Positions 1 through 47,533 of a stretch of 47,533 nucleotides of DNA are shown here, in pieces. The stretch lies in the IMG/VR virus record IMGVR_UViG_2574179724_000001; one strand, 5' to 3'. Each line of letters starts with the position of its first letter. The first letter of the stretch is position 1. The DNA comes from a virus. The notes under the pieces are model-generated. The model worked only from the letters and a program-made list of their open reading frames with translations. It made no database searches and had not been told where the DNA came from. Both the position numbers and the translations under genes were made by a program.

Positions 1-95
1 TGACTTAATCTGTTGTCCTGTTGTTGTCCTCGATGCGGCTTTCTACCTATATTATAGGCATCTATAACCCCGATCACCGGTATTTTTATTAATAT
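1..95. repeat. Terminal direct repeat, left copy (attL candidate or circular-assembly overlap)
   Basis: Bases 1-95 are identical base for base to 47439-47533. The repeat runs into both window edges, so its true length is unknown. Confidence 0.9.
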
Positions 96-106
96 TTAGA
101 AGACGT

Positions 107-137
107 AAACGTTGATTTATCAGCGTTTATTTTTTTA
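107..137 (+). terminator. Hairpin plus T-run just outside the integrase 3' end
   Basis: AAACGTTGA (107-115) pairs with TCAGCGTTT (120-128), including one G-T wobble. ATTTTTTTA follows on the + strand. It would block inward antisense transcription into int. Confidence 0.4.
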
Positions 138-144
138 TAAATGG

Positions 145-1272
145 TTAAAAGCCGTTATAAAATATAACTTTGTTGTCTTGCTGTTGTCCTAAGTTGTCCA
201 TTAAATGTTCTATCTTATTGTCATTACGAGCTTTATACTCATCAATGAGATAGGCATATTTTTTTGCTGTAATCATCATATTTGAATGACCAAGACGTTT
301 GCTAATTGCATATAGATCAATACCTTTAAATAGCAAGTAAGCAACATGAGAGTGACGTAGTGAATGAAAATGAAAGCCTTCCTTTTTTATATTGCACTGT
401 TTAAATAGCTCTCTAAGTTTTTTATTAACAGCATTGGAACTAGGGACAGTGTTTTGATTGTTGCGAAATACATTGTCCATTCCATTTTTCTTCAGCTGTG
501 ATAAGCAGTTGAGTAAATCATTATTTACACTAATAGTTCTATTTGAACTTGTTGTCTTTGTTGTCTTAGTCTTGTGACTGTGATAATCATAAGATTTATT
601 TATCGAAATTGTCTTGTGTTTAAAATCAATATCTTCCCAAGTTAAAGCCATTATTTCTCCTAGGCGCATTCCTGTATAGATGGCAGTTAGAATCATATAG
701 CGGCTAGTGTATCTCGTATCCAGCTTATATTTAGCTGCATTTATTAGCATATTTATTTCTTTAACATTTAGATATTCAACCTTCATAGAATTCTGCTGAT
801 TAAACTTAAGCTCAGTCCTTTGAGTGAAATCTTTTGTAATAATATCATCTAAAATTGCATTTTTTGCACAAGCACGAACATAACCATTTATTTTTGCAAT
901 TGTTTCTTTAGCATGATTAGCTCCATACCAATTCAAAAAAGATTGATAATCTTCACGGGTTATTTTTTGAATCCTTTTAATTCCAAAGTATTTTTTTATA
1001 ATTTTGCTGGTAAGCACATAATGCCGAAGCGTAGATTCTGTTACTTTGTTTTCCTTATACGTTTTATACCAATAATCAAAATATTTTGAAAGTTCAATAT
1101 CCTTTTTAGCGGAAATAACGCCTGACTTTTTTGCTTCAATTTTAGCAGCATATAACCGCGCTTCCGATTTGGTTAAGAAACCACTTTTTGATGTTTGTTG
1201 CAATTTTCCATTATTATCACGTTGTGAAATTGTAACTTTCCAACCAGACTTAAGTTTCCTAAAACTTGCCAT
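145..1272 (-). CDS. int: Tyrosine recombinase / phage integrase
   Basis: 375 aa. The C-terminal region has HSLRHSH...LGHSNMMITAKKYAY (R-H-R-Y catalytic pattern). The N-terminus is an arm-binding AP2-like domain. AAGGAGG RBS. Confidence 0.95.
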   Translation of the reverse strand: MASFRKLKSGWKVTISQRDNNGKLQQTSKSGFLTKSEARLYAAKIEAKKSGVISAKKDIELSKYFDYWYKTYKENKVTESTLRHYVLTSKIIKKYFGIKRIQKITREDYQSFLNWYGANHAKETIAKINGYVRACAKNAILDDIITKDFTQRTELKFNQQNSMKVEYLNVKEINMLINAAKYKLDTRYTSRYMILTAIYTGMRLGEIMALTWEDIDFKHKTISINKSYDYHSHKTKTTKTTSSNRTISVNNDLLNCLSQLKKNGMDNVFRNNQNTVPSSNAVNKKLRELFKQCNIKKEGFHFHSLRHSHVAYLLFKGIDLYAISKRLGHSNMMITAKKYAYLIDEYKARNDNKIEHLMDNLGQQQDNKVIFYNGF

Positions 1273-1377
1273 TGTAAAAGCCTCCTTCTTAATTTAATAT
1301 ATAAATAGGGTGTAAAAGCCCTTAGTTATTTATTTGACGGGCACATCTCAAACTTTGGCGAGTGGGGATGTGTTTTT

Positions 1378-1917
1378 TTACAACTTGATCTTGAATTTTT
1401 TACCACACTTCATACATACGGCATCGTATTTTTTTCCGCGTTTACCAGCAAATCCTGCAATTGTTCCAATTCCACCATATAAAACGCCACCAACAGCCGC
1501 CTTTCCTAGAGAAAAAGCTTTTCTTCGATTATCTAGTATTTGGATGTTATGTGACTTGCATTTCGGACACTTCGGAGCGTGACGAGAGTATTTTTCTTTT
1601 GGCTGTTCTATATTATTAATAATTGGTTGAGACTGCAGTTTTGGTTTTGAAACCGAATTGTTCTTTGTGTTATCCGGCAAATTGTGAACAAATTCTTCAG
1701 CATCTTTATACTTAGCATTTTCTTTGTCTCTTTTATCAGCACGTCCTTTAAATTGTGGCTGTGTGCCTTGAAATAGCCAAACACCTATAAACGCAATAAT
1801 TCCTATATGCCACCAATGAAGAAATAAAATGTTAATTATTCCAACAACAATACCAACCATTAAGCCACTAGCAAATCCGCCAGCAGGATCTCCCTTCCAA
1901 AACTTTTTATCTTCCAT
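1378..1917 (-). CDS. Membrane protein with a split C-terminal zinc ribbon (unknown function, lysogeny-module cargo)
   Basis: 179 aa. Two N-terminal hydrophobic helices. CPKC...CMKC pairs flank a Gly-rich hydrophobic stretch (AAVGGVLYGGIGTIAGFAG). AAGGAG RBS. Same strand as int and cI. Confidence 0.7.
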   Translation of the reverse strand: MEDKKFWKGDPAGGFASGLMVGIVVGIINILFLHWWHIGIIAFIGVWLFQGTQPQFKGRADKRDKENAKYKDAEEFVHNLPDNTKNNSVSKPKLQSQPIINNIEQPKEKYSRHAPKCPKCKSHNIQILDNRRKAFSLGKAAVGGVLYGGIGTIAGFAGKRGKKYDAVCMKCGKKFKIKL

Positions 1918-1936
1918 TTTATTTTGCTCCTTTTCC

Positions 1937-3007
1937 TTAAATTATTTCAATTTGTTTATATTTATATGGAACGTATTCATATTGAAAAACAGCCTTTTTG
2001 ATTATTTCATACAGCCCATAATTGTTAATTAGTGAGACATTTGTTTTTAAAGCTAATGTTATTGCAGAATCAGTAAAAGTGCTGTTAGTAATAACAACTG
2101 CTCTATCTAGACCATAATATTGTGTTCCGGCGATTGCCTGTTGAACTGCACTATTGCCAACAGGTGTGGAATATAATTTGCATTGGATTCCGTATTTTAA
2201 ATTATTTTTTTCAGCAATGACATCAAGTCCTTGATCGTTAGAATCTTGCGTTCTTTTTATATTACTGTATCCAGCAAAACTTAACAGGCGTGCTATGTAG
2301 TATTCAAATTCTAATCCATTCATTTCTTTGATGCTAGATAGATCCATATCGATAAAAATTTGTTCAAGGTTGCTAATGTGTCTTTCCTTGTTATTGATTT
2401 CTTTATTAAGAGAATCGATAGTGTTTCTCATTTCAATTTGTTCAAGCCTGTATTTTTCCTTTGACAAACAGATATTGTTGTTTAATTCTTTTAATTCAGA
2501 TTTCTTTAAAATGATTTTTTCATCTAATTTGTGGGCCTTCTCTCTATCCAAATTTACATCTTCTAGCACTTCTTTGTTTTGCCTTTTAATTTCACTGAGA
2601 GTTTTGTTCTTATCCATAATAAGCAAGTCTTTTTTTAGAACTACGGATCTATATTTAAGAACTATCAGCAATTCAGAAATCAGAATATGTTTTTCATGCT
2701 TTTCAGCTATTCCGGTTAATATGTCCGCTCTTTTGTTTTGCTTAGAAATTAGTTCTTTCATATTATTCTTTAGACGAGATGAAAAAACTCTTAATCTAAT
2801 TTTATCATAATATTTTTGTGAGGTTTCAGTTATACGGAAGCCCAATTGTTTTAAACAAAAAATTAGACCAGTGAAAAAAATTATTAAGAAGAAAAGTGGA
2901 TAAGGTTCTTTAGGCTTAGCTATATATAGTATAAAAGAAAATATCAGTAATATTGAAAAAACAACTGTAAGAACCCAGAAAAAAAGTTTCTTTAATATTT
3001 TCTTCAT
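1937..3007 (-). CDS. Membrane-anchored coiled-coil protein with a C-terminal Mrr-like (PD-(D/E)xK) restriction endonuclease domain
   Basis: Two N-terminal TM helices and a K/E/L-rich heptad region of about 150 aa. The C-terminal FEYYIARLL...GLDVIAEK...GIQCKLY...VVITNSTFT fits the Mrr_cat pattern. The ORF opens at GTG 3016, but ATG 3007 has a GAGGAA RBS. Confidence 0.75.
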   Translation of the reverse strand: MKKILKKLFFWVLTVVFSILLIFSFILYIAKPKEPYPLFFLIIFFTGLIFCLKQLGFRITETSQKYYDKIRLRVFSSRLKNNMKELISKQNKRADILTGIAEKHEKHILISELLIVLKYRSVVLKKDLLIMDKNKTLSEIKRQNKEVLEDVNLDREKAHKLDEKIILKKSELKELNNNICLSKEKYRLEQIEMRNTIDSLNKEINNKERHISNLEQIFIDMDLSSIKEMNGLEFEYYIARLLSFAGYSNIKRTQDSNDQGLDVIAEKNNLKYGIQCKLYSTPVGNSAVQQAIAGTQYYGLDRAVVITNSTFTDSAITLALKTNVSLINNYGLYEIIKKAVFQYEYVPYKYKQIEII

Positions 3008-3028
3008 AGCAATCACTTCCTCATATAT

Positions 3029-3063
3029 AAAAATATCCGAGTTTGATATATAATTAACTCGGA
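3029..3063 (-). terminator. Rho-independent terminator downstream of the repressor gene
   Basis: TCCGAGTT (3036-3043) pairs with AACTCGGA (3056-3063), an 8-bp stem. On the minus strand it is followed by TATTTTTAT. Confidence 0.5.
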
Positions 3064-3122
3064 CACATCATAAACCTTAGCTTATCGACCTCCACTCGCT
3101 CAAGCTGAGGCTTATTTTTTTG

Positions 3123-3752
3123 CTATAAATCAGTAACCACTCTAAACGCTTTTCCTAATATTCTAACTGGGTTATCTTTGCCAACAATAATTGGTGTGAA
3201 CTCTGGATTATCCGGCATTAAGAACATCGTCCCATTTGACCGCTTAATTCTCTTTAGCGTGGCTTCATTTGTTTCAGTCATCAGAACAGCTGCTATCTCA
3301 TCATCTTCTACATCTGGCTGTTGACGGATTAGAACTTTTGACCCGCTTGGGATAGTAGGTTTCATTGAATCACCTTTAGCCTTTAAGTAGAAGCATTTTC
3401 CGCTGGGTAGATAATTAACCGGTTCATCTATATATTCTTCAATATTTTCCTCAGCTAAAATTGGATCACCACAAGCAATTTCGCCTAGCAGTGGGATCTT
3501 AACCGTTTTAGTAATTGGTATGACATTATCAGGTTTTCTCTCAATTAAATCAGATTTTTCAACGTTAAAATAATCTGCCATTTTTTCAATACTACCAATC
3601 CTTGGATAGGAATTTCCGTTTATCCAATCAGTTAAGGTTGTATATTTAACGTTTAAATCAGCAGCCATTTTTGATCTCTCGGTTCCGTGCTGTTTCATAA
3701 ACCTTTTAATATTATCAGATAGAACCCTTTTATTTCCTAAATCGCTCATCAT
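3123..3752 (-). CDS. cI-type repressor (XRE HTH plus S24 LexA-like autopeptidase)
   Basis: N-terminal HTH (MAADLNVKYTTLTDWINGNSYP). C-terminal GDSM...K Ser-Lys dyad (KGDSMKPTI, LKRIK). The ORF opens at GTG 3758, but the ATG at 3752 follows the GAGGTG RBS. Confidence 0.9.
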   Translation of the reverse strand: MMSDLGNKRVLSDNIKRFMKQHGTERSKMAADLNVKYTTLTDWINGNSYPRIGSIEKMADYFNVEKSDLIERKPDNVIPITKTVKIPLLGEIACGDPILAEENIEEYIDEPVNYLPSGKCFYLKAKGDSMKPTIPSGSKVLIRQQPDVEDDEIAAVLMTETNEATLKRIKRSNGTMFLMPDNPEFTPIIVGKDNPVRILGKAFRVVTDL

Positions 3753-3774
3753 TTTCACCTCACTTTCTACATAT

Positions 3775-3802
3775 ATTATACGGCTGTTCCGTAAAAAGTA
3801 AA
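3775..3802 (-). promoter_or_regulatory. Leftward maintenance-type promoter for the repressor, with an operator in the spacer
   Basis: On the minus strand: TTTACT, 16 nt, TATAAT. The palindrome TACGGCTGTTCCGTA (3779-3793) sits in the spacer. Confidence 0.5.
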
Positions 3803-3844
3803 TAGAAAATCAACAAAAAAATATGTTTTTTTCGTATTTTGTTA

Positions 3845-3873
3845 TTGACTTTACGATTTAATCGTATTAATAT
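3845..3873 (+). promoter_or_regulatory. Rightward early promoter with an operator in the spacer
   Basis: TTGACT (3845-3850), 17 nt, TAATAT (3868-3873). The palindrome TACGATTTAATCGTA (3852-3866) fills the spacer. Confidence 0.65.
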
Positions 3874-3902
3874 TGAAAATGCAAAGAGGAGGTGGAAAAC
3901 AA

Positions 3903-4145
3903 ATGGAAATTCAAAAACATTTCAAAGTAACTTTAAGAGGCCTACGTGCAACTTATGGGCTAAGCCAAAAAGAAGCGGCTGAAGCTATTGGTGTGGGGCT
4001 TGAAACGTGGAGAAACTATGAACGTGGGATCACTTCACCTGATGAAAAGAAGCTCAGAGTGATTGAAAAAGTATTCAATATAAGTTACGACGATATTATT
4101 TTTTGTCGTCAATTACGATTAAATCGTAGCAAAGTCACAGAATAG
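3903..4145 (+). CDS. Cro-like XRE-family HTH regulator
   Basis: LRATYGLSQKEAAEAIGVGLETWRNYERG HTH. GAGGAGG RBS lies 9 nt before ATG 3903 (the ORF track opens at TTG 3873). Divergent from cI. Confidence 0.85.
   Translation: MEIQKHFKVTLRGLRATYGLSQKEAAEAIGVGLETWRNYERGITSPDEKKLRVIEKVFNISYDDIIFCRQLRLNRSKVTE
4114..4128. promoter_or_regulatory. Third operator-type palindrome, inside the cro 3' end
   Basis: TACGATTAAATCGTA has the same TACG-N7-CGTA architecture as 3779-3793 and 3852-3866. Confidence 0.45.
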
Positions 4146-4157
4146 GAGGAACAAAAT

Positions 4158-4784
4158 ATGAAAACAGAAGTTTGGAATGGGCATCAAATAAGATTCATTG
4201 AATTGAACAATGAATGGTTTGCTATCGGCAAAGATGTTACTGACGCTTTGGAATATATCAATAGCAGAGATGCAATCAAAGCACATGTTGATGAAGAAGA
4301 TAAGAATACCGTAGCGATTCACGACGGTATTAAAGGAAATCCAAATAGAGTAGTAATTTCTGAGTTTGGAATTTATGATTTGATTTTTAATTCAAAAATG
4401 CCACAAGCAAAACAATTTAAACGCTGGGTCTTCAACGTAATCAAAACATTGCGTACTCAATCAGGACTAGAGGGCTTTGAGATTTTCCGAACACTTGATA
4501 AGGATCATCAACGAAAAATGATGAATCAACTTAATCAATCATTATCACATCCAGTGCGACTAAATTTTATGAAAGCAAACACGATTACAAATAAAGCAGT
4601 ATCAACTAAGTTTGGCTTTAAGAAAATGATTAAAAAGGGTGAAATGACACCACAGATGCTAGCTGAACGTGAGCATGTTTTAGAGGATGTAGTAAATTTG
4701 ATGGCTTTACGAGATAAGTACGGATTGAATATTTCAATCAGTCAGACAATTTACAACTCGGATAAGCAACTAGTTACGGAATAA
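4158..4784 (+). CDS. Phage antirepressor (BRO-N domain family)
   Basis: N-terminal WNGHQIRF...EWFAIGKDVTDALEY...AIKAHVDEEDK...VISEFGIYDLIFNSKMPQAKQFKRWV matches the Bro-N pattern. AGGAGG RBS. Confidence 0.8.
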   Translation: MKTEVWNGHQIRFIELNNEWFAIGKDVTDALEYINSRDAIKAHVDEEDKNTVAIHDGIKGNPNRVVISEFGIYDLIFNSKMPQAKQFKRWVFNVIKTLRTQSGLEGFEIFRTLDKDHQRKMMNQLNQSLSHPVRLNFMKANTITNKAVSTKFGFKKMIKKGEMTPQMLAEREHVLEDVVNLMALRDKYGLNISISQTIYNSDKQLVTE

Positions 4785-4799
4785 GGAAGAGTGATACAA

Positions 4800-4928
4800 A
4801 TGGAAAAGTTGGATAAAGCAATCAGTGATTTTATAGTCGACGTTTTGTCTGAAAAAGAAACAAAAACAAGCCCTGAAATGGTGGCAGCCATTGCAGAACT
4901 TGTAGAAAGTGTTAACAAATATGGTTAG
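4800..4928 (+). CDS. Small hypothetical protein (42 aa)
   Basis: ATG preceded by an AAGGAAGAG RBS. MEKLDKAISDFIVDVLSEKETKTSPEMVAAIAELVESVNKYG. Below the ORF-track length cutoff. Confidence 0.45.
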   Translation: MEKLDKAISDFIVDVLSEKETKTSPEMVAAIAELVESVNKYG

Positions 4929-5094
4929 AACTTCTTTCGAATTGTTTGTTGTGACTTTGTTAGTAGTTGGGAATTTTTATTTAGCATTCTCTTTTACAAA
5001 AATGTTTAGCAGAGATAAAGATATTAGTTATTATCTTTTAATGTCAACTTTAGCCATTTTTATAATTGGAACATTAATAGAGTTCTTCTACTAA
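4921..5094 (+). CDS. Small two-helix membrane protein (hypothetical)
   Basis: The 57-aa ORF is mostly hydrophobic (two predicted TM helices). The start is uncertain (GTG 4909 or ATG 4921). Confidence 0.3.
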   Translation: MVRTSFELFVVTLLVVGNFYLAFSFTKMFSRDKDISYYLLMSTLAIFIIGTLIEFFY

Positions 5095-5612
5095 ACGTGT
5101 CTCATAACAAATCCTTGCTTCTGAATCCTATCTAAATAGTTGTAATTTGAAAGCTTTTCGAGATAACCGTTCGCATGACGAAACCAACTAATATTTTGCG
5201 AATCGGTAAATAAAATAGCGGGTAAGTAATGATCGTTCCCCATAGCATGACTATCTATAAGATGAAACGTTTTTTTGCCGGGTGGAAATGTTTCTTGGAA
5301 TTTACCAAGATTGCCATCTGAATTTAACTTTTCAATTAATGAATCGATATCTGATTTATCGATGTTGCGGCACATAAAGACAAACAAATTGTATATTGGA
5401 GAATCATTTCCATTTCTCACTATTATTTTTTCTTCGTGGTCTTCAAAATCTTCCCAGGCTGAGACTCTTGAAGCTTGTGTTCTTTCAATGCGTTCATTTG
5501 TGTCTTTGTCAATTTTATTTTGATGCTTAATTGAATAGACCAGAGTTATGAAGGCTACTAAAGATGGTAAAGCGGGTAACCAATATTTTACAAAATAAGT
5601 TATTTTAATCAC
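5091..5612 (-). CDS. Single-pass membrane protein, unknown function (leftward cargo in the early region)
   Basis: 173 aa. N-terminal TM helix (WLPALPSLVAFITLVYSI) then a soluble domain. GAAGGAGG precedes GTG. The strand is opposite to the flanking early genes. Confidence 0.65.
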   Translation of the reverse strand: MIKITYFVKYWLPALPSLVAFITLVYSIKHQNKIDKDTNERIERTQASRVSAWEDFEDHEEKIIVRNGNDSPIYNLFVFMCRNIDKSDIDSLIEKLNSDGNLGKFQETFPPGKKTFHLIDSHAMGNDHYLPAILFTDSQNISWFRHANGYLEKLSNYNYLDRIQKQGFVMRHV

Positions 5613-5679
5613 CTCCTTCGAGATGATTATATCAAATATTTGCAGTAGGTGAGGGATTAAATAGAAAGGGGGGAATTAA

Positions 5680-5817
5680 ATGAAATTAACTATTGAAGGC
5701 AATACAGAGGAAATTAAAAACGTGCTCCAAGCTATTGGTGGTAGCAAGGAGCACAAAAAAATATTTAAACCCTCAGATAATAAAAAAAGTCAAAGAAACA
5801 TTCCTAACCCTTATTAG
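5680..5817 (+). CDS. Small hypothetical protein (45 aa)
   Basis: AAAGGGGGGA RBS then ATG. MKLTIEGNTEEIKNVLQAIGGSKEHKKIFKPSDNKKSQRNIPNPY. Its stop abuts the stop of the convergent gene at 5818. Confidence 0.4.
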   Translation: MKLTIEGNTEEIKNVLQAIGGSKEHKKIFKPSDNKKSQRNIPNPY

Positions 5818-6096
5818 TTAAGAAAAGATGTTTTCTCGAATAAACTTCCATTGATCATCTGTGGCTAATCCTTGGTAATTTTTAACTAATTCGCAGACAA
5901 ACAAACAATCATTTTTATCAAGTGCTTGTTCCAATTTAGTACACATATCTTCTGGGGACAGACTATTTCTTACCAGCCAAACAGATCCTTGAATTTTGAT
6001 ATATGCGCCACCAAAAGATTTAATGATTTTTTCAACCTGATCGTATTTTTGACCAGGATTGTCTAAATCATAAGAAATAATATAAGGCTTATCCAT
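5818..6096 (-). CDS. VapD/Cas2-like ferredoxin-fold small protein (tentative)
   Basis: YIISYDLD...KIIKSFGG.YIKIQGSVWLV...C-terminal DDQWKFIRENI recalls the Cas2/VapD pattern (beta1 YDL-D, QGS-aromatic, W..F). The GAGGTG RBS favours ATG 6096 over GTG 6105. Confidence 0.45.
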   Translation of the reverse strand: MDKPYIISYDLDNPGQKYDQVEKIIKSFGGAYIKIQGSVWLVRNSLSPEDMCTKLEQALDKNDCLFVCELVKNYQGLATDDQWKFIRENIFS

Positions 6097-6165
6097 GTGT
6101 TTCACCTCGATTATGTTGGATTAATTAAATTATATACCAAAAATTTTATGAAAGGGGATGTAAAT

Positions 6166-6486
6166 ATGCCCACATTGATAAATGAAAATGCAATTGCCGA
6201 ACTTGTAGAACAGCAAGTCAACAAACTTACTGATGAGCGACTACTAACTAGGCTTGATGGCATAACGTGGTCAACTGACCAATTCCGCAAAGCTTGCTGT
6301 GGTGGCAAAGACAGCGGCTGGGTTACGACTTTCATTTTAGACAAGTTTCTTGATGAGATTGATTACTACCACGGTGGCTGGCTGATTCGTGGTGGACGAG
6401 GAAAGGCAAATATTATTTTCGCCAAGCCTGCTTGCGAGTGGATGGAGAAAAATCGTAACCGAATTGATTGGGAGGCGAAAATATGA
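6166..6486 (+). CDS. DUF771-like phage protein (possible excisionase-type DNA-binding protein)
   Basis: AAAGGGGA RBS before ATG 6166. The WSTDQFRKACCG...TFILDKFLDEIDYYHGGWLIRGG...IFAKPACEWMEKN pattern resembles DUF771 of lactic-acid-bacterial phages. Confidence 0.5.
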   Translation: MPTLINENAIAELVEQQVNKLTDERLLTRLDGITWSTDQFRKACCGGKDSGWVTTFILDKFLDEIDYYHGGWLIRGGRGKANIIFAKPACEWMEKNRNRIDWEAKI

Positions 6487-6563
6487 CGTTTGCAGACTGG
6501 TTTGTAACGCTGATTATCGTCTATTTCATCGGCTGTTATGTGGGGAGGCATGAGCGAAAATGA

Positions 6564-6779
6564 TTGGGTTTCTATGGTTTCACACACTATTTTTTCCCAG
6601 CGATTGTTTTTATAGGCGGCTTAATCGTTAGTTTGTGGTTGGTCGGAAAGGTGGCAGATGCAATTGAACGTATTGGGTCAAGAATTGCTAGGTGTTGGCT
6701 GATTAAAAAAATAGAAGCCTACGGCAATGGGCTTCATTACAAATATTTCTTACAAAAATTATACCACAGAAAGGATTAA
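6564..6779 (+). CDS. Small membrane protein (hypothetical)
   Basis: 71-aa ORF with one TM helix (FFPAIVFIGGLIVSLWLVG). TTG start. A 26-aa hydrophobic ORF (6483-6563) precedes it. Confidence 0.3.
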   Translation: MGFYGFTHYFFPAIVFIGGLIVSLWLVGKVADAIERIGSRIARCWLIKKIEAYGNGLHYKYFLQKLYHRKD

Positions 6780-6783
6780 AAGC

Positions 6784-6945
6784 ATGAAAAAACAAATTAC
6801 AGTAGGAACGGTTTTAAGAATGAAAACAACTGAAGAGTTAAAAACATTGAACACTATATTGGCTTTAGAAGCAGCAAGCCTTAAAGATCATCATCACTTA
6901 GAACAATTTGCTAAAAATGTAAGCTTTTTAGAAGAAGGTGAGTGA
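6784..6945 (+). CDS. Small hypothetical protein (53 aa)
   Basis: ATG after an AGGA RBS. The stop overlaps the start of the next gene (GTGA). Confidence 0.45.
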   Translation: MKKQITVGTVLRMKTTEELKTLNTILALEAASLKDHHHLEQFAKNVSFLEEGE

Positions 6946-8249
6946 AATTGTCAGTCAAAATTAATAAATTAGAAATCGAAAATGTTAAACGCGTTAAGGC
7001 AGTCAAAATTGAGCCTAGCCAAAATGGATTAACTATCGTAGGCGGAAATAATAACCAAGGGAAGTCAAGCGTACTTGATGCAATTGCTTGGGCATTGGGT
7101 GGAAATAAGTACAAACCGTCAAAGGCAGAACGCGAAGGGTCAGCAATCCCACCTAGATTACACATTGTGATGAATAACGGCTTAATCGTTGAACGTACTG
7201 GTAAGAATTCAAGCTTAAAAGTAATTGATCCGAATGGTGAAAAGGGTGGCCAACAATTACTAAACGATTTTGTTGAAGAGTTAGCTATCAACTTGCCAAA
7301 GTTTATGGAGTCAACGAATAAAGAAAAAGCAAAAATATTGCTGCGAATAATCGGTGTTGGTGACCAGTTGTATCAACTAGAACAGAAAGAACAGGAAATC
7401 TATAATCAACGCCACACTATTGGACAGATAGCTGACCAAAAAGGTAAGTACGCTAAAGAACAGCCTTATTTTCCAGACGCGCCAAAGCAGTTAGTTGATG
7501 TTAGCGAGTTAATCAAGCAGCAACAAACAATTTTGGCTAAGAATGGTGAAAATGCTCGAAAACGCCAGCAGGTTAAAGAAATTCAAGGACAATTTGAACT
7601 TGAAAATCAGCAAATTAAACAGCTTCAGGAACAACTAGCACAGCTACAAGCCAAACATGCTAAGACAGAAGCAGATTTACAAGTAGCTCAAAAAGATACA
7701 TCAATTCTGCATGATGAATCGACAGCAGAACTTGAAGCAAACTTATCTCATATTGACGAAATCAACCGCAAAGTTCGGGCTAATCTCGATAAAGATAAAG
7801 CCGAAGATGATGCAAAACAGTACGCTAATCAGTACGACAAACTAACCGAACAAATTAATCAAGTTAGAAAAGATAAAGCTGCATTGTTAAATAACGCAAA
7901 GCTACCTTTACCGGGGTTGTCCGTTGAAGATGGGGAACTAACTTACAACGGTCAAAAATGGGACAACATGAGCGGTTCGGACCAGCTAAAAGTGTCAACT
8001 GCGATTGTTCGTCAGCTGAAACCAGATTGCGGATTCATACTCTTAGATAAATTAGAACAGATGGACATGGTTACATTAACAGAATTTGGAAAGTGGCTTG
8101 AACAGGAAGGCCTTCAAGCAATTGCTACAAGAGTTTCGACTGGCAGAGAGTGTTCAATAATTATTGATGATGGTTATGTTAAAAGGCAAGAACAAACAAT
8201 TAAGCAGCCTAAACCAGAATCATCATGGGCTGGGAAAGGAGCATTTTAA
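6942..8249 (+). CDS. SMC/Rad50-like AAA ATPase (AAA_23 type) of the recombination/replication module
   Basis: N-terminal Walker A GGNNNQGKSSVLDAI, a long Q/E/K coiled coil, and a C-terminal ILLDKLEQMD Walker B-like motif. Confidence 0.75.
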   Translation: MKLSVKINKLEIENVKRVKAVKIEPSQNGLTIVGGNNNQGKSSVLDAIAWALGGNKYKPSKAEREGSAIPPRLHIVMNNGLIVERTGKNSSLKVIDPNGEKGGQQLLNDFVEELAINLPKFMESTNKEKAKILLRIIGVGDQLYQLEQKEQEIYNQRHTIGQIADQKGKYAKEQPYFPDAPKQLVDVSELIKQQQTILAKNGENARKRQQVKEIQGQFELENQQIKQLQEQLAQLQAKHAKTEADLQVAQKDTSILHDESTAELEANLSHIDEINRKVRANLDKDKAEDDAKQYANQYDKLTEQINQVRKDKAALLNNAKLPLPGLSVEDGELTYNGQKWDNMSGSDQLKVSTAIVRQLKPDCGFILLDKLEQMDMVTLTEFGKWLEQEGLQAIATRVSTGRECSIIIDDGYVKRQEQTIKQPKPESSWAGKGAF

Positions 8250-9308
8250 ATGAATATCACGAGTGGAATTGTACCCAAACCTCAAAAGTGTGTTTTGTAC
8301 GGAGTGGAAGGCATTGGTAAAACGACATTTGCCAGTCAATTCCCAGATCCATTATTTATAGACACAGAAGACTCAACTCTGTATCTGAATGTTAAACGTT
8401 TCGACAAACCCACCAGCTGGGAAATGCTGCTACAGCAAGTTGAATATGTTAAAACAAATCGTCCGTGTAAGACATTAGTAATCGATACGATGGATTGGGC
8501 CGAAGAATTATGCAAACAACATTTGATGCAAAAAAACGGTTGGAACGCAATTGACGCAACTGGATATGGAGCTAGATATGTTGCATTAGCCGGAGAAATT
8601 GGGGGTTTGCTTAATAAGCTGAGTGAAGTAATTGAAGTTGGAATCAATGTTGTAATCACTGCACATGCTTGGCTGCGAAAAAAAGAAGAACCTGACGAAA
8701 TGGGTGCTTATGATCGATACGAATTAAAGCTCGAAAAGAAAACAGCGCCACTCGTTAAGGAGTGGGCTGACATGGTATTGTTTGCTAATTACAAAACACT
8801 GATTATTACTGATGAAAAGACAAGCAGTAAAAAAGCACAGGGAGGTCAACGTGTAATGTATACAACACACCGACCAACATGGGATGCAAAAAATCGTTTA
8901 GGTCTACCAGATGAATTACCTTTTGATTATTCACAAATTGCGCAGGCATTTATGAAAGCAACTACTCCAGCCACATCAATCAGTGAGCCGGTTAAACCAG
9001 CAATTTCACAAGCTAAAGCTGCTGATCAAGAAGTAGGGCCAGTTCCACCAGAACAACTGGATCCAATTCCACAACCAGATCCAGCACCAGAATTTGCAGA
9101 AGATATTCCTGATGTAATTCCGCAAAGTGTTGCTGACTTGATGAAGATTAATCATGTGACTGTTAATGAAATTACTCAAACTATCTACAAAGGCGGATTC
9201 ATGCCAGCAGACACACCACTAAAAAATATTCCTGACGATTTGTGGAATTACTTAGCAACTAATTGGAATAACACTCTAGGATTTATCCAAAACACATTAA
9301 GAAAATAA
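8250..9308 (+). CDS. RecA-fold ATPase, AAA_24 / Sak4-like recombination protein
   Basis: VLYGVEGIGKTTFASQFPDPLFIDTE Walker A context, typical of AAA_24. Pro-rich linker and a C-terminal extension. Confidence 0.7.
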   Translation: MNITSGIVPKPQKCVLYGVEGIGKTTFASQFPDPLFIDTEDSTLYLNVKRFDKPTSWEMLLQQVEYVKTNRPCKTLVIDTMDWAEELCKQHLMQKNGWNAIDATGYGARYVALAGEIGGLLNKLSEVIEVGINVVITAHAWLRKKEEPDEMGAYDRYELKLEKKTAPLVKEWADMVLFANYKTLIITDEKTSSKKAQGGQRVMYTTHRPTWDAKNRLGLPDELPFDYSQIAQAFMKATTPATSISEPVKPAISQAKAADQEVGPVPPEQLDPIPQPDPAPEFAEDIPDVIPQSVADLMKINHVTVNEITQTIYKGGFMPADTPLKNIPDDLWNYLATNWNNTLGFIQNTLRK

Positions 9309-9328
9309 AAATTAGGAGGAATTGGTAA

Positions 9329-9904
9329 ATGAACAACAATGAAAATGAGTTTTTAAACTGGGATGAAGGCTGGGTAGCCGAAGAAAGTGAGTTTACATTA
9401 CTACCAGAAGGCAACTATCCATTTCAAGTGACAAATTTGGAACGCAAAATCTATTCTGGACAATCTGACAAAATTCCTAATGGTGCACCGTATGCAGAAG
9501 TGACATGCGAAGTTAATGGCGGTGAAAAAGGAAAAACGACTATTAAAGAACGGCTTTATTTGATGAAAAAATTCACCTGGAAATTAACACAATTTTTTAA
9601 TTCAATTGGGCAAGTTCAAGAAATTGGACAGCCATTTCAACCAAAGTGGAATCAAGTAATCGGCGCAAACGGCCGAGCAAAATTAGAAGTGAATAACTAC
9701 ACAGACAAAGACGGCAACAAAAAACAGAATAACCGCATTAAAGAATTTTTAAAACCTGCTGCTAATGCTGGTGTAGTCCAACAACAATCAAACTTCAATC
9801 AGCAAGCACCACAACAGCTAGCACAGCAACAACAGCAGCAATGGACCCAACCACAACAACCACAAGGGCAACAGCAAGGTGGATTTCAACCAGGAGCATT
9901 TTAA
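9329..9904 (+). CDS. DUF669-like protein with a Gln-rich tail (SSB-like accessory of Sak4 modules)
   Basis: Lies between the AAA_24 ATPase and the helicase, as in staphylococcal and lactobacillal phages. C-terminal QQ..QQQQQW..PQQPQGQQQ tail. Confidence 0.5.
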   Translation: MNNNENEFLNWDEGWVAEESEFTLLPEGNYPFQVTNLERKIYSGQSDKIPNGAPYAEVTCEVNGGEKGKTTIKERLYLMKKFTWKLTQFFNSIGQVQEIGQPFQPKWNQVIGANGRAKLEVNNYTDKDGNKKQNNRIKEFLKPAANAGVVQQQSNFNQQAPQQLAQQQQQQWTQPQQPQGQQQGGFQPGAF

Positions 9905-9910
9905 AAGGGA

Positions 9911-11515
9911 GTGAGAACAATCGAATTAAGACCGTATCAAGAAGAATCACGTGAAAAAGTTGAATCAGAATGGAAAAAAGGGCATAAAAAAACCTTGTTA
10001 GTTCTTCCAACGGGAACGGGTAAGACGATTGTATTCGCCAAAATTATTGAAGATTGTGTTAGAGCAGGTGAACGTGTACTTGTCTTAGCGCATCGAGGAG
10101 AATTACTAGAACAGGCTTCAGATAAATTAGCCAAAGCGACAGGCTTGAAAACTGCAACTGAAAAAGCTGAACAGACTAGCTTAGGCAGTTTTTATCGTGT
10201 AGTAGTCGGGTCCGTCCAAACACTGCAGAGGTCAAAACGACTTAAGCAATTTGCAACTGATTATTTTGACACAATTGTAGTTGATGAAGCACATCACTGT
10301 ATTTCAGACGGATATCAACGAGTATTGAATTACTTCAAAGATGCAAAAGTGTTAGGCGTAACTGCTACAGCAGATCGTGGCGACCAACGCAATCTTGGCG
10401 AGTATTTTCAAAGTCTGGCATATGAATACAGTTTGCCGGCAGCTATCAAAGATGGGTATTTAACGCCAATTAAAGCACTGACTATTCCACTAAAACTTGA
10501 TATTTCTGGAGTTAAACAGCAAGCCGGAGATTTCAGCACTAAAGAATTAGGTACTGCGTTAGATCCATACCTAGAGCAGATAGCAGACGAAATGGTTAAA
10601 AATTGTATGAATCGCAAGACAGTTGTGTTTTTACCGCTTGTCAAAACATCAAAAAAGTTCACTGAAATTTTAAATCAGCATGGATTTAAAGCAGCAGAAG
10701 TTAATGGTGAATCTGATGACAGAAAGCAAGTACTAGCTGATTTTGAGTCTGGGAAGTACAACGTTTTGTGTAATTCAATGTTGCTAACAGAAGGTTGGGA
10801 TTGTCCATCAGTTGACTGCATTATCGTTTTAAGGCCGACAAAGGTACGCGGTCTTTACAGTCAGATGGTTGGTCGTGGGACTCGCTTAGCACCAGGAAAA
10901 ACAGAATTATTACTACTTGATTTTCTATGGCACACTGAACGCTTAGACCTTTGCCACCCAGCACATTTGATTACCAAAAATGATGAAGTTGCTAAAAAAA
11001 TGACTGAAAACATTCAGGATTCTACTGCACCAATCGATATTGAGGAAGCCGAAAAGGAAGCTGCAGAAGATGTTGTTGCGGAACGTGAGGAATCGCTAGC
11101 TAAACAATTGGCTGAGATGAAACGTAGAAAACGTAAGCTAGTTGATCCATTACAGTTTGAAATGTCAATCCAAGACGAGGACCTTTCAAGTTATGTTCCA
11201 AGTTTCGGCTGGGAAATGGCTCCGCCAAGTGATAAGCAGAAAAAAGCACTCGAAAAAATGGGTATCATGCCAGATGAAATTGATAATGCCGGGAAAGCTG
11301 ATGTTTTATTAACCAGATTATCAATGAGACGTCAAGGCGGCTTAACAACGCCTAAGCAGATTCGATTTTTAGAGGGTCGAGGTTTCCAGCATGTTGGAAC
11401 TTGGCAGTTTGAAAGTGCTAGCAAGATGATTAACAGAATTGCAGCAAATGGTTGGCGCACACCTCAGGGCATTAAGCCAACCGAGTACAAGCCACAAGAA
11501 TTAATGACAGTATAA
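9911..11515 (+). CDS. SF2 DEAD/DEAH-box helicase
   Basis: LPTGTGKT (motif I), VVDEAHH (II), TATADR (III), QMVGRGTR (VI). Confidence 0.9.
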   Translation: MRTIELRPYQEESREKVESEWKKGHKKTLLVLPTGTGKTIVFAKIIEDCVRAGERVLVLAHRGELLEQASDKLAKATGLKTATEKAEQTSLGSFYRVVVGSVQTLQRSKRLKQFATDYFDTIVVDEAHHCISDGYQRVLNYFKDAKVLGVTATADRGDQRNLGEYFQSLAYEYSLPAAIKDGYLTPIKALTIPLKLDISGVKQQAGDFSTKELGTALDPYLEQIADEMVKNCMNRKTVVFLPLVKTSKKFTEILNQHGFKAAEVNGESDDRKQVLADFESGKYNVLCNSMLLTEGWDCPSVDCIIVLRPTKVRGLYSQMVGRGTRLAPGKTELLLLDFLWHTERLDLCHPAHLITKNDEVAKKMTENIQDSTAPIDIEEAEKEAAEDVVAEREESLAKQLAEMKRRKRKLVDPLQFEMSIQDEDLSSYVPSFGWEMAPPSDKQKKALEKMGIMPDEIDNAGKADVLLTRLSMRRQGGLTTPKQIRFLEGRGFQHVGTWQFESASKMINRIAANGWRTPQGIKPTEYKPQELMTV

Positions 11516-11560
11516 CCACAGTCTGGTGACATCAGCATGGTTCGATTCCATGCTGTGGCA
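11516..11560 (+). other. tRNA top-half mimic (acceptor-like stem plus canonical T-arm), not a full tRNA
   Basis: CCACAG (11516-21) pairs with CTGTGG (11553-58) and encloses CATGG-TTCGATT-CCATG (11536-52), a canonical T stem-loop. No D arm or anticodon arm can be drawn. Confidence 0.4.
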
Positions 11561-11602
11561 TAGTTTGGCCAAACTAAATATTCTTTTGAAAGAGTGACCG
11601 AA

Positions 11603-11896
11603 ATGAAACGGATCAAAAAAGGAAATCATTTAGTTAATGTTAAAGATGTCCATGGGATTCTCCATGAAAAAGCGGTAATTACAGAAATTTATAAAAGTAC
11701 AGTAGTGATTTTAGACTGCAACACGAAAACAAAATGGATTGTTCATAAAAAAACAATTGGAGTCAAGCCGGATAAACAGCCTAATTGGTTAAAGTCTAAA
11801 AATCACTTTGATTTAGAAGCTAGTCAAAAGAGAGGTAGTATGCCACACTTCGACGAAGCAAATCAGTCAGTGTTTAAGAAAAGGGTGTATTACTAA
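11603..11896 (+). CDS. Hypothetical protein
   Basis: 97-aa ORF on the early-gene strand. ATG 11603 follows an AAAGAG RBS. The stop overlaps the primase start. Confidence 0.55.
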   Translation: MKRIKKGNHLVNVKDVHGILHEKAVITEIYKSTVVILDCNTKTKWIVHKKTIGVKPDKQPNWLKSKNHFDLEASQKRGSMPHFDEANQSVFKKRVYY

Positions 11897-14139
11897 TGGA
11901 AAAGTTCAATTTATTGGACCCACTAGCTGCAATCAGTCCGTCAATGCTTAGCTACCAGGAGTGGTGCGATGTAGGAATGGCTTTAAAACATGAGGGCTAT
12001 TCAGTTGATGATTGGGATAGTTGGAGTCGAAGTGATCCAGGTCGATATCACGAAGGTGAATGTGAGCGCAAATGGAATACTTTCAAGGGTACTAATACGC
12101 CAGTAACGGGTGCGACAATCACACAGATGGCAAAAAATAACGGCTGGCAGCCACATGGAAGCAATCCAGATGGCAACGAGTTTATTGGCTGGAATGACAG
12201 TTTTGTGACCTCGATTGATAAAGATTACAAAATTATTGACCCTGATTATATAGGTGGTCGAGCGATACAAGAGCCGACTAATTGGAACCCAGCAGAACAG
12301 ATTATTAATTATTTAAAATCATTGTTCGATATGGGCGAAGTAATCAGATTCGTTAACGATGCTTGGTATGACGAAAACAATGATAAATGGAAGCCAGGCA
12401 ACGGTGTGTATACTCAGACAGCTGGGACTATTATCGAAAAACTGCAAAAGTCCAATGGAGATATTGGTGCAGTAATGGGTGACCCAGAGAAAAGAGCAGG
12501 TGCATGGATATGTGTTAATCCGTTGGATGGTAAAGGTACTAAAAACAATAATGTTACAGATTATCGTTTTGTTTTAGTTGAAAGTGATTCGATGGAATTA
12601 GAAAAGCAAAACGAATTATTACGAAAACTGGAATTACCAATTGCAACGTTGACTTATTCAGGCAGTCGCAGCTTACATGCGGTAGTTAAAGTTGATGCAG
12701 TCAACTTACCGCAATATCAGGAACGAGTAGATCACCTTTACAAGATTCTTGAAAAGAACGGTTTGCGAGTTGACAAGCAAAACAAGAACCCAGCAAGGCT
12801 TACTAGGCTACCAGGTTTTGAACGTGGGGAAAAGAAACAATTTTTAATCGCTACGAATCTTGGCCAAGAAAGTTGGGATGATTGGAAAGATTATATTGAG
12901 GACATGAACGACAATCTACCAGAAATGGAAAATATGTCTGATTTGTTCGATAAGCCGATCATCTTAGCACCAGAATTGATTAGTGGAGTTTTGCGGCAGG
13001 GGCACAAGATGCTAATTGCTGGACCTAGTAAGGCCGGAAAGTCATTCGCGTTAATTCAGTTAGCAATTGCCATAGCAGAGGGGTGGAAATGGTTCAACTT
13101 TCAGTGCCAACGTGGCCGAGTTTTATATGTCAACTTAGAGCTAGACGAGCGTTCAGCTAAAAAACGTTTTGTCGAAATCTACAATACGTTAGGTCGGGGT
13201 CATGATCACGTAGATAACATTGATGTTTGGAACTTACGTGGGAAAACCAGTCCAATGGATAAGTTAGCACCGAAACTGATTCGTAGAGCAGAAAAAGCAG
13301 AGTACAAAGCAGTCATCATTGACCCAATTTACAAAGTTTTAACAGGTGATGAAAACAATGCTCATGATATGTCATTGTTTGTTAATCAGTTTGATTTAAT
13401 CGCTACGGAATTAAAGTGTTCAGTCATCTATGCACATCATCATTCAAAGGGATCTCAGGGTGGAAAAGCTTCAATGGACCGCTCTTCTGGGTCTGGAGTG
13501 TTTGCTCGTGACCCGGATGCAATTTTGGATTTGATCGAATTGCCTGTTGATGAGCCGCGATATGATCAGCGCGAAAATGAAGCAATTTGTAGCGTGTATC
13601 AGTCAGCTATCAAGCACTTTAATTCGAATTATGAAATTCCGCTTGATGACACGTTTAGCCTGAAACAGATGTCACATCACTTATTAGCTGCATTAACTGG
13701 ATTGCCAAATTCAAAGCAGATTTTAAAGCAAATAAACGAACAAAAAAATGCAGCAGTTACTGCAATCCGTCAGGCAACCGCTTGGAGATTGTCCGGAACA
13801 CTGCGTGAGTTTCCAAAATTTGATCCAGTCAATGCATGGTTCCAATATCCAATTCACGTTTTGGACGACAGTTTGCAGGACATCAAAATCGATGATGATC
13901 AGAAAACGAAATGGAAAAAAGGAACACAAAAAGCCAATCAGTCCAAAAGCGAAAAATCACAACAGGAGCTTGAAGAAGCATTCAATATTTTGAGCATGGA
14001 TGGCGGAGCGATTGAAGTAAATAAAATTGCAGATTATCTAGAGGTGTCAAAAAGAGCTGTTTATAACAGGATCAAAAAGAGCAAAAAGTTTAGTGCAGAT
14101 GGTGGGATGATAGAAAAAATTAATAATAATGATAAATAA
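11896..14139 (+). CDS. DNA primase / replicative ATPase (PriCT-2 N-terminus, prim-pol core, RepA/AAA_25-type NTPase, C-terminal HTH)
   Basis: WCDVGMALKHEGYSVDDWDSWS (PriCT_2 pattern), Walker A AGPSKAGKSF, Walker B AVIIDPIYK, C-terminal IADYLEVSKRAVYNRIKK. Confidence 0.85.
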   Translation: MEKFNLLDPLAAISPSMLSYQEWCDVGMALKHEGYSVDDWDSWSRSDPGRYHEGECERKWNTFKGTNTPVTGATITQMAKNNGWQPHGSNPDGNEFIGWNDSFVTSIDKDYKIIDPDYIGGRAIQEPTNWNPAEQIINYLKSLFDMGEVIRFVNDAWYDENNDKWKPGNGVYTQTAGTIIEKLQKSNGDIGAVMGDPEKRAGAWICVNPLDGKGTKNNNVTDYRFVLVESDSMELEKQNELLRKLELPIATLTYSGSRSLHAVVKVDAVNLPQYQERVDHLYKILEKNGLRVDKQNKNPARLTRLPGFERGEKKQFLIATNLGQESWDDWKDYIEDMNDNLPEMENMSDLFDKPIILAPELISGVLRQGHKMLIAGPSKAGKSFALIQLAIAIAEGWKWFNFQCQRGRVLYVNLELDERSAKKRFVEIYNTLGRGHDHVDNIDVWNLRGKTSPMDKLAPKLIRRAEKAEYKAVIIDPIYKVLTGDENNAHDMSLFVNQFDLIATELKCSVIYAHHHSKGSQGGKASMDRSSGSGVFARDPDAILDLIELPVDEPRYDQRENEAICSVYQSAIKHFNSNYEIPLDDTFSLKQMSHHLLAALTGLPNSKQILKQINEQKNAAVTAIRQATAWRLSGTLREFPKFDPVNAWFQYPIHVLDDSLQDIKIDDDQKTKWKKGTQKANQSKSEKSQQELEEAFNILSMDGGAIEVNKIADYLEVSKRAVYNRIKKSKKFSADGGMIEKINNNDK

Positions 14140-14145
14140 AAAAGT

Positions 14146-14298
14146 GTCATAGCTATTAGCTATTCACTGGCTGTGACAACTTAGTTTGTTCGTGAAGGGC
14201 TATTTAGCTATTCACTAGCTGTGACAACCCAAAAAGCCTGTCACACCGCTGTCCGTCTGTCTTGTCATAGCTCTCCTCAGGAGAGTAGCTATGACAAC
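14146..14298. repeat. Iteron-like direct repeats plus a long imperfect palindrome (candidate ori or regulatory region)
   Basis: The 24-mer TAGCTATTCACTGGCTGTGACAAC (14157-80) is repeated at 14205-28 with one mismatch. Hairpin at 14263-96 (8-bp and 6-bp helices). GTGACAAC/ATGACAAC occurs three times. Non-coding gap after the primase. Confidence 0.55.
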
Positions 14299-14375
14299 AG
14301 ACTGAAACGGACAATGAAATAAAATGAAAAATTAAAACGTAATAGATAAAATTAATAAAGTAAAGAGTGGTGGAA

Positions 14376-14786
14376 ATGACAGAAAAAGTAATTCAGTTTT
14401 TTGTACCAATGAAAAAAATACCGACAGTCACGCATCAGGAAAAACAGGTGGCTGTTGTAAAAGGTAAGCCACATTTTTATGAGCCAGCAGAATTAAGAAA
14501 TACTCGTCAACTGTATATGGATATGTTTGGGCAATATGTTCCTGATCAAAAAATGCTTGGTAAGGTTCGGATGACAATTAAGTATTGTTTCCCGCTTCAA
14601 GGAAAACATGTTGATGGTGAGTACAAAGATACAAAGCCGGATTTGGACAACATGACTAAGCTAGTTCAAGACTGCCTGACTAAATTAGGATTTTGGAAAG
14701 ATGACAGATATGTGGTTAGCCTGATTGCAGAAAAGTTCTGGGCAAAGATTCCGGGAATATTTATCAGAATAGAGGAAGTGAGATGA
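14376..14786 (+). CDS. rusA: RusA-family Holliday junction resolvase
   Basis: KPDLDNMTKLVQDCLTKLGFWKDDRYV matches the RusA catalytic Asp motif region. ATG 14376 follows the RBS. Confidence 0.8.
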   Translation: MTEKVIQFFVPMKKIPTVTHQEKQVAVVKGKPHFYEPAELRNTRQLYMDMFGQYVPDQKMLGKVRMTIKYCFPLQGKHVDGEYKDTKPDLDNMTKLVQDCLTKLGFWKDDRYVVSLIAEKFWAKIPGIFIRIEEVR

Positions 14787-15235
14787 AAATATTAGACGTT
14801 TGTTGTGGCTCAAAAATGTTTTGGTACGAGAAACATGAACCGCACACAACATATATGGATATTCGAAAATATTACCATCACCTAGAATCTGGCCACGTAA
14901 TTGATGTTAACCCAGATATTCAAGCGGATTGGAAACATATCCCACTTGATGATGAAACTTTCGATTTGGTAGTTTTTGACCCGCCGCATCTAATTCATGC
15001 AGGCAAAACAAGTTGGCTTGCTGAAAAGTACGGAGTGCTACCTAAGGATTGGCAGCCTGAATTAAAAGCTGGTTTTGATGAATGCCGACGAGTATTAAAA
15101 CTTAATGGTGTGCTGATTTTTAAATGGAATGATGACCAAATCAAGTTTTCAGAAGTTCTAAAAGTTTTTGGTCAACGTCCTATTTTAGGAGACAAAAGGT
15201 CAAAAACAAAATGGTCAGTATTTTTAAAGGAGTGA
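14783..15235 (+). CDS. Small SAM-dependent methyltransferase, probable orphan DNA N6-adenine MTase
   Basis: ILDVCCGS (motif I-like) and VVFDPPH (motif IV (D/N)PP(Y/F/H)-like). No adjacent endonuclease gene. Confidence 0.6.
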   Translation: MKILDVCCGSKMFWYEKHEPHTTYMDIRKYYHHLESGHVIDVNPDIQADWKHIPLDDETFDLVVFDPPHLIHAGKTSWLAEKYGVLPKDWQPELKAGFDECRRVLKLNGVLIFKWNDDQIKFSEVLKVFGQRPILGDKRSKTKWSVFLKE

Positions 15236-15239
15236 TTGA

Positions 15240-15455
15240 ATGAATTGGGATAACGTGTTTATGGATATTAAAAAGTGGATGCAAGCTTCAAATCAAATAA
15301 TGCAAAAATATCCGATTTCATCAAATGAATACTGGCATTGGTTAGTGGGGTCACTTGGCCATTTAGAGCAAAAATATAATAGCCATCCTGTAGTAGTTGG
15401 GTTTTGTGTATCGCTGATGAATTATGAAGAATCGTACTGGAAAAAACAGAAATGA
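15240..15455 (+). CDS. Hypothetical protein
   Basis: 71 aa. AAAGGAG RBS. In the operon of small early genes. Confidence 0.55.
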   Translation: MNWDNVFMDIKKWMQASNQIMQKYPISSNEYWHWLVGSLGHLEQKYNSHPVVVGFCVSLMNYEESYWKKQK

Positions 15456-15475
15456 AAATGTTGGGAGGAATAAAA

Positions 15476-15697
15476 ATGATAATCACTGGTAAGGAATTTC
15501 GCACAAGATGCAGAAATAACACTTTTACCGGGAATATGTTTCCAAGAGAAAGTATTGAACGGGCTGTTCCGTCAGGCTGGGAAACTGCAGATACTCATGA
15601 AGCAGTGTACGGCTTTTCTTTTAAGGATAGTGACAGGATTGTTATTAACAATAGCTTGCTAAGAGCTGCTGGTTGGAAGAAAGAGGGAGAAATATAA
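15476..15697 (+). CDS. Hypothetical protein
   Basis: The GGGAGGAA RBS favours ATG 15476 over the ORF-track start at 15452. Confidence 0.55.
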   Translation: MIITGKEFRTRCRNNTFTGNMFPRESIERAVPSGWETADTHEAVYGFSFKDSDRIVINNSLLRAAGWKKEGEI

Positions 15698-15937
15698 ATG
15701 AAACTAGTAAAAATTAACACTGCTTGGCATATCTGTTTCATGAACCGAGCAGGCGAGTTGATGAGTGATTGTGGGGAAATTAAAGCTAGTCGACACGGTG
15801 GAGTGTTGAGGAACATTAACGGCAAGCGAGCAGATTTTGTTGAAGCAGGCTCTGATTCTAATTTTGTTAAAACGCACAGGCTATGTGAGAGATGCGAATA
15901 TCTAAAAAATAAGTGGGGTGTTGATGATGGAATATAA
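15698..15937 (+). CDS. Hypothetical protein
   Basis: 79 aa. GAGGGAG RBS. Contains a CERC pair. Confidence 0.55.
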   Translation: MKLVKINTAWHICFMNRAGELMSDCGEIKASRHGGVLRNINGKRADFVEAGSDSNFVKTHRLCERCEYLKNKWGVDDGI

Positions 15938-16508
15938 ACGTGGAGATAGGGTAGCTATCATCGGAACTATAACTCATTCAGAAGATGAATTTGGAAATTT
16001 AGGCATTGATTTACCAAATGGTGATTATCTACGACGCGCACTTAAAACAAACGAAGTCACTCATTTAGAAGATTTTCATCCTGACGAGAAGGAAATAAAA
16101 ATGACAGTTGACGAGAAAAGAGAGTTTGACGAATTAGTTAAGACAGTTTTCCACGACCATCAAAGCAACGTTTATAAGATAATTTGTACTTTAGTTGAAT
16201 CCAACAATTACCCAGCGTTGAATGTAAGAGTGGCTGGTTCATTTGAAAAGCAAATGGAGTTACTAGAATGTGTTCGTAAGCCAAGTAGGATTGAAGTTGA
16301 AGAGAAAAAATACTATGTGCATTTGCTGGAAAATAATCCATGTGGATATCTTAATTACTATAAGTCAATTAAAGAATATTGCATTGGCAGCAAAAGAGAA
16401 TTGGGGAGCGATTATAAAACAAAATTTACTAAGTCTGAGATAGAAAAAATGTGCTTTGACAACTTTAAGTTTACCAATAAAGCATTGGAGGAAGTTGAAG
16501 ATGAATGA
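15918..16508 (+). CDS. Hypothetical protein
   Basis: 196-aa ORF. The start is ambiguous (TTG 15918, ATG 15921 or 15924) after a GGGGTG RBS. Confidence 0.6.
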   Translation: MLMMEYKRGDRVAIIGTITHSEDEFGNLGIDLPNGDYLRRALKTNEVTHLEDFHPDEKEIKMTVDEKREFDELVKTVFHDHQSNVYKIICTLVESNNYPALNVRVAGSFEKQMELLECVRKPSRIEVEEKKYYVHLLENNPCGYLNYYKSIKEYCIGSKRELGSDYKTKFTKSEIEKMCFDNFKFTNKALEEVEDE

Positions 16509-16698
16509 GCAACTAGAAGAATTACAGAGACGAATTATTGAAGACATCAAAGAAAATGAACGGTGTATTGCTGAAGATGATCTTAGCCCTGCAGAAAAAG
16601 CTGAATTGCGCGGGGGAATCGGCGGAATGAAAACGGCACTATTTGAAATTAGCGGATTGGATATGCCATATGTTGGGAGTAAGGGAAATGAAAACTAG
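16501..16698 (+). CDS. Hypothetical protein
   Basis: GGAGGAA RBS before ATG 16501 (the ORF track opens at 16456). 65 aa, helical and charged. Confidence 0.55.
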   Translation: MNEQLEELQRRIIEDIKENERCIAEDDLSPAEKAELRGGIGGMKTALFEISGLDMPYVGSKGNEN

Positions 16699-17032
16699 AA
16701 AAATTAAGTTTAGAGTGTGGAGCAAAACTAAAAAAGAATATGGATATACGGATAAGGGTTTAAAACTTATTTTTCCAAACATTTTAGCCAATGAACACTT
16801 GGTTATTGAACAATATACTGGTTTGAAAGACAAGAATGGCAAGGAAATCTATGAAGGAGACATTCTCAAATATTACGTTGATGGGAGAAAGAAGTATGAG
16901 TATCTAGTTGTTAAATATCAGCAAGAAGGTGCTTGTTTTATTACTGGTTGGGTTCGTGTTGATTATGCAACTCGCATGGGTGAAGTTGTAGGCAATATCT
17001 ACGAGAACGCAGACCTATTGGAGGAAAAATGA
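16688..17032 (+). CDS. YopX-family protein
   Basis: KFRVWSK...QYTGLKDKNGKEIYEGDIL...GNIYEN is the YopX signature. ATG 16688 follows an AAGGGAA RBS. Confidence 0.8.
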   Translation: MKTRKIKFRVWSKTKKEYGYTDKGLKLIFPNILANEHLVIEQYTGLKDKNGKEIYEGDILKYYVDGRKKYEYLVVKYQQEGACFITGWVRVDYATRMGEVVGNIYENADLLEEK

Positions 17033-17379
17033 TGAAAACTAGGGAAGAACTATTAGATAGATACGAAAATGAACCAACGGCTAACAAATTTAGTAAATCA
17101 GATAAGGTATTACATTTTACCCCGAAAGAATTAAAAGAGGTTCTATCTGCACCAACCGAGGAACAGATGAAATGCGAGTATTGTCATGAACCGTTTGGCA
17201 ATTTGGCAAGCTTTCGAGTGAAGGGCGGTAGACAAGAAGTATATAACCTGTCTGTTCCAAGCTTTGATGGGTTAAGCAATGGGCAGCTTGATTATGATTG
17301 TGCACATGCCTATCAGCCTTATGGAGATTTTAGAAAATTTGATTATTGCCCAATGTGCGCCAGAAAGCTAGGAGAGTGA
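17029..17379 (+). CDS. Hypothetical zinc-finger protein
   Basis: 116 aa with CEYC...CPMC pairs. Start overlaps the preceding stop. Confidence 0.55.
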   Translation: MMKTREELLDRYENEPTANKFSKSDKVLHFTPKELKEVLSAPTEEQMKCEYCHEPFGNLASFRVKGGRQEVYNLSVPSFDGLSNGQLDYDCAHAYQPYGDFRKFDYCPMCARKLGE

Positions 17380-17386
17380 TTACTAA

Positions 17387-17803
17387 TTGAAACGGTCATT
17401 GTTTAATTATATTGCGGATATAATACGCGAATATCCAGTATCTGAAACGTACATCAAAAAGCGTGAAGACGAACTGATGAACAAGTTTCAAGAGTTTAAA
17501 GATGAGAATGTTGGTGGTGGACGCGCACAAAACAGAAAAGATGATGGTGTCGAACAGCTGGCTATCACTCTAGCAATTGATAAGCGCATTGAAAACATAA
17601 AACGCAATCAAGAAGCGGTGGGGAAAGCACTAGAAAACTCAGCTCCCGAAACACAAGACATCATATACGAGCTATATTTGAGAGAAAATGCAATTTACAA
17701 TACTGAGGGGGTAGCACAAAAGGTTAATCTTTCGGTGAGCCAAGTAAGGCGCAGACGAAATAAGTTTTTCGAAAAAGTGGCAATTGAAAGAGGATTAATA
17801 TAG
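17387..17803 (+). CDS. ArpU/RinA-type late-gene transcriptional activator
   Basis: 138 aa. N-terminal IIREYP...YIKKREDEL and a C-terminal sigma region 4-like segment (VAQKVNLSVSQVRRRRNKF). Lies at the early/late boundary. Confidence 0.7.
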   Translation: MKRSLFNYIADIIREYPVSETYIKKREDELMNKFQEFKDENVGGGRAQNRKDDGVEQLAITLAIDKRIENIKRNQEAVGKALENSAPETQDIIYELYLRENAIYNTEGVAQKVNLSVSQVRRRRNKFFEKVAIERGLI

Positions 17804-17819
17804 ACACTAAAAAAGGGGA

Positions 17820-18029
17820 CTAAACATCCTCTTTTTGCATTTTTAAATCATCATAGAATTTTTGAAGTTTCAAAGCTGTCTTAATGGTCATATTTTCGAG
17901 TTTAGTATCGCCAGTCCTGTAGCGATTAATCATAGCACGAGTTAACCCCGTTTCCTCCGCTATAGCGTATGCCGAGATATCCGAACTTAACAGCTTTTCA
18001 ATTTTGCTTAAATCAATTTTCTTTTCCAT
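17820..18029 (-). CDS. Small HTH protein
   Basis: 69 aa. AIAEETGLTRAMINRYRTG helix-turn-helix. Overlaps the upstream gene by 17 nt. Leftward strand. Confidence 0.65.
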   Translation of the reverse strand: MEKKIDLSKIEKLLSSDISAYAIAEETGLTRAMINRYRTGDTKLENMTIKTALKLQKFYDDLKMQKEDV

Positions 18030-18894
18030 TGTTTAGCGGATCGCCCTTCCATTTTTCAAGTGTATTTCCCCATAATTCTTCTTGAAGTCTATCACGAGCT
18101 TCAATGGCATCGCTTAACTTTGCGTATTTTCCACCATAGTTTATTTTTTTCTTAAAGGCGACTAGCACTAAATATCTGCCATCATTTTGCACGTAGATAT
18201 TTCGATAACCAGAAGTATTTGCTTTTGTAGGGTTATTTCCCAACATAGCAGGGCTTGTTCCACCATATTTTGTATTTATTTTTCTAATTTTTGCTTGGCC
18301 TTGTTTAACATTATTTTTAGCTTTTTTCATTTTCAAATGGCCACAAGATTTTAGATTGCCTCCTTTTAAAGCTGATGCTGTTGCGTAGTATATTTTGCCA
18401 CAGGAACACTGTGTTTTATACAGTTTGCTCCCGTTGCATGTTATCCCTGTATATCTAATAACTGTTAATTCATTGAACTTCTCTCCAGGTTTTATTTCTC
18501 GACTTATATGCTCATACTGCCATTTATCCGTGGTGCCTTCAATAATGGCTTTGGCTAAACTCTCTTTAGCCTTGATTGCTTCTTCTAAAGTAGAGTATGC
18601 TCCACCAGCAAAATGTTTTCCATTTTCTGAAAGCCTAACGTAAAATTTATTAGAATTTTTATTAAATGAAATTCCTCTGACTCCAGTTAAAGAATTGCTT
18701 TGAGCCTTACGACTACCGGGCCTGACAGGAATAATTGGGTGGGCTTTAATCATTTCTTCAAGGCATTTTTCAGCTTCTACTCTGGTTTTGAAGCCTCTTT
18801 TTGAAATGGTTTTTCCCATAATTTTCAGTCTTGCGCCGTACGAAAATTCACCAGTAGCTAGTTTAAATTCTTGTATGCTTCCTCTTTTCTTCAT
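18013..18894 (-). CDS. Multi-AP2-domain DNA-binding protein with a central Cys4-type zinc ribbon
   Basis: Three AP2/arm-like units: GFKTRVEAEKCLEEM, GVRGISFNKNSNKFYVRL...YSTLEEAIKAKE and SGYRNIYVQNDGRYLVLV...KLSDAIEARDRL. Also LTVI...CSCGKIYYATASALKGGNLKSCGH. No HNH motif. Confidence 0.65.
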   Translation of the reverse strand: MKKRGSIQEFKLATGEFSYGARLKIMGKTISKRGFKTRVEAEKCLEEMIKAHPIIPVRPGSRKAQSNSLTGVRGISFNKNSNKFYVRLSENGKHFAGGAYSTLEEAIKAKESLAKAIIEGTTDKWQYEHISREIKPGEKFNELTVIRYTGITCNGSKLYKTQCSCGKIYYATASALKGGNLKSCGHLKMKKAKNNVKQGQAKIRKINTKYGGTSPAMLGNNPTKANTSGYRNIYVQNDGRYLVLVAFKKKINYGGKYAKLSDAIEARDRLQEELWGNTLEKWKGDPLNNGKEN

Positions 18895-18906
18895 AATTAA
18901 TTTTCC

Positions 18907-19320
18907 TTAGAGAAGGCCTTCTGAAATTTCAGCGCCATCTGCTAATTCTTCTTGATATTCTTCTTCTGAAAGTGAAATTAATTCGACAAAGATAAACCCT
19001 TTGCCTTCTTGGTCCTCAGGCTCTGCCCAATCAATTTTGAAGTGAGTACCTTTTTTTACAATATATTCATCTTCACCTTTGATAGCGTCTAACTTATCGA
19101 CTTCCTCTTTGTTAGAGTAGTCGACTTTGTGAGCTTCAACAGCGTTCATAATCGAGAAAACTACTTGACCGCCCAGATTGTTTTCAGGGCGAAATGCTTC
19201 TTCATTTTCGCCACCTGCGAAACTTGCGTCATGATCAAGAGTCATCAGCTGACCCTCTTGATAGTCTGAATAATATTCGGGCTGCAACGCTATGATTCTT
19301 GCTAAGTTTTCGTATTTCAT
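18907..19320 (-). CDS. Highly acidic small protein, unknown function
   Basis: 137 aa with 33 D/E versus 11 K/R by hand count. AGGAGG RBS. First gene of the leftward island. Confidence 0.65.
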   Translation of the reverse strand: MKYENLARIIALQPEYYSDYQEGQLMTLDHDASFAGGENEEAFRPENNLGGQVVFSIMNAVEAHKVDYSNKEEVDKLDAIKGEDEYIVKKGTHFKIDWAEPEDQEGKGFIFVELISLSEEEYQEELADGAEISEGLL

Positions 19321-19523
19321 ATTAATTACCTCCTAGTTTTTTTATTTATCTTCCTTACAAGTATTACTATAACGTATCTATAAAGATACGTCAATAGTTT
19401 TTTTGAACTTTTTCAAATTTATTTTCAGTGTTAGTATGATGCGTGTTTTTGGAGTACTTTAGGTGTTAATGTGATAGTGTCAGATAGTTAGATATCTGGC
19501 TCCCTCGATAAATATTTTAACGG

Positions 19524-19547
19524 GCGTTCAGAAATGGACGCTATTTT
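19524..19547 (+). terminator. Hairpin with GAAA loop and T-run upstream of the 19591 gene
   Basis: GCGTTCA-GAAA-TGGACGC followed by TATTTT. A TATAAT box follows at 19552-57. It insulates the downstream moron or ends a short + transcript. Confidence 0.35.
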
Positions 19548-19590
19548 GGTGTATAATTTATAAATAAAATAATTATTATGGGGTGGGAAA

Positions 19591-20079
19591 ATGAAATACT
19601 TTATAGGGTTTATTATTTCGATATGGAATAGTGCGTTTTTTTGGAAGCTTACGACACTTGTGACGACAATATGGGCTATAATTCAAACAAATGTATCAAT
19701 GAAAAAAGCATATACAAAAAAAGCAGTTGTAAATATTAATTACGTTATAACTACACCTATGGGGCAAGAAGCAATTTGTGTAAATGTTACCAATGATGGC
19801 AATGTTGATATGAAAATAAATGCATTGGGAATGACTGATAAAAAAAGTGGTAAAAATGCTTTTATACCCACAAATGCAGATGTGTTAAAAGAAAGTGTAC
19901 TGCCAAAAAAGCTTTCAACAGGAGATGATGTAAAACAAGCTATAGCTATTCAGCCACTGCTTGAAAGCATAGAAACTGTTATGGATCTGAGCTGTATTTA
20001 TGGTTTTGCAGATTTAAGCACGGGAGAAAGAATCTATAGTGAGAGTCCTATAGATATTAGTAGTTGTTTGAACAAGTAA
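19591..20079 (+). CDS. Single-pass membrane protein, unknown function (stand-alone moron)
   Basis: 162 aa. N-terminal hydrophobic region (FIGFIISIWNSAFFWKLTTLVTTIWAII). GGGGTGGG RBS. Own TATAAT box and a downstream hairpin plus T-run. Confidence 0.7.
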   Translation: MKYFIGFIISIWNSAFFWKLTTLVTTIWAIIQTNVSMKKAYTKKAVVNINYVITTPMGQEAICVNVTNDGNVDMKINALGMTDKKSGKNAFIPTNADVLKESVLPKKLSTGDDVKQAIAIQPLLESIETVMDLSCIYGFADLSTGERIYSESPIDISSCLNK

Positions 20080-20155
20080 AATCCAATTTATAACAGCCAT
20101 TGAGCTGCTTTTTTTGTATGCAAAACAAAACACTTTCAGGAGGTGGTGGACATGA

Positions 20156-20950
20156 ATGCCTAGAAAAAGAAATCCAAAGCGAGAACAAGCAAGACAAATG
20201 TGGCTTGATTCAGGTGGAAAAAAGAAATTAATAGAAATCGCTGATGAACTCGATGTCAGTCCATCACAGATTCGTAAATGGAAGTCACTTGATAAGTGGA
20301 GCGACGATTTAAAGGGTAACGTTACTAAAAAAAAAGAACGTTCCTCTATGAAAGGGAACCAATACGCCAAAGGTAATCCTGGCAACCCACACGCTTCGCC
20401 GCCAAAGGGAAATAAGAATGCAGTGAGCCATGGGCTTTTTGCTAAGTGGCTGCCTGACGATACTAGGAAATTGGTTCAAGAAATATATACGTCTGAACCA
20501 GCTGATATCATTTGGAATAATATTATGATTCAATACGCCGCTATTATTCGTTCCGTGAAAATAATGAATGTGGCTAGTGAATTTGATGTGACTAGTGATG
20601 TTACTGAAGTGGACCTGAATCCAACGATCGTAAATAAAAAGACAGGTAAGCCAGTTCAGACTAAAGAAGTCAGACAGTATCAATACGCATGGGATAAACA
20701 GGCTAATTATTTGCAAGCATTATCCAGGGCACAAACAACGTTAGGAAATCTGATTAAACAATTCGTTAAAATTGCTGATGAAACAGATGAGCGCAGAAAG
20801 AAACTAGCTTTAATGGATCAACAACTTAATATCCTTGAAGCTAAAGCACGTATCCTAAATGACAACGGCAACGATACGGAAGCTAAAGTATCTAAGTTAC
20901 TGGATAAGATTGATGAAACGATTGAAGGTGACAGTAACAATGCTGACTGA
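20156..20950 (+). CDS. terS: Terminase small subunit
   Basis: N-terminal HTH (LIEIADELDVSPSQIRKWKSLDKWS) and a coiled C-terminus. Immediately upstream of and overlapping terL. AGGAGGTGG RBS. Confidence 0.8.
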   Translation: MPRKRNPKREQARQMWLDSGGKKKLIEIADELDVSPSQIRKWKSLDKWSDDLKGNVTKKKERSSMKGNQYAKGNPGNPHASPPKGNKNAVSHGLFAKWLPDDTRKLVQEIYTSEPADIIWNNIMIQYAAIIRSVKIMNVASEFDVTSDVTEVDLNPTIVNKKTGKPVQTKEVRQYQYAWDKQANYLQALSRAQTTLGNLIKQFVKIADETDERRKKLALMDQQLNILEAKARILNDNGNDTEAKVSKLLDKIDETIEGDSNNAD

Positions 20951-22181
20951 TCTATATACTCCAAAACAAATTGAAGTAATGAAAACAGTATTGAGTAGAA
21001 ATGATTGGCGGCTGTTGATCAACTATGGTGCTGTTCGTTCAGGCAAAACAGTAATTGACAATGATGCCTTTTTGATGGAGCTAAGGCGCGTTAGAAAACT
21101 GGCTGATCAGCTTGAAGTTAAAGAGCCAATGTACATTTTAGCTGGGTATTCGAGCAAATCGTTACAAAATAACGTTCTGCAAGAACTGTCAAATAAATAT
21201 GATATACAGTTCAAGTTCGACAAGCATGGATCCTTCAGATTGTTTGGAGTCAAGATTATTCAAACTTTTACCGGAAGTATAGCTGGTTTAGGTGCAATCC
21301 GTGGTAGTACTGCATTTGGTGCATATGTCAACGAAGCTAGTCTTGCTAATGAAGAAGTGTTTAATGAAATCCTTAATCGTTGTTCAGCGCCAAATGCTCG
21401 CATTATCTGTGATACTAACCCGGATGTTCCAACTCATTACTTGAAAGCTGATTATATCGACAACAAAGATAAAAAAGCAGGGATTGTCAGTTATCATTTT
21501 ACGATTGATGATAATACTTTTTTGCCAGCAGAGTACGTTCAGCATATGAAAGCCGGAACACCAAGCGGTATGTTTTATGATCGCAGTATTTTAGGTTTGT
21601 GGGTATCTGGTGAAGGCATGGTGTACAAAGACTTTGACAAAGACACTATGATTATTCCCCGTTCAAAATTGCCAGAAAACTTAACTTACTATTGTGGAGT
21701 TGACTGGGGATATGAGCATAAAGGGACAATCGTAGTTATGGCTGATGATGACCAAGGCAACACTTACTTAGTCGAGGAACATACAAAGCAGTACGAAGAA
21801 ATAGACTACTGGGTTAGAGTTGCTAAGGAGATTCAAAGCCGATACGGTAGCAGAATTAAGTTCTTTGCTGATTCGGCAAGGCCTGAGCATGTAGCACGTT
21901 TCAGACGTGAGAATCTTAATGTATTTAACGCAAATAAAAGTGTATTAAGCGGTATTGAGTCAGTTGCAAAACTGATGAAAGAACACCGCTTTTTTGTTGT
22001 CAAAGAATCGATAGACAAGTTCCTAGAAGAAATTTATCAGTATATCTGGGACGAGAAAACAGGCATGCCAGTCAAGGCTAATGACGATGTGCAAGACGCT
22101 GTTAGATACGCTGTACACAGCCAACATAACGAATTAAACAAAGCCAAAGCGGTAGTTAAGCCGAGTTGGCTTAGGAGGTGA
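20940..22181 (+). CDS. terL: Terminase large subunit (PBSX/headful type)
   Basis: Walker A-like NYGAVRSGKT, ATPase then nuclease domain (GVDWGYEH...DDVQDAVRY). ATG 20940 follows a GAAGGTGA RBS (the ORF track opens at 20859). Confidence 0.9.
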   Translation: MLTDLYTPKQIEVMKTVLSRNDWRLLINYGAVRSGKTVIDNDAFLMELRRVRKLADQLEVKEPMYILAGYSSKSLQNNVLQELSNKYDIQFKFDKHGSFRLFGVKIIQTFTGSIAGLGAIRGSTAFGAYVNEASLANEEVFNEILNRCSAPNARIICDTNPDVPTHYLKADYIDNKDKKAGIVSYHFTIDDNTFLPAEYVQHMKAGTPSGMFYDRSILGLWVSGEGMVYKDFDKDTMIIPRSKLPENLTYYCGVDWGYEHKGTIVVMADDDQGNTYLVEEHTKQYEEIDYWVRVAKEIQSRYGSRIKFFADSARPEHVARFRRENLNVFNANKSVLSGIESVAKLMKEHRFFVVKESIDKFLEEIYQYIWDEKTGMPVKANDDVQDAVRYAVHSQHNELNKAKAVVKPSWLRR

Positions 22182-23674
22182 TTACGATAGATTTATTAAA
22201 TTTTAAAGGCGAAAGAAGTTCAAATGTAGCAGTTGACCCAGCGCTAATCGGCGATGTTAACAACCCGAGTTTCGACGCAATCAATTACGCCATTAACGCA
22301 CAAAAGAATAGAATCGAGCGTTTTAACTGGTTGGAAGATTATTATGAAGGTAATCAGGACATTTTCAGACGTCAGTTGAATAGTAGCTTAGGCAAAGCTA
22401 ATGAAAAAGCTATGACTAATCATGCTAAATACATTACTGACATGAATGTCGGTTTCACGACTGGTAATCCTATTTCAATCGCTGCTGGTAAAGATAAGGA
22501 TATTAAGCCAATCCAAGAGCAGCTAGATGATATGGATATCTCAGCACATGATACGGAATTAGAAAAGGATTTAAGTGTGTACGGCTGCGGTTATGAGTTG
22601 CTTTATATCAAGCAAAACAATGGTACACCAGTATTGTCTATTCAGAAGATTGACCCTCGTGGTTGTGTGCTAGTGACAGATGATACAGTCGATAAAAATT
22701 CATTGTTTGGTATTTACTATGTACAAAAGCTTGATTTGCTTGGCAATCCCAACGGTTATTTAATTACTGTTTATACTCAGAAAAATATTATTGAGTATCG
22801 AACAAGAATTGGCTATGAGTTATCTGACACAAACATTGCTGATGGATATCCGCAAGTTGCTCAACATTATTTCGGTGGTGTGCCTTTGATAAGCTACAGA
22901 AACAATGAAGAAAAGCAAGGCGATTTCGAGCAAGTAATTAGTTTGATTGATGCATATAACGAGCTCCAATCAGATCGAATCACTGATAAAAGAAACTTTA
23001 TTGACGCGTTATTAGTATTGTATGGATTCACTTTAACAGATGAAAAAGGCAACGATATTAACGTTGATAAAGACCACACGATGATTTATGCACCGCCTAA
23101 AACAGGTGATAATGCAGCAGACGTTGAGTGGCTGACTAAAACTTTTGATGAAGATCAGCTTCAAACTCTAGTCAAATCAGTCAAAGATGATATCCACCAG
23201 ATGACTTATGTTCCAAACATGCTAGATGAAAACTTTTCAGGCGTTAGCTCGGGTGAAGCAATGAAATACAAGCTGTTTGGATTGTATCAACTGTTAGCTA
23301 CTAAGCAGCGGTATTTAATCCGGGGTATCCGGCAGAGATTACAGTTAATTCAGAATCTACTAGTTTTCAAGGGACAGTCTTGTGATGCGTCAGGTGCAGT
23401 TATTTCAATTAATCCTAACTTGCCTGTCAATATGAGTGACATTATCAATAACATTAAGAATGCTGACGGAGTAATTCCACAGAAAGTCGCATTAAGCTGG
23501 TTGCCTGGTCAAAATGACCCAGATGAAATGATTAAAGAACTTCAACAGGAAAAGGCTGATAATATTAAAATGCAAGACAAAATTTTAGGCGGTACAGCAC
23601 TAACTGAAAACAAGACAATTGACGACAATGGAAACGTGATAGACAAACAGCAGAAATCAGATGATGAGTCATGA
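22178..23674 (+). CDS. Portal protein (SPP1 gp6-like)
   Basis: 498 aa directly after terL. Acidic C-terminus. Followed by the head-morphogenesis genes. Confidence 0.85.
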   Translation: MITIDLLNFKGERSSNVAVDPALIGDVNNPSFDAINYAINAQKNRIERFNWLEDYYEGNQDIFRRQLNSSLGKANEKAMTNHAKYITDMNVGFTTGNPISIAAGKDKDIKPIQEQLDDMDISAHDTELEKDLSVYGCGYELLYIKQNNGTPVLSIQKIDPRGCVLVTDDTVDKNSLFGIYYVQKLDLLGNPNGYLITVYTQKNIIEYRTRIGYELSDTNIADGYPQVAQHYFGGVPLISYRNNEEKQGDFEQVISLIDAYNELQSDRITDKRNFIDALLVLYGFTLTDEKGNDINVDKDHTMIYAPPKTGDNAADVEWLTKTFDEDQLQTLVKSVKDDIHQMTYVPNMLDENFSGVSSGEAMKYKLFGLYQLLATKQRYLIRGIRQRLQLIQNLLVFKGQSCDASGAVISINPNLPVNMSDIINNIKNADGVIPQKVALSWLPGQNDPDEMIKELQQEKADNIKMQDKILGGTALTENKTIDDNGNVIDKQQKSDDES

Positions 23675-23973
23675 TTAAAGCTGTTTTTTATTTACACAAA
23701 AAACATGTAATTGGATATGAAATAACTGGTCACGCTCATTTTGCAATCAGGGGGTCTGACATTGTCTGCGCGGCTGTTTCAGTTCTTAGTCAAGCAATCA
23801 CAGCAGAATTAAATAATGCTGTCCTAAACGATTGTGAGGGCATTTCAGTTAGATTGATTGAGCCTAATGCAAAAAACAGAGTGTTATGTGAAACGTTGAT
23901 TCACGGACTTAAACAGATTGAAGAACAATATCCTAAGAATCTAAAGGTGGACGTATATGAAACTCGAAATTAA
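23671..23973 (+). CDS. prp: Prp-like cysteine protease (ribosomal-processing protease family, DUF464)
   Basis: ITGHAHFAIRGSDIVCAAVSVLSQ carries the catalytic His and Cys in the Prp/YsxB arrangement. Confidence 0.8.
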   Translation: MIKAVFYLHKKHVIGYEITGHAHFAIRGSDIVCAAVSVLSQAITAELNNAVLNDCEGISVRLIEPNAKNRVLCETLIHGLKQIEEQYPKNLKVDVYETRN

Positions 23974-24112
23974 AGATCAATCAAAGCAATTAGACTCAAT
24001 CATTAAGTCAATTGGTATTTTCACGATTGTAATTTTAAAAATGCTAGGTTTGATTAGTTTAAGTTGGAAGCCTTTAGTTGGCGCTTTGATACTTTTGTAT
24101 TTGTTTCTTTAG
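23957..24112 (+). CDS. Small membrane protein (51 aa, hypothetical)
   Basis: AAGGTGGA RBS before ATG 23957. The C-terminal two-thirds is hydrophobic (IGIFTIVILKMLGLISLSWKPLVGALILLYLFL). Confidence 0.45.
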   Translation: MKLEIKDQSKQLDSIIKSIGIFTIVILKMLGLISLSWKPLVGALILLYLFL

Positions 24113-24122
24113 AGGATAGCAA

Positions 24123-24461
24123 ATGAAAAAAATAAAAATTAATGTTTTAGGTATCGAATACACAGCTCATTTGGGAGCACTAGAAGAAAACGAACCGAGA
24201 TTATCAGACTTTGATGGTTTTACGGATACTTCGACTAAGGACATTTATATTGCCAAATTTGAATATGACAATCATTCAATAAAAGACTTGAAAAAACATT
24301 CGCACCAAGTTTTGAGGCACGAGATAGTTCATGCTTTTTTATTTGAAAGCGGACTGGATTGTAATTCCGATTGGGCTAGGAATGAAGAAATAGTTGATTG
24401 GATAGCTTTGCAGTTCCCAAAAATAAATAAGGTATTTGAAAGTTTAAACATCAAAGAATAA
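24123..24461 (+). CDS. Small HExxH protein (putative zinc metallopeptidase-like), unknown role
   Basis: 112 aa with LRHEIVHAFLFESG (HExxH followed by E). Lies between the portal and the minor head protein. Confidence 0.5.
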   Translation: MKKIKINVLGIEYTAHLGALEENEPRLSDFDGFTDTSTKDIYIAKFEYDNHSIKDLKKHSHQVLRHEIVHAFLFESGLDCNSDWARNEEIVDWIALQFPKINKVFESLNIKE

Positions 24462-24475
24462 CGGAGGTGTGATTA

Positions 24476-25666
24476 TTGGCAGAGAATCAAAAATTAACGT
24501 ATTGGCAACTGCGTGCAATTCGTAACGAGGAAAAGTCACATGAAGCTGCTAATAGCAAGATACCAGTAATCACTAACGCCTATATTCGTGCACAAAACTA
24601 TTTGCAAGGTGAAGTTAAGCAAATATACCGAAAATATTTCAGCAATGGAACGTATACCGAAGCACAAGCAGCAGAAATCTTGAATACAACCGTTAGTCCT
24701 ACCGAGTTAATAACCTTGCGTGCATTAGCCAAGAATATTGCTGATAGCGAGTCAAAGAAACAAGTTACTGATTATCTATCTGCTTTAGCTGCTAAAGGAC
24801 GTATCACGCGCTTAGAAGAACTACAGGCTAAGTCATATATAGCAGTTAAACAGGTTTCAAGCGTGGAAGTACAGGAGTCAACAGATTTGTATACCAAGGT
24901 TATTCAACAAGCTTGGAACGAAGCAACTGCTGAGGGAGTAATAGGCGATGTTGGCAAAGATGTGAAGCTATTTGAAAAAGGTTATGTGCCACAGATTGAC
25001 GAAAAAACTAAGCAAATTAGTATTCTAAATCCATCTACAGGAAAAGAGATTACTAAAGTTAAAGCAGTTCCAGATAAAACAATAACAAGCTTTAAAGAGC
25101 TATCAGGAAAGTACGTTAAAGCTGCACTTGACACCCCCTTTTATGGGAAGAGTTACTCACAGCGTATCTGGGGCAACACTGATAAGCTAGCAGCTAGGCT
25201 AAAAGAATTGTTTACCACACAACAGATGTCGGGCATGAGTGAACGTGACATGGTCAAGGCATTATCTGATGAGTTTGGTAGCGGTATGGCTAATGCTAAG
25301 CGGTTAATCAGGACAGAAGCTAATTATTTCCACAACACGACAAAAGTGGCTGGTTGGAAGCAAAGGAATGTCAAAGAGTTTGAGATAGTGGCAATTCTTG
25401 ATAATCGGACTTCACAGATATGCCGGCACGCTGATGGAAAAGTTTATCCAGTTAGTGAAGCCGAGGTGGGAAAGACATTACCACCATTACACGTTTATTG
25501 TCGTTCTGTGGCAGTAGTACATTTTGCTAATAGTCCATACACAGGAACACGGACGGCTAACAATCCTAACACCGGTAAAACATTTCAAATTGATCAAAGC
25601 AAAACCTATCGAGATTGGGAAAAGATTATTAATGATACCAGAAAGAAAAATCAAAGTGGGAGTTGA
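24476..25666 (+). CDS. Minor head / head-morphogenesis protein (SPP1 gp7, Phage_Mu_F family)
   Basis: RLIRTEANYFHN...ILDNRTSQICRHADGKVY...LPPLHVYCRS is the Mu F/gp7 signature. TTG start after a GGAGGTG RBS. Confidence 0.85.
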   Translation: MAENQKLTYWQLRAIRNEEKSHEAANSKIPVITNAYIRAQNYLQGEVKQIYRKYFSNGTYTEAQAAEILNTTVSPTELITLRALAKNIADSESKKQVTDYLSALAAKGRITRLEELQAKSYIAVKQVSSVEVQESTDLYTKVIQQAWNEATAEGVIGDVGKDVKLFEKGYVPQIDEKTKQISILNPSTGKEITKVKAVPDKTITSFKELSGKYVKAALDTPFYGKSYSQRIWGNTDKLAARLKELFTTQQMSGMSERDMVKALSDEFGSGMANAKRLIRTEANYFHNTTKVAGWKQRNVKEFEIVAILDNRTSQICRHADGKVYPVSEAEVGKTLPPLHVYCRSVAVVHFANSPYTGTRTANNPNTGKTFQIDQSKTYRDWEKIINDTRKKNQSGS

Positions 25667-25738
25667 TAATATGCGCTTAACGTTACTGTGTTTGCTATTT
25701 TGGGTGCTTGTGTTTTTAGCAATATAGGAGGCTTAGCT

Positions 25739-25957
25739 ATGCACAAAAGAGCTAGAAACCATAAAACCAAGGTGGCTTATGAGGAATTAAGAAAGGAATG
25801 GCTCAAAGCTGGGGACGTATGGGCTTTGCCTATTGTTGAAGATTACAAAGGTGGGTCTGAAAGCTATGAACCACAAGGCAAACGTGAAGCTAGAAAGAAT
25901 GTTGTTATAGGGCTGTTTTACTATAAGTCGAGCAATTTTAACGAGTTGCATTTTTAA
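25739..25957 (+). CDS. Hypothetical protein
   Basis: 72 aa. TAGGAGG RBS before ATG 25739 (the ORF track opens at 25688). Confidence 0.5.
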   Translation: MHKRARNHKTKVAYEELRKEWLKAGDVWALPIVEDYKGGSESYEPQGKREARKNVVIGLFYYKSSNFNELHF

Positions 25958-25976
25958 TCTATAGGAGGCTGTTAAA

Positions 25977-26399
25977 ATGACTAAAAAATATGAAGTAGTT
26001 GATATTGCAGAATTAAAAGAAAAAATTGAGCAATTAGCAACAGACTTAGATACCACAAACGTAGCGGTTTCACGACTTATAGATGACAACGCCAAATCTA
26101 ATCAATCCTTAGCACAAAAAGTTATAGAATCAGCTGCAACAAAAACAGAGAATATGAATTTTGGTGAAGCACTAGAAGCCGTAAAGAATGGCAAAAAAAT
26201 TGCTCGCAAAGGTTGGAATGGTAAAGGACAGTACGTTTTTCTAATTGAGGGTATGGAATTAACTGAATTTATCGTTAAAAATAAATTGGGCGACTTTGCA
26301 ACTGGAGTATTAGCAATTAAGACGTCTAATGGCATAACTCAAGTAGGCTGGCTTGCAAGTCAAACGGATATGCTAGCTAGTGATTGGTATATAGTTTAA
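25977..26399 (+). CDS. DUF2829-domain protein (Tad2-like) with an N-terminal helical extension
   Basis: Residues from about 60: MNFGEALEAVKNGKKIARKGWNGKGQYVFL ... MLASDWYIV. This matches the DUF2829 consensus (F.eAl.a.k.Gkk..R.gW.g...y..l ... Dl.a.DW.i). Confidence 0.7.
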   Translation: MTKKYEVVDIAELKEKIEQLATDLDTTNVAVSRLIDDNAKSNQSLAQKVIESAATKTENMNFGEALEAVKNGKKIARKGWNGKGQYVFLIEGMELTEFIVKNKLGDFATGVLAIKTSNGITQVGWLASQTDMLASDWYIV

Positions 26400-26430
26400 T
26401 TATCTTGACCCGAGTAGGTCACTAAACTGC

Positions 26431-26553
26431 TTAAATTAAATAGCATGCGTGGGTCTGCTGAAGATACCACGATTAAATTAGCACAATGTGTGGGGCTTAA
26501 TTGCAATGCATGGGGTGCTTTTTTTGTGGCCTGAATTAACAGAAATGCGTGGG
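26431..26553 (+). repeat. Four degenerate direct repeats upstream of the scaffold/capsid operon
   Basis: ATGCGTGGG (26445-53 and 26545-53), ATGTGTGGGG (26486-95) and ATGCATGGGG (26506-15). Each is preceded by a TTAAATTA/TTAATT/GAATTAA element. Confidence 0.6.
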
Positions 26554-26570
26554 CGAAAGGAGTTTTTACA

Positions 26571-27233
26571 ATGAAAAAGCTACTAAAGATGAATTTACAA
26601 ATGTTTGCTGAGGGTGATGGCCCTCAAGGCGGAGGAGATCCAGCACCTGTTGACCCAACACCGGTAGATCCTAAGCCTAATGATCCCAACCCAGCTGGCC
26701 CTAAGCCTAATGATCCGGCACCAAAGCCGTTTAAGTCATTTGCTGATGAAAAAGAATTGCAAGCCTATACTGATAAGCTAATTCAGAGTGCAATTAAGAC
26801 TCACGATGAGAAGAAAGCTATCGAAGGGCGGCAGAAGAAGTCTTATGAGAAAATGACTGACTTGGAAAAAGCACATTATGACAAAGAACAGCTTCAAAAA
26901 CAGCTAGCCGAGTCACAAACTCACGCTAAGGTGGTTGAAAATCGTGCGAAGATTACTGAGCGATTAGGCTCAGATGATTTGCCGACTGGCTTAATCAGTG
27001 TATTTAGTGAAGGCGTGTTAGCTAATGATGAACAGCTTGAAGAAGCTTACAAGAACGTGTCTAAGGTGTTCACTGAAAGCTTACAAAAAGCTATCGACAA
27101 GCGGATTGCTGGTTCAAGTACAACAGTTACCAGCGGAGCAAACGGGGCAAAGAAATCTGAGGGAGCAACAGTCGCAGAACAGTTCAATAAACAACAGCAG
27201 CCTATTAAAACAAACTTTTGGGCTACTAAATAA
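26571..27233 (+). CDS. Scaffolding protein with a Prp-type N-terminal propeptide
   Basis: The MKKLLKMNLQMFA-EGDG N-terminus resembles the L27/80alpha scaffold KLNLQFFA cleavage motif. Pro-rich then coiled-coil. Directly upstream of the capsid genes. Confidence 0.75.
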   Translation: MKKLLKMNLQMFAEGDGPQGGGDPAPVDPTPVDPKPNDPNPAGPKPNDPAPKPFKSFADEKELQAYTDKLIQSAIKTHDEKKAIEGRQKKSYEKMTDLEKAHYDKEQLQKQLAESQTHAKVVENRAKITERLGSDDLPTGLISVFSEGVLANDEQLEEAYKNVSKVFTESLQKAIDKRIAGSSTTVTSGANGAKKSEGATVAEQFNKQQQPIKTNFWATK

Positions 27234-27246
27234 GGAGGAATTTTAA

Positions 27247-27588
27247 ATGGCTTATGTAAAAGCAACAGAAACAGTTAATGAAACTAACTTTTTAGCTTCA
27301 GAAAAATTTGTATCTTTTCCACGTCAAGTGGATTCAACTAGCTATGCAGTAACAACAGATGGTCGTGGGCACAAAGTTATCCCAGCGGGTACTGTTTATC
27401 CAACTAACGATGCTAGTGCAGAGGGCGTGACAATTGATGAAGTTGACGTAACTAATGGTGCACAACCTGTTGGTGTTATCGTTGATGGATTCATTTATGG
27501 TAAGAAGTTGCCAGTTGAACCCGCGACAGCTGCTATTACTGCATTGAAACGGATCACGTTTGTTGATGAAACTGTATCAGCAGGCTAA
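27247..27588 (+). CDS. Capsid-associated protein (possible head decoration protein)
   Basis: 113 aa between scaffold and major capsid. AAGGAGG RBS. Assigned by position only. Confidence 0.4.
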   Translation: MAYVKATETVNETNFLASEKFVSFPRQVDSTSYAVTTDGRGHKVIPAGTVYPTNDASAEGVTIDEVDVTNGAQPVGVIVDGFIYGKKLPVEPATAAITALKRITFVDETVSAG

Positions 27589-27610
27589 TTAAAAAAGGAG
27601 GAATGTTTAA

Positions 27611-28621
27611 ATGACAACAATTGGAGATTTATTTTCACAACATGATTTAATTGACTATTCTTTGAATCGTCAATATCCTGTATTACTCGGAGATAGCCTA
27701 TTTGAACCAAAAAAGGTTAATTCACTAACAGTAGATGTTCTTAATCGTCAAAATCGTGTTCCAGTTATTGCTTCGGTGGCAGCATTTGATGCAGAAGCTG
27801 AGATTGGTAGCCGTGAAGCATCTAAAAAGGTAGAGGAACTTGCATTAATCAAGCGTAAAATGAAGATTTCAGAAAAAGATTTATACGCAATGCTCAACCC
27901 ACGTACACCCGCTGAATTAACATATCTCAAGAGCCATGTATTCAATGATTTTGATGTCCTTAATCAAGGAATTCTTGCTCGTGTTGAAAAGATGACATTC
28001 GATGTTCTTTCAACAGGTAAAACAATCCTAGCCGATGAAAACAATAAGCTGAACATTTCACTTGATTATGGTGTTCCTGCTGCGCACCAAGAGGCTTTAT
28101 CAGGTACATCTCTGTGGGATACAGATACTGCTGATATTATAAAGGATATTACACGCTGGTGTGATGCTTTAGATGTCACTCCTACTCGTGCTTTAACAAG
28201 TCGAAAGGTATATCGTGCAATTACTACTAATGCAAAGGTATTGCAAGCAGTATTTGGTACTTCAACACGTGCTCTTGGCCAAGCTGAATTCGATCAATTC
28301 ATGCAGTTACAAGGTTTACCAATCATTCGCACATACGACCAAAAGTACAAGGATGGTTCGGGCAATTCATACCGTTATTTCCCTGAAAACCGTATTGTGT
28401 TGATGAATGACGACCCATTGGGCAACAAATTATTTGGACCTACTCCAGAAGAACTTGCTCAATTTAATGGAGATGTGCAGTTAAACTCTGTTGGAAACGT
28501 TTATGACATGATTTACACAGAAGATAAAGACCCAGTCATCACATGGGAAAAGGCCTCTGCCGTTGCATTGCCAGCTTTTGCCGCTGCTGATGAAGTGTTC
28601 CAAGCACAAGTTTTAGCCTAA
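27611..28621 (+). CDS. Major capsid protein
   Basis: 336 aa. Strong AAGGAGG RBS. Position after the scaffold. Length and composition fit the major capsid E-like family. Confidence 0.8.
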   Translation: MTTIGDLFSQHDLIDYSLNRQYPVLLGDSLFEPKKVNSLTVDVLNRQNRVPVIASVAAFDAEAEIGSREASKKVEELALIKRKMKISEKDLYAMLNPRTPAELTYLKSHVFNDFDVLNQGILARVEKMTFDVLSTGKTILADENNKLNISLDYGVPAAHQEALSGTSLWDTDTADIIKDITRWCDALDVTPTRALTSRKVYRAITTNAKVLQAVFGTSTRALGQAEFDQFMQLQGLPIIRTYDQKYKDGSGNSYRYFPENRIVLMNDDPLGNKLFGPTPEELAQFNGDVQLNSVGNVYDMIYTEDKDPVITWEKASAVALPAFAAADEVFQAQVLA

Positions 28622-28633
28622 GAGGTGTTTTAA

Positions 28634-28786
28634 ATGAAAGTTAAAGTTAAAGGTATGCCTGTTAGGCATAACGGTAAACGTTATAAAAAGAATGAGGAGC
28701 TTGTCATTGAGCAAAAGCATTTCAATGATGAGCTTTTTGTTTGCCTTGATTCAGGCAAGAAAGAAAAACAGCCAGCCAAAAAATAG
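28634..28786 (+). CDS. Small basic hypothetical protein (50 aa)
   Basis: AAGAGGTG RBS before ATG 28634. MKVKVKGMPVRHNGKRYKKNEELVIEQ... Below the ORF-track cutoff. Confidence 0.5.
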   Translation: MKVKVKGMPVRHNGKRYKKNEELVIEQKHFNDELFVCLDSGKKEKQPAKK

Positions 28787-28798
28787 AGGTGATTGTTT

Positions 28799-29137
28799 AT
28801 GCCAGCACCAAGTCCGCCAGACAAGGCGGGGCAACTTACTAAGTTGTATGCACGATTAGGAGTGACTACTGATTCAGACGATGCAGTAGTTGTCTCGGAT
28901 ATGTTTGACGATGCTATCCAGATGTGTCTTGACTACACCAACCGCGCTGATTTCACTACGCCAATCTTGATTCAGGCTAAACGATTAGCGATTGTCATGT
29001 ATAACCAACAGGCTGATGAGGGCGAAACTGCTCGGTCAGAAGGTGGTGTGTCACAGACGTTTGAAACAGGCATTCCAGCCAATATTATAGCTGCACTTAC
29101 ACCATATCGAGTTGGTAAAGTGAGGGGATTTTCATGA
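28799..29137 (+). CDS. Head-tail connector / DNA-packaging adaptor (gp6-like)
   Basis: Position directly after the capsid. About 112 aa. AIQMCLDYTNR-type connector motif. Confidence 0.6.
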   Translation: MPAPSPPDKAGQLTKLYARLGVTTDSDDAVVVSDMFDDAIQMCLDYTNRADFTTPILIQAKRLAIVMYNQQADEGETARSEGGVSQTFETGIPANIIAALTPYRVGKVRGFS

Positions 29138-29493
29138 GATTAAGGTTCGGAGATTTAACTACCGTCTATGTTAGAAAGCCACAGCAGACAGTTGACAATG
29201 AGGGCAATATCATCACAGGCGGTTGGTCAGATCCAATTGAAATCAAAATGAATGTTCAGAGTGCCGGTGGCCAAGTTAATGCACAGGTGTGGGGCAAACA
29301 GCTTAAATACATTAAGTCATGCAAGTACCAAGGCAATGTGCTTAACGAAAACGAAAGTGAAAACTGGGGTGTTTGCTTAAATGTAGTCAAAACTGATGAG
29401 CCAGACTATCTAATCAATCAAGTCCAGACGTATTCAACTCATAAAAATATCACACTTGAAAAACGTGACCAGGGGAGTGACGACGATGGCTGA
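29134..29493 (+). CDS. Head closure / head-tail adaptor protein
   Basis: 119 aa. Overlapping start-stop coupling within the connector gene string. Confidence 0.55.
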   Translation: MRLRFGDLTTVYVRKPQQTVDNEGNIITGGWSDPIEIKMNVQSAGGQVNAQVWGKQLKYIKSCKYQGNVLNENESENWGVCLNVVKTDEPDYLINQVQTYSTHKNITLEKRDQGSDDDG

Positions 29494-30034
29494 TATTGAG
29501 ATTAAAGGGCTAGATAGTTTGAAAGCTAAATTGCAAAAGCTACCTAGCATTTTTCATGATTCTATCTGGGATGGCGCTTTTGATGTAGCTGAGAAAGCTG
29601 AGGGCTATGCAGTTAAAGAGCTTCAATCATCTGTTAAACATGGCACTGGTGAATTAGCACGTAGCTTGAAGTATGAAGTTGTTGAAAAAGATGGCAAGAT
29701 AGTTGGTCGTGTTTGGACAGACGACAAGATTGGGGTTTTTAGAGAATTAGGAACTGGTCTTGTTGGACAAGAATCACCTAAAAAACTGCCTGATGGATTT
29801 GAGCCGTCGTATCGACAGACACCGTGGTTTATTCCAGCTGACAAAGTAGATGTTGATTTAAATGCTATCTATGGCATGCCTAAGATTGTCATAAAAGGTA
29901 AGACATATTATCGCACCAAAGGACAACCGGCACGGCAATTTTTAACACCGGCTATTGATCAGACGTCCGATGAAGCTGACCAGATTGTTGTTAATCGAAT
30001 TAACACAGCTTTGCATAACAAGTTGGGGGGTTAG
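29486..30034 (+). CDS. HK97 gp10-family tail-component protein
   Basis: MADIEIKGL...GTGELARSL...ARQFLTPA pattern of the gp10 family. ATG 29486 (the ORF track opens at 29456). Confidence 0.65.
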   Translation: MADIEIKGLDSLKAKLQKLPSIFHDSIWDGAFDVAEKAEGYAVKELQSSVKHGTGELARSLKYEVVEKDGKIVGRVWTDDKIGVFRELGTGLVGQESPKKLPDGFEPSYRQTPWFIPADKVDVDLNAIYGMPKIVIKGKTYYRTKGQPARQFLTPAIDQTSDEADQIVVNRINTALHNKLGG

Positions 30035-30037
30035 CAG

Positions 30038-30403
30038 ATGGATATAATCAATATGAAAACAATAGCGTATCAAACTATTAAGTCGGTTACAGACATCAAG
30101 CTTGTCACAACTAACTATCCTGATACATTCACTGTTTACCCTACTGCAATATATTCAGCAGAACACAAAAGCCATTTTAGAGATTCGAGTATGAACGAGT
30201 TGCAAACGGAATGGACCATTACAGTAGACATCTTTAAAGATCAAGGAAGTTTAACAGACATTACAAATAAGCTCATAGCGCTTTTTAGTGCTATGGGCTT
30301 TTCTAATGATGTCGGTGATGAAAACTTGAACGGTATTTCAAGAGTATTTATCAAATTTACAGGAATTGTAGATAACGAAATGAACAGAGTTTACGAAAAC
30401 TAA
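30038..30403 (+). CDS. Tail completion / tail terminator protein
   Basis: 121 aa immediately upstream of the major tail protein. Assigned by position. Confidence 0.5.
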   Translation: MDIINMKTIAYQTIKSVTDIKLVTTNYPDTFTVYPTAIYSAEHKSHFRDSSMNELQTEWTITVDIFKDQGSLTDITNKLIALFSAMGFSNDVGDENLNGISRVFIKFTGIVDNEMNRVYEN

Positions 30404-30416
30404 GGAGGAATAATTA

Positions 30417-30878
30417 ATGGTTAATATTGATTTACAAAAATTTGCAGTTGATCCAAGCGATGGGTTGGTTGCGACAGGAACAACACTGGGGATGTCCACA
30501 GATGGTACATCTTTTACAACTATCGCGGGTTTGAAAACAGTACCCGACATCGGTGCTGACCCAGAAACAGTTGATGTTACTGATTTATCTGATACTAAAA
30601 AGAAAAGTGTTGCGGGTATTGAAAATACGCAAAACCTTGCTCTTGCTTGCGTTTATAAAGGCACTAACTTTGCAGATCTAATTTCTAAATCAGGCGACGG
30701 AAATCAATATCATTGGAAGGTGACTTATCCAGACGGTTTAGTAGCAACATTCCAAGGGTCATTTACTTTGAAAATTGGAAATGTTGCAGTTAACGGTGCT
30801 ATGGACTTTACCATCACAGTTGTTGTTTCAGATGGCCCAGATTTTACAGCGCCTAGTACAGGCACGAATGGGCAGTGA
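30417..30878 (+). CDS. Major tail protein
   Basis: 153 aa. AAGGAGG RBS. Position before the G/GT chaperones and the tape measure. Confidence 0.75.
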   Translation: MVNIDLQKFAVDPSDGLVATGTTLGMSTDGTSFTTIAGLKTVPDIGADPETVDVTDLSDTKKKSVAGIENTQNLALACVYKGTNFADLISKSGDGNQYHWKVTYPDGLVATFQGSFTLKIGNVAVNGAMDFTITVVVSDGPDFTAPSTGTNGQ

Positions 30879-30975
30879 TAGTCAGACGGTAGCTAACTAA
30901 TCGATTCAACATATAGTCGCCTTTGAAATACACAATAGCTTATGCGGCGGCTTTTAAAATTAGGAGGAAATGTAT

Positions 30976-31359
30976 ATGCCAGTAAAAAAAGCAACAAAAG
31001 AAATTAACTTTGGTGGATTAAATCTTGAATTAAAGCTTGGAGCACGCGACATTTTAGAGATTGAAAAACGCTTAGGCAAATCTATGATGTCATTATTCAT
31101 GAGTGGTGACGGAGAGATGAAATTGCCACCTATTAATGAAATTTTGATTGTATTGCAAGGCGCTAATCAAGTTCACGGTGTGACCGATAACGATATTTTT
31201 AAGGCTTTTGAAAAGTATCTGGATGAAGGACATTCACCAATGGATTTGTTTAAAGTGCTAACTGATTTATTTCAAGAATCAGGTTTTTTCGGCAAAAAGG
31301 ATTTGGGTTCGAAGACAGCTTCGGAATCTCGACTGAGCCTGCTAGACAACAATCAGTAA
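30976..31359 (+). CDS. Tail assembly chaperone (gpG-like)
   Basis: Position upstream of the tape measure. AGGAGG RBS favours ATG 30976. Contains the slippery site near its 3' end. Confidence 0.7.
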   Translation: MPVKKATKEINFGGLNLELKLGARDILEIEKRLGKSMMSLFMSGDGEMKLPPINEILIVLQGANQVHGVTDNDIFKAFEKYLDEGHSPMDLFKVLTDLFQESGFFGKKDLGSKTASESRLSLLDNNQ

Positions 31360-31733
31360 ACAACTATCAAACGATAAGTGAACTGTTAAGAGCTATCTAT
31401 CCGGTTGCTGTCCAGTATGGTGTTGATGCAGAACAGTTTTGGGAAATGAGCTTTGAAGAAATCATGGTTCAGACACTTGCTAATCGCAAAAATCGAGTGG
31501 ATGAAATGAAATTTAGAGCAATGATGGATCATCAGCAGGCAAATCTAATGTCTTATGCGTTCAATGATCCAAGCAAAATGCCTAAAGTTGAAGAGGCTTA
31601 TCCTTTTTTGAAAGATGAGCAGAAAAAGCAAGCTGAACAAGTACCGCAATGGAAAATAAATCAGTTAAAGATGATAGCTAGGGCTAAGCAAATTAAGCAA
31701 GCTAGAAAAAAGTTACAGAAAGGAAGTGAATAA
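30976..31733 (+). CDS. Tail assembly chaperone G-T fusion made by -1 programmed frameshift
   Basis: The -1 frame is open from the slippery heptamer at 31284-31290 through 31733 (read by hand, no stops). The ORF 31446..31733 has no RBS of its own. Confidence 0.6.
31284..31290 (+). promoter_or_regulatory. -1 ribosomal frameshift slippery heptamer T_TTT_TTC
   Basis: In the zero frame GGT TTT TTC GGC, so X_XXY_YYZ = T TTT TTC. A second candidate, AAAAAG, follows at 31293-98. Confidence 0.55.
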
Positions 31734-31734
31734 C

Positions 31735-34700
31735 GTGGAATTAGAGGAACTTGAGGTCCTTTTTAAAGTCAATACTGCACAAATCCAGCCTATGTTAGAT
31801 AAGTTGCAAGAAGCTTTTAGTAACGTAACTGGCAAGATTGCTGACACTACAAAAAGTGGCATGCAAAAAACAGAAGATTCAATGAACATTTCCAGCGGCT
31901 TGAAAAAGGTTCAAGAACAGATTAAACAGCTTAACGAAACAGTAAGTACTTCATTTGAAAAGATGTCTGATACCACTAAAAGTGATGCTGCTAAGATTAG
32001 CCAAAATGCTAGCAAAATGTTCAGTGGAACAAAACAAAAGGTTAGTACAGATTTACAATCGATTGTTTCTGAGATCAATACAAAAATGCAACAAGCTCGT
32101 GCAGCTCAGGCTAAAGTAAATGAGCTTCTTGGGCGGAAAAATTCTCTAAGCAATGAACAGCAAAATGGCAAGCAAGGAGTTAAGATTGACAACCAAGTAG
32201 CTTCAGCACAGGCTCAAATGACACGTTATCAGAATCAAGCTAAAGCGTTAGCACAAGCGATGCAACGTGAGTTCAACGCAATCCCCGATTCATTAAAACG
32301 AATTAGCACTGCTATGGATCAAAACGAAGGCAAAATTAATACTCTGAGAAGTCAACTAAAAAGGTTACAGCAATCTTATGAAGATGTTCAAGGTGCCGCA
32401 CAAGTTGCCCCTGGAAACAAAAGAACACAAGCTAACCTAACATCGCTTGAAAAGTCAATGATGTCGACACGGGACAAAATGAACAAACTTATTAGTGGTA
32501 ATGATGAACTTGCACAGTCTTATGCTTACATTGAGGATCGTGCAAAGCCACTTAAAGCTGCACTTGCACAAGTGGATACAGAGTTAGGTTCAACCGCAGC
32601 CGTGGCAAGCAAATCTTCAAGTGTGTTTAGCCGTTTAGGTGGTTCAATGGGTAATTTTGGTAATCGTATGCGCAATATTGGCAGCTCTATCCGTGAAGCA
32701 ACAAGTGGAATGAGATTGTTTGGAAGTTCCAGCGAGATGTCAATGAATCGCGCTAGCCGTGCCGGCCGAAGCTGCTATGGAGTTTTAAGTAGTATCCGCC
32801 AGCAATTAGTATTTTTACCGTCAATGTTGCTTGTCTATGGCCTGCTGTACAATGGCATAACAAATATGGCCAGTGGCATGTTGTCAGCACTAAAAACTAA
32901 TCAGCAGTTTGCTACTAGCCTTAATCAGATAAAAGTAAACCTTTTAACTGCTTTTTACCCGATTTATTCAGCCGTTTTACCAGCAATTAATGCTATGATG
33001 TCGGCGATTTCTAAAGCAACATCTTGGATAGCACAATTTACATCTGCGTTGTTTGGAATGAACTATTCTACAGCTAAAAAAGGAGCTTCTAGCCTATATT
33101 CACAAATTCAGGCAATGAATGATACAAGTTCAGCATCTTCTAAGTCGTCTAAGGCAATTAAGGAAGCTAACAAGCAAATCACTGCTTCAAACAAAGCTAA
33201 TGCTGAAGCGGTCAAAAAAGCGAACGAACAAATTAAAGCTTCGAATCGGACTGGTGCTGCTCAAGTTAAAGAGGCTAATAAGCAGATTACGGCATCTAAC
33301 AAAGCTGCTGAAGCATCTTATGAACAGCAAAAGAAAGCTGCACAAGATTTAGCTGACTCCCTAATGGGATTCGATGAACTCAATATTCTTGACAAAAATC
33401 AGTCTAATGATATCCAAAAACCTGATAAACAATCACTTGAATCATATGATTCACAGCCAACCGAATCATCACCAGATTCTCAATCACTTGAAAGCTCTGA
33501 TGATGATGGCGATTCAGGCGACAACGGAATTAATTTTGATACACCTAACACTGTATTTGGTTCTGCAGGTGACGCTGCTAAGGAACTACAAAAAATTCTT
33601 GGTGAACTGTTTGACCCGATGAAAGAAGCTTGGGATGCTAAAGGACAAGCAGTTATGGACGCTGCCGAATATGCTTGGAAAGAACTAGAACACGCTGTTG
33701 AAGATGTTGGTAAATCATTCATGCACGTTTGGGACAATGGAACTGGCGAAAAAACAGTAGAAAACTTGCTGCAATTGTTAGCTGATATGCTTAATATTAT
33801 CGGTGATATAGCCAAGGCCTTTTCTGAAGCATGGGAAAAAAATGACGCTGGCACTAAGTTGATTCAGACTATTTTCAATTCATTAAACGATGTTTTGAAA
33901 TTAATCCATGACATTGCTACCTCATTTAGACAGGCTTTTAATGACAATAATTTAGGTGAACAAATATTCAGTAATCTTATCAAGTTAGCAACTACTTTAG
34001 CTGATATAGTTGGCGATTTCGCCAAAGCGTTTGATGCGGCTTGGGAAAAAGGCAATGCAGGAACTAACCTATTTAAAGCAATTCTAAATTTGGCTAATCA
34101 AGTGCTAGTATTGCTTAATAATATTGCTACTTCTTTCCGCAATGCATTCAACGATGGAACCGGTGAAAAAATATTCTCAAATATACTTGGAATTGCTACA
34201 GATGTATTTAAAATAATTGGCAATTTTGTAGGGCAATTTGATAAAGCTTGGCAACATGGAAATACTGGCACTTCAATCTTCAAAACGTTGCTAGGCATGG
34301 TAAATGACATGCTAGGCGCTTTAAAAGATATGGCTGATTATACGGTTACATGGGCTAAAAAGCTTGATTTCTCACCATTATTGCAATCTATAGACAATTT
34401 ATTACAAGCAATCAGACCAATAGCTAAAGATGTTTGGGATGGGGTTGCTTGGGGATATGAAAATGTCTTATTGCCCCTTGCTAAATTCACCATTACAGAA
34501 TTAGTTCCTAACTTCTTAAATCTATTAGCAGCTGCTTTAAAATTAGTCGGTTCAATTATTAACGCAGCTAAGCCAGCATTCCAATGGATATGGGATTCAT
34601 TCTTTGAGCCTATAGCAAAATGGACTGGCGGAGTAATAGTTGGAGTTATGAAAGACTTAACTTCTATTATGAGTGGATTAGCAGATGTTATAGACAAACA

Positions 34701-37700
34701 TAAAACGGCTTTTGAATTAGTTGCAAAAGCAATTGTAACGATGTTGACAGTTAAATTAGTTGCTGGCGGTTTAGATAAAGGCGTGGGACTAGTTGGAAAA
34801 TTAGCAGATAGTGCAACTATATTATCTGGTAATAAACATTTGTTAATGGACTTTTTTGGAAAAATAACAGGACTATCCGATTTGAAGTCGGCAGTTACAA
34901 ATCTAAAAACTATAAAAGATGTTACAAAAGAACTTGTAGTCCAAAATTGGCAGAATTTTGTGACAGATGCTAAAAATCTTGCAAGCGTAACATGGTCATC
35001 ATTTACGAAAATTGGAACACTTATAATTGATTTGTCAAAGGCTACATGGGGAGAATTTATGACCTATGTTAGCGGAATGAAAAAGTTAGCGCAAATGAGT
35101 TGGTCGGGATTAGTCACAGCTGCTTCAGCAATCAAAAACTGGGGTGGATGGGCTAAACTCGCCGCGGCAGGACAAGTTATTTTAAATGCTGCTATGGACT
35201 TGAACCCTTATGTACTGTTAGCTGCTGCAGTGGCAGCAGTTGTAGTTGGACTAGTTGCACTGTACAAGCATGATAAGAAGTTTCAGAAGTTCTGTAATGA
35301 TGTGTACAAGTCGATTACTAAGTGGATGGGTGATTCACTAACTTGGCTTAGGAAAAACTGGGTGCAAGCAACTGTAACGATCATCAATCCCATTGCAGGA
35401 GTAGCTCTTTGGTTTCTAAAAGATACCTCTGTCGGTAAGAGCATTATAAAGTGGGCTGCCTCATTGCCTGGCAAAGCGGCTGGTTGGGCTAAATCAGTTG
35501 GTCCTGAAATTAATCAGCATATCAGCGACGCTAAAAAAGATATCCAAAAAGCAGGTAAAAACGTTGGCGATTGGTTCAACGGCTTCCAGCCTGATGCCAA
35601 TCGAGAATTATCTAATTGGGCTGGTGGATTAGGCCAGTTAGTCAGTGACGCGATTAATGGAACTAAAGACAAAGCATCTGATGCTAAAAAGCTAGTTCAA
35701 AATGCAGGGCAAAATATTGGCACTTGGATCAATGGTTTTCAATCCGATGCAAATAAAGTGATGTCTAGTTGGGCATCTAGCCTCGGGCAGCTGATACATG
35801 ATGCTATATCAGGAGCCAAAAGCAAAGCGTCAAGTGTTGAAAATCTTGTTACAGAGGCTGGTGCTTTAATTGGAAATTGGGTTAATGAATTCCATGACAG
35901 TGCCAACAAGACAATGTCATCATGGGCTAGTGGGCTAGGAACTTTCGTAAGGAATGGAATAAACGGTTCTCAGACACTAGCTCAACAAGCTGGGTCCGCA
36001 CTTGGAAATTGGGTCAATGACTTCCGTAGCAACGCTAGCCGCACGGCAAGTAACTGGGCTTCTTCACTAGGAAACACAGTTAGAAATGGTATCAATGGTG
36101 CTAGAGATTTAGCGCAAAACGCTGGTTCGGCATTAGGTGGTTGGGTCAATGACTTCAGAAACAATGCAAGTAATACGCTAAACAACTGGGCTAGCAGCCT
36201 AGGTGGAACAGTTAGAAATGGCATCAATGGTGCACGCTCATTAGCTGAAAGTGCTGGCTCTGCAATTGGAAGTTGGATTTCTAATTTCCGTGGTGGAACA
36301 GCCCAAACATTATTTAATTGGGCAGGTAACCTAGGCGGAAGTATTGCTACAGGAATTAGAAATGGCTTAAGTGCTATCAAAAGTGCTATGAATGATGTTG
36401 CTGATACAATTAAATCTCCCGTAAAGTCTGCTGTTAATAAAGTTAAGGATGGCATTAATTGGGTTCTTAACAAAGTTGGTGCTGGTAGTCCCAGCTGGGG
36501 CTGGTTCAATTGGGCCAAAGGCACTAACAGCCACCCTGGTGGCTTGGCTATGGTTAATGATCAACAAGGACCAAGCTATCGTGAATCATTTGAATTGCCA
36601 AACGGGAAAAAGGGGATTTTCCCAGATGTGAGAAACTTAGTCTTGCCACTGCCTAAGGGTACGAAAGTTAAAACTGCCTCTGAAACTCAAAAAACTATGA
36701 GCCATATTATGCCACATTATGCTAGCGGCATTGGCTCATTCGATTTTGACTTTAGTGGGCTCGATGCTCTATCTAAAATCAATTGGGGTGACCTGTTTAG
36801 TGGAATTGGTAGTGGAATCGGAAACATTTGGGATGGTGTCACTGATGAGTTTGACAGCATTTTGTCAGATATATCACATCCAAAAAAACTGCTAGATTAT
36901 ATGGTTAATAAGTTTATGACTTATGACTGGGGTTGGTCTGGCACACAAACTAAGCTAGCCAAAGGCACTGTCGGAACATTAGAAAATGGTTTAACAGGCT
37001 GGGCTAAAAACATTATGAAGAAATTTGGCATTGGCACTCAAACTGGCCCTGGTGCAACAGGGTGGACAGATGCTGTTAAAAAAGCTCTTGCTAAGCTAGG
37101 TTTACCAACAACTTCTGATTATGTTAGTGCTTGGGTAAAACAGATCCAGACTGAATCAGGCGGAAACGAAAAAGCAATGGGTGGCAACGACGGCTTATCA
37201 GACGGCAACGCTGAGGGATTATTGCAAGTTAAACCGCCTACTTTCGCCGCTTACCACTTATCGGGCTTTAATGATATATGGAAAGGCTACGATAACATGC
37301 TGGCTGGCATTAACTATGCTAGACACCGCTATGGAGTATCAGGAATGCTAGATGTAATCGGTCATGGTCATGGCTACGAAAATGGTGGTTACGGAGATCA
37401 GCAAGGCTTGTACCCGTTGTTCGAAGGCAATAAGCCTGAAATAGTTTTACCGTTGACTAATAAGGAACGGACGTTAAGCCTGATCCAACAAGCATTAAAA
37501 TTTATCGGCATGAACTTTAGCAATGGTTTTCAAATGCCGTCAAGCCTAACTGCTCAAACAAGTTTGACTAGTTCAAGTTCAGTATCTAATGAGCAAAACA
37601 CAGCAACAGCTGGCGTAACAAGTGGTGGAATTAATGAACTTGGTAGCACTATTGTTAATGCTTTGCTTCAAGGATTGCAGATGAGCAGCTTGAATGGCAC

Positions 37701-37827
37701 GGCTTCAGATAATCCAATCAACATTAATCTGACAGTAAACATGGACAGTGACCAGCTCGGGCAAGCGGCTATCAAAGGTATTAATTCGGTTAACGCTAAG
37801 AACCATCGCAATATGTTAAATCTTTAG
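31735..37827 (+). CDS. Tape measure protein with internal repeat arrays and a C-terminal lytic transglycosylase domain
   Basis: About 2030 aa. TM-like central helices. Repeat families NWASSLG...RNGINGA and AKAF..AWEKGNAGT. SLT motif IQTESGGNEKAM...AEGLLQVKPPTF. GTG 31735 has better RBS spacing than GTG 31726. Confidence 0.9.
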   Translation: MELEELEVLFKVNTAQIQPMLDKLQEAFSNVTGKIADTTKSGMQKTEDSMNISSGLKKVQEQIKQLNETVSTSFEKMSDTTKSDAAKISQNASKMFSGTKQKVSTDLQSIVSEINTKMQQARAAQAKVNELLGRKNSLSNEQQNGKQGVKIDNQVASAQAQMTRYQNQAKALAQAMQREFNAIPDSLKRISTAMDQNEGKINTLRSQLKRLQQSYEDVQGAAQVAPGNKRTQANLTSLEKSMMSTRDKMNKLISGNDELAQSYAYIEDRAKPLKAALAQVDTELGSTAAVASKSSSVFSRLGGSMGNFGNRMRNIGSSIREATSGMRLFGSSSEMSMNRASRAGRSCYGVLSSIRQQLVFLPSMLLVYGLLYNGITNMASGMLSALKTNQQFATSLNQIKVNLLTAFYPIYSAVLPAINAMMSAISKATSWIAQFTSALFGMNYSTAKKGASSLYSQIQAMNDTSSASSKSSKAIKEANKQITASNKANAEAVKKANEQIKASNRTGAAQVKEANKQITASNKAAEASYEQQKKAAQDLADSLMGFDELNILDKNQSNDIQKPDKQSLESYDSQPTESSPDSQSLESSDDDGDSGDNGINFDTPNTVFGSAGDAAKELQKILGELFDPMKEAWDAKGQAVMDAAEYAWKELEHAVEDVGKSFMHVWDNGTGEKTVENLLQLLADMLNIIGDIAKAFSEAWEKNDAGTKLIQTIFNSLNDVLKLIHDIATSFRQAFNDNNLGEQIFSNLIKLATTLADIVGDFAKAFDAAWEKGNAGTNLFKAILNLANQVLVLLNNIATSFRNAFNDGTGEKIFSNILGIATDVFKIIGNFVGQFDKAWQHGNTGTSIFKTLLGMVNDMLGALKDMADYTVTWAKKLDFSPLLQSIDNLLQAIRPIAKDVWDGVAWGYENVLLPLAKFTITELVPNFLNLLAAALKLVGSIINAAKPAFQWIWDSFFEPIAKWTGGVIVGVMKDLTSIMSGLADVIDKHKTAFELVAKAIVTMLTVKLVAGGLDKGVGLVGKLADSATILSGNKHLLMDFFGKITGLSDLKSAVTNLKTIKDVTKELVVQNWQNFVTDAKNLASVTWSSFTKIGTLIIDLSKATWGEFMTYVSGMKKLAQMSWSGLVTAASAIKNWGGWAKLAAAGQVILNAAMDLNPYVLLAAAVAAVVVGLVALYKHDKKFQKFCNDVYKSITKWMGDSLTWLRKNWVQATVTIINPIAGVALWFLKDTSVGKSIIKWAASLPGKAAGWAKSVGPEINQHISDAKKDIQKAGKNVGDWFNGFQPDANRELSNWAGGLGQLVSDAINGTKDKASDAKKLVQNAGQNIGTWINGFQSDANKVMSSWASSLGQLIHDAISGAKSKASSVENLVTEAGALIGNWVNEFHDSANKTMSSWASGLGTFVRNGINGSQTLAQQAGSALGNWVNDFRSNASRTASNWASSLGNTVRNGINGARDLAQNAGSALGGWVNDFRNNASNTLNNWASSLGGTVRNGINGARSLAESAGSAIGSWISNFRGGTAQTLFNWAGNLGGSIATGIRNGLSAIKSAMNDVADTIKSPVKSAVNKVKDGINWVLNKVGAGSPSWGWFNWAKGTNSHPGGLAMVNDQQGPSYRESFELPNGKKGIFPDVRNLVLPLPKGTKVKTASETQKTMSHIMPHYASGIGSFDFDFSGLDALSKINWGDLFSGIGSGIGNIWDGVTDEFDSILSDISHPKKLLDYMVNKFMTYDWGWSGTQTKLAKGTVGTLENGLTGWAKNIMKKFGIGTQTGPGATGWTDAVKKALAKLGLPTTSDYVSAWVKQIQTESGGNEKAMGGNDGLSDGNAEGLLQVKPPTFAAYHLSGFNDIWKGYDNMLAGINYARHRYGVSGMLDVIGHGHGYENGGYGDQQGLYPLFEGNKPEIVLPLTNKERTLSLIQQALKFIGMNFSNGFQMPSSLTAQTSLTSSSSVSNEQNTATAGVTSGGINELGSTIVNALLQGLQMSSLNGTASDNPININLTVNMDSDQLGQAAIKGINSVNAKNHRNMLNL

Positions 37828-37841
37828 GAGGTGAGTAACTT

Positions 37842-38204
37842 ATGGCTTATTATTTAGCGATAAATGGGGCACAGGTGAAAGCCCCAGCATCATTGGAAGT
37901 GGCGATTCAAGACATTGATACCAAAGCTTCACGCGATGCAAATGGATTACTTCACCGCGACCGTGTGGCCATTAAAAGGAAACTCACTGTAAAGTGGGGT
38001 CCATTAACTGTTTCTGAATGTAGTGTGATTCTAAAAGCTATATCAGGGCAGTTTTTTTCTTGCACATATCTTGACCCGCAAGAGGGTAGCATGGTTACCA
38101 AAACGTTTTATACAGGCGACCGAACAACGCCAGTTTATACTTTCAATCCAGATACATTGGAGTATATTTGGCAAAACTTGTCGGCCGACTTTATCGAACA
38201 GTAG
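37842..38204 (+). CDS. Short distal-tail-type protein (hypothetical tail component)
   Basis: 120 aa between the tape measure and the large fibre gene. AGGAGGTG RBS. Assigned by position. Confidence 0.45.
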   Translation: MAYYLAINGAQVKAPASLEVAIQDIDTKASRDANGLLHRDRVAIKRKLTVKWGPLTVSECSVILKAISGQFFSCTYLDPQEGSMVTKTFYTGDRTTPVYTFNPDTLEYIWQNLSADFIEQ

Positions 38205-38220
38205 GAGGTGAAATTAAAAA

Positions 38221-41200
38221 ATGTATAAACAAAGTGATGCGGCAATTGTCGCTTGGCGTGCAACCGAGCGAACGCTTGATGGAAAGGTTACCATTACAGA
38301 TAGTAATGGTAATGAAACTAATTATGGAACCAGTGATATAACTTCGATTGCCTATGATTCGGGTGCGTGGACTGGCGATACTTTTAGTATTGGTTCAACT
38401 TATGAAAACAATATAACTGTCACTTTTGCTCATCTAGTTGAAGGGCTAAAACAAGGATATAAAGTAACAGCTAAAATAGGAATTAAATTGCCTGATGGGA
38501 CTTATGAATATTGTCCATTGGGTGTTTTTATTATTAGCGATGAAATCACGATGGATCGAAACAACGATGCAACGACCATCAAAGCTTATGACCAATTTTG
38601 CACCATGCAAGGAACATACACATCTAAGCTAACTTATCCAGCTAAGATTACTGATGTGATTGCTGAAATAGCTAACATGTCAGGTGTAGAGCTGAACACT
38701 GATGACATTGCAGAATTGCCTACTCAGACTGATTTAGCAAGTGCAATTAGTGGTCAAACTTACTGCACAGCAATTGGCTGGATAGCACAGTTTTATGGTG
38801 GTTTTGCCACTTTTGACCGTGATGGAAAGCTAACAATCAGAACAGTTACTGATGCAAGCTATATTTTAGATGCTAGCCAGTATGAGCAGAGTGGATTAAC
38901 TAAAAACGAAGCTACGTATCAAATTGGCGGTATGTCTGTATCAGTTACAACAACCACTACTGATTCAACTGGAGAAAGTAGTGAAACAACGTCAACTTTA
39001 ACTGCCGGCGAAACTACTGGTTCGCAAATTGAATTAACCAATAACGTTATGACACAAGCAAGGTTGGATAGTATTTGGTCAGCAATTAAGGATATTACGT
39101 TTTATCCATACTCATTAACGTGGTTTGGCAATCCAGCTATTGAAGCTGGTGACTGGCTAACCTTGAAAGATACAGCTGGTAATAGTTTTAATGTGCCTAA
39201 TAATTCATACACTATGACCTTTGACGGTGGATTAACAGCAACTTCTAAAGCTGACCAAACATCAACTTCAAGCAGCAGTTACTCATACTCAGGTGCACTA
39301 TCGCAGACAGTAAAACAATTAGCCGGTCGGCAAGGTGCTACAGGTAACTACATTTTCGGTACTGATACGACTGTTGAGCCGACTACAGCTAAGATTGGAG
39401 ACCTGTGGTACAAGCAAAACGGTAATCAAGTCGAAATGTGGCAATATGTAAAACAGTCTGATGGTACCGGTAAATGGGAATTAATTGTATCTGATGCCAC
39501 TGGCGAGGAAATTAAAGCAAACGTTGATAAGGCTATGGCCGAAGCAGATACAGCTACAAAGAATGCTAATACGGCTGTTGATACGGCTAATTCAGCACTG
39601 ACTAAAGCACAAACTGCAATCAATAATGCGCAAACTGCAAGTGACGCAGCAAATGATGCTACTACGGTGGCTAGTAATGCTATATCACAAGCAACGAGTG
39701 CCTCAAATGTAGCAAATAATGTTAATGAAGAAATAACAACGTTAAAAGGTGGATCAACAGCTACCATAGCAGAATTAGAAGACGGACTAGCGTTAAAGCT
39801 TTCAACGAGTGATTTCGATACTCAAATTGCTAATTATGCTACTCAAACTTGGACTACTGATCAAATCACAGCAACTGCAACAAGTTTAAGTAGTACGATT
39901 TCCAGCGTACAAACACAAGTGAACAATAGCGCTGTGGGGACTAATTTGCTTGTTGGAACCTCAGACACCCTGCAAACTGTTCCAGCTTCTTCAAATAAGT
40001 ACGCTGGTGGGACTATTTATATTTTTACATCTTCTGAGCTGCCTTCATTGGTAGGACAGACCTGCACTTTAAGAGTATTTATCCATAATACTTCTTCTTA
40101 TGCTGTTAGAGTAACTTTATATGGTAAAAGTTCAAATTTTGCTTCTAGGATTGGTTCCGCGATTGCTGCTAATAGTGATGGGTATTCCACAGTTACTTTT
40201 TCAAATACTAGTTCTAGTGATATATCTGGCGATATTTCTATAAGAGCTTGGGATGATAATACTGCTACTTCTGGAGTACAATACAAAGACCTAAAGCTAG
40301 AAAAAGGCAGTGTTGCTACTGACTATTCTGCGAATCCAGCGGACAACGCTACAGTTACATCGGTAACAAACTTAACACAAACGGTCAGCTCACTATCCAC
40401 AACTGTATCAGGCAAAGTAGATACTACCACGTATACGTCTAAGATTACAGAACTGGCTAGCTCGATAGCTACGAAAGTGTCGCAAGCCGATTACAACACG
40501 AAGATTACACAGCTAAGTACAGCTATTGACGCTAAGGTTGCCACAACAGATTACAACACGGAAGTAACACTGCTTAGTAATCAGATAAACTCTAAAGTCA
40601 GTCAGTCAGATTGGGCAAACAGTGCGGTGGGTGTAAACTTAGTGCCTAACTCAAGCGCTGATGTCAGTGGAATTGCATATGGTAGCAATAGTGTACTAGG
40701 AAAACATAGTTTTTATAATGGCGGCAATTCGTATTTAAACATTATTCACAATACAAAAACTTCAGAAATAACTTCTAGTTCAGGACGTTTCTTTATTACA
40801 GCTGGTGGAACATATACTCTAAGCTTTAAAGCTTTCAATAATAGTCTATTGACTAGCTGTGACGTATGGTTATTGGGCAGACCAAACTCAAACACCACTG
40901 ATGACTATACAGTTGCACAGCAATTGGTAACTACTGTCAAATTTTCTACAGCCTCGGTTCAATATTACAAAGTTACATTCACTGTTAAGTTAGGAATTGA
41001 AAATGCCTACTTACGTTTTGATAACAATGGTACTTCTACCAGTGGTTCAAGTGCCGATTTATACTTTAATGAAGTAAAAATTGAAACTGGTTCTACAGCA
41101 ACGCCATGGTGCCCCGCTGTTTCTGAAATAACTAATTATTCCCAAATCCAGCAACTTTCCGATAACATTAACTTACGTGTTGTTAAGAATGATGTTATTA

Positions 41201-42462
41201 ACCAAATCAATATTTCTACAGAAGGAATTTTAATTGCTGGCAACAAAGTTCACATCACCGGCTCAACTACGATAGACAATGCTGTAATCAAGTCAGCGAT
41301 GATCGATTCAATCTCCGCGGACAAAATTACAGCTGGCACGCTGAATGCGGCGAACGTTAATGTGATTAACTTGAATGCAAACAATATCAGTAGTGGGACA
41401 TTAACAGGTGTATCTTTTCACCAGTCTAGTTCAGGTCATGACACCTGGATAGATGGTAATGGTGTCCATGATTATGATGGCTCAGGAAATAATGCGTGGA
41501 TACAGAAAGGAACATTGCAGGTCTATGATAAAAACGGCGATGGTTTTTTCATGGACAGTGGTAAGTTAGAACTTACAAGTCAATATCTCTGGCAACAGGG
41601 ACAGTCCGTTAAATACGGATTAATAAAATTAGATGACGATATTCTTGCATTAGGAAAAGCAGGAATGCACATTCAGGGATATAACGGACTTAGACTTGAT
41701 ACAGGTCATTCCATGTTCGATGGTCTAACGGGTGCACTCGATGATAATTACACGGGGGCAGCTATAAATTTATCAGATAATGGTCAAATTGCAATAGGTA
41801 GTTATGCAGAGACATGGCTTAGTGCTGGTGCTCCGTATACTATGGCCGATAATAGTTCTCTGACTCAGAAGCCTAATATTTATATTGGGACAGCCATGTG
41901 GGATGATCGCTCAACTGTTGGACGTGGGCAGAATATTATTATGCAAGCTAATGGCATAATACTACAAACTCATGGTGAAATAAAACTTAAACCAAATAAT
42001 GGTGACCTCTGGCTTGGTTATGCTCGTATTAACACTGGTAGTGATACAAACACCTGGTATTCAGGGCCAACTGGCACAGCATGGTGGTTTAGAACTTATG
42101 GTGGTGACATGGCGACCATTCACGTTCAGTCCGTTGCGCAATCATCATTGTTAAGCTTAAAAACAAATCTTAACAAGTTAGATCCAGCTAAAGCATTGGC
42201 AACATTAACAAATACAGATATATGCAGTTACAATTACAAATCTGATTTAAAAAATGGAATATCTAAAACCTATGCAACAGCGGTTATCGATGATGTTAAT
42301 GATAAGCCACAGTATAATACGCCATATGATTTCATTAGTGCTGACGGAACCGGACGTGACGATGGAACAATTTTAGGATATGCAGTTGCGGCTATCCAAG
42401 AACTAAATAGTAAAATAACTAGTCTCGAAACGGAAATCAAACAATTAAAAGGAGCAGCATAA
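38221..42462 (+). CDS. Tail-associated / host-specificity fibre protein with a C-terminal S74 intramolecular chaperone domain
   Basis: 1413 aa. Tal-like N-terminus, Ala/Thr/Asn-rich coiled stalk, two globular insertions. The C-terminal SLLSLKTNL...DGTILGYAVAAIQELNSKITSLETEIKQLK is typical of the auto-cleaving chaperone. Confidence 0.85.
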   Translation: MYKQSDAAIVAWRATERTLDGKVTITDSNGNETNYGTSDITSIAYDSGAWTGDTFSIGSTYENNITVTFAHLVEGLKQGYKVTAKIGIKLPDGTYEYCPLGVFIISDEITMDRNNDATTIKAYDQFCTMQGTYTSKLTYPAKITDVIAEIANMSGVELNTDDIAELPTQTDLASAISGQTYCTAIGWIAQFYGGFATFDRDGKLTIRTVTDASYILDASQYEQSGLTKNEATYQIGGMSVSVTTTTTDSTGESSETTSTLTAGETTGSQIELTNNVMTQARLDSIWSAIKDITFYPYSLTWFGNPAIEAGDWLTLKDTAGNSFNVPNNSYTMTFDGGLTATSKADQTSTSSSSYSYSGALSQTVKQLAGRQGATGNYIFGTDTTVEPTTAKIGDLWYKQNGNQVEMWQYVKQSDGTGKWELIVSDATGEEIKANVDKAMAEADTATKNANTAVDTANSALTKAQTAINNAQTASDAANDATTVASNAISQATSASNVANNVNEEITTLKGGSTATIAELEDGLALKLSTSDFDTQIANYATQTWTTDQITATATSLSSTISSVQTQVNNSAVGTNLLVGTSDTLQTVPASSNKYAGGTIYIFTSSELPSLVGQTCTLRVFIHNTSSYAVRVTLYGKSSNFASRIGSAIAANSDGYSTVTFSNTSSSDISGDISIRAWDDNTATSGVQYKDLKLEKGSVATDYSANPADNATVTSVTNLTQTVSSLSTTVSGKVDTTTYTSKITELASSIATKVSQADYNTKITQLSTAIDAKVATTDYNTEVTLLSNQINSKVSQSDWANSAVGVNLVPNSSADVSGIAYGSNSVLGKHSFYNGGNSYLNIIHNTKTSEITSSSGRFFITAGGTYTLSFKAFNNSLLTSCDVWLLGRPNSNTTDDYTVAQQLVTTVKFSTASVQYYKVTFTVKLGIENAYLRFDNNGTSTSGSSADLYFNEVKIETGSTATPWCPAVSEITNYSQIQQLSDNINLRVVKNDVINQINISTEGILIAGNKVHITGSTTIDNAVIKSAMIDSISADKITAGTLNAANVNVINLNANNISSGTLTGVSFHQSSSGHDTWIDGNGVHDYDGSGNNAWIQKGTLQVYDKNGDGFFMDSGKLELTSQYLWQQGQSVKYGLIKLDDDILALGKAGMHIQGYNGLRLDTGHSMFDGLTGALDDNYTGAAINLSDNGQIAIGSYAETWLSAGAPYTMADNSSLTQKPNIYIGTAMWDDRSTVGRGQNIIMQANGIILQTHGEIKLKPNNGDLWLGYARINTGSDTNTWYSGPTGTAWWFRTYGGDMATIHVQSVAQSSLLSLKTNLNKLDPAKALATLTNTDICSYNYKSDLKNGISKTYATAVIDDVNDKPQYNTPYDFISADGTGRDDGTILGYAVAAIQELNSKITSLETEIKQLKGAA

Positions 42463-42899
42463 TGACAAAAACAATTAAATTACAGAACGCAGACTTGGTA
42501 CCAGTAGGCAACTTCTTAGGAAAATTAAAACTTAAAGGGAAAGCAAGCCGTGGACGTACTAAGCTAATTAAGCTACTGGAAGATAAAAATAAAGAATACA
42601 ACGAGGACCGCGAGGAAGTTCGTGATCCTTATTTTGAACACGATGATAAAGGCAAACGTGTAACAAAAGATAATGCTTATGTGCTGAAAGACCCAACGAA
42701 AGGGGCTGATTTAAATAAGGAATTAGTTGATTTAGCGAAAGAAGATGCGGTAATTGAGTTCACGGAATATTCAGATAAGTTTCGGGCACTGTATGACGCG
42801 CTTAATGCTTATTCATATGAGTTAGCTGATGCAGATGCGACATTGTACGATTTATTGATGGACGAACTGGAAAACAATTTTAAAAAGGAGAATGATTAA
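42462..42899 (+). CDS. Hypothetical protein (tail/lysis junction)
   Basis: 145 aa. TAATG overlap with the fibre gene. Charged and helical. Confidence 0.6.
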   Translation: MTKTIKLQNADLVPVGNFLGKLKLKGKASRGRTKLIKLLEDKNKEYNEDREEVRDPYFEHDDKGKRVTKDNAYVLKDPTKGADLNKELVDLAKEDAVIEFTEYSDKFRALYDALNAYSYELADADATLYDLLMDELENNFKKEND

Positions 42900-42901
42900 T
42901 T

Positions 42902-43132
42902 ATGACAATTTCACTAAATAGATTAGCATACCAATTTGATAATGATGGTAACACATCAAGTGTTTCAGTTGGCTTGAATGGTTCAGATAGTGGCGATGCG
43001 GTTAGTGCTACTTTACAGATTATTTCTAGTGATTTAGCAACAGGCAAGACTTTCGATGACATGACCAAAGCTGATTTTGAGACACTTGCTAAAGCTAAAT
43101 TGGCTAACTTAACAGCAGTTAAGAGTGCTTAA
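42902..43132 (+). CDS. Hypothetical protein
   Basis: 76 aa. AAGGAG RBS. Confidence 0.55.
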   Translation: MTISLNRLAYQFDNDGNTSSVSVGLNGSDSGDAVSATLQIISSDLATGKTFDDMTKADFETLAKAKLANLTAVKSA

Positions 43133-43147
43133 TAAGGGGCTGGTCGT

Positions 43148-43408
43148 ATGGATGATAAAGGGAAAGACGATGTAAACGTAATCGAGCTGCTAATGGATAT
43201 ACAACAGCGATTAGCGAAAGTCGAAGTTAATACGTCAGGTGTTAATGATACTGCTCGAAAGACAGAGGAAACATATCAGCTTAGCAAGCAAAACGAGCAG
43301 GACATCAAAGATTTAAAATCGAATAGCCAATGGTGGTCACGCACAATGTGGGTGGCTATTTTATTGCCATTAGCTTTATTTGTCGTAGAAAACTTTTTCA
43401 TGAAATAG
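43148..43408 (+). CDS. XhlA-like membrane protein (lysis-associated)
   Basis: N-terminal coiled region and a C-terminal TM helix (WWSRTMWVAILLPLALFVV), as in XhlA-family proteins upstream of holins. Confidence 0.6.
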   Translation: MDDKGKDDVNVIELLMDIQQRLAKVEVNTSGVNDTARKTEETYQLSKQNEQDIKDLKSNSQWWSRTMWVAILLPLALFVVENFFMK

Positions 43409-43419
43409 GAGGATTATCA

Positions 43420-43917
43420 ATGAACGTACAAAATATTTCAGATTTAATTGTCGCGGTTGCAGCCGCAGCTGTGCCGGTAGTATTTGCTTATATCACTAAA
43501 TTTTTAAAGGATAACAAACAAGCGATGTCAATTTTAGACGCAGTAGCTCCGCTTGCTAAAGATGCTGTTGTCGCAGCCGAAAAATTAGGCGTGGATAAAT
43601 ATATTGATGGAGCTGTTAAAAAGTCAAAAGCTGTTGAATATGTAATGAACGGGTTAACAGCACTTGGTTTTGATAAAGTGGATTTAACCATTATCGAAAA
43701 TGCTATCGAAAAAGCCTATGCAGAAGCTAAGGCTACATTGAAAACTGTATATCCGCAGAAAACTGAGGAGCAGCAAGAAAAAGCTGATGAAGCTAATCAA
43801 GCAAAAGCACTTGCTGATGCTAAAGCCAAGAAATTGGAACTTGCAAAATCAGACTTAGAAGCTAAGCAAAAAGCTTTAGCCGATGCACAAAAAGCTGTCG
43901 ATGAGTTGTCTAAATAA
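43420..43917 (+). CDS. Holin (LL-H type), N-terminal TM helix plus a long charged tail
   Basis: TAGGAGG RBS before ATG 43420 (the ORF track opens at 43330). MNVQNISDLIVAVAAAAVPVVFAYI then an A/K/E-rich coiled tail. Directly upstream of the lysin. Confidence 0.7.
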   Translation: MNVQNISDLIVAVAAAAVPVVFAYITKFLKDNKQAMSILDAVAPLAKDAVVAAEKLGVDKYIDGAVKKSKAVEYVMNGLTALGFDKVDLTIIENAIEKAYAEAKATLKTVYPQKTEEQQEKADEANQAKALADAKAKKLELAKSDLEAKQKALADAQKAVDELSK

Positions 43918-43929
43918 GGGGGCTTAAGA

Positions 43930-45162
43930 TTGAAAAAGAAAGTCTTACTTGGAGTGCTGGCGTTTGCCAGTGCTTTTTGTTTTGTAGTCAGTGTAAGTGC
44001 TGACCGTGATCAAGGCGTGGATTTGTCAAAGTATCAAGGCTCAACGGCTGTATTTGGCCAAGCTAGTGACAAGTTTGCCATCTGCCAGATCGGTGGCTAC
44101 TATGATGGTATATTTTACCCACAATCAACTTATCAATCACAAGTAGCGTCAACGATTGCGCAAGGCAAACGGGCACATACTTACATTTTTAGTGAGTTCA
44201 GTACCCGAGCACAAGCGGATCAGATGCTAGATTACTACTTGCCAAAAGTGCAGACACCTAAAAATTCGATTGTTGCTTTAGATGTAGAATCTGGTACGCC
44301 TAACACTGATGCTGTTATGTATGCCTTAGTTAAAGTCAAGCAAGCTGGATATACTCCAGTTTTATACGGTTATCTTAATTTCTTAAAAGCACATTTAGAT
44401 TTATCTACGATTGCAGACAGTTATCCTCTGTGGTTAGCAGAATATCCAGACTATCAGGTACGCACTACGCCAGACTATAATTATTTTCCGAGCTATAAAA
44501 ATATTCATATGTTTCAGTTTACCAGCACATACAAAGCTGGTGGATTGGACGGAAATGTGGACTTGCTAGGAATTACTAAAAACGGCTATAATGGAACAAC
44601 TACCAATAGTGTGGGAGCCACAACCGTTAAGACTACAACTACCACGGCTGCAATCAAGCAAGGCCAGACAGCTAATGCTACATCTAAAAGTGATATTGCT
44701 GTCGGGTACACGGTTAAGGTTAATTTTTCTGCATCTAAATGGTCAAATGATTCAAATATTCCAAGCTGGGTAAAAGGTAAGAGTTATAAAGCTCAGCAAG
44801 TTTCAGGTAGTAAAGTTTTACTTGCTGGCATTTTAAGCTGGATTGATAAATCTAATGTTGAGATTTTACAAACGGCTAGGCAAGCAACTTCAACCAGCAC
44901 TAGCTCATCTAGTTTGCCAAGTGGAGTACACGCGCAAAGCGGTACTTTCACACCTAACCAGAGTCTGATGGTATGGCATGGTGCAGGGTATAATGCAACA
45001 TATCAATATTACTATCGTGGTGAAAGCATCAAGTACGTTGGGTATATCGACAACTGGAATGCAGGGTACAGATATATCGTGTACAAGGGTGCATCTGGCA
45101 TCTGGTGCTACGTTGCCGACAGACATTTAAGCCCTAATTACATGCTAGGATATGCTAAATAA
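43930..45162 (+). CDS. Endolysin: Sec signal peptide, GH25 muramidase, two SH3b-like wall-binding repeats
   Basis: MKKKVLLGVLAFASAFCFVVSVSA signal-like N-terminus. The GVDLSKYQG start of the GH25 domain. Thr-rich linker. C-terminal SH3-like repeats. TTG start after AAGGGGG. Confidence 0.85.
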   Translation: MKKKVLLGVLAFASAFCFVVSVSADRDQGVDLSKYQGSTAVFGQASDKFAICQIGGYYDGIFYPQSTYQSQVASTIAQGKRAHTYIFSEFSTRAQADQMLDYYLPKVQTPKNSIVALDVESGTPNTDAVMYALVKVKQAGYTPVLYGYLNFLKAHLDLSTIADSYPLWLAEYPDYQVRTTPDYNYFPSYKNIHMFQFTSTYKAGGLDGNVDLLGITKNGYNGTTTNSVGATTVKTTTTTAAIKQGQTANATSKSDIAVGYTVKVNFSASKWSNDSNIPSWVKGKSYKAQQVSGSKVLLAGILSWIDKSNVEILQTARQATSTSTSSSSLPSGVHAQSGTFTPNQSLMVWHGAGYNATYQYYYRGESIKYVGYIDNWNAGYRYIVYKGASGIWCYVADRHLSPNYMLGYAK

Positions 45163-45167
45163 AAATC

Positions 45168-45181
45168 GGGGCTTTTGCCCC
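45168..45181. terminator. GC hairpin after the endolysin gene
   Basis: GGGGC-TTTT-GCCCC. The T-run (GATTTTTATTT) lies on the minus-strand side and an A-run on the plus side. It may act bidirectionally. Confidence 0.45.
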
Positions 45182-45272
45182 ATACATAATAAAATTATTG
45201 TGATATTATATACTTAATGACATATAATAATAGAAATAATAAGCTTTCATTTTTTGAAAATGATGTGTTCTG

Positions 45273-45300
45273 TTGACATTTAAATTATATATTGTATATT
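45273..45300 (+). promoter_or_regulatory. Sigma70-type promoter driving the structured RNA
   Basis: TTGACA (45273-78), 16 nt, TATATT (45295-300). Confidence 0.6.
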
Positions 45301-45306
45301 AAGTAT

Positions 45307-45500
45307 AGGGTTGTGGTAATTCGGAATGTACTCGCGCAAAGGCTATGAGAATAGCTAACCGTCGTAAGCTGCCTGCATGGTAGTCGAGCTTCCGTTGAAC
45401 CCTTAATACATATCTCAAGTCTATCGCGTAATTTATTATGTGATAGACTATTTTTGTATATTAAAAGCCTATCTCTTAATTGAGGTAGGTTTATTTTTTT
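45307..45500 (+). ncRNA. Candidate structured non-coding RNA of about 195 nt (family not recognised)
   Basis: GC-rich block 45308-45402 (49/95 G+C by hand count) in AT-rich ORF-free DNA. Nested helices P1-P3 plus two hairpins (one with a GAGA loop). Ends in tandem terminator hairpins. Confidence 0.5.
45465..45500 (+). terminator. Rho-independent terminator (twin A)
   Basis: AAGCCTATCTC-TTAATT-GAGGTAGGTTT followed by ATTTTTTT. 11-bp stem including G-T wobbles. Confidence 0.8.
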
Positions 45501-45507
45501 GAAATGG

Positions 45508-45535
45508 TTGATTTAAATTATTATATTTGTATAAT
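45508..45535 (+). promoter_or_regulatory. Sigma70-type promoter of the two-gene cargo operon
   Basis: TTGATT (45508-13), 16 nt, TATAAT (45530-35). Confidence 0.6.
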
Positions 45536-45662
45536 GTATGAAAAAGGATTGTTACCTATGGCTTTAATAATTGTCTACATATAGAATTACCGTATTTTTT
45601 TTACTATATATAGTATTTGTAAGATTATATAAAACCAAGATCTTTATGAATCGAGTGATATT

Positions 45663-46106
45663 GTGCATTATTTTAATGAGAAATATTTTCCTTCAAAAAA
45701 GCAACTGTGTTGCCCTCCTGAAGATAGTCATAGTTTTAATGGAACTCTGTATAGATTCACTCAAAGTTCACCCATTTCGACTATGAAAGATTGGGAAGCA
45801 TATGTGACTAATGAAATAAAGAGAAAGCGTTGGGTTGATAGCTGTGATTACAGCACTCTTTGCAAAAGTTCAGGAGTCTCGTGTTATCAGACTGAGGCCG
45901 AAGCTAAAAATGCATTCGAAGCAATGAAAAAACGTTCACCTGCATTCAGAAAAAAATTCAATGGAATTTTTTCCGTGGATATTAGTCCTGTGGATGGAGT
46001 TCTAGCGGAAACATCCAATCCAAAGAATACCTATAGGCACTTTACTTTTTGGATAAACAACAAATCGAAGATTACTACCAATAATTATACCTGCATCAAA
46101 GAATGA
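45663..46106 (+). CDS. Cys-rich protein of unknown function (cargo gene 1)
   Basis: 147-aa ORF. GTG start with a weak GAGTGA RBS (start uncertain). CCPPEDSHSFNGTLYRF, CDYSTLCKSSGVSC and a C-terminal YRHFTFW. AT-rich. Confidence 0.65.
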   Translation: MHYFNEKYFPSKKQLCCPPEDSHSFNGTLYRFTQSSPISTMKDWEAYVTNEIKRKRWVDSCDYSTLCKSSGVSCYQTEAEAKNAFEAMKKRSPAFRKKFNGIFSVDISPVDGVLAETSNPKNTYRHFTFWINNKSKITTNNYTCIKE

Positions 46107-46116
46107 GGAAATAAAA

Positions 46117-47265
46117 ATGAATAAGTTAAGTAACTCTCCAATAAAAAAATTTAAAATTTATCATGTCTATGATTATTATGATGAACCTATACTTTATTCT
46201 TTTTTAAATGAAACAGGAGCATTATTTTTGGCTAACTTTGTAGATTATGATGAAGATAGCACTGAAACATGGTTGTATTTACCAGTATCTTTTCAAGAAC
46301 TTAAAAAAGTTGAATCTGGCGAATGTTCTTTGAGAACACTTATTTTGAGTGGTGAATCTTCTTTTGCTTATATTGAGAAACAAAAAGATGAAATTTCTAA
46401 CTTTTTTATTGAATCTACTAGCAATATAGATTCAAGTTATTTACCTGAAGAAAATGTATATATTGAATATCAGACAGATCAACTTATTGAAAGTAATTCT
46501 ACTGATAATAAAATTACGCCCGATAATAGGTACGCAATTGATATTTCATTCACCTCAGATAAAAATCAGTATGAGATGTCTGCTTCTCTTTTATCTGGAG
46601 TCCTAGTTAACTTACAAAGAATAATGACCGCACTTACTTTGGACAAAAAAGCAAAGCGTATATACAAGATTCATAATGAATTAAATATTGTTGGAACATT
46701 TGCAGGTTCATTTGGAATTAGATTACTATCTGATAAAGTATCTTCACTATTAAATGAAAATGAGTCAGAACCTTATAGAAAGATAGTGAGTCTATTTAAA
46801 ATGACTAACCAAAAGGAAATAGACGTAGAAAAGATAGTTAAGGACTATGGTTGGTTAACGTTAAAACATTTTTTAAGTTTATCTAAAAATCTTTTAGATT
46901 TAAAAGGAGGGAAAATTGAATCAGGTATTCCCCTACCGGGTGCGGGAGTGGAAAGAATTAATACTACTTTTGAATCAAATAAAGTAAATAATTTTATGAG
47001 TTTGTTAAGTAAATCAGCTGTTAAAGTAAGCAGAGAAACGGAGACTTTACAAGGGACTCTCACTAAATATGATTTTGTAAAACATCAATTTTCATTTACA
47101 TCGGATAAAGATAAGGCATTTAATGGTATTGTTAAAACAGAAAAAAGTACCTACACTATACCAGCAGTTGGAAAAGCAGTACTTTCTGTGGAGATAACTG
47201 AGGATAGATTAAATGAAACCACTCAAAAAAAAATAAGCTTAGTATCTTGGACCCCTCAAAAATAG
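46117..47265 (+). CDS. Protein of unknown function (cargo gene 2)
   Basis: 382-aa ORF 10 nt after gene 1. GAGGAAA RBS. N-terminal YDYYDEPILYSF...TWLYLPVSFQELKKVESGECSL domain. The remainder is unassignable. Confidence 0.8.
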   Translation: MNKLSNSPIKKFKIYHVYDYYDEPILYSFLNETGALFLANFVDYDEDSTETWLYLPVSFQELKKVESGECSLRTLILSGESSFAYIEKQKDEISNFFIESTSNIDSSYLPEENVYIEYQTDQLIESNSTDNKITPDNRYAIDISFTSDKNQYEMSASLLSGVLVNLQRIMTALTLDKKAKRIYKIHNELNIVGTFAGSFGIRLLSDKVSSLLNENESEPYRKIVSLFKMTNQKEIDVEKIVKDYGWLTLKHFLSLSKNLLDLKGGKIESGIPLPGAGVERINTTFESNKVNNFMSLLSKSAVKVSRETETLQGTLTKYDFVKHQFSFTSDKDKAFNGIVKTEKSTYTIPAVGKAVLSVEITEDRLNETTQKKISLVSWTPQK

Positions 47266-47314
47266 AATTATGCCCGATATAGTATAAGATGTTTAATCCT
47301 ATTTTGAAACATTA

Positions 47315-47350
47315 AAGCCTCACTCTTAATTGAGTGGGGCTTATTTTTTT
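47315..47350 (+). terminator. Rho-independent terminator (twin B)
   Basis: AAGCCTCACTC-TTAATT-GAGTGGGGCTT followed by ATTTTTTT. Same loop, tail and stem ends as 45465-45500. Confidence 0.8.
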
Positions 47351-47438
47351 ACGCGCATTCTACTGTGATTTCAGATTTTAGACGTGTAGTTGTACGTTGG
47401 TTTGCAAAATAGAACGCATAAAAATAAGCCAGCTAGGC

Positions 47439-47533
47439 TGACTTAATCTGTTGTCCTGTTGTTGTCCTCGATGCGGCTTTCTACCTATATTATAGGCATC
47501 TATAACCCCGATCACCGGTATTTTTATTAATAT
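47439..47533. repeat. Terminal direct repeat, right copy (attR candidate or circular-assembly overlap)
   Basis: Identical to 1-95. Ends at the window edge. Confidence 0.9.

What the first reader, a model, noticed from the sequence alone, without database searches (positions are those of the whole stretch)
1937..3007. Membrane-anchored, coiled-coil Mrr-type nuclease between integrase and repressor
Seen: the protein has two N-terminal hydrophobic helices and a heptad-rich K/E/L/N segment of about 150 residues. Its C-terminal domain reads FEYYIARLLSFAGY...DQGLDVIAEK...YGIQCKLY...VVITNSTFTDSA. This fits the Mrr_cat PD-(D/E)xK arrangement (D ... (E/Q)xK followed by the T.s.FT strand). The gene is co-oriented with int and cI, AT-rich, and preceded by a terminator hairpin (3029-63). 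Established: the int-cI interval of lactic-acid-bacterial prophages is the classical location of superinfection-exclusion and Abi genes expressed from the lysogen. Inference: this is a nuclease tethered to the membrane through a long coiled-coil stalk. It may act at the DNA-entry site or as an Abi effector. This architecture is not one of the named defence systems I know.
Basis: partly seen in the sequence, partly recalled or inferred. Interest (0 to 1): 0.65.

Follow-up and report, generated by a model that had tools for sequence, protein, structure and literature searches.

The report
Membrane-tethered Mrr nuclease, prophage defence candidate
A prophage of a lactic acid bacterium carries, just after its repressor gene, a DNA-cutting enzyme anchored to the inner face of the cell membrane by a long helical stalk; it is most likely an untested anti-phage defence gene resembling the recently described Epona and Shield systems.

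Summary
Window 1937-3007 (-) encodes a 356-aa protein. It has an N-in/C-in hairpin of two transmembrane helices and a roughly 170-residue all-helical, K/E/L/I/N-rich linker. Heptad periodicity is significant only near residues 189-224. The C-terminal Mrr_cat PD-(D/E)xK domain (Pfam E=3e-25, AF2 pLDDT >95) keeps an intact E235/D258/D262/Q275-x-K277 site.

The gene has the lowest GC of any 1-kb stretch in the window. It lies between the S24 repressor and the integrase, co-oriented with both.

Architecture-matched relatives lie directly downstream of unrelated repressors in four other prophages. Other relatives sit in defence islands. In IMG/VR contigs, integrases and repressors are the commonest neighbours of this clade.

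The wider clade has 16,509 clusters and about 65% of the 194 sequences examined carry a membrane anchor. It also includes chromosomal genes with housekeeping neighbours.

The N-terminal 226 residues have no detectable homologue. The neighbouring 179-aa zinc-ribbon gene is a common, independent next-to-integrase gene.

Epona (Mrr_cat plus 2 TM) is a validated system, and Shield ShdA and a TM/DUF4041/nuclease protein are close analogues.

Verdict: a plausible, untested new variant of a known kind. Interest is moderate.

The parts
1937..3007 (-). Complete gene, 356 aa plus stop: TM hairpin, helical stalk and Mrr_cat nuclease
   Evidence: ORF list and sequence. The identical 356-aa product is called on three public contigs and a 99% identical one on an IMG/VR viral contig.
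3016..3022 (-). Shine-Dalgarno-like GAGGAAG, 8 nt upstream of ATG 3007
   Evidence: Read directly from the sequence.
2918..2983 (-). TM helix 1 (residues 9-30)
   Evidence: Hydropathy 2.76. It is preceded by MKKILKK with +4 charge. AF2 predicts helix 2-30.
2843..2896 (-). TM helix 2 (residues 38-55)
   Evidence: Hydropathy 2.11. A 7-residue loop precedes it and a K/R-rich segment follows. AF2 predicts a helix starting at residue 37.
2327..2839 (-). Helical linker or stalk (residues 57-227). Heptad signal is clearest at about 189-224. Predicted hinges lie at 101-107 and 148-158.
   Evidence: AF2 helices 37-147 and 158-227, with low pLDDT at 101-107 and 148-158. Periodicity and shuffle tests. 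No homologue of residues 1-226 was found.
2003..2332 (-). Mrr_cat PD-(D/E)xK nuclease domain (residues 226-335)
   Evidence: Pfam E=3.2e-25. pLDDT 94-98. Foldseek matches to AF1548, MspJI, AspBHI and Avs4. Viral Mrr-like proteins match at E down to 5e-15.
2303..2305 (-). E235 codon (first-helix acidic residue of the PD-(D/E)xK site)
   Evidence: Invariant in 49 homologues.
2222..2236 (-). D258-Q-G-L-D262 motif
   Evidence: D258, G260 and D262 are invariant. The motif aligns to K-D-T-G-V-D of the LlaBIII Mrr-like nuclease domain.
2177..2185 (-). Q275-C-K277, the (E/Q)xK motif
   Evidence: Invariant. 192 of 193 relatives have QxK. The motif aligns to I-Q-A-K of LlaBIII.
3024..3066 (-). Terminator-like hairpin plus U-rich tail between the repressor and the nuclease gene
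   Evidence: dG -13.3 kcal/mol, z -3.57. The whole spacer scores z -3.68. The sequence is identical in three related prophages, so there is no covariation test.
3123..3758 (-). Context: cI-like repressor (HTH_26/HTH_3 + Peptidase_S24), directly upstream and co-oriented
   Evidence: Pfam.
1378..1917 (-). Context: 179-aa protein with two TM helices and a zinc ribbon that encloses a hydrophobic stretch. It starts 19 nt downstream and is probably co-transcribed. I judge it an independent cargo gene.
   Evidence: phrog_24502 'zinc-finger domain protein' E=8e-26 and six other PHROGs. 85 phage records match, for example Streptococcus phage O1205 ORF2 beside the integrase. Homologues also follow the nuclease gene in L004 and L007.
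145..1272 (-). Context: tyrosine integrase
   Evidence: Pfam Phage_integrase E=2e-27.

Best explanation
The gene is prophage cargo expressed from the lysogen, and it encodes a self-contained anti-phage (superinfection-defence) nuclease. An N-in/C-in hairpin of two transmembrane helices fixes the protein in the cytoplasmic membrane. A helical stalk of about 170 residues, part of it coiled coil, probably pairs two chains. It holds a catalytically competent Mrr-type PD-(D/E)xK domain in the cytoplasm just beneath the membrane. The protein has no DNA-reading domain and no ATPase partner, so discrimination would come from location or activation rather than sequence or modification. DNA entering through the membrane would be cut, while the nucleoid stays largely out of reach.

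Shown here: the domain identity, the conserved active site, the predicted topology, the all-helical linker, the genomic position and its recurrence.

Inferred: expression in the lysogen, dimerisation, DNase activity, the defence phenotype, and cleavage at the entry site as opposed to an abortive-infection outcome.
For: 1. The nuclease looks competent.
- Mrr_cat E=3.2e-25.
- E235, D258, D262, Q275 and K277 are invariant in 49 homologues, and QxK occurs in 192 of 193 relatives.
- The motif aligns with D-x-G-x-D...Q-A-K of the Mrr-like nuclease domain of the Type ISP enzyme LlaBIII.
- The fold matches AF1548, MspJI, AspBHI and the Avs4 nuclease.

2. Topology places the nuclease inside the cell. 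The N-terminus carries +4 charge, the loop is 7 residues, and a K/R-rich stretch follows TM2.

3. The position is typical of lysogen-expressed cargo.
- The gene lies between the S24 repressor and the integrase, co-oriented with both.
- It has the lowest GC of any equal-sized stretch in the window.

4. The same position recurs with unrelated repressors.
- L004: after HTH + ImmA/M78, in an interval that also holds two Abi_2 genes.
- L005: after HTH + M78.
- L006: after a Phage_CI_repr repressor, with RhuM and integrase downstream.
- L007: 7 nt after an S24 repressor, followed by a zinc-ribbon gene and integrase.
- Among 46 non-redundant IMG/VR loci, the commonest neighbour families are Phage_integrase (16), HTH_3 (14), Peptidase_S24 (8) and Peptidase_M78 (8).

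5. Relatives also sit in defence islands.
- Beside GmrSD, Eco57I and ResIII genes.
- Beside Lit-like Peptidase_U49, MazG-like, SLFN-type helicase, PLD-helicase and a methylase.

6. There are functional precedents.
- Epona: Mrr_cat plus 2 TM, validated as a defence system.
- Shield ShdA: membrane-bound, DNase in vitro, sufficient alone, and lowers transformation.
- A TM + DUF4041 coiled coil + DNA binding/cleavage protein.

7. The layout is recurrent. 34 of 193 relatives have an N-terminal TM anchor, a Pro/Gly-poor charged spacer of at least 100 residues, and Mrr_cat.
Against: - There are no functional data for this protein or for any close relative.
- PADLOC matches only the C-terminal 44% of the PDC-S02 profile. 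One PDC-S02 representative tested in E. coli B gave no protection against T4, T5 or T7.
- In species-representative genomes, the immediate neighbours of this Mrr_cat clade are mostly housekeeping genes: RibF 8, NlpC/P60+SH3 7, tRNA synthetases, and only 2 integrases. An alphaproteobacterial member sits next to the ribosomal-protein operon. Membrane-anchored Mrr_cat proteins are therefore not defence-specific.
- A terminator-like hairpin separates the gene from the repressor, and no convincing promoter of its own was found. Expression in the lysogen is not shown.
- Heptad regularity is weak over two thirds of the linker.
- Dimerisation and the geometry of the two long helices could not be examined.
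Confidence: 0.55

Rival explanations
1. The protein is an abortive-infection toxin rather than an entry-site nuclease. It is held inactive at the membrane. A membrane perturbation caused by infection (tape-measure or holin insertion, or depolarisation) releases or oligomerises it. It then degrades host and phage DNA alike and kills the infected cell.
For: - The membrane anchor could act as the sensor.
- Epona's TM part is described as holin-like.
- ShdA alters host nucleoid organisation and gives population-level immunity.
- In L004 the relative shares the int-repressor interval with two Abi_2 genes.
- The protein has no DNA-recognition domain.
Against: - Nothing in the sequence points to a trigger or a release mechanism.
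- There is no protease site and no partner gene.
- This reading shares every untested step of the main explanation.
Confidence: 0.2
2. The protein is not a phage-defence gene. It is a membrane-proximal DNA-processing or DNA-barrier enzyme whose chromosomal relatives serve a general cellular role, for example limiting plasmid or transforming DNA, or clearing DNA near the membrane or septum. A prophage has simply picked up a copy.
For: - Chromosomal members sit among housekeeping neighbours (ribF, NlpC/P60, the ribosomal operon).
- The clade is very large: 16,509 clusters at E<=1e-3.
- Some relatives are fused to FtsK_gamma or FtsK_SpoIIIE domains.
- ShdA lowers transformation efficiency.
Against: - The closest and architecture-matched relatives are in prophage lysogeny modules or defence islands.
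- The gene has atypically low GC, as cargo genes do.
- The counts for housekeeping neighbours are inflated by one related group of Lachnospiraceae genomes.
Confidence: 0.12
3. The nuclease works as a two-gene system with the downstream 179-aa membrane zinc-ribbon protein, which acts as its sensor, regulator or immunity partner.
For: - The two genes are 19 nt apart and co-oriented.
- A homologue with a nearly identical N-terminus follows the nuclease gene in L004, and a 70-aa zf-LITAF-like protein follows it in L007.
Against: - The zinc-ribbon family matches seven PHROG families and 85 phage records, typically beside the integrase. Only 7 phage records have any Mrr match.
- L005 and L006 have no such gene after the nuclease.
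- In L002 the nuclease is identical while the neighbour differs (189 aa).
- The co-occurrence is explained by both genes being cargo of the same interval.
Confidence: 0.08
4. The protein serves the phage's own lytic cycle (host DNA breakdown or a lysis-associated function), or it is a catalytically dead scaffold or sensor of the NA-iREase1 type.
For: - Pfam NA-iREase1 is also hit (33.8 bits, cutoff 27).
- The 2-TM hairpin resembles class II holins in outline.
Against: - The gene is on the lysogeny strand, next to the repressor and integrase and far from the lysis genes at 43-45 kb.
- The Mrr_cat score is far higher than the NA-iREase1 score, and all catalytic residues are invariant.
Confidence: 0.05

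Closest known systems
Epona (single-gene anti-phage system from a Vibrio cholerae chromosomal-integron cassette; Darracq et al., bioRxiv 10.1101/2024.07.02.601686)
   Same: It is described as an Mrr_cat domain fused to a domain with two transmembrane helices. It is a single gene carried on a mobile element and is experimentally protective in E. coli.
   Different: No long helical or coiled-coil spacer is reported for Epona. Its host and mobile element differ (gammaproteobacterial integron cassette against a Lactobacillaceae prophage).
Shield ShdA (Pseudomonas; PMC10270631)
   Same: It has an N-terminal membrane anchor and a cytoplasmic restriction-endonuclease-fold nuclease. It is found in the membrane fraction, acts as a non-specific DNase in vitro, is sufficient alone for defence, and lowers transformation.
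   Different: Its nuclease is an RmuC domain, not Mrr_cat. The window protein has no RmuC or ShdA hit in Pfam or PADLOC. Shield subtypes have accessory genes.
[quoted passage not shown] 2022, PMC9519451)
   Same: It has the same three-part plan of membrane anchor, central coiled coil and C-terminal nuclease-like domain, and it was validated as a single-protein defence.
   Different: Both its coiled-coil family (DUF4041) and its C-terminal domain differ. The window protein has no DUF4041 hit.
E. coli Mrr and the MspJI/AspBHI type IV restriction enzymes
   Same: They share the catalytic domain family and the D...QxK active-site variant, and the folds match.
   Different: Those enzymes are soluble and have an N-terminal domain that reads modified DNA. 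The window protein has a TM hairpin and a stalk instead, and it has no Mrr_N hit.
PADLOC candidate PDC-S02, and the ZorD and LmuA nuclease modules
   Same: The HMM hits fall on the Mrr-like part: ZorD C-terminus 6e-17, PDC-S02 2e-13, LmuA 3.5e-6.
   Different: Only the nuclease module matches. There is no SNF2 helicase, no ZorAB and no adjacent LmuB. PDC-S02 itself is unvalidated, and one representative was negative.
Superinfection-exclusion and Abi genes of lactic-acid-bacterial prophages (Sie2009, Ltp, AbiD/F-type Abi_2). The Sie2009 and Ltp comparison is from my own knowledge.
   Same: They occupy the same genomic niche between integrase and repressor and are expressed from the lysogen. A relative of the window protein shares this interval with two Abi_2 genes.
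   Different: The Sie proteins are small membrane proteins or lipoproteins with no enzymatic domain. The window protein has no sequence relationship to them.

Membership tests
Mrr_cat (PF04471), PD-(D/E)xK nuclease superfamily | Profile match above the curated threshold | tested here: met
   88.9 bits against a cutoff of 21, E=3.2e-25, model positions 1-114 of 115.
Mrr_cat (PF04471), PD-(D/E)xK nuclease superfamily | Catalytic residues: acidic residue on helix 1, D at the start of strand 2, (E/Q)xK on strand 3 | tested here: met
   E235, D262 and Q275-x-K277 are invariant in 49 homologues. They fall on AF2 helix 231-244 and strands 263-267 and 270-277. They align to the LlaBIII nuclease motif.
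Mrr_cat (PF04471), PD-(D/E)xK nuclease superfamily | Restriction-endonuclease alpha/beta fold | tested here: met
   The AF2 domain has pLDDT 94-98. Foldseek matches AF1548 at 7e-6, MspJI at 1e-5 and AspBHI at 2e-5.
Mrr_cat (PF04471), PD-(D/E)xK nuclease superfamily | Nuclease activity | not testable with these tools
   This needs biochemistry.
Type IV restriction enzyme of the E. coli Mrr type | N-terminal Mrr_N winged-helix domain that reads modified DNA | tested here: not met
   There is no Mrr_N hit even at E<=1. The N-terminal 226 residues are a TM hairpin plus helices.
Epona | A single polypeptide with a 2-TM domain and an Mrr_cat domain | tested here: met
   Two TM helices and Mrr_cat.
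Epona | Sequence homology to the Epona protein beyond the shared Pfam domain | not testable with these tools
   The Epona sequence or locus tag was not found in the held text or supplement.
Epona | Anti-phage activity | not testable with these tools
   This needs phage challenge experiments.
Shield (ShdA) | RmuC domain | tested here: not met
   There is no RmuC or ShdA match in Pfam at E<=1 or in PADLOC at E<=1.
Shield (ShdA) | N-terminal transmembrane anchor | tested here: met
.
PADLOC PDC-S02 (candidate family) | Full-length match to a PDC-S02 profile | tested here: inconclusive
   The best profile scores E=2.3e-13 but covers only positions 173-319 of 334, that is protein residues 204-352.
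Zorya (ZorD) | SNF2 helicase body and neighbouring zorABC genes | tested here: not met
   The hit is confined to ZorD profile positions 922-1067 of 1071. The neighbours are the repressor, the zinc-ribbon protein and the integrase.
Lamassu (LmuA/LmuB) | An adjacent SMC-like LmuB in the same operon | tested here: not met
   The LmuA hit is weak and partial (3.5e-6). The only SMC-like gene (6942-8249, + strand) is about 4 kb away in the divergent early operon, next to an AAA_24 gene.
NA-iREase1 (inactive restriction endonuclease) | Loss of catalytic residues | tested here: not met
   The catalytic residues are invariant. The NA-iREase1 score of 33.8 bits lies under the much stronger Mrr_cat hit.
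DUF4041 membrane-anchored coiled-coil nuclease (Vassallo 2022) | DUF4041 domain | tested here: not met
   No DUF4041 hit in Pfam at E<=1.

The most novel reading that the evidence does not exclude
Self and non-self are told apart purely by location. A non-specific nuclease sits on a semi-rigid dimeric stalk and patrols a shell beneath the membrane. It destroys any DNA that enters through the envelope (phage, plasmid or transforming DNA) without modification, guide or sensor. The thousands of uncharacterised membrane-anchored Mrr_cat proteins, including the chromosomal ones, would then be one large and overlooked class of 'entry-site restriction' enzymes, with stalk length tuned to the depth of the patrolled zone.
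Probability: 0.2. Interest if true: 0.7.

Novelty: new variant of a known kind. Interest (0 to 1): 0.45.

Why it matters
If the protein is active, it would add a Gram-positive, prophage-borne example to the small set of membrane-tethered nuclease defences (Epona, Shield). None of those yet has a worked-out way of telling self from non-self.

The clean three-part build (anchor, stalk, nuclease) suits simple experiments: untether the protein, shorten the stalk, or kill the active site. These would test whether location alone protects the host chromosome.

The result would also bear on starter-culture and probiotic Lactobacillaceae, where prophage-encoded phage resistance is of practical use.

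It would also draw attention to a very large and mostly unstudied clade. The clade has 16,509 clusters, and about two thirds of the 194 sequences examined carry a membrane anchor.

Tried and rejected
- Megablast of window 1-6000 against 50,697 phage records found nothing. tblastn found only 7 partial hits, all to the Mrr domain.
- NCBIfam has no family for either protein.
- A search with the N-terminal 226 residues alone against 5.8 billion proteins returned only the protein itself. The idea of a shared anchor-and-stalk module with swappable effectors could therefore not be supported.
- A sequence search of the PDB gave only AF1548, weakly. The profile search added the LlaBIII nuclease motif.
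- The Rfam scan of 1-6500 found nothing relevant, only a sub-threshold rli48 match at 5692-5791.
- The intergenic hairpins are identical in the three related prophages, so covariation could not be tested.
- The strict promoter/terminator scan found no terminator at the hairpin, because of its loop-size limit, and no convincing dedicated promoter.
- I tried to obtain the Epona sequence or locus tag from the preprint text and supplement, without success.
- I searched the held papers for the assembly accession CP049304 to name the host, and nothing was found. My recollection that these assemblies are Liquorilactobacillus nagelii is unverified.
- A Lamassu reading (LmuA-like hit plus the SMC-like gene at 6942-8249) was rejected on gene position and strand.
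- A two-gene system with the 179-aa protein was considered and judged unlikely.
- The antisense ORF at 2328-2810 (+) was treated as a by-product of the AT-rich coding strand and was not tested further.
Full report
**1. What is there**

The finding's coordinates match an ORF on the minus strand, 1937-3007. It starts at ATG 3007, which lies 8 nt after GAGGAAG, and encodes 356 aa. Gene callers on public assemblies report the identical 356-aa product on a 2.49-Mb NCBI chromosome (CP049304.1), on contig AZEV01000043.1 and on a Logan contig. An IMG/VR viral contig carries a 99% identical copy.

The window is a complete temperate phage genome. It reads integrase (145-1272), a 179-aa gene, this gene, an S24 repressor (3123-3758), a divergent cro/Bro-N early region, then replication, packaging, tail and lysis genes. 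Two of the public copies are 100% identical to the window from position 67 to 9007 and diverge beyond position 67. This places the left prophage boundary near there.

**2. Anatomy of the protein**

- *Membrane anchor.* Residues 9-30 and 38-55 are strongly hydrophobic. The N-terminus MKKILKK carries four lysines, the connecting loop is 7 residues, and the stretch after TM2 is K/R-rich. The positive-inside rule therefore gives an N-in/C-in hairpin with the remaining 300 residues in the cytoplasm.
- *Linker.* AlphaFold2 (49-sequence alignment, mean pLDDT 82) predicts TM2 running on into a helix to residue 147, a low-confidence break at 148-158, a second helix 158-227, and then a compact alpha/beta domain with pLDDT 94-98. 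The linker is rich in K, L, E, I and N and almost free of Gly and Pro.
- *Coiled coil.* A 3.5-residue hydrophobic periodicity is seen for residues 130-225 but not 60-130. A heptad-register score exceeds composition-matched shuffles only around residues 189-224. 'Coiled-coil stalk' is therefore reasonable for the membrane-distal part and unproven for the rest. I could not determine whether the two long helices are collinear or fold back on each other.
- *Nuclease domain.* The C-terminal domain is Pfam Mrr_cat (E=3.2e-25).
- *Active site.* E235, D258, G260, D262, Q275, K277 and N308 are invariant across 49 homologues. The QxK form occurs in 192 of 193 relatives.
- *Structural and motif matches.* A profile of the family aligns the D-x-G-x-D...Q-C-K stretch to K-D-T-G-V-D...I-Q-A-K in the Mrr-like nuclease domain of the lactococcal Type ISP enzyme LlaBIII. 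Foldseek matches AF1548, MspJI, AspBHI, the Avs4 nuclease, Can2 and Hjc.
- *Missing parts.* There is no Mrr_N or any other DNA-reading domain.

**3. Surroundings and expression signals**

The gene has 28.7% GC against 37.6% for the window. It is the lowest-GC stretch of its size in the window, as expected for acquired cargo.

The 115-nt spacer after the repressor folds into two hairpins (z -3.7). The second has an 11-bp stem with dG -13.3 kcal/mol and is followed by a U-rich tail. It may terminate or attenuate repressor transcripts. No convincing dedicated promoter was found. The spacer is identical in the related prophages, so there is no covariation evidence.

In relatives, the nuclease gene starts 5-41 nt after the repressor or ImmA gene. 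This argues for co-transcription with the lysogeny genes in those phages.

**4. Relatives and their contexts**

The family is very large at the level of the Mrr_cat domain. It has 16,509 representative clusters at E<=1e-3, but only 13 at E<=1e-30.

Of the 194 closest sequences, 126 have at least one predicted TM helix, and the helix is N-terminal in 98 of them. Thirty-four of the 193 that carry the motif share the plan of N-terminal anchor, charged Pro/Gly-poor spacer of at least 100 residues, and Mrr_cat. The spacers are not homologous to one another. Residues 1-226 of this protein find nothing but themselves in 5.8 billion proteins.

Contexts fall into two groups.

*Mobile or defence contexts:*
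- The Ligilactobacillus ubinensis homologue (32% identity over the full length) follows an HTH/ImmA pair and shares the interval before the integrase with two Abi_2 genes.
- Three metagenomic relatives directly follow their prophage repressors. These are an HTH + Peptidase_M78 pair, a Phage_CI_repr repressor and an S24 repressor. For the latter two an integrase lies downstream.
- One relative lies beside GmrSD, Eco57I and ResIII genes.
- Another lies in an island with Lit-like Peptidase_U49, MazG-like, SLFN-type helicase, PLD-helicase and methylase genes.
- In IMG/VR, 305 stretches encode relatives. Among 46 non-redundant loci, the commonest families within two genes are Phage_integrase (16), HTH_3 (14), Peptidase_S24 (8) and Peptidase_M78 (8).

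*Chromosomal contexts:*
- In species-representative genomes the immediate neighbours are mostly housekeeping: RibF 8, NlpC/P60+SH3 7, tRNA synthetases, and only 2 integrases.
- These counts come largely from short one-TM proteins in related Lachnospiraceae.
- An alphaproteobacterial member sits beside the ribosomal-protein operon.

It is partly met for the distant clade.

**5. The neighbouring 179-aa gene**

The protein has two TM helices and a C-terminal zinc ribbon (CPKC...CMKC) that encloses a hydrophobic stretch. It matches phrog_24502 and six other PHROG families.

It has 85 matches in phage records from Streptococcus, Leuconostoc, Lactobacillus, Enterococcus and Clostridium. These typically lie beside the integrase, for example O1205 ORF2, and those phages lack the nuclease.

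Homologues follow the nuclease gene in L004 and L007 but not in L005 or L006. I read it as a separate cargo gene of the same interval, not as a partner.

**6. Mechanism**

The best-supported reading is a lysogen-expressed, self-contained anti-phage nuclease tethered to the inner face of the membrane. The steps shown and the steps inferred are listed under the best explanation.

An entry-site action (cutting DNA as it enters) and an abortive-infection action (activation by membrane perturbation, then indiscriminate DNA degradation) cannot be separated from sequence alone. I favour the defence reading as a whole at about 0.55 for the entry-site version, plus 0.2 for the Abi variant.

**7. Comparison with known systems**

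- *Epona* is the closest in domain content. It is Mrr_cat plus 2 TM and is validated. I could not retrieve its sequence.
- *Shield ShdA* is the best mechanistic analogue. It is in the membrane fraction, is a DNase in vitro and is sufficient alone, but it uses an RmuC domain that is absent here.
- *Vassallo et al.* validated a protein with a membrane anchor, a DUF4041 coiled coil and a DNA binding/cleavage domain.
- *PADLOC* hits cover only the nuclease module of ZorD, PDC-S02 and LmuA. One PDC-S02 representative gave no protection in E. coli B.
- The protein is not an E. coli-type Mrr because it lacks Mrr_N. It is also not Zorya or Lamassu.

**8. Verdict**

I classify the gene as a new variant of a known kind: a membrane-tethered PD-(D/E)xK nuclease defence, here with an orphan anchor and stalk of about 170 residues, carried in a Lactobacillaceae prophage. 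Interest is moderate (0.45). The protein offers a clean experimental handle on how tethered nucleases spare the host chromosome.

Noticed in passing
window 46117-47265 (+): A 382-aa protein with DUF6575 (E=4e-17) lies after the GH25 lysin (43930-45162) at the right end of the prophage. DUF6575 is listed among the newly found defence domains in Vassallo et al. 2022. This is a likely second defence cargo gene.
   Followed up: partly
window 5818-6105 (-): A 95-aa ORF, reverse-oriented within the early region, has a weak Cas2-like match (PADLOC Cas2b 1.8e-6; Pfam CRISPR_Cas2 8e-4, below the cutoff). It is a stand-alone Cas2-like gene in a phage.
   Followed up: partly
window 1378-1917 (-); L004 9320-9949; L007 3774-3986: The 179-aa zinc-ribbon membrane protein is a very common next-to-integrase gene in Firmicutes temperate phages, and its function is unknown. 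Its first 85 or so residues are nearly identical between the window and the Ligilactobacillus ubinensis prophage, although the adjacent nuclease proteins share only 32% identity. This suggests recent module exchange.
   Followed up: partly
window 5091-5612 (-) and 18013-19320 (-): There are further reverse-oriented ORFs inside forward operons. One is a 173-aa protein with an N-terminal TM helix and no family match. The others are a 293-aa protein with weak AP2 and Arm-DNA-binding matches and a 137-aa orphan.
   Followed up: partly
window 6942-8249 (+): A 435-aa SMC_N/AAA_23 protein hits PADLOC LmuB (2.6e-11) and AriA. It sits in the early lytic operon next to an AAA_24 gene, so it is probably a recombination or replication protein and not Lamassu.
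   Followed up: partly
L045-L049, L056 and other Lachnospiraceae loci; L010/L011: Short one-TM Mrr_cat proteins (about 160-180 aa) appear among chromosomal neighbours in related Lachnospiraceae genomes. RibF and NlpC/P60-SH3 are the commonest neighbour families across the genome set. An alphaproteobacterial TM-Mrr_cat gene sits beside the ribosomal-protein operon. These membrane-anchored nucleases have no known role.
   Followed up: partly
P0005, P0012, P0013, P0019, P0023, P0024: Several close Mrr_cat relatives are fused to FtsK_gamma DNA-binding domains, and one to FtsK_SpoIIIE. This is a different way of bringing the same nuclease to DNA.
   Followed up: no
window 1-67 compared with L001 and L003: Two public genomes carry the prophage 100% identical from window position 67 to 9007, but their flank differs beyond position 67. 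The Logan contig matches through position 1 at 97.5% identity. The element therefore seems to occur in different flanking contexts.
   Followed up: no

Follow-up and report, generated by a model that had tools for sequence, protein, structure and literature searches.

A candidate stand-alone small RNA gene between the lysin gene and a PD-T4-10-like defence operon in a Liquorilactobacillus nagelii prophage

The 500-bp gap that separates the GH25 lysin gene from two cargo genes in a prophage of Liquorilactobacillus nagelii contains a short unit that we tentatively interpret as a stand-alone small RNA (sRNA) gene of about 150 nt, i.e., as an "RNA-only moron" whose product would act in trans; we put the probability of this interpretation at roughly 0.45. 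The unit carries defined transcription signals and insertion boundaries, has no coding potential, is independent of the adjacent defence cassette, and has no relatives in the collections that were searched. Its transcription, the end point of its transcript and any function are what we infer. As it stands, the element is a candidate from a single lineage; its transcription signals are good, but neither structure nor evolution supports it.

Results

The prophage and the position of the unit

The stretch of DNA that was analysed, referred to as the window, is a complete L. nagelii prophage of 47,533 bp, present in CP049304.1 and in AZEV01000043.1. It is bounded by perfect direct repeats of 95 bp (window 1-95 and 47439-47533), carries the integrase at its left end and the lysis cassette at its right, and has an average GC content of 37.6%. 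The repeats are the attL and attR sites of the prophage. Beyond them, after a mismatch of 11 nt, the similarity between the left end of the prophage and the right-hand host flank resumes with a further terminator-like stretch of 30 nt (window 107-136, matching L001 4877-4906); the prophage is integrated upstream of a gene for an ammonium transporter.

Exact look-ups of the lysin and of the first cargo gene (gene A) returned the same prophage and nothing else. This prophage is the one found in all four sources, of which two are L. nagelii assemblies and two are Logan runs. Identity over the unit is 100% in L001, in L006 and in the part of the unit held by the Logan contig L002, which begins within the GC-rich block; L082 was left out of this comparison. 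The GTDB representative of L. nagelii evidently lacks the prophage. The features of the region are collected in Table 1.

Table 1. Features at the right end of the prophage, in window coordinates
Feature	Position	Strand	Remarks
GH25 lysin	43930-45162		
Lysin-proximal hairpin GGGGC-TTTT-GCCCC	45167-45182	.	directly after the lysin stop codon
Insertion relative to "empty-site" relatives	45190-45463	+	about 274 bp; AT-rich lead, promoter, block, terminator 1
Degenerate AT-rich hairpin TCATTTT-TTG-AAAATGA plus promoter	45237-45300	+	homologous to the L003 cassette boundary
Promoter P1, TTGACA-16-TATATT	45273-45300	+	11/12 sigma-70 match; predicted start near 45307/45308
GC-rich non-coding block, candidate RNA core	45308-45402	+	49/95 G+C (51.6%)
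Helix P1	45308-12 with 45398-402	+	stable in the ensemble, as is the GAGA hairpin; only these two
Hairpin GGCTAT-GAGA-ATAGCT	45341-45356	+	pair probabilities 0.90-0.97
Terminator 1	45418-45456 (hairpin 45418-49)	+	14-pair AT-rich stem, then ATTTTTG
Terminator 2	45465-45500 (hairpin 45465-92)	+	conserved late-operon (lysin) terminator of the phage group
Promoter P2, TTGATT-16-TATAAT	45508-45535	+	defence-operon promoter, outside the RNA candidate; L003 has TTGAAT...TATAAT
Defence-operon 5' leader	45536-45662	+	AT-rich, about 125 nt, about 72% identical to L003
PD-T4-10_A-like gene (gene A), putative antitoxin	45663-46106	+	147 aa, GTG start; PADLOC E = 9.8e-12
PD-T4-10_B-like gene (gene B), putative toxin	46117-47265	+	382 aa; PADLOC E = 3.6e-12
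Terminator 3	47314-47350	+	paralogue of terminator 2 closing the defence cassette; 72% identity over 72 nt

A unique near-consensus promoter precedes a GC-rich, non-coding block

The gap contains the only promoter match of at least 11/12 on either strand of the whole window, with TTGACA at 45273-78, a 16-nt spacer and TATATT at 45295-300. Matches of this quality arose in 70 of 3000 dinucleotide shuffles of the intergenic region (2.3%). Promoter P1 is thus the best match in the prophage, nearer to the consensus than promoter P2 of the defence operon, which itself looks functional. Seven nucleotides downstream of promoter P1, the GC content, taken in 90-nt windows, jumps abruptly from about 19% to about 49%. 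The 90-nt windows flanking the block contain 19-23% GC, and the block itself, at 52%, exceeds every 90-nt window of the neighbouring lysin gene, where the peak value is 49%. A preliminary description of this DNA had singled out both the promoter and a 95-nt block with 49 G+C amid AT-rich DNA, and our counts agree with it on both.

That description had also reported no open reading frame (ORF) of at least 60 aa within 45163-45570. This is correct: the largest one, which lies over the block on the minus strand, has 39 aa, starts with TTG, has no ribosome-binding site (RBS) and is not hydrophobic. Over the unit as a whole, neither an ORF of at least 40 aa nor an RBS-preceded small ORF was found, and the few ORFs of at least 20 aa within 45163-45662 all lack an RBS. 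Six-frame translations of the block gave no match at E <= 10 in Pfam, in PHROGs or among 5.8 billion proteins, and the idea of a coding remnant was rejected on these grounds. We also rejected a DGR-type template or other internal repeat of the block, for which the prophage offered no match longer than 14 nt.

The block and terminator 1 lie between two identical copies of an 11-nt direct repeat, TTGTATATTAA (45292-45302 and 45454-45464, with a spacing of 162 bp), which could be a recombination footprint. As a target-site duplication the repeat was rejected, and it was left unused, because by our estimate chance alone would yield about one of its kind in DNA this rich in AT.

Terminators downstream of the block and of the lysin gene

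Terminator 1 starts 16 nt past the block, and a transcript with its 3' end there, as is likely, would be about 148 nt long; terminator 2 would act here as a back-up. Sites composed of a hairpin and a T-run number three within 1.3 kb, against 0.4 +/- 0.6 in shuffles, which bears out the earlier recognition of two terminator-like hairpins, each with its T-run. The lysin-proximal hairpin, also seen in the relatives L007, L011 and L012, has a T-run on the minus strand only, and should therefore be a weak terminator for late transcripts of the plus strand.

Terminator 2 directly follows the lysin stop codon in L093, L097 and L100. It is the ancestral late-operon (lysin) terminator, present in many related phages, and not one half of a regulatory tandem. 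More generally, terminators of one conserved family, AAAGCC-N-TTAATT-N-GGCTTATTTTTT, close the late operon as well as every moron in these phages; the family includes window 45465-45500 and 47314-47350, a degenerate copy at 45241-45264, L003 1531-1570, and sites in L009, L011, L013, L093, L097 and L100. The exchange of cargo cassettes may take place at sites of this family.

The unit is a discrete insertion in a variable slot

From IMG/VR, 69 loci around related lysins were retrieved, six of these lysins being 86-89% identical to that of the window. In L009, L011 and L013, terminator 2, recognisable by AAAGCC..., comes immediately after the lysin hairpin and CATACATAA. These sites are empty, and the unit is therefore an insertion, bracketed by the lysin hairpin on the left and by the conserved late-operon terminator on the right. 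Other relatives hold other contents in the same slot. L007 and L012 fill it with protein morons: by eye, the ORF at L007 4353-4790 resembles the DUF4065 (SocA/Panacea-type antitoxin) family, and L012 4319-5080 comprises a small ORF followed by one that, also by eye, resembles a GNAT acetyltransferase, the two possibly forming a toxin-antitoxin pair. In L014 and L072, the insert is of about 100 nt. The slot between lysin and terminator is a recombination hot spot with many alternative contents.

The closest analogue of the unit is found in L008 (IMGVR_UViG_3300045597_000108), whose lysin is 89% identical. There, positions 4244-4400 hold a different small unit, with a 10/12 promoter that has an extended -10, a GC-rich RNA candidate of about 115 nt (z = -1.9) that includes the C-rich stretch CCCACACCCACCAUUCC, and a terminator of its own preceding the shared terminator 2. 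The hairpin of that terminator, TAGCCTACTG-ACGAG-CAGGCTA with a T-run, was read from the sequence and is not among the sites listed by the terminator scan. The L008 unit has no match in Rfam. On thermodynamic grounds, it is a better sRNA candidate than the block in the window. The two inserts have only their junctions in common (CATACATA-TAAAAT... and ...TATTTTTGTATATTAAAAGCC); homology between their cores was rejected, as the alignment score equals the shuffle mean.

The left boundary of the unit (45237-45294) aligns with the terminator-plus-promoter segment of the defence cassette in L003 with a local score of 39, compared with 25.1 +/- 3.6 for shuffles, of which 2 in 500 reach this value. 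With this left boundary homologous to that of the PD-T4-10 cassette, and with a paralogue of terminator 2 closing the defence cassette, the right end of the prophage can be read as a tandem of morons, P1-block-T1-T2 followed by P2-A-B-T3, that share one kind of junction.

The neighbouring defence operon has its own promoter and leader

The two cargo genes are adjacent and match the A and B profiles of PD-T4-10, respectively. The match of gene A covers nearly the full length of its profile. In the protein of gene B, the N-terminal Pfam domain DUF6575 is recognised with E = 4e-17, and the PD-T4-10_B and DUF6575 matches cover only the N-terminal 120-140 residues or so, the PD-T4-10_B profile having 353 positions. 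The C-terminal residues, about 240, have no family match; presumably they are the toxic effector part, which may be a different effector. In E. coli, PD-T4-10 is a toxin-antitoxin pair of the abortive-infection type, toxin B being neutralised by protein A (PMC9519451).

A homologous cassette, with 52% amino-acid identity, directly follows a LysM-type lysin in the Logan contigs L003/L004, after a gap of 241 nt. In L003 this gap includes a terminator, a promoter and a leader, which match window 45465-45662 at about 72% identity; it contains nothing that resembles the block. A third cassette, in L005, also lacks the block. The position that the preliminary description gave the RNA candidate, immediately upstream of the cargo operon, is thus right on the map, but the conserved promoter P2 lies between the two. 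Since promoter P2 and the leader are conserved downstream of both terminators, the two roles that it had considered for the RNA, a ligand- or protein-sensing leader and an antitoxin-like partner of the downstream proteins, are both disfavoured. The former is further weakened by the ancestral character of terminator 2, and both by the homologous cassettes without a block; as to the latter, no RNA antitoxin is needed, because protein A of PD-T4-10 is the antitoxin of toxin B.

Two observations concern the operon itself. The leader is conserved at about 72% (window 45536-45662 versus L003 1616-1742) although the proteins are only 52% identical, and its conserved parts include a ATATATAG motif and the TTTATGAATCGAGTGATA-GTG start region; it could be a regulatory 5' UTR or contain a short upstream ORF, whose ATG at 45645 is in a different frame from gene A. 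In addition, NCBI annotates gene A from an internal ATG (P0001, 107 aa), as opposed to 147 aa from GTG 45663. The deposited annotation is probably truncated, because the L003 homologue shares this GTG start and the alignment to the PADLOC profile already begins at residue 14.

Neither RNA families nor relatives of the block were found

Searches of the whole window against Rfam 15 at gathering thresholds gave no match. At E <= 10, in 45100-45750, the only matches were driven by the terminators, with 17-23 bits against thresholds of 48-50, and none of the CRISPR-DR or tracrRNA models, which bear on the idea of an RNA anti-CRISPR or solitary CRISPR repeat, matched in this interval. The preliminary description, which had recognised no RNA family and had suggested this search, is borne out in that respect. 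The neighbouring phages gave nothing in Rfam either, and ARAGORN found no tRNA or tmRNA gene in the window.

By blastn, the intergenic region and the unit returned chance fragments only from INPHARED (50,697 phage records) and PLSDB (72,556 plasmids). The block is absent from the 69 lysin-related IMG/VR loci and from the three loci with homologues of the cassette, as judged by blastn, nhmmer and a covariance model; a covariance model built from the block alone found only itself. IMG/VR was also probed with the exact k-mers 45308-26, 45339-61 and 45384-402, with a fourth exact k-mer, and with one structure-aware R/Y pattern. Further exact probes were 45368-87 in JGI metagenomes, and 45328-47 and 45361-80 in the GTDB species representatives. 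All of these probes gave either zero matches or chance 20-22-mers within unrelated coding sequences. Because k-mer probes catch near-identical copies only, absence from metagenomes and genomes is weak evidence; more weight can be given to the fact that the block is missing from the related loci and from the collections of phages and plasmids. It had been proposed that homologous intergenic regions be compared for covariation of the helices, but no homologue was found across the collections searched, and hence neither conservation nor covariation supports a function.

The predicted fold of the block is at the level of shuffled sequences

The minimum free energy (MFE) of the block is -25.1 kcal/mol, compared with -24.7 +/- 3.5 for dinucleotide shuffles (z = -0.11 to -0.12); z reaches -2.7 solely when the terminator hairpin is added. 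A folding energy at shuffle level is atypical for a stable structured RNA. The structure drawn in the preliminary description, a set of nested helices P1 to P3 around a three-way junction, scores -18.6. Every base pair listed there is canonical or G-U, and in the ensemble helix P1 (about 0.9) and the GAGA hairpin (about 0.95) are robust; helices P2 and P3, however, are weak, with probabilities of about 0.5 and 0.25. The junction fares worse: its second arm, ACCGT/ATGGT, has a probability of 0.01, its place in the ensemble being taken by a GCUGCC/GGUAGU hairpin, and the junction as a whole is supported neither thermodynamically nor by comparison. The MFE fold contains no pairs between the block and terminator 1, each of which folds on its own.

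An RNA from the opposite strand was set aside as less probable, since minus-strand promoters reach only 9/12 and both downstream terminators are plus-oriented; the minus-strand fold of the block is slightly better than that of the plus strand (z = -1.6 to -1.7), and the T-run of the lysin-proximal hairpin is on that strand. An antisense target inside the prophage was rejected, as the best duplex energy between the block and the rest of the prophage is no better than that of shuffled blocks. C-rich loop motifs are typical of base-pairing sRNAs of Firmicutes; none could be read in the block.

Discussion

The stand-alone structured RNA of the preliminary description survives in part: a unit running from promoter to terminator is plausible and provides the best reading of the region, whereas the fold is no better than that of shuffled sequences. 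In favour of an sRNA gene, we count the unique promoter, the jump in GC content, the terminators, the lack of an ORF, the discrete insertion and the analogous unit of L008, so that a promoter and an intrinsic terminator of its own enclose a short non-coding segment. Against it, we count the shuffle-level fold, the lack of an Rfam family and of any homologue, and the restriction to a single prophage lineage.

If the unit is such a gene, the host sigma-A RNA polymerase would start at about 45307 from promoter P1, the strongest consensus promoter in the prophage. Moron promoters are usually active in lysogens, and promoter P1 probably is active there as well. Transcription would cross the 95-nt core and stop at terminator 1 (about 45456), giving an RNA of about 148 nt, and polymerases that read through would be stopped by the ancestral terminator 2 (about 45500), giving one of about 192 nt. 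During lytic growth, the unit would probably also form the 3' end of the late, or lysis, transcript, because the lysin-proximal hairpin has no U-tract on the plus strand. Through base pairing or protein binding, the RNA would affect in trans a target of the host or of a competing phage that is encoded outside the prophage, and would not be a cis-regulator of the PD-T4-10-like operon.

Several other explanations have to be weighed against this one. The main rival, rather unlikely yet a serious possibility, is that the unit is a non-functional remnant, i.e., the husk of a former moron that kept its boundary promoter and terminator while its payload was deleted or replaced by a GC-richer foreign scrap, with a transcript devoid of function. 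In its favour, the element is an orphan and not conserved, its fold is no better than that of shuffles, its left boundary repeats that of a cassette in degenerate form, and it sits in a recombination hot spot with many alternative contents; moreover, one 20-mer of the block recurs by chance in coding sequences of unrelated bacteria, so that a coding-like composition of the block is possible. Against this explanation speak a promoter that is nearer to the consensus than promoter P2 and the best in the prophage, the lack of protein similarity in any frame, a GC content above both the prophage average and the lysin-gene windows, and the analogous non-coding unit in the same slot of the sister phage L008. 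Considerably less probable is an element of the late-transcript 3' UTR, in which the block and terminator 1 would mainly stabilise the holin-lysin mRNA or serve as its processing site, or else give rise to an sRNA derived from the 3' UTR; the promoter match would then be secondary. As the T-run of the lysin-proximal hairpin is on the minus strand only, late transcription should indeed reach both terminators downstream of the block, of which the second serves the lysin gene in relatives. However, relatives with lysins that are 86-89% identical manage without the unit, which has, in addition, a near-consensus promoter of its own.

The two explanations that would tie the RNA to the defence operon are, in our view, both highly improbable. 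According to one, the block is a cis-acting leader or riboswitch that senses a ligand or protein, with the tandem terminators gating read-through into the operon. The block does lie upstream of the operon on the same strand, with two terminators in between; but it is separated from the operon 5' UTR by promoter P2 and its conserved leader, it does not accompany the operon in L003/L004 or L005, the second terminator is inherited from the lysin gene, the MFE fold (the only fold considered here) shows no pairing of block and terminator 1, and no riboswitch or leader family of Rfam is matched. According to the other, the RNA is a partner of the defence system, namely a trans-acting antitoxin or regulator that pairs with the operon leader. 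Positions 45315-30 of the block can form 14 of 16 pairs, one of them G-U, with 45576-91 of the leader, including eight contiguous Watson-Crick pairs. Complementarity of this kind is, however, expected by chance (about 0.7 eight-mers, by our estimate), and this duplex is not among the best ones. Furthermore, PD-T4-10 has a protein antitoxin (PMC9519451), the homologous cassettes lack the RNA candidate, tandem repeats like those of the type III antitoxin ToxI are absent (0 arrays in TRF at a minimum score of 30), and no small hydrophobic ORF that could be the toxin of a type I system overlaps the block.

These distinctions also define how the candidate relates to known systems. Like tandem-terminator riboswitches and attenuator leaders, it combines a GC-rich, foldable segment with two terminators and a downstream operon on the same strand; unlike them, it is followed by a conserved promoter between terminators and operon, its second terminator comes from the lysin gene, it belongs to no aptamer family and gives no sign of an antiterminator in the MFE fold, and homologous operons do without it. 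It resembles RNA antitoxins, both of the type III, ToxI-like kind and of the type I antisense kind, in adjoining an abortive-infection system of the toxin-antitoxin type, and differs from them in having neither tandem repeats nor an overlapping small hydrophobic toxin ORF, and in that the adjacent system has an antitoxin that is a protein.

The likeness is greater to small RNAs that prophages carry as morons, such as SprD of the Staphylococcus aureus phage phiSa3 and DicF of an E. coli prophage. AgvB and AsxR are further small RNAs of E. coli prophages (PMC4104026). As in those cases, the candidate is a promoter-to-terminator unit without an ORF, variably present in the accessory end of a temperate phage and next to conversion or defence cargo; unlike SprD, DicF and AgvB/AsxR, with which it shares neither sequence nor structure, it has no Rfam family and no evident seed motif. 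The classical moron, which codes for a protein, consists of a promoter, an ORF and a terminator (PMC3594210). The candidate has this architecture and location, and shares homologous boundaries with the PD-T4-10-like moron next to it; its payload differs, being a GC-rich, non-coding segment of 95 nt. It would belong to a known class, that of phage-encoded sRNAs carried as morons, and not to a new one. A bolder proposal, which we consider improbable, is that the lysin-terminator slot of Liquorilactobacillus phages is a hot spot for exchangeable RNA-only morons, of which the block and the L008 unit would be two alleles, strongly expressed and serving the lysogen, with the block as the founder of a new class of structured RNA. 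If this were true, the small RNAs in the slot could, for example, be decoys or be directed against phages or against defence systems.

The more solid outcome of this analysis is a negative one, namely that the PD-T4-10-like cassette is autonomous, with a conserved promoter and leader of its own, and independent of the RNA candidate. Should the candidate prove to be transcribed and functional, it would add to the very small number of such RNAs described for the phages of lactic acid bacteria, and it would mean that the cargo slot behind the lysis genes can hold RNA-only payloads side by side with protein defence systems.

Follow-up and report, generated by a model that had tools for sequence, protein, structure and literature searches.

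A PD-T4-10-family gene pair as a probable abortive-infection moron in a Liquorilactobacillus nagelii prophage

Introduction

Two same-strand genes, here called A and B, lie between the GH25 lysin gene and the right attachment site of a Liquorilactobacillus nagelii prophage. The initial annotation of this DNA had presented them as an unassignable operon from a family that could not be placed, and as a candidate for an undescribed system. The locus therefore raises the question of whether the pair is really without known relatives and, if it is not, what its relatives suggest about its function in the lysogen. The description as an undescribed system did not hold: the pair is represented in PADLOC as PD-T4-10, the N-terminal domain of B is in Pfam as DUF6575, and full-length relatives of B form 478 clusters at 50% identity when collected at E <= 1e-30. 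We describe below the boundaries of the cassette, the relationships of the two proteins and the readings of their function that these relationships allow.

Results

Boundaries and DNA signals of the cassette

The window, which is the whole 47,533-nt stretch of DNA that was analysed, is the entire prophage and carries a 95-bp direct repeat at both ends. The features of the locus, with the cassette ending 89 nt from attR, are as follows.

1-95: attL copy of the 95-bp att repeat
45465-45500, plus strand: upstream terminator hairpin with an 11-bp stem and T-run, the first of two 'twin' terminators and the left edge of the inserted cassette
45499-45527: alternative promoter-like site, overlapping the next candidate
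45508-45535, plus strand: sigma-70-like promoter candidate for the A-B operon, TTGATT-16-TATAAT, 10/12 matches
45603-45614, no strand assigned: perfect 12-nt palindrome ACTATATATAGT in the leader of ~120 nt, read from the sequence
45663-46106, plus strand: gene A, 147 aa, GTG start, PD-T4-10_A homologue
46105-46111, plus strand: Shine-Dalgarno sequence GAGGAAA of gene B, read from the sequence and overlapping the stop codon of A
46117-47265, plus strand: gene B, 382 aa, ATG start
46117-46536, plus strand: N-terminal domain of B, aa 1 to ~140, DUF6575, the part common to E. coli PD-T4-10_B
46537-47265, plus strand: C-terminal module of B, aa ~141-382, of PDC-M63B type according to hhalign, HMM and relatives' PADLOC matches
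47315-47350, plus strand: intrinsic terminator ending the operon, the second 'twin', with an 11-bp stem containing six GC pairs (47315-47342) followed by a T-run
47439-47533, no strand assigned: attR copy of the att repeat, identical to 1-95 over all 95 nt and outside the system proper

The two ORFs, the 10-nt gap between them and the ribosome-binding site before the second had all been noted previously and were confirmed at these coordinates. The strong terminator that had been proposed downstream of them is real, and terminators are enriched in the cassette stretch (5 found against 0.9 +/- 1.0 expected). Its upstream twin closely resembles it: the segments 45452-45500 and 47302-47350 are 78% identical, the differences in the stems are compensatory, and the two terminators bracket exactly 1850 bp. 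The AT-richness of the region was likewise borne out, with a G+C content of 30.1% for the cassette (45501-47350) against 38.1 +/- 2.5% for 1850-nt windows in the rest of the prophage, where none of the 434 windows was as low.

The other proposed signals are less distinct. The sigma-70-like site exists as described, but this AT-rich stretch shows no enrichment of such sites (20 counted, against 13.6 +/- 4.1 after shuffling), and for this reason its role as the promoter of the A-B operon is graded only as plausible. The palindrome in the leader might, speculatively, be an operator; AT-rich palindromes commonly occur by chance. Rfam searches over 43000-47533 and 45280-45510 returned nothing significant, and a structured RNA upstream of gene A was rejected as a part of the system, since it is absent from all other A-B loci and from the closest prophages.

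The cargo slot in related prophages

In prophages with lysins 86-89% identical to that of the window, both flanks are kept and the A-B cassette is missing, with the alignment resuming from about position 47314. The slot in these prophages is empty or carries other toxin-antitoxin-like pairs, such as SocA/Panacea with a membrane protein. In a more distant contig (L090), whose lysin match covers only the C-terminal 91 residues at 82% identity, the slot carries IrrE/M78 with DUF4411. The earlier placement of the genes in a lysin-to-att cargo slot is thus substantiated by the observed swapping of cassettes. Neither the cassette nor the intergenic region upstream of it had a match in the phage collection by megablast and blastn. 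With its atypical G+C content, its promoter-like site and terminator, its position between conserved blocks and its absence from close relatives, the cassette is a horizontally acquired prophage moron in a variable lysin-to-attR slot.

Protein A is a homologue of PD-T4-10_A

Protein A matched the PADLOC model PD-T4-10_A (PDLC04023) with E = 9.8e-12, its residues 14-139 aligning to positions 22-139 of the 148 in the profile, and its homologue at locus L003 matched the same model with E = 2.3e-10. The NCBI annotation gives A as 107 aa only, starting at M41. Residues 2-40 are conserved in the homologues, with C17-P18-P19 invariant and R31 nearly so; this conservation supports the longer ORF with the GTG start that the initial annotation had preferred. 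The residues invariant in the family alignment are C17, P18, P19, C67, S73, T117, H126 and W130. The description of A as Cys-rich is accurate for the protein, which has six cysteines, but extends to the family only for C17 and C67.

Apart from PD-T4-10_A, A has no match in PADLOC or Pfam, and no Pfam family recurred in a scan of 10 members of its family at E <= 10. PHROGs and NCBIfam gave nothing meaningful for either protein, and comparisons of the A and B families with PDB sequence profiles gave only spurious matches to designed proteins. An AF2 model of A, built from 3 sequences, had a pLDDT of 48 and was unusable, so that the Foldseek output from it is meaningless. Three candidate activities, namely an ADP-ribosyltransferase with an R-S-E motif, a papain-like protein with a Cys-His-Asn triad and a 2H protein with HxTx motifs, were rejected because the residues that each needs vary across the family.

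Protein B combines DUF6575 with a PDC-M63B-type module

The N-terminal third of B belongs to the same family as its E. coli counterpart. Residues 10-141 matched Pfam DUF6575 (PF20215) with E = 4e-17 and 62.8 bits (gathering cutoff 26.6), and residues 3-119 matched PADLOC PD-T4-10_B (PDLC04024) with E = 3.6e-12, covering only positions 8-123 of the 353 in the profile. The PD-T4-10_B model was matched by 105 of 123 representatives of the B family (best E = 1.4e-17), but it matched the C-terminal ~240 aa neither in the 123 representatives nor in isolated C-parts. Homology to the profile of the E. coli toxin is detectable over only about one third of B.

The remainder had been described as about 270 aa without a nameable motif, which is correct with respect to Pfam; the region nevertheless belongs to the PDC-M63B family. 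By hhalign, M63B-type proteins aligned with the close B subfamily at a probability of 97% (E = 1.2e-10, B residues 152-329); M63B-type proteins also matched positions ~118-381 of the B-family HMM with E-values of 1e-32 to 1e-38, and relatives of B matched PADLOC PDC-M63B at 1e-8 to 1e-14. The C-part of the prophage protein itself gave no direct PDC-M63B match by hmmscan. On these profile comparisons, in which E. coli PD-T4-10_B was represented by its PADLOC profile, B is a chimera of DUF6575 and a portable M63B-type C-module.

The C-module consists of a helical/beta middle region, with an invariant Q167 and a GSFG motif containing S198, and a five-stranded beta-barrel at aa ~302-380. The AF2 model of B had a pLDDT of 81. 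Its Foldseek matches in the PDB were weak OB-fold matches of ~75-96 residues (E 0.02-0.3) that cannot be attributed to any one domain, and those in BFVD were other uncharacterised phage DUF6575 proteins. No conserved catalytic constellation was found in the family alignment of B, in which Q167 and S198, both in the C-module, are the only invariant residues. A GxSxG nucleophile elbow was considered and rejected, the real motif being G-S-F-G, which a beta-turn is predicted to carry. DUF6575 holds the polar residues that are best conserved in the family: D22, S58, E80 and, in most members, R61.

Gene linkage and modularity

An A-family ORF was located directly upstream of full-length B, on the same strand, in all 13 independent loci, so that the linkage of the two genes recurs elsewhere. 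These loci come from Lactobacillaceae, Staphylococcus aureus phiPV83, a GC-rich genome and several plasmids, whose carriers are Oscillatoria, Arthrobacter, Rhodococcus and Bacillus mycoides. Where the spacing was checked directly (several loci), it ranged from a 4-nt overlap (L016 and L017) to a 21-nt gap. Copies were found in prophage cargo slots (L008, L018 and phiPV83), and further copies adjoin integrase, IS or recombinase genes. A third conserved gene of the system was considered and rejected, the neighbours of 311 aa at L003 and L009 being unrelated. A profile search of genome contigs with the B alignment recovered only three loci.

At M63B-type loci a DUF6932 gene is found upstream in place of A, which indicates that A tracks DUF6575 and not the C-module. 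DUF6575 is also found joined to a different domain, DUF7226, in P0014. A crude mirror-tree comparison gave partial correlations of A with B of r = 0.20 for the N-domain and 0.59 for the C-module; it gives no sign of a co-evolution specific to A and DUF6575, and is uninformative or mildly against it.

Comparison with known systems

PD-T4-10 originates from E. coli ECOR65 and protects E. coli against T-even phages by abortive infection: PD-T4-10B is toxic, T4 resistance is lost on its deletion, and PD-T4-10A neutralises PD-T4-10B and resisted deletion (Vassallo et al. 2022, Nat Microbiol, PMC9519451). The same study named DUF6575 a new defence domain, and its HHpred tables list no informative matches for RCO36089.1 (PD-T4-10A) or RCO36088.1 (PD-T4-10B) (PMC9519451). 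The prophage pair is like this system in being a two-gene operon that encodes a small protein first and a protein of ~370-400 aa second, in the homology of A over nearly its full length, in the DUF6575 at the N-terminus of B, in its carriage on mobile DNA and in that no biochemical function is predicted for either protein of the two pairs. It differs in the C-terminal ~240 aa of B, which resemble PDC-M63B and not the PD-T4-10_B profile, in its gene spacing, the PD-T4-10 genes overlapping whereas A and B do not, and in being carried by a prophage of Gram-positive Lactobacillaceae rather than by E. coli.

PDC-M63 is a PADLOC phage-defence candidate of purely computational definition, in which M63A is a DUF6932 nucleotidyltransferase-like protein and M63B has ~310-325 aa. 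In the only published test, which used 10 phages, deleting PDC-M63AB from E. coli NILS69 made no difference. M63B is homologous to the C-module of prophage B (aa ~140-380), and both operons are small-then-large gene pairs, overlapping in the case of M63, that occur in prophage or viral contigs. The systems differ in the partner, DUF6932 being unrelated to the A family and prophage A having no M63A match, and in the N-terminus of the large protein, which is a coiled coil in M63B and DUF6575 in prophage B.

Type II toxin-antitoxin Abi morons share with the cassette the order of a small upstream neutraliser and a larger toxic protein (predicted here), a tight spacing that suggests translational coupling, their own promoter (a candidate here) and terminator, an atypical G+C content and a variable cargo slot. 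By contrast, no DNA-binding antitoxin fold is recognisable in A, which has an invariant Cys, Cys and His, and B is far larger than classical type II toxins, with three structural regions and no known toxin domain.

Discussion

The role that the initial annotation had favoured, a two-component accessory system for defence or abortive infection, is also the most likely one in our analysis, since both proteins match PD-T4-10 HMMs. We consider that the cassette is probably a PD-T4-10-family, two-protein, toxin-antitoxin-like abortive-infection defence system carried as a moron. By analogy with the E. coli pair, B would be toxic, A is its predicted antitoxin or neutraliser, and together they would protect against phages. 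A and B would be in balance in an uninfected lysogen; infection by another phage would upset this balance, either by loss or titration of A or by direct sensing, and B would then be released and stop the cell before the invader finishes its cycle. The outcome would be protection of the clonal lysogen population and of the resident prophage.

As to the division of labour within the pair, we prefer the reading in which A and DUF6575 would form the regulatory, neutralising interface and the C-module would be the effector. The C-module ends in a small, possibly OB-like beta-barrel, so its action may consist in binding to nucleic acid or to a cellular complex and not in catalysis. If the toxicity of the E. 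coli protein sits in the unrelated C-terminus of PD-T4-10_B, the toxicity expected of B transfers from it only indirectly. More tentatively, and as an idea that could well prove wrong, A and DUF6575 might be a portable 'neutraliser and docking domain' unit that has been fused to at least three unrelated C-modules, of the PD-T4-10B, PDC-M63B and DUF7226 types. The M63B-type module might then represent a new toxic effector that is not an enzyme, possibly binds nucleic acid in an OB-like manner, and is common to two otherwise unrelated defence operons.

The converse assignment, in which DUF6575 is the toxic part neutralised by A and the C-module senses or regulates the response to a phage cue, whether protein or nucleic acid, appears rather unlikely to us, though it accounts for several observations. 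DUF6575 is the sole part of B in common with toxic E. coli PD-T4-10B, it holds the best-conserved polar residues whereas the C-module has only its two invariants, and the possibly OB-like barrel would suit ligand sensing. A sensor reused with different effectors by PD-T4-10-like systems and PDC-M63 would be comparable to the sensor fusions of CapRel and Avs. The DUF6932 partner in PDC-M63 could also be a toxin itself, proteins of the nucleotidyltransferase fold including toxins such as AbiEii and MenT, but minimal nucleotidyltransferases encoded upstream, such as those of MNT-HEPN pairs, usually act as antitoxins. Against this assignment, moreover, the C-module is encoded in the second, larger gene of both operon types, which is the usual position of the toxin, and a constant N-domain with varying C-termini is the typical pattern of polymorphic toxins.

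Still less probable is an addiction module that stabilises its prophage or plasmid by post-segregational killing, without meaningful anti-phage activity here. The pair is found on plasmids from four phyla, in prophages and in integrative elements, the classical habitat of such modules, PDC-M63AB showed no defence phenotype, and PD-T4-10 acts as a bona fide toxin-antitoxin pair (PMC9519451). Nevertheless, the defence morons of prophages typically lie at such a lysin-att junction, where toxin-antitoxin-like and defence-like cassettes are interchangeable, and defence and stabilisation can coexist. Finally, a lysogenic-conversion role outside defence, for example in virulence or host physiology, or a passenger that is decaying and without function, is very improbable: the phiPV83 pair adjoins the lukM/lukF-PV leukocidin genes and neither a catalytic motif nor a known fold was found, but both ORFs are intact, conserved at full length in very distant taxa and strictly linked, both proteins match HMMs of a validated defence system, and neither has a signal peptide or a match to a secretion-related Pfam domain.

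The prophage pair extends the PD-T4-10 family, earlier studied only in E. coli, into Gram-positive temperate phages. The reach of the family includes plasmids of cyanobacteria, actinobacteria and bacilli as well as the leukocidin-converting S. aureus prophage phiPV83, whose orf62 and orf63, 'hypothetical' since 2000, can now be placed in it. In Lactobacillaceae phages, the locus is a further case in which defence cassettes of toxin-antitoxin type are exchanged at the lysin-att slot. B itself appears modular, its DUF6575 being always accompanied by an A gene and its separable C-module being common to the candidate PDC-M63. If the portable-unit proposal is true, the cassette would tie the validated PD-T4-10 to the unvalidated PDC-M63.

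Location and signals of the cassette

The window comprises precisely one complete integrated prophage, of Liquorilactobacillus nagelii (record CP049304.1), since an exact 95-bp repeat stands at both ends. The 2.3 kb of sequence between the GH25 endolysin gene and attR hold a two-gene cassette (45501-47350), and the features of the region are as follows.

1-95 and 47439-47533: attL and attR, exact 95-bp direct repeat
43930-45162: GH25 endolysin (Pfam Glyco_hydro_25)
45452-45500 and 47302-47350: twin terminator segments bracketing the cassette
45508-45535: promoter-like site
45663-46106: gene A, GTG start, 147 aa
46117-47265: gene B, ATG start, 382 aa
47315-47342: strong terminator with T-run, closing the operon

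The initial annotation, whose observation as a whole was confirmed, had described two ORFs of 147 and 382 aa separated by 10 nt; both were present, with a GAGGAAA motif overlapping the stop codon of A. The AT-richness that it had noted also held, the G+C content of the cassette being 30.1% against 38.1 ± 2.5% in 434 equal-size windows of the remaining prophage, none of which was as low, and the strong terminator after B was real, with terminator-like sites enriched in the region (5 versus 0.9 ± 1.0). The promoter proposed at 45508-45535 exists as a site matching at 10 of 12 positions, but promoter-like sites near the cassette (20 versus 13.6 ± 4.1 in shuffles) were not enriched in this AT-rich DNA, so that its driving A and B is plausible rather than proven. 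The twin terminator segments are 49 nt long, 78% identical and 1850 nt apart, and the differences between their stems are compensatory, consistent with insertion of the cassette at a terminator. Homology to related prophages restarts at the second segment, and the arrangement suggests either such an insertion or a duplication of the terminator.

A candidate structured small RNA was found between the lysin and the cassette (45273-45500). Its promoter-like site (TTGACA-16 nt-TATATT, 45273-45300) is the best of the region with 11 of 12 positions matching, and is followed by a closed multi-stem fold of about 100 nt (45306-45405; 49% G+C against 30–33% around it; z-score −5.3) and two terminator hairpins (45418-45449 and 45465-45492). 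The candidate had no Rfam match and did not occur in the closest prophages, the other A-B loci or IMG/VR (exact 21-mer search). Elsewhere, two minus-strand ORFs of 293 and 137 aa (18013-19320) lie within the plus-strand block from the early genes to the terminase region, at a point where GC and AT skew dip locally; neither had a PDB sequence match, and the pair may be a second moron.

Cargo slot in related prophages

We compared the slot with six IMG/VR prophages (L023-L028) whose lysins are 86–89% identical to that of the window. A and B were absent from all six. The lysin terminator was matched in several of them (L023 and L028), and the att-proximal block was matched in five, its start at window position ~47314 coinciding exactly with the second terminator. 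L026, the remaining one, stops 3 nt past the lysin. Of two further loci, L029 has a lysin that is 68% identical, and the more distant L090 is matched solely over the last 91 residues of the lysin (82% identity). These relatives carry other pairs or nothing, directly supporting the exchange of cassettes that the initial annotation had suggested checking for.

Slot contents in related prophages
L027: empty, 57 nt
Among L023-L028: ~580 nt, no clear gene
Among L023-L028: pair of 101 and 195 aa
Among L023-L028: pair of 185 and 72 aa, opposite strand
L023, 6334-7697: SocA/Panacea antitoxin-like protein and 301-aa membrane protein
L028, 6189-7078: two-gene cassette already counted among the pairs above, no family match
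L029, 6298-7070: two-gene cassette, no family match
L090, 3307-5077: IrrE/M78 peptidase (RmrA-like) and DUF4411

Relation to PD-T4-10

Both proteins matched PADLOC models of one known defence system, PD-T4-10, which overturns the earlier description of the pair as unassignable and a candidate undescribed system. A matched PD-T4-10_A (E 9.8e-12, aa 14-139 against profile positions 22-139 of 148), and B matched PD-T4-10_B (E 3.6e-12) only over aa 3-119, against positions 8-123 of 353; B aa 10-141 are the Pfam domain DUF6575 (62.8 bits, cutoff 26.6). PD-T4-10 came from a functional selection with E. coli ECOR65, and neither of its proteins had a predicted function (Vassallo et al. 2022, PMC9519451). 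Its B protein is toxic and fully neutralised by A, which could not be deleted; deletion of B abolished T4 resistance, the mode was abortive infection, and DUF6575 was named among the domains newly tied to defence (PMC9519451). None of the papers naming PD-T4-10 in the literature library searched gave a mechanism. The window cassette shares with PD-T4-10 the gene order, the A model and DUF6575, but the window B leaves the last two-thirds of the B model unmatched. Judged from sequence, the pair is thus a variant of the PD-T4-10 kind.

The NCBI version of A (P0008) has 107 aa, starting from the internal Met41 and leaving out 45663-45782, and so misses 40 conserved N-terminal residues including an invariant Cys-Pro-Pro. 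Residues 2-40 are kept among homologues, with C17-P18-P19 invariant and R31 near-invariant, which supports the long GTG-start ORF. The family invariants (C17, P18, P19, C67, S73, T117, H126 and W130) would fit a small metal-stabilised protein; no relative of A was found in Pfam or PDB.

Chimeric structure of B

Close homologues of B were scarce in a word-indexed search (seven, all Lactobacillaceae-like). An exhaustive profile search gave 3965 cluster representatives at E ≤ 1e-3 and 478 at E ≤ 1e-30, and the best 150 matches listed were nearly all ~390–400 aa long and aligned end to end; the full-length architecture is therefore that of a large family. When 123 representatives were scanned against PADLOC, 105 matched PD-T4-10_B (best 1.4e-17, the strength of an N-domain match) and ~97 also matched PDC-M63B, the second protein of the phage-defence candidate PDC-M63. 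Scans of single proteins and of isolated C-terminal parts placed the PD-T4-10_B match in the first ~120–144 residues and the PDC-M63B match from residue ~140 onwards, up to the C-terminus (~56-310 of ~309–326 profile positions); none of the isolated C-terminal parts matched PD-T4-10_B. The C-terminal part of the window B (aa ~140-382, hereafter C-module) has diverged too far to give a direct hmmscan match to PDC-M63B. It is tied to M63B by profile-profile alignment, in which four genuine M63B-type proteins were set against the seven nearest relatives of B, window included (97% probability, E 1.2e-10, B residues 152-329), and by matches of M63B-type proteins to positions ~118-381 of the B-family HMM (E 1e-32 to 1e-38). 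A relative, P0014, joins DUF6575 to a different C-terminus, DUF7226. B is a chimera of modular architecture.

The genuine PDC-M63 loci examined came from Lacrimispora, a Bacillota MAG and four IMG/VR contigs. Their first gene, of the DUF6932 nucleotidyltransferase-like type, runs into the start of the second, whose ~310–325-aa product shares the module of the window B but has a coiled-coil N-terminus where B has DUF6575. The window cassette lacks DUF6932 and hence is not a PDC-M63 system. PDC-M63AB showed no phenotype in the single published test, which leaves the shared C-module without independent validation. The PDC-M63 loci adjoin prophage lysis or terminase genes. On the IMG/VR contigs L019-L022 (e.g. 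L021 3163-4588 and L022 3436-4960), the DUF6932 and M63B pair lies immediately 5' of the genes for both terminase subunits, small and large. This is a second place at which phages carry the effector-type module as cargo.

The AlphaFold2 model of B (pLDDT 81) starts with a beta-rich N-domain containing two helices (aa ~12-100) and a linker of low confidence (aa 120-134), after which come a middle part of mixed alpha/beta structure and a very confident five-stranded beta-barrel (aa ~302-380, pLDDT > 90). Foldseek gave no significant PDB match; a consistent series of weak matches to OB-folds over ~75–96 residues comprised Rim1 SSB, IF1, cold-shock domains and RPA (E 0.02–0.3, probability ~0.9). 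Matches in BFVD were other uncharacterised phage DUF6575 proteins, including that of Leptospira phage LE1. The BFVD matches at ranks 4-6 are small uncharacterised phage proteins (113–184 aa) that align structurally with a stretch of B over ~90–125 residues (target-normalised TM up to 0.70); they may be stand-alone phage-encoded DUF6575-like domains. Across the 123 family members, D22, P24, W52, S58 and E80 of the N-domain are near-invariant, while the C-module has only Q167 and S198 as invariants and no conserved acidic/histidine catalytic set.

Linkage of A and B

Six-frame ORFs of all fetched loci were searched with HMMs built for the A family and the B family from their alignments. An A-family ORF lay directly upstream of full-length B on the same strand in all 13 independent loci, confirming that the two genes co-occur.

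Loci carrying A and B
Window
Lactobacillus sp. W8172: chromosomal islet
Lactobacillus sp. ESL0701: prophage, directly after GH25 lysin
IMG/VR prophage
Metagenomic contig: adjoins integrase fragment
Two short contigs: A and B overlap by 4 nt; one adjoins IS1595 transposase
GC-rich genome: A ORF previously uncalled
Four plasmids: Oscillatoria nigro-viridis, Arthrobacter, Rhodococcus, Bacillus mycoides
S. aureus prophage phiPV83 (NC_002486.1): 42704-44309 of the record, 4550-6155 of the fetched locus L014

In phiPV83, the endolysin and lukM/lukF-PV leukocidin genes are followed by orf62 and orf63 and then attP. These ORFs (139 and 390 aa), annotated as hypothetical, are the A-B pair: orf62 matched A at 96% hhalign probability and orf63 matched the B-family HMM at E 1e-28. 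The same A HMM found no A gene in the six-frame ORFs of the six M63-type loci; together with the 13 A-B loci, this indicates that A goes with DUF6575 rather than with the C-module. In a crude mirror-tree comparison, the partial correlation of A was 0.20 for the N-domain and 0.59 for the C-module, which adds no support for specific A-DUF6575 co-evolution.

Functional implications

Homology, linkage and the slot comparison support the reading of the cassette as a defence or abortive-infection system. Homology to E. coli PD-T4-10 would make toxin-antitoxin behaviour and abortive infection reasonably safe predictions for A and the DUF6575 domain. From the operon order and the constant N-domain with variable C-termini, we prefer to assign control to an A/DUF6575 interface and the effector role to the C-module; the reverse, with the C-module as control and DUF6575 as effector, is a live rival. 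As to how cells would be killed, non-enzymatic binding through an OB-like barrel is a lead, not a result.

To a specialist, finding a PD-T4-10-like cassette among prophage cargo would be no surprise. Useful, testable handles on PD-T4-10 come from the domain chimera of PD-T4-10 and PDC-M63, from the family's reach into phages of Gram-positive hosts (phiPV83, for example) and from the strict coupling of A with DUF6575.
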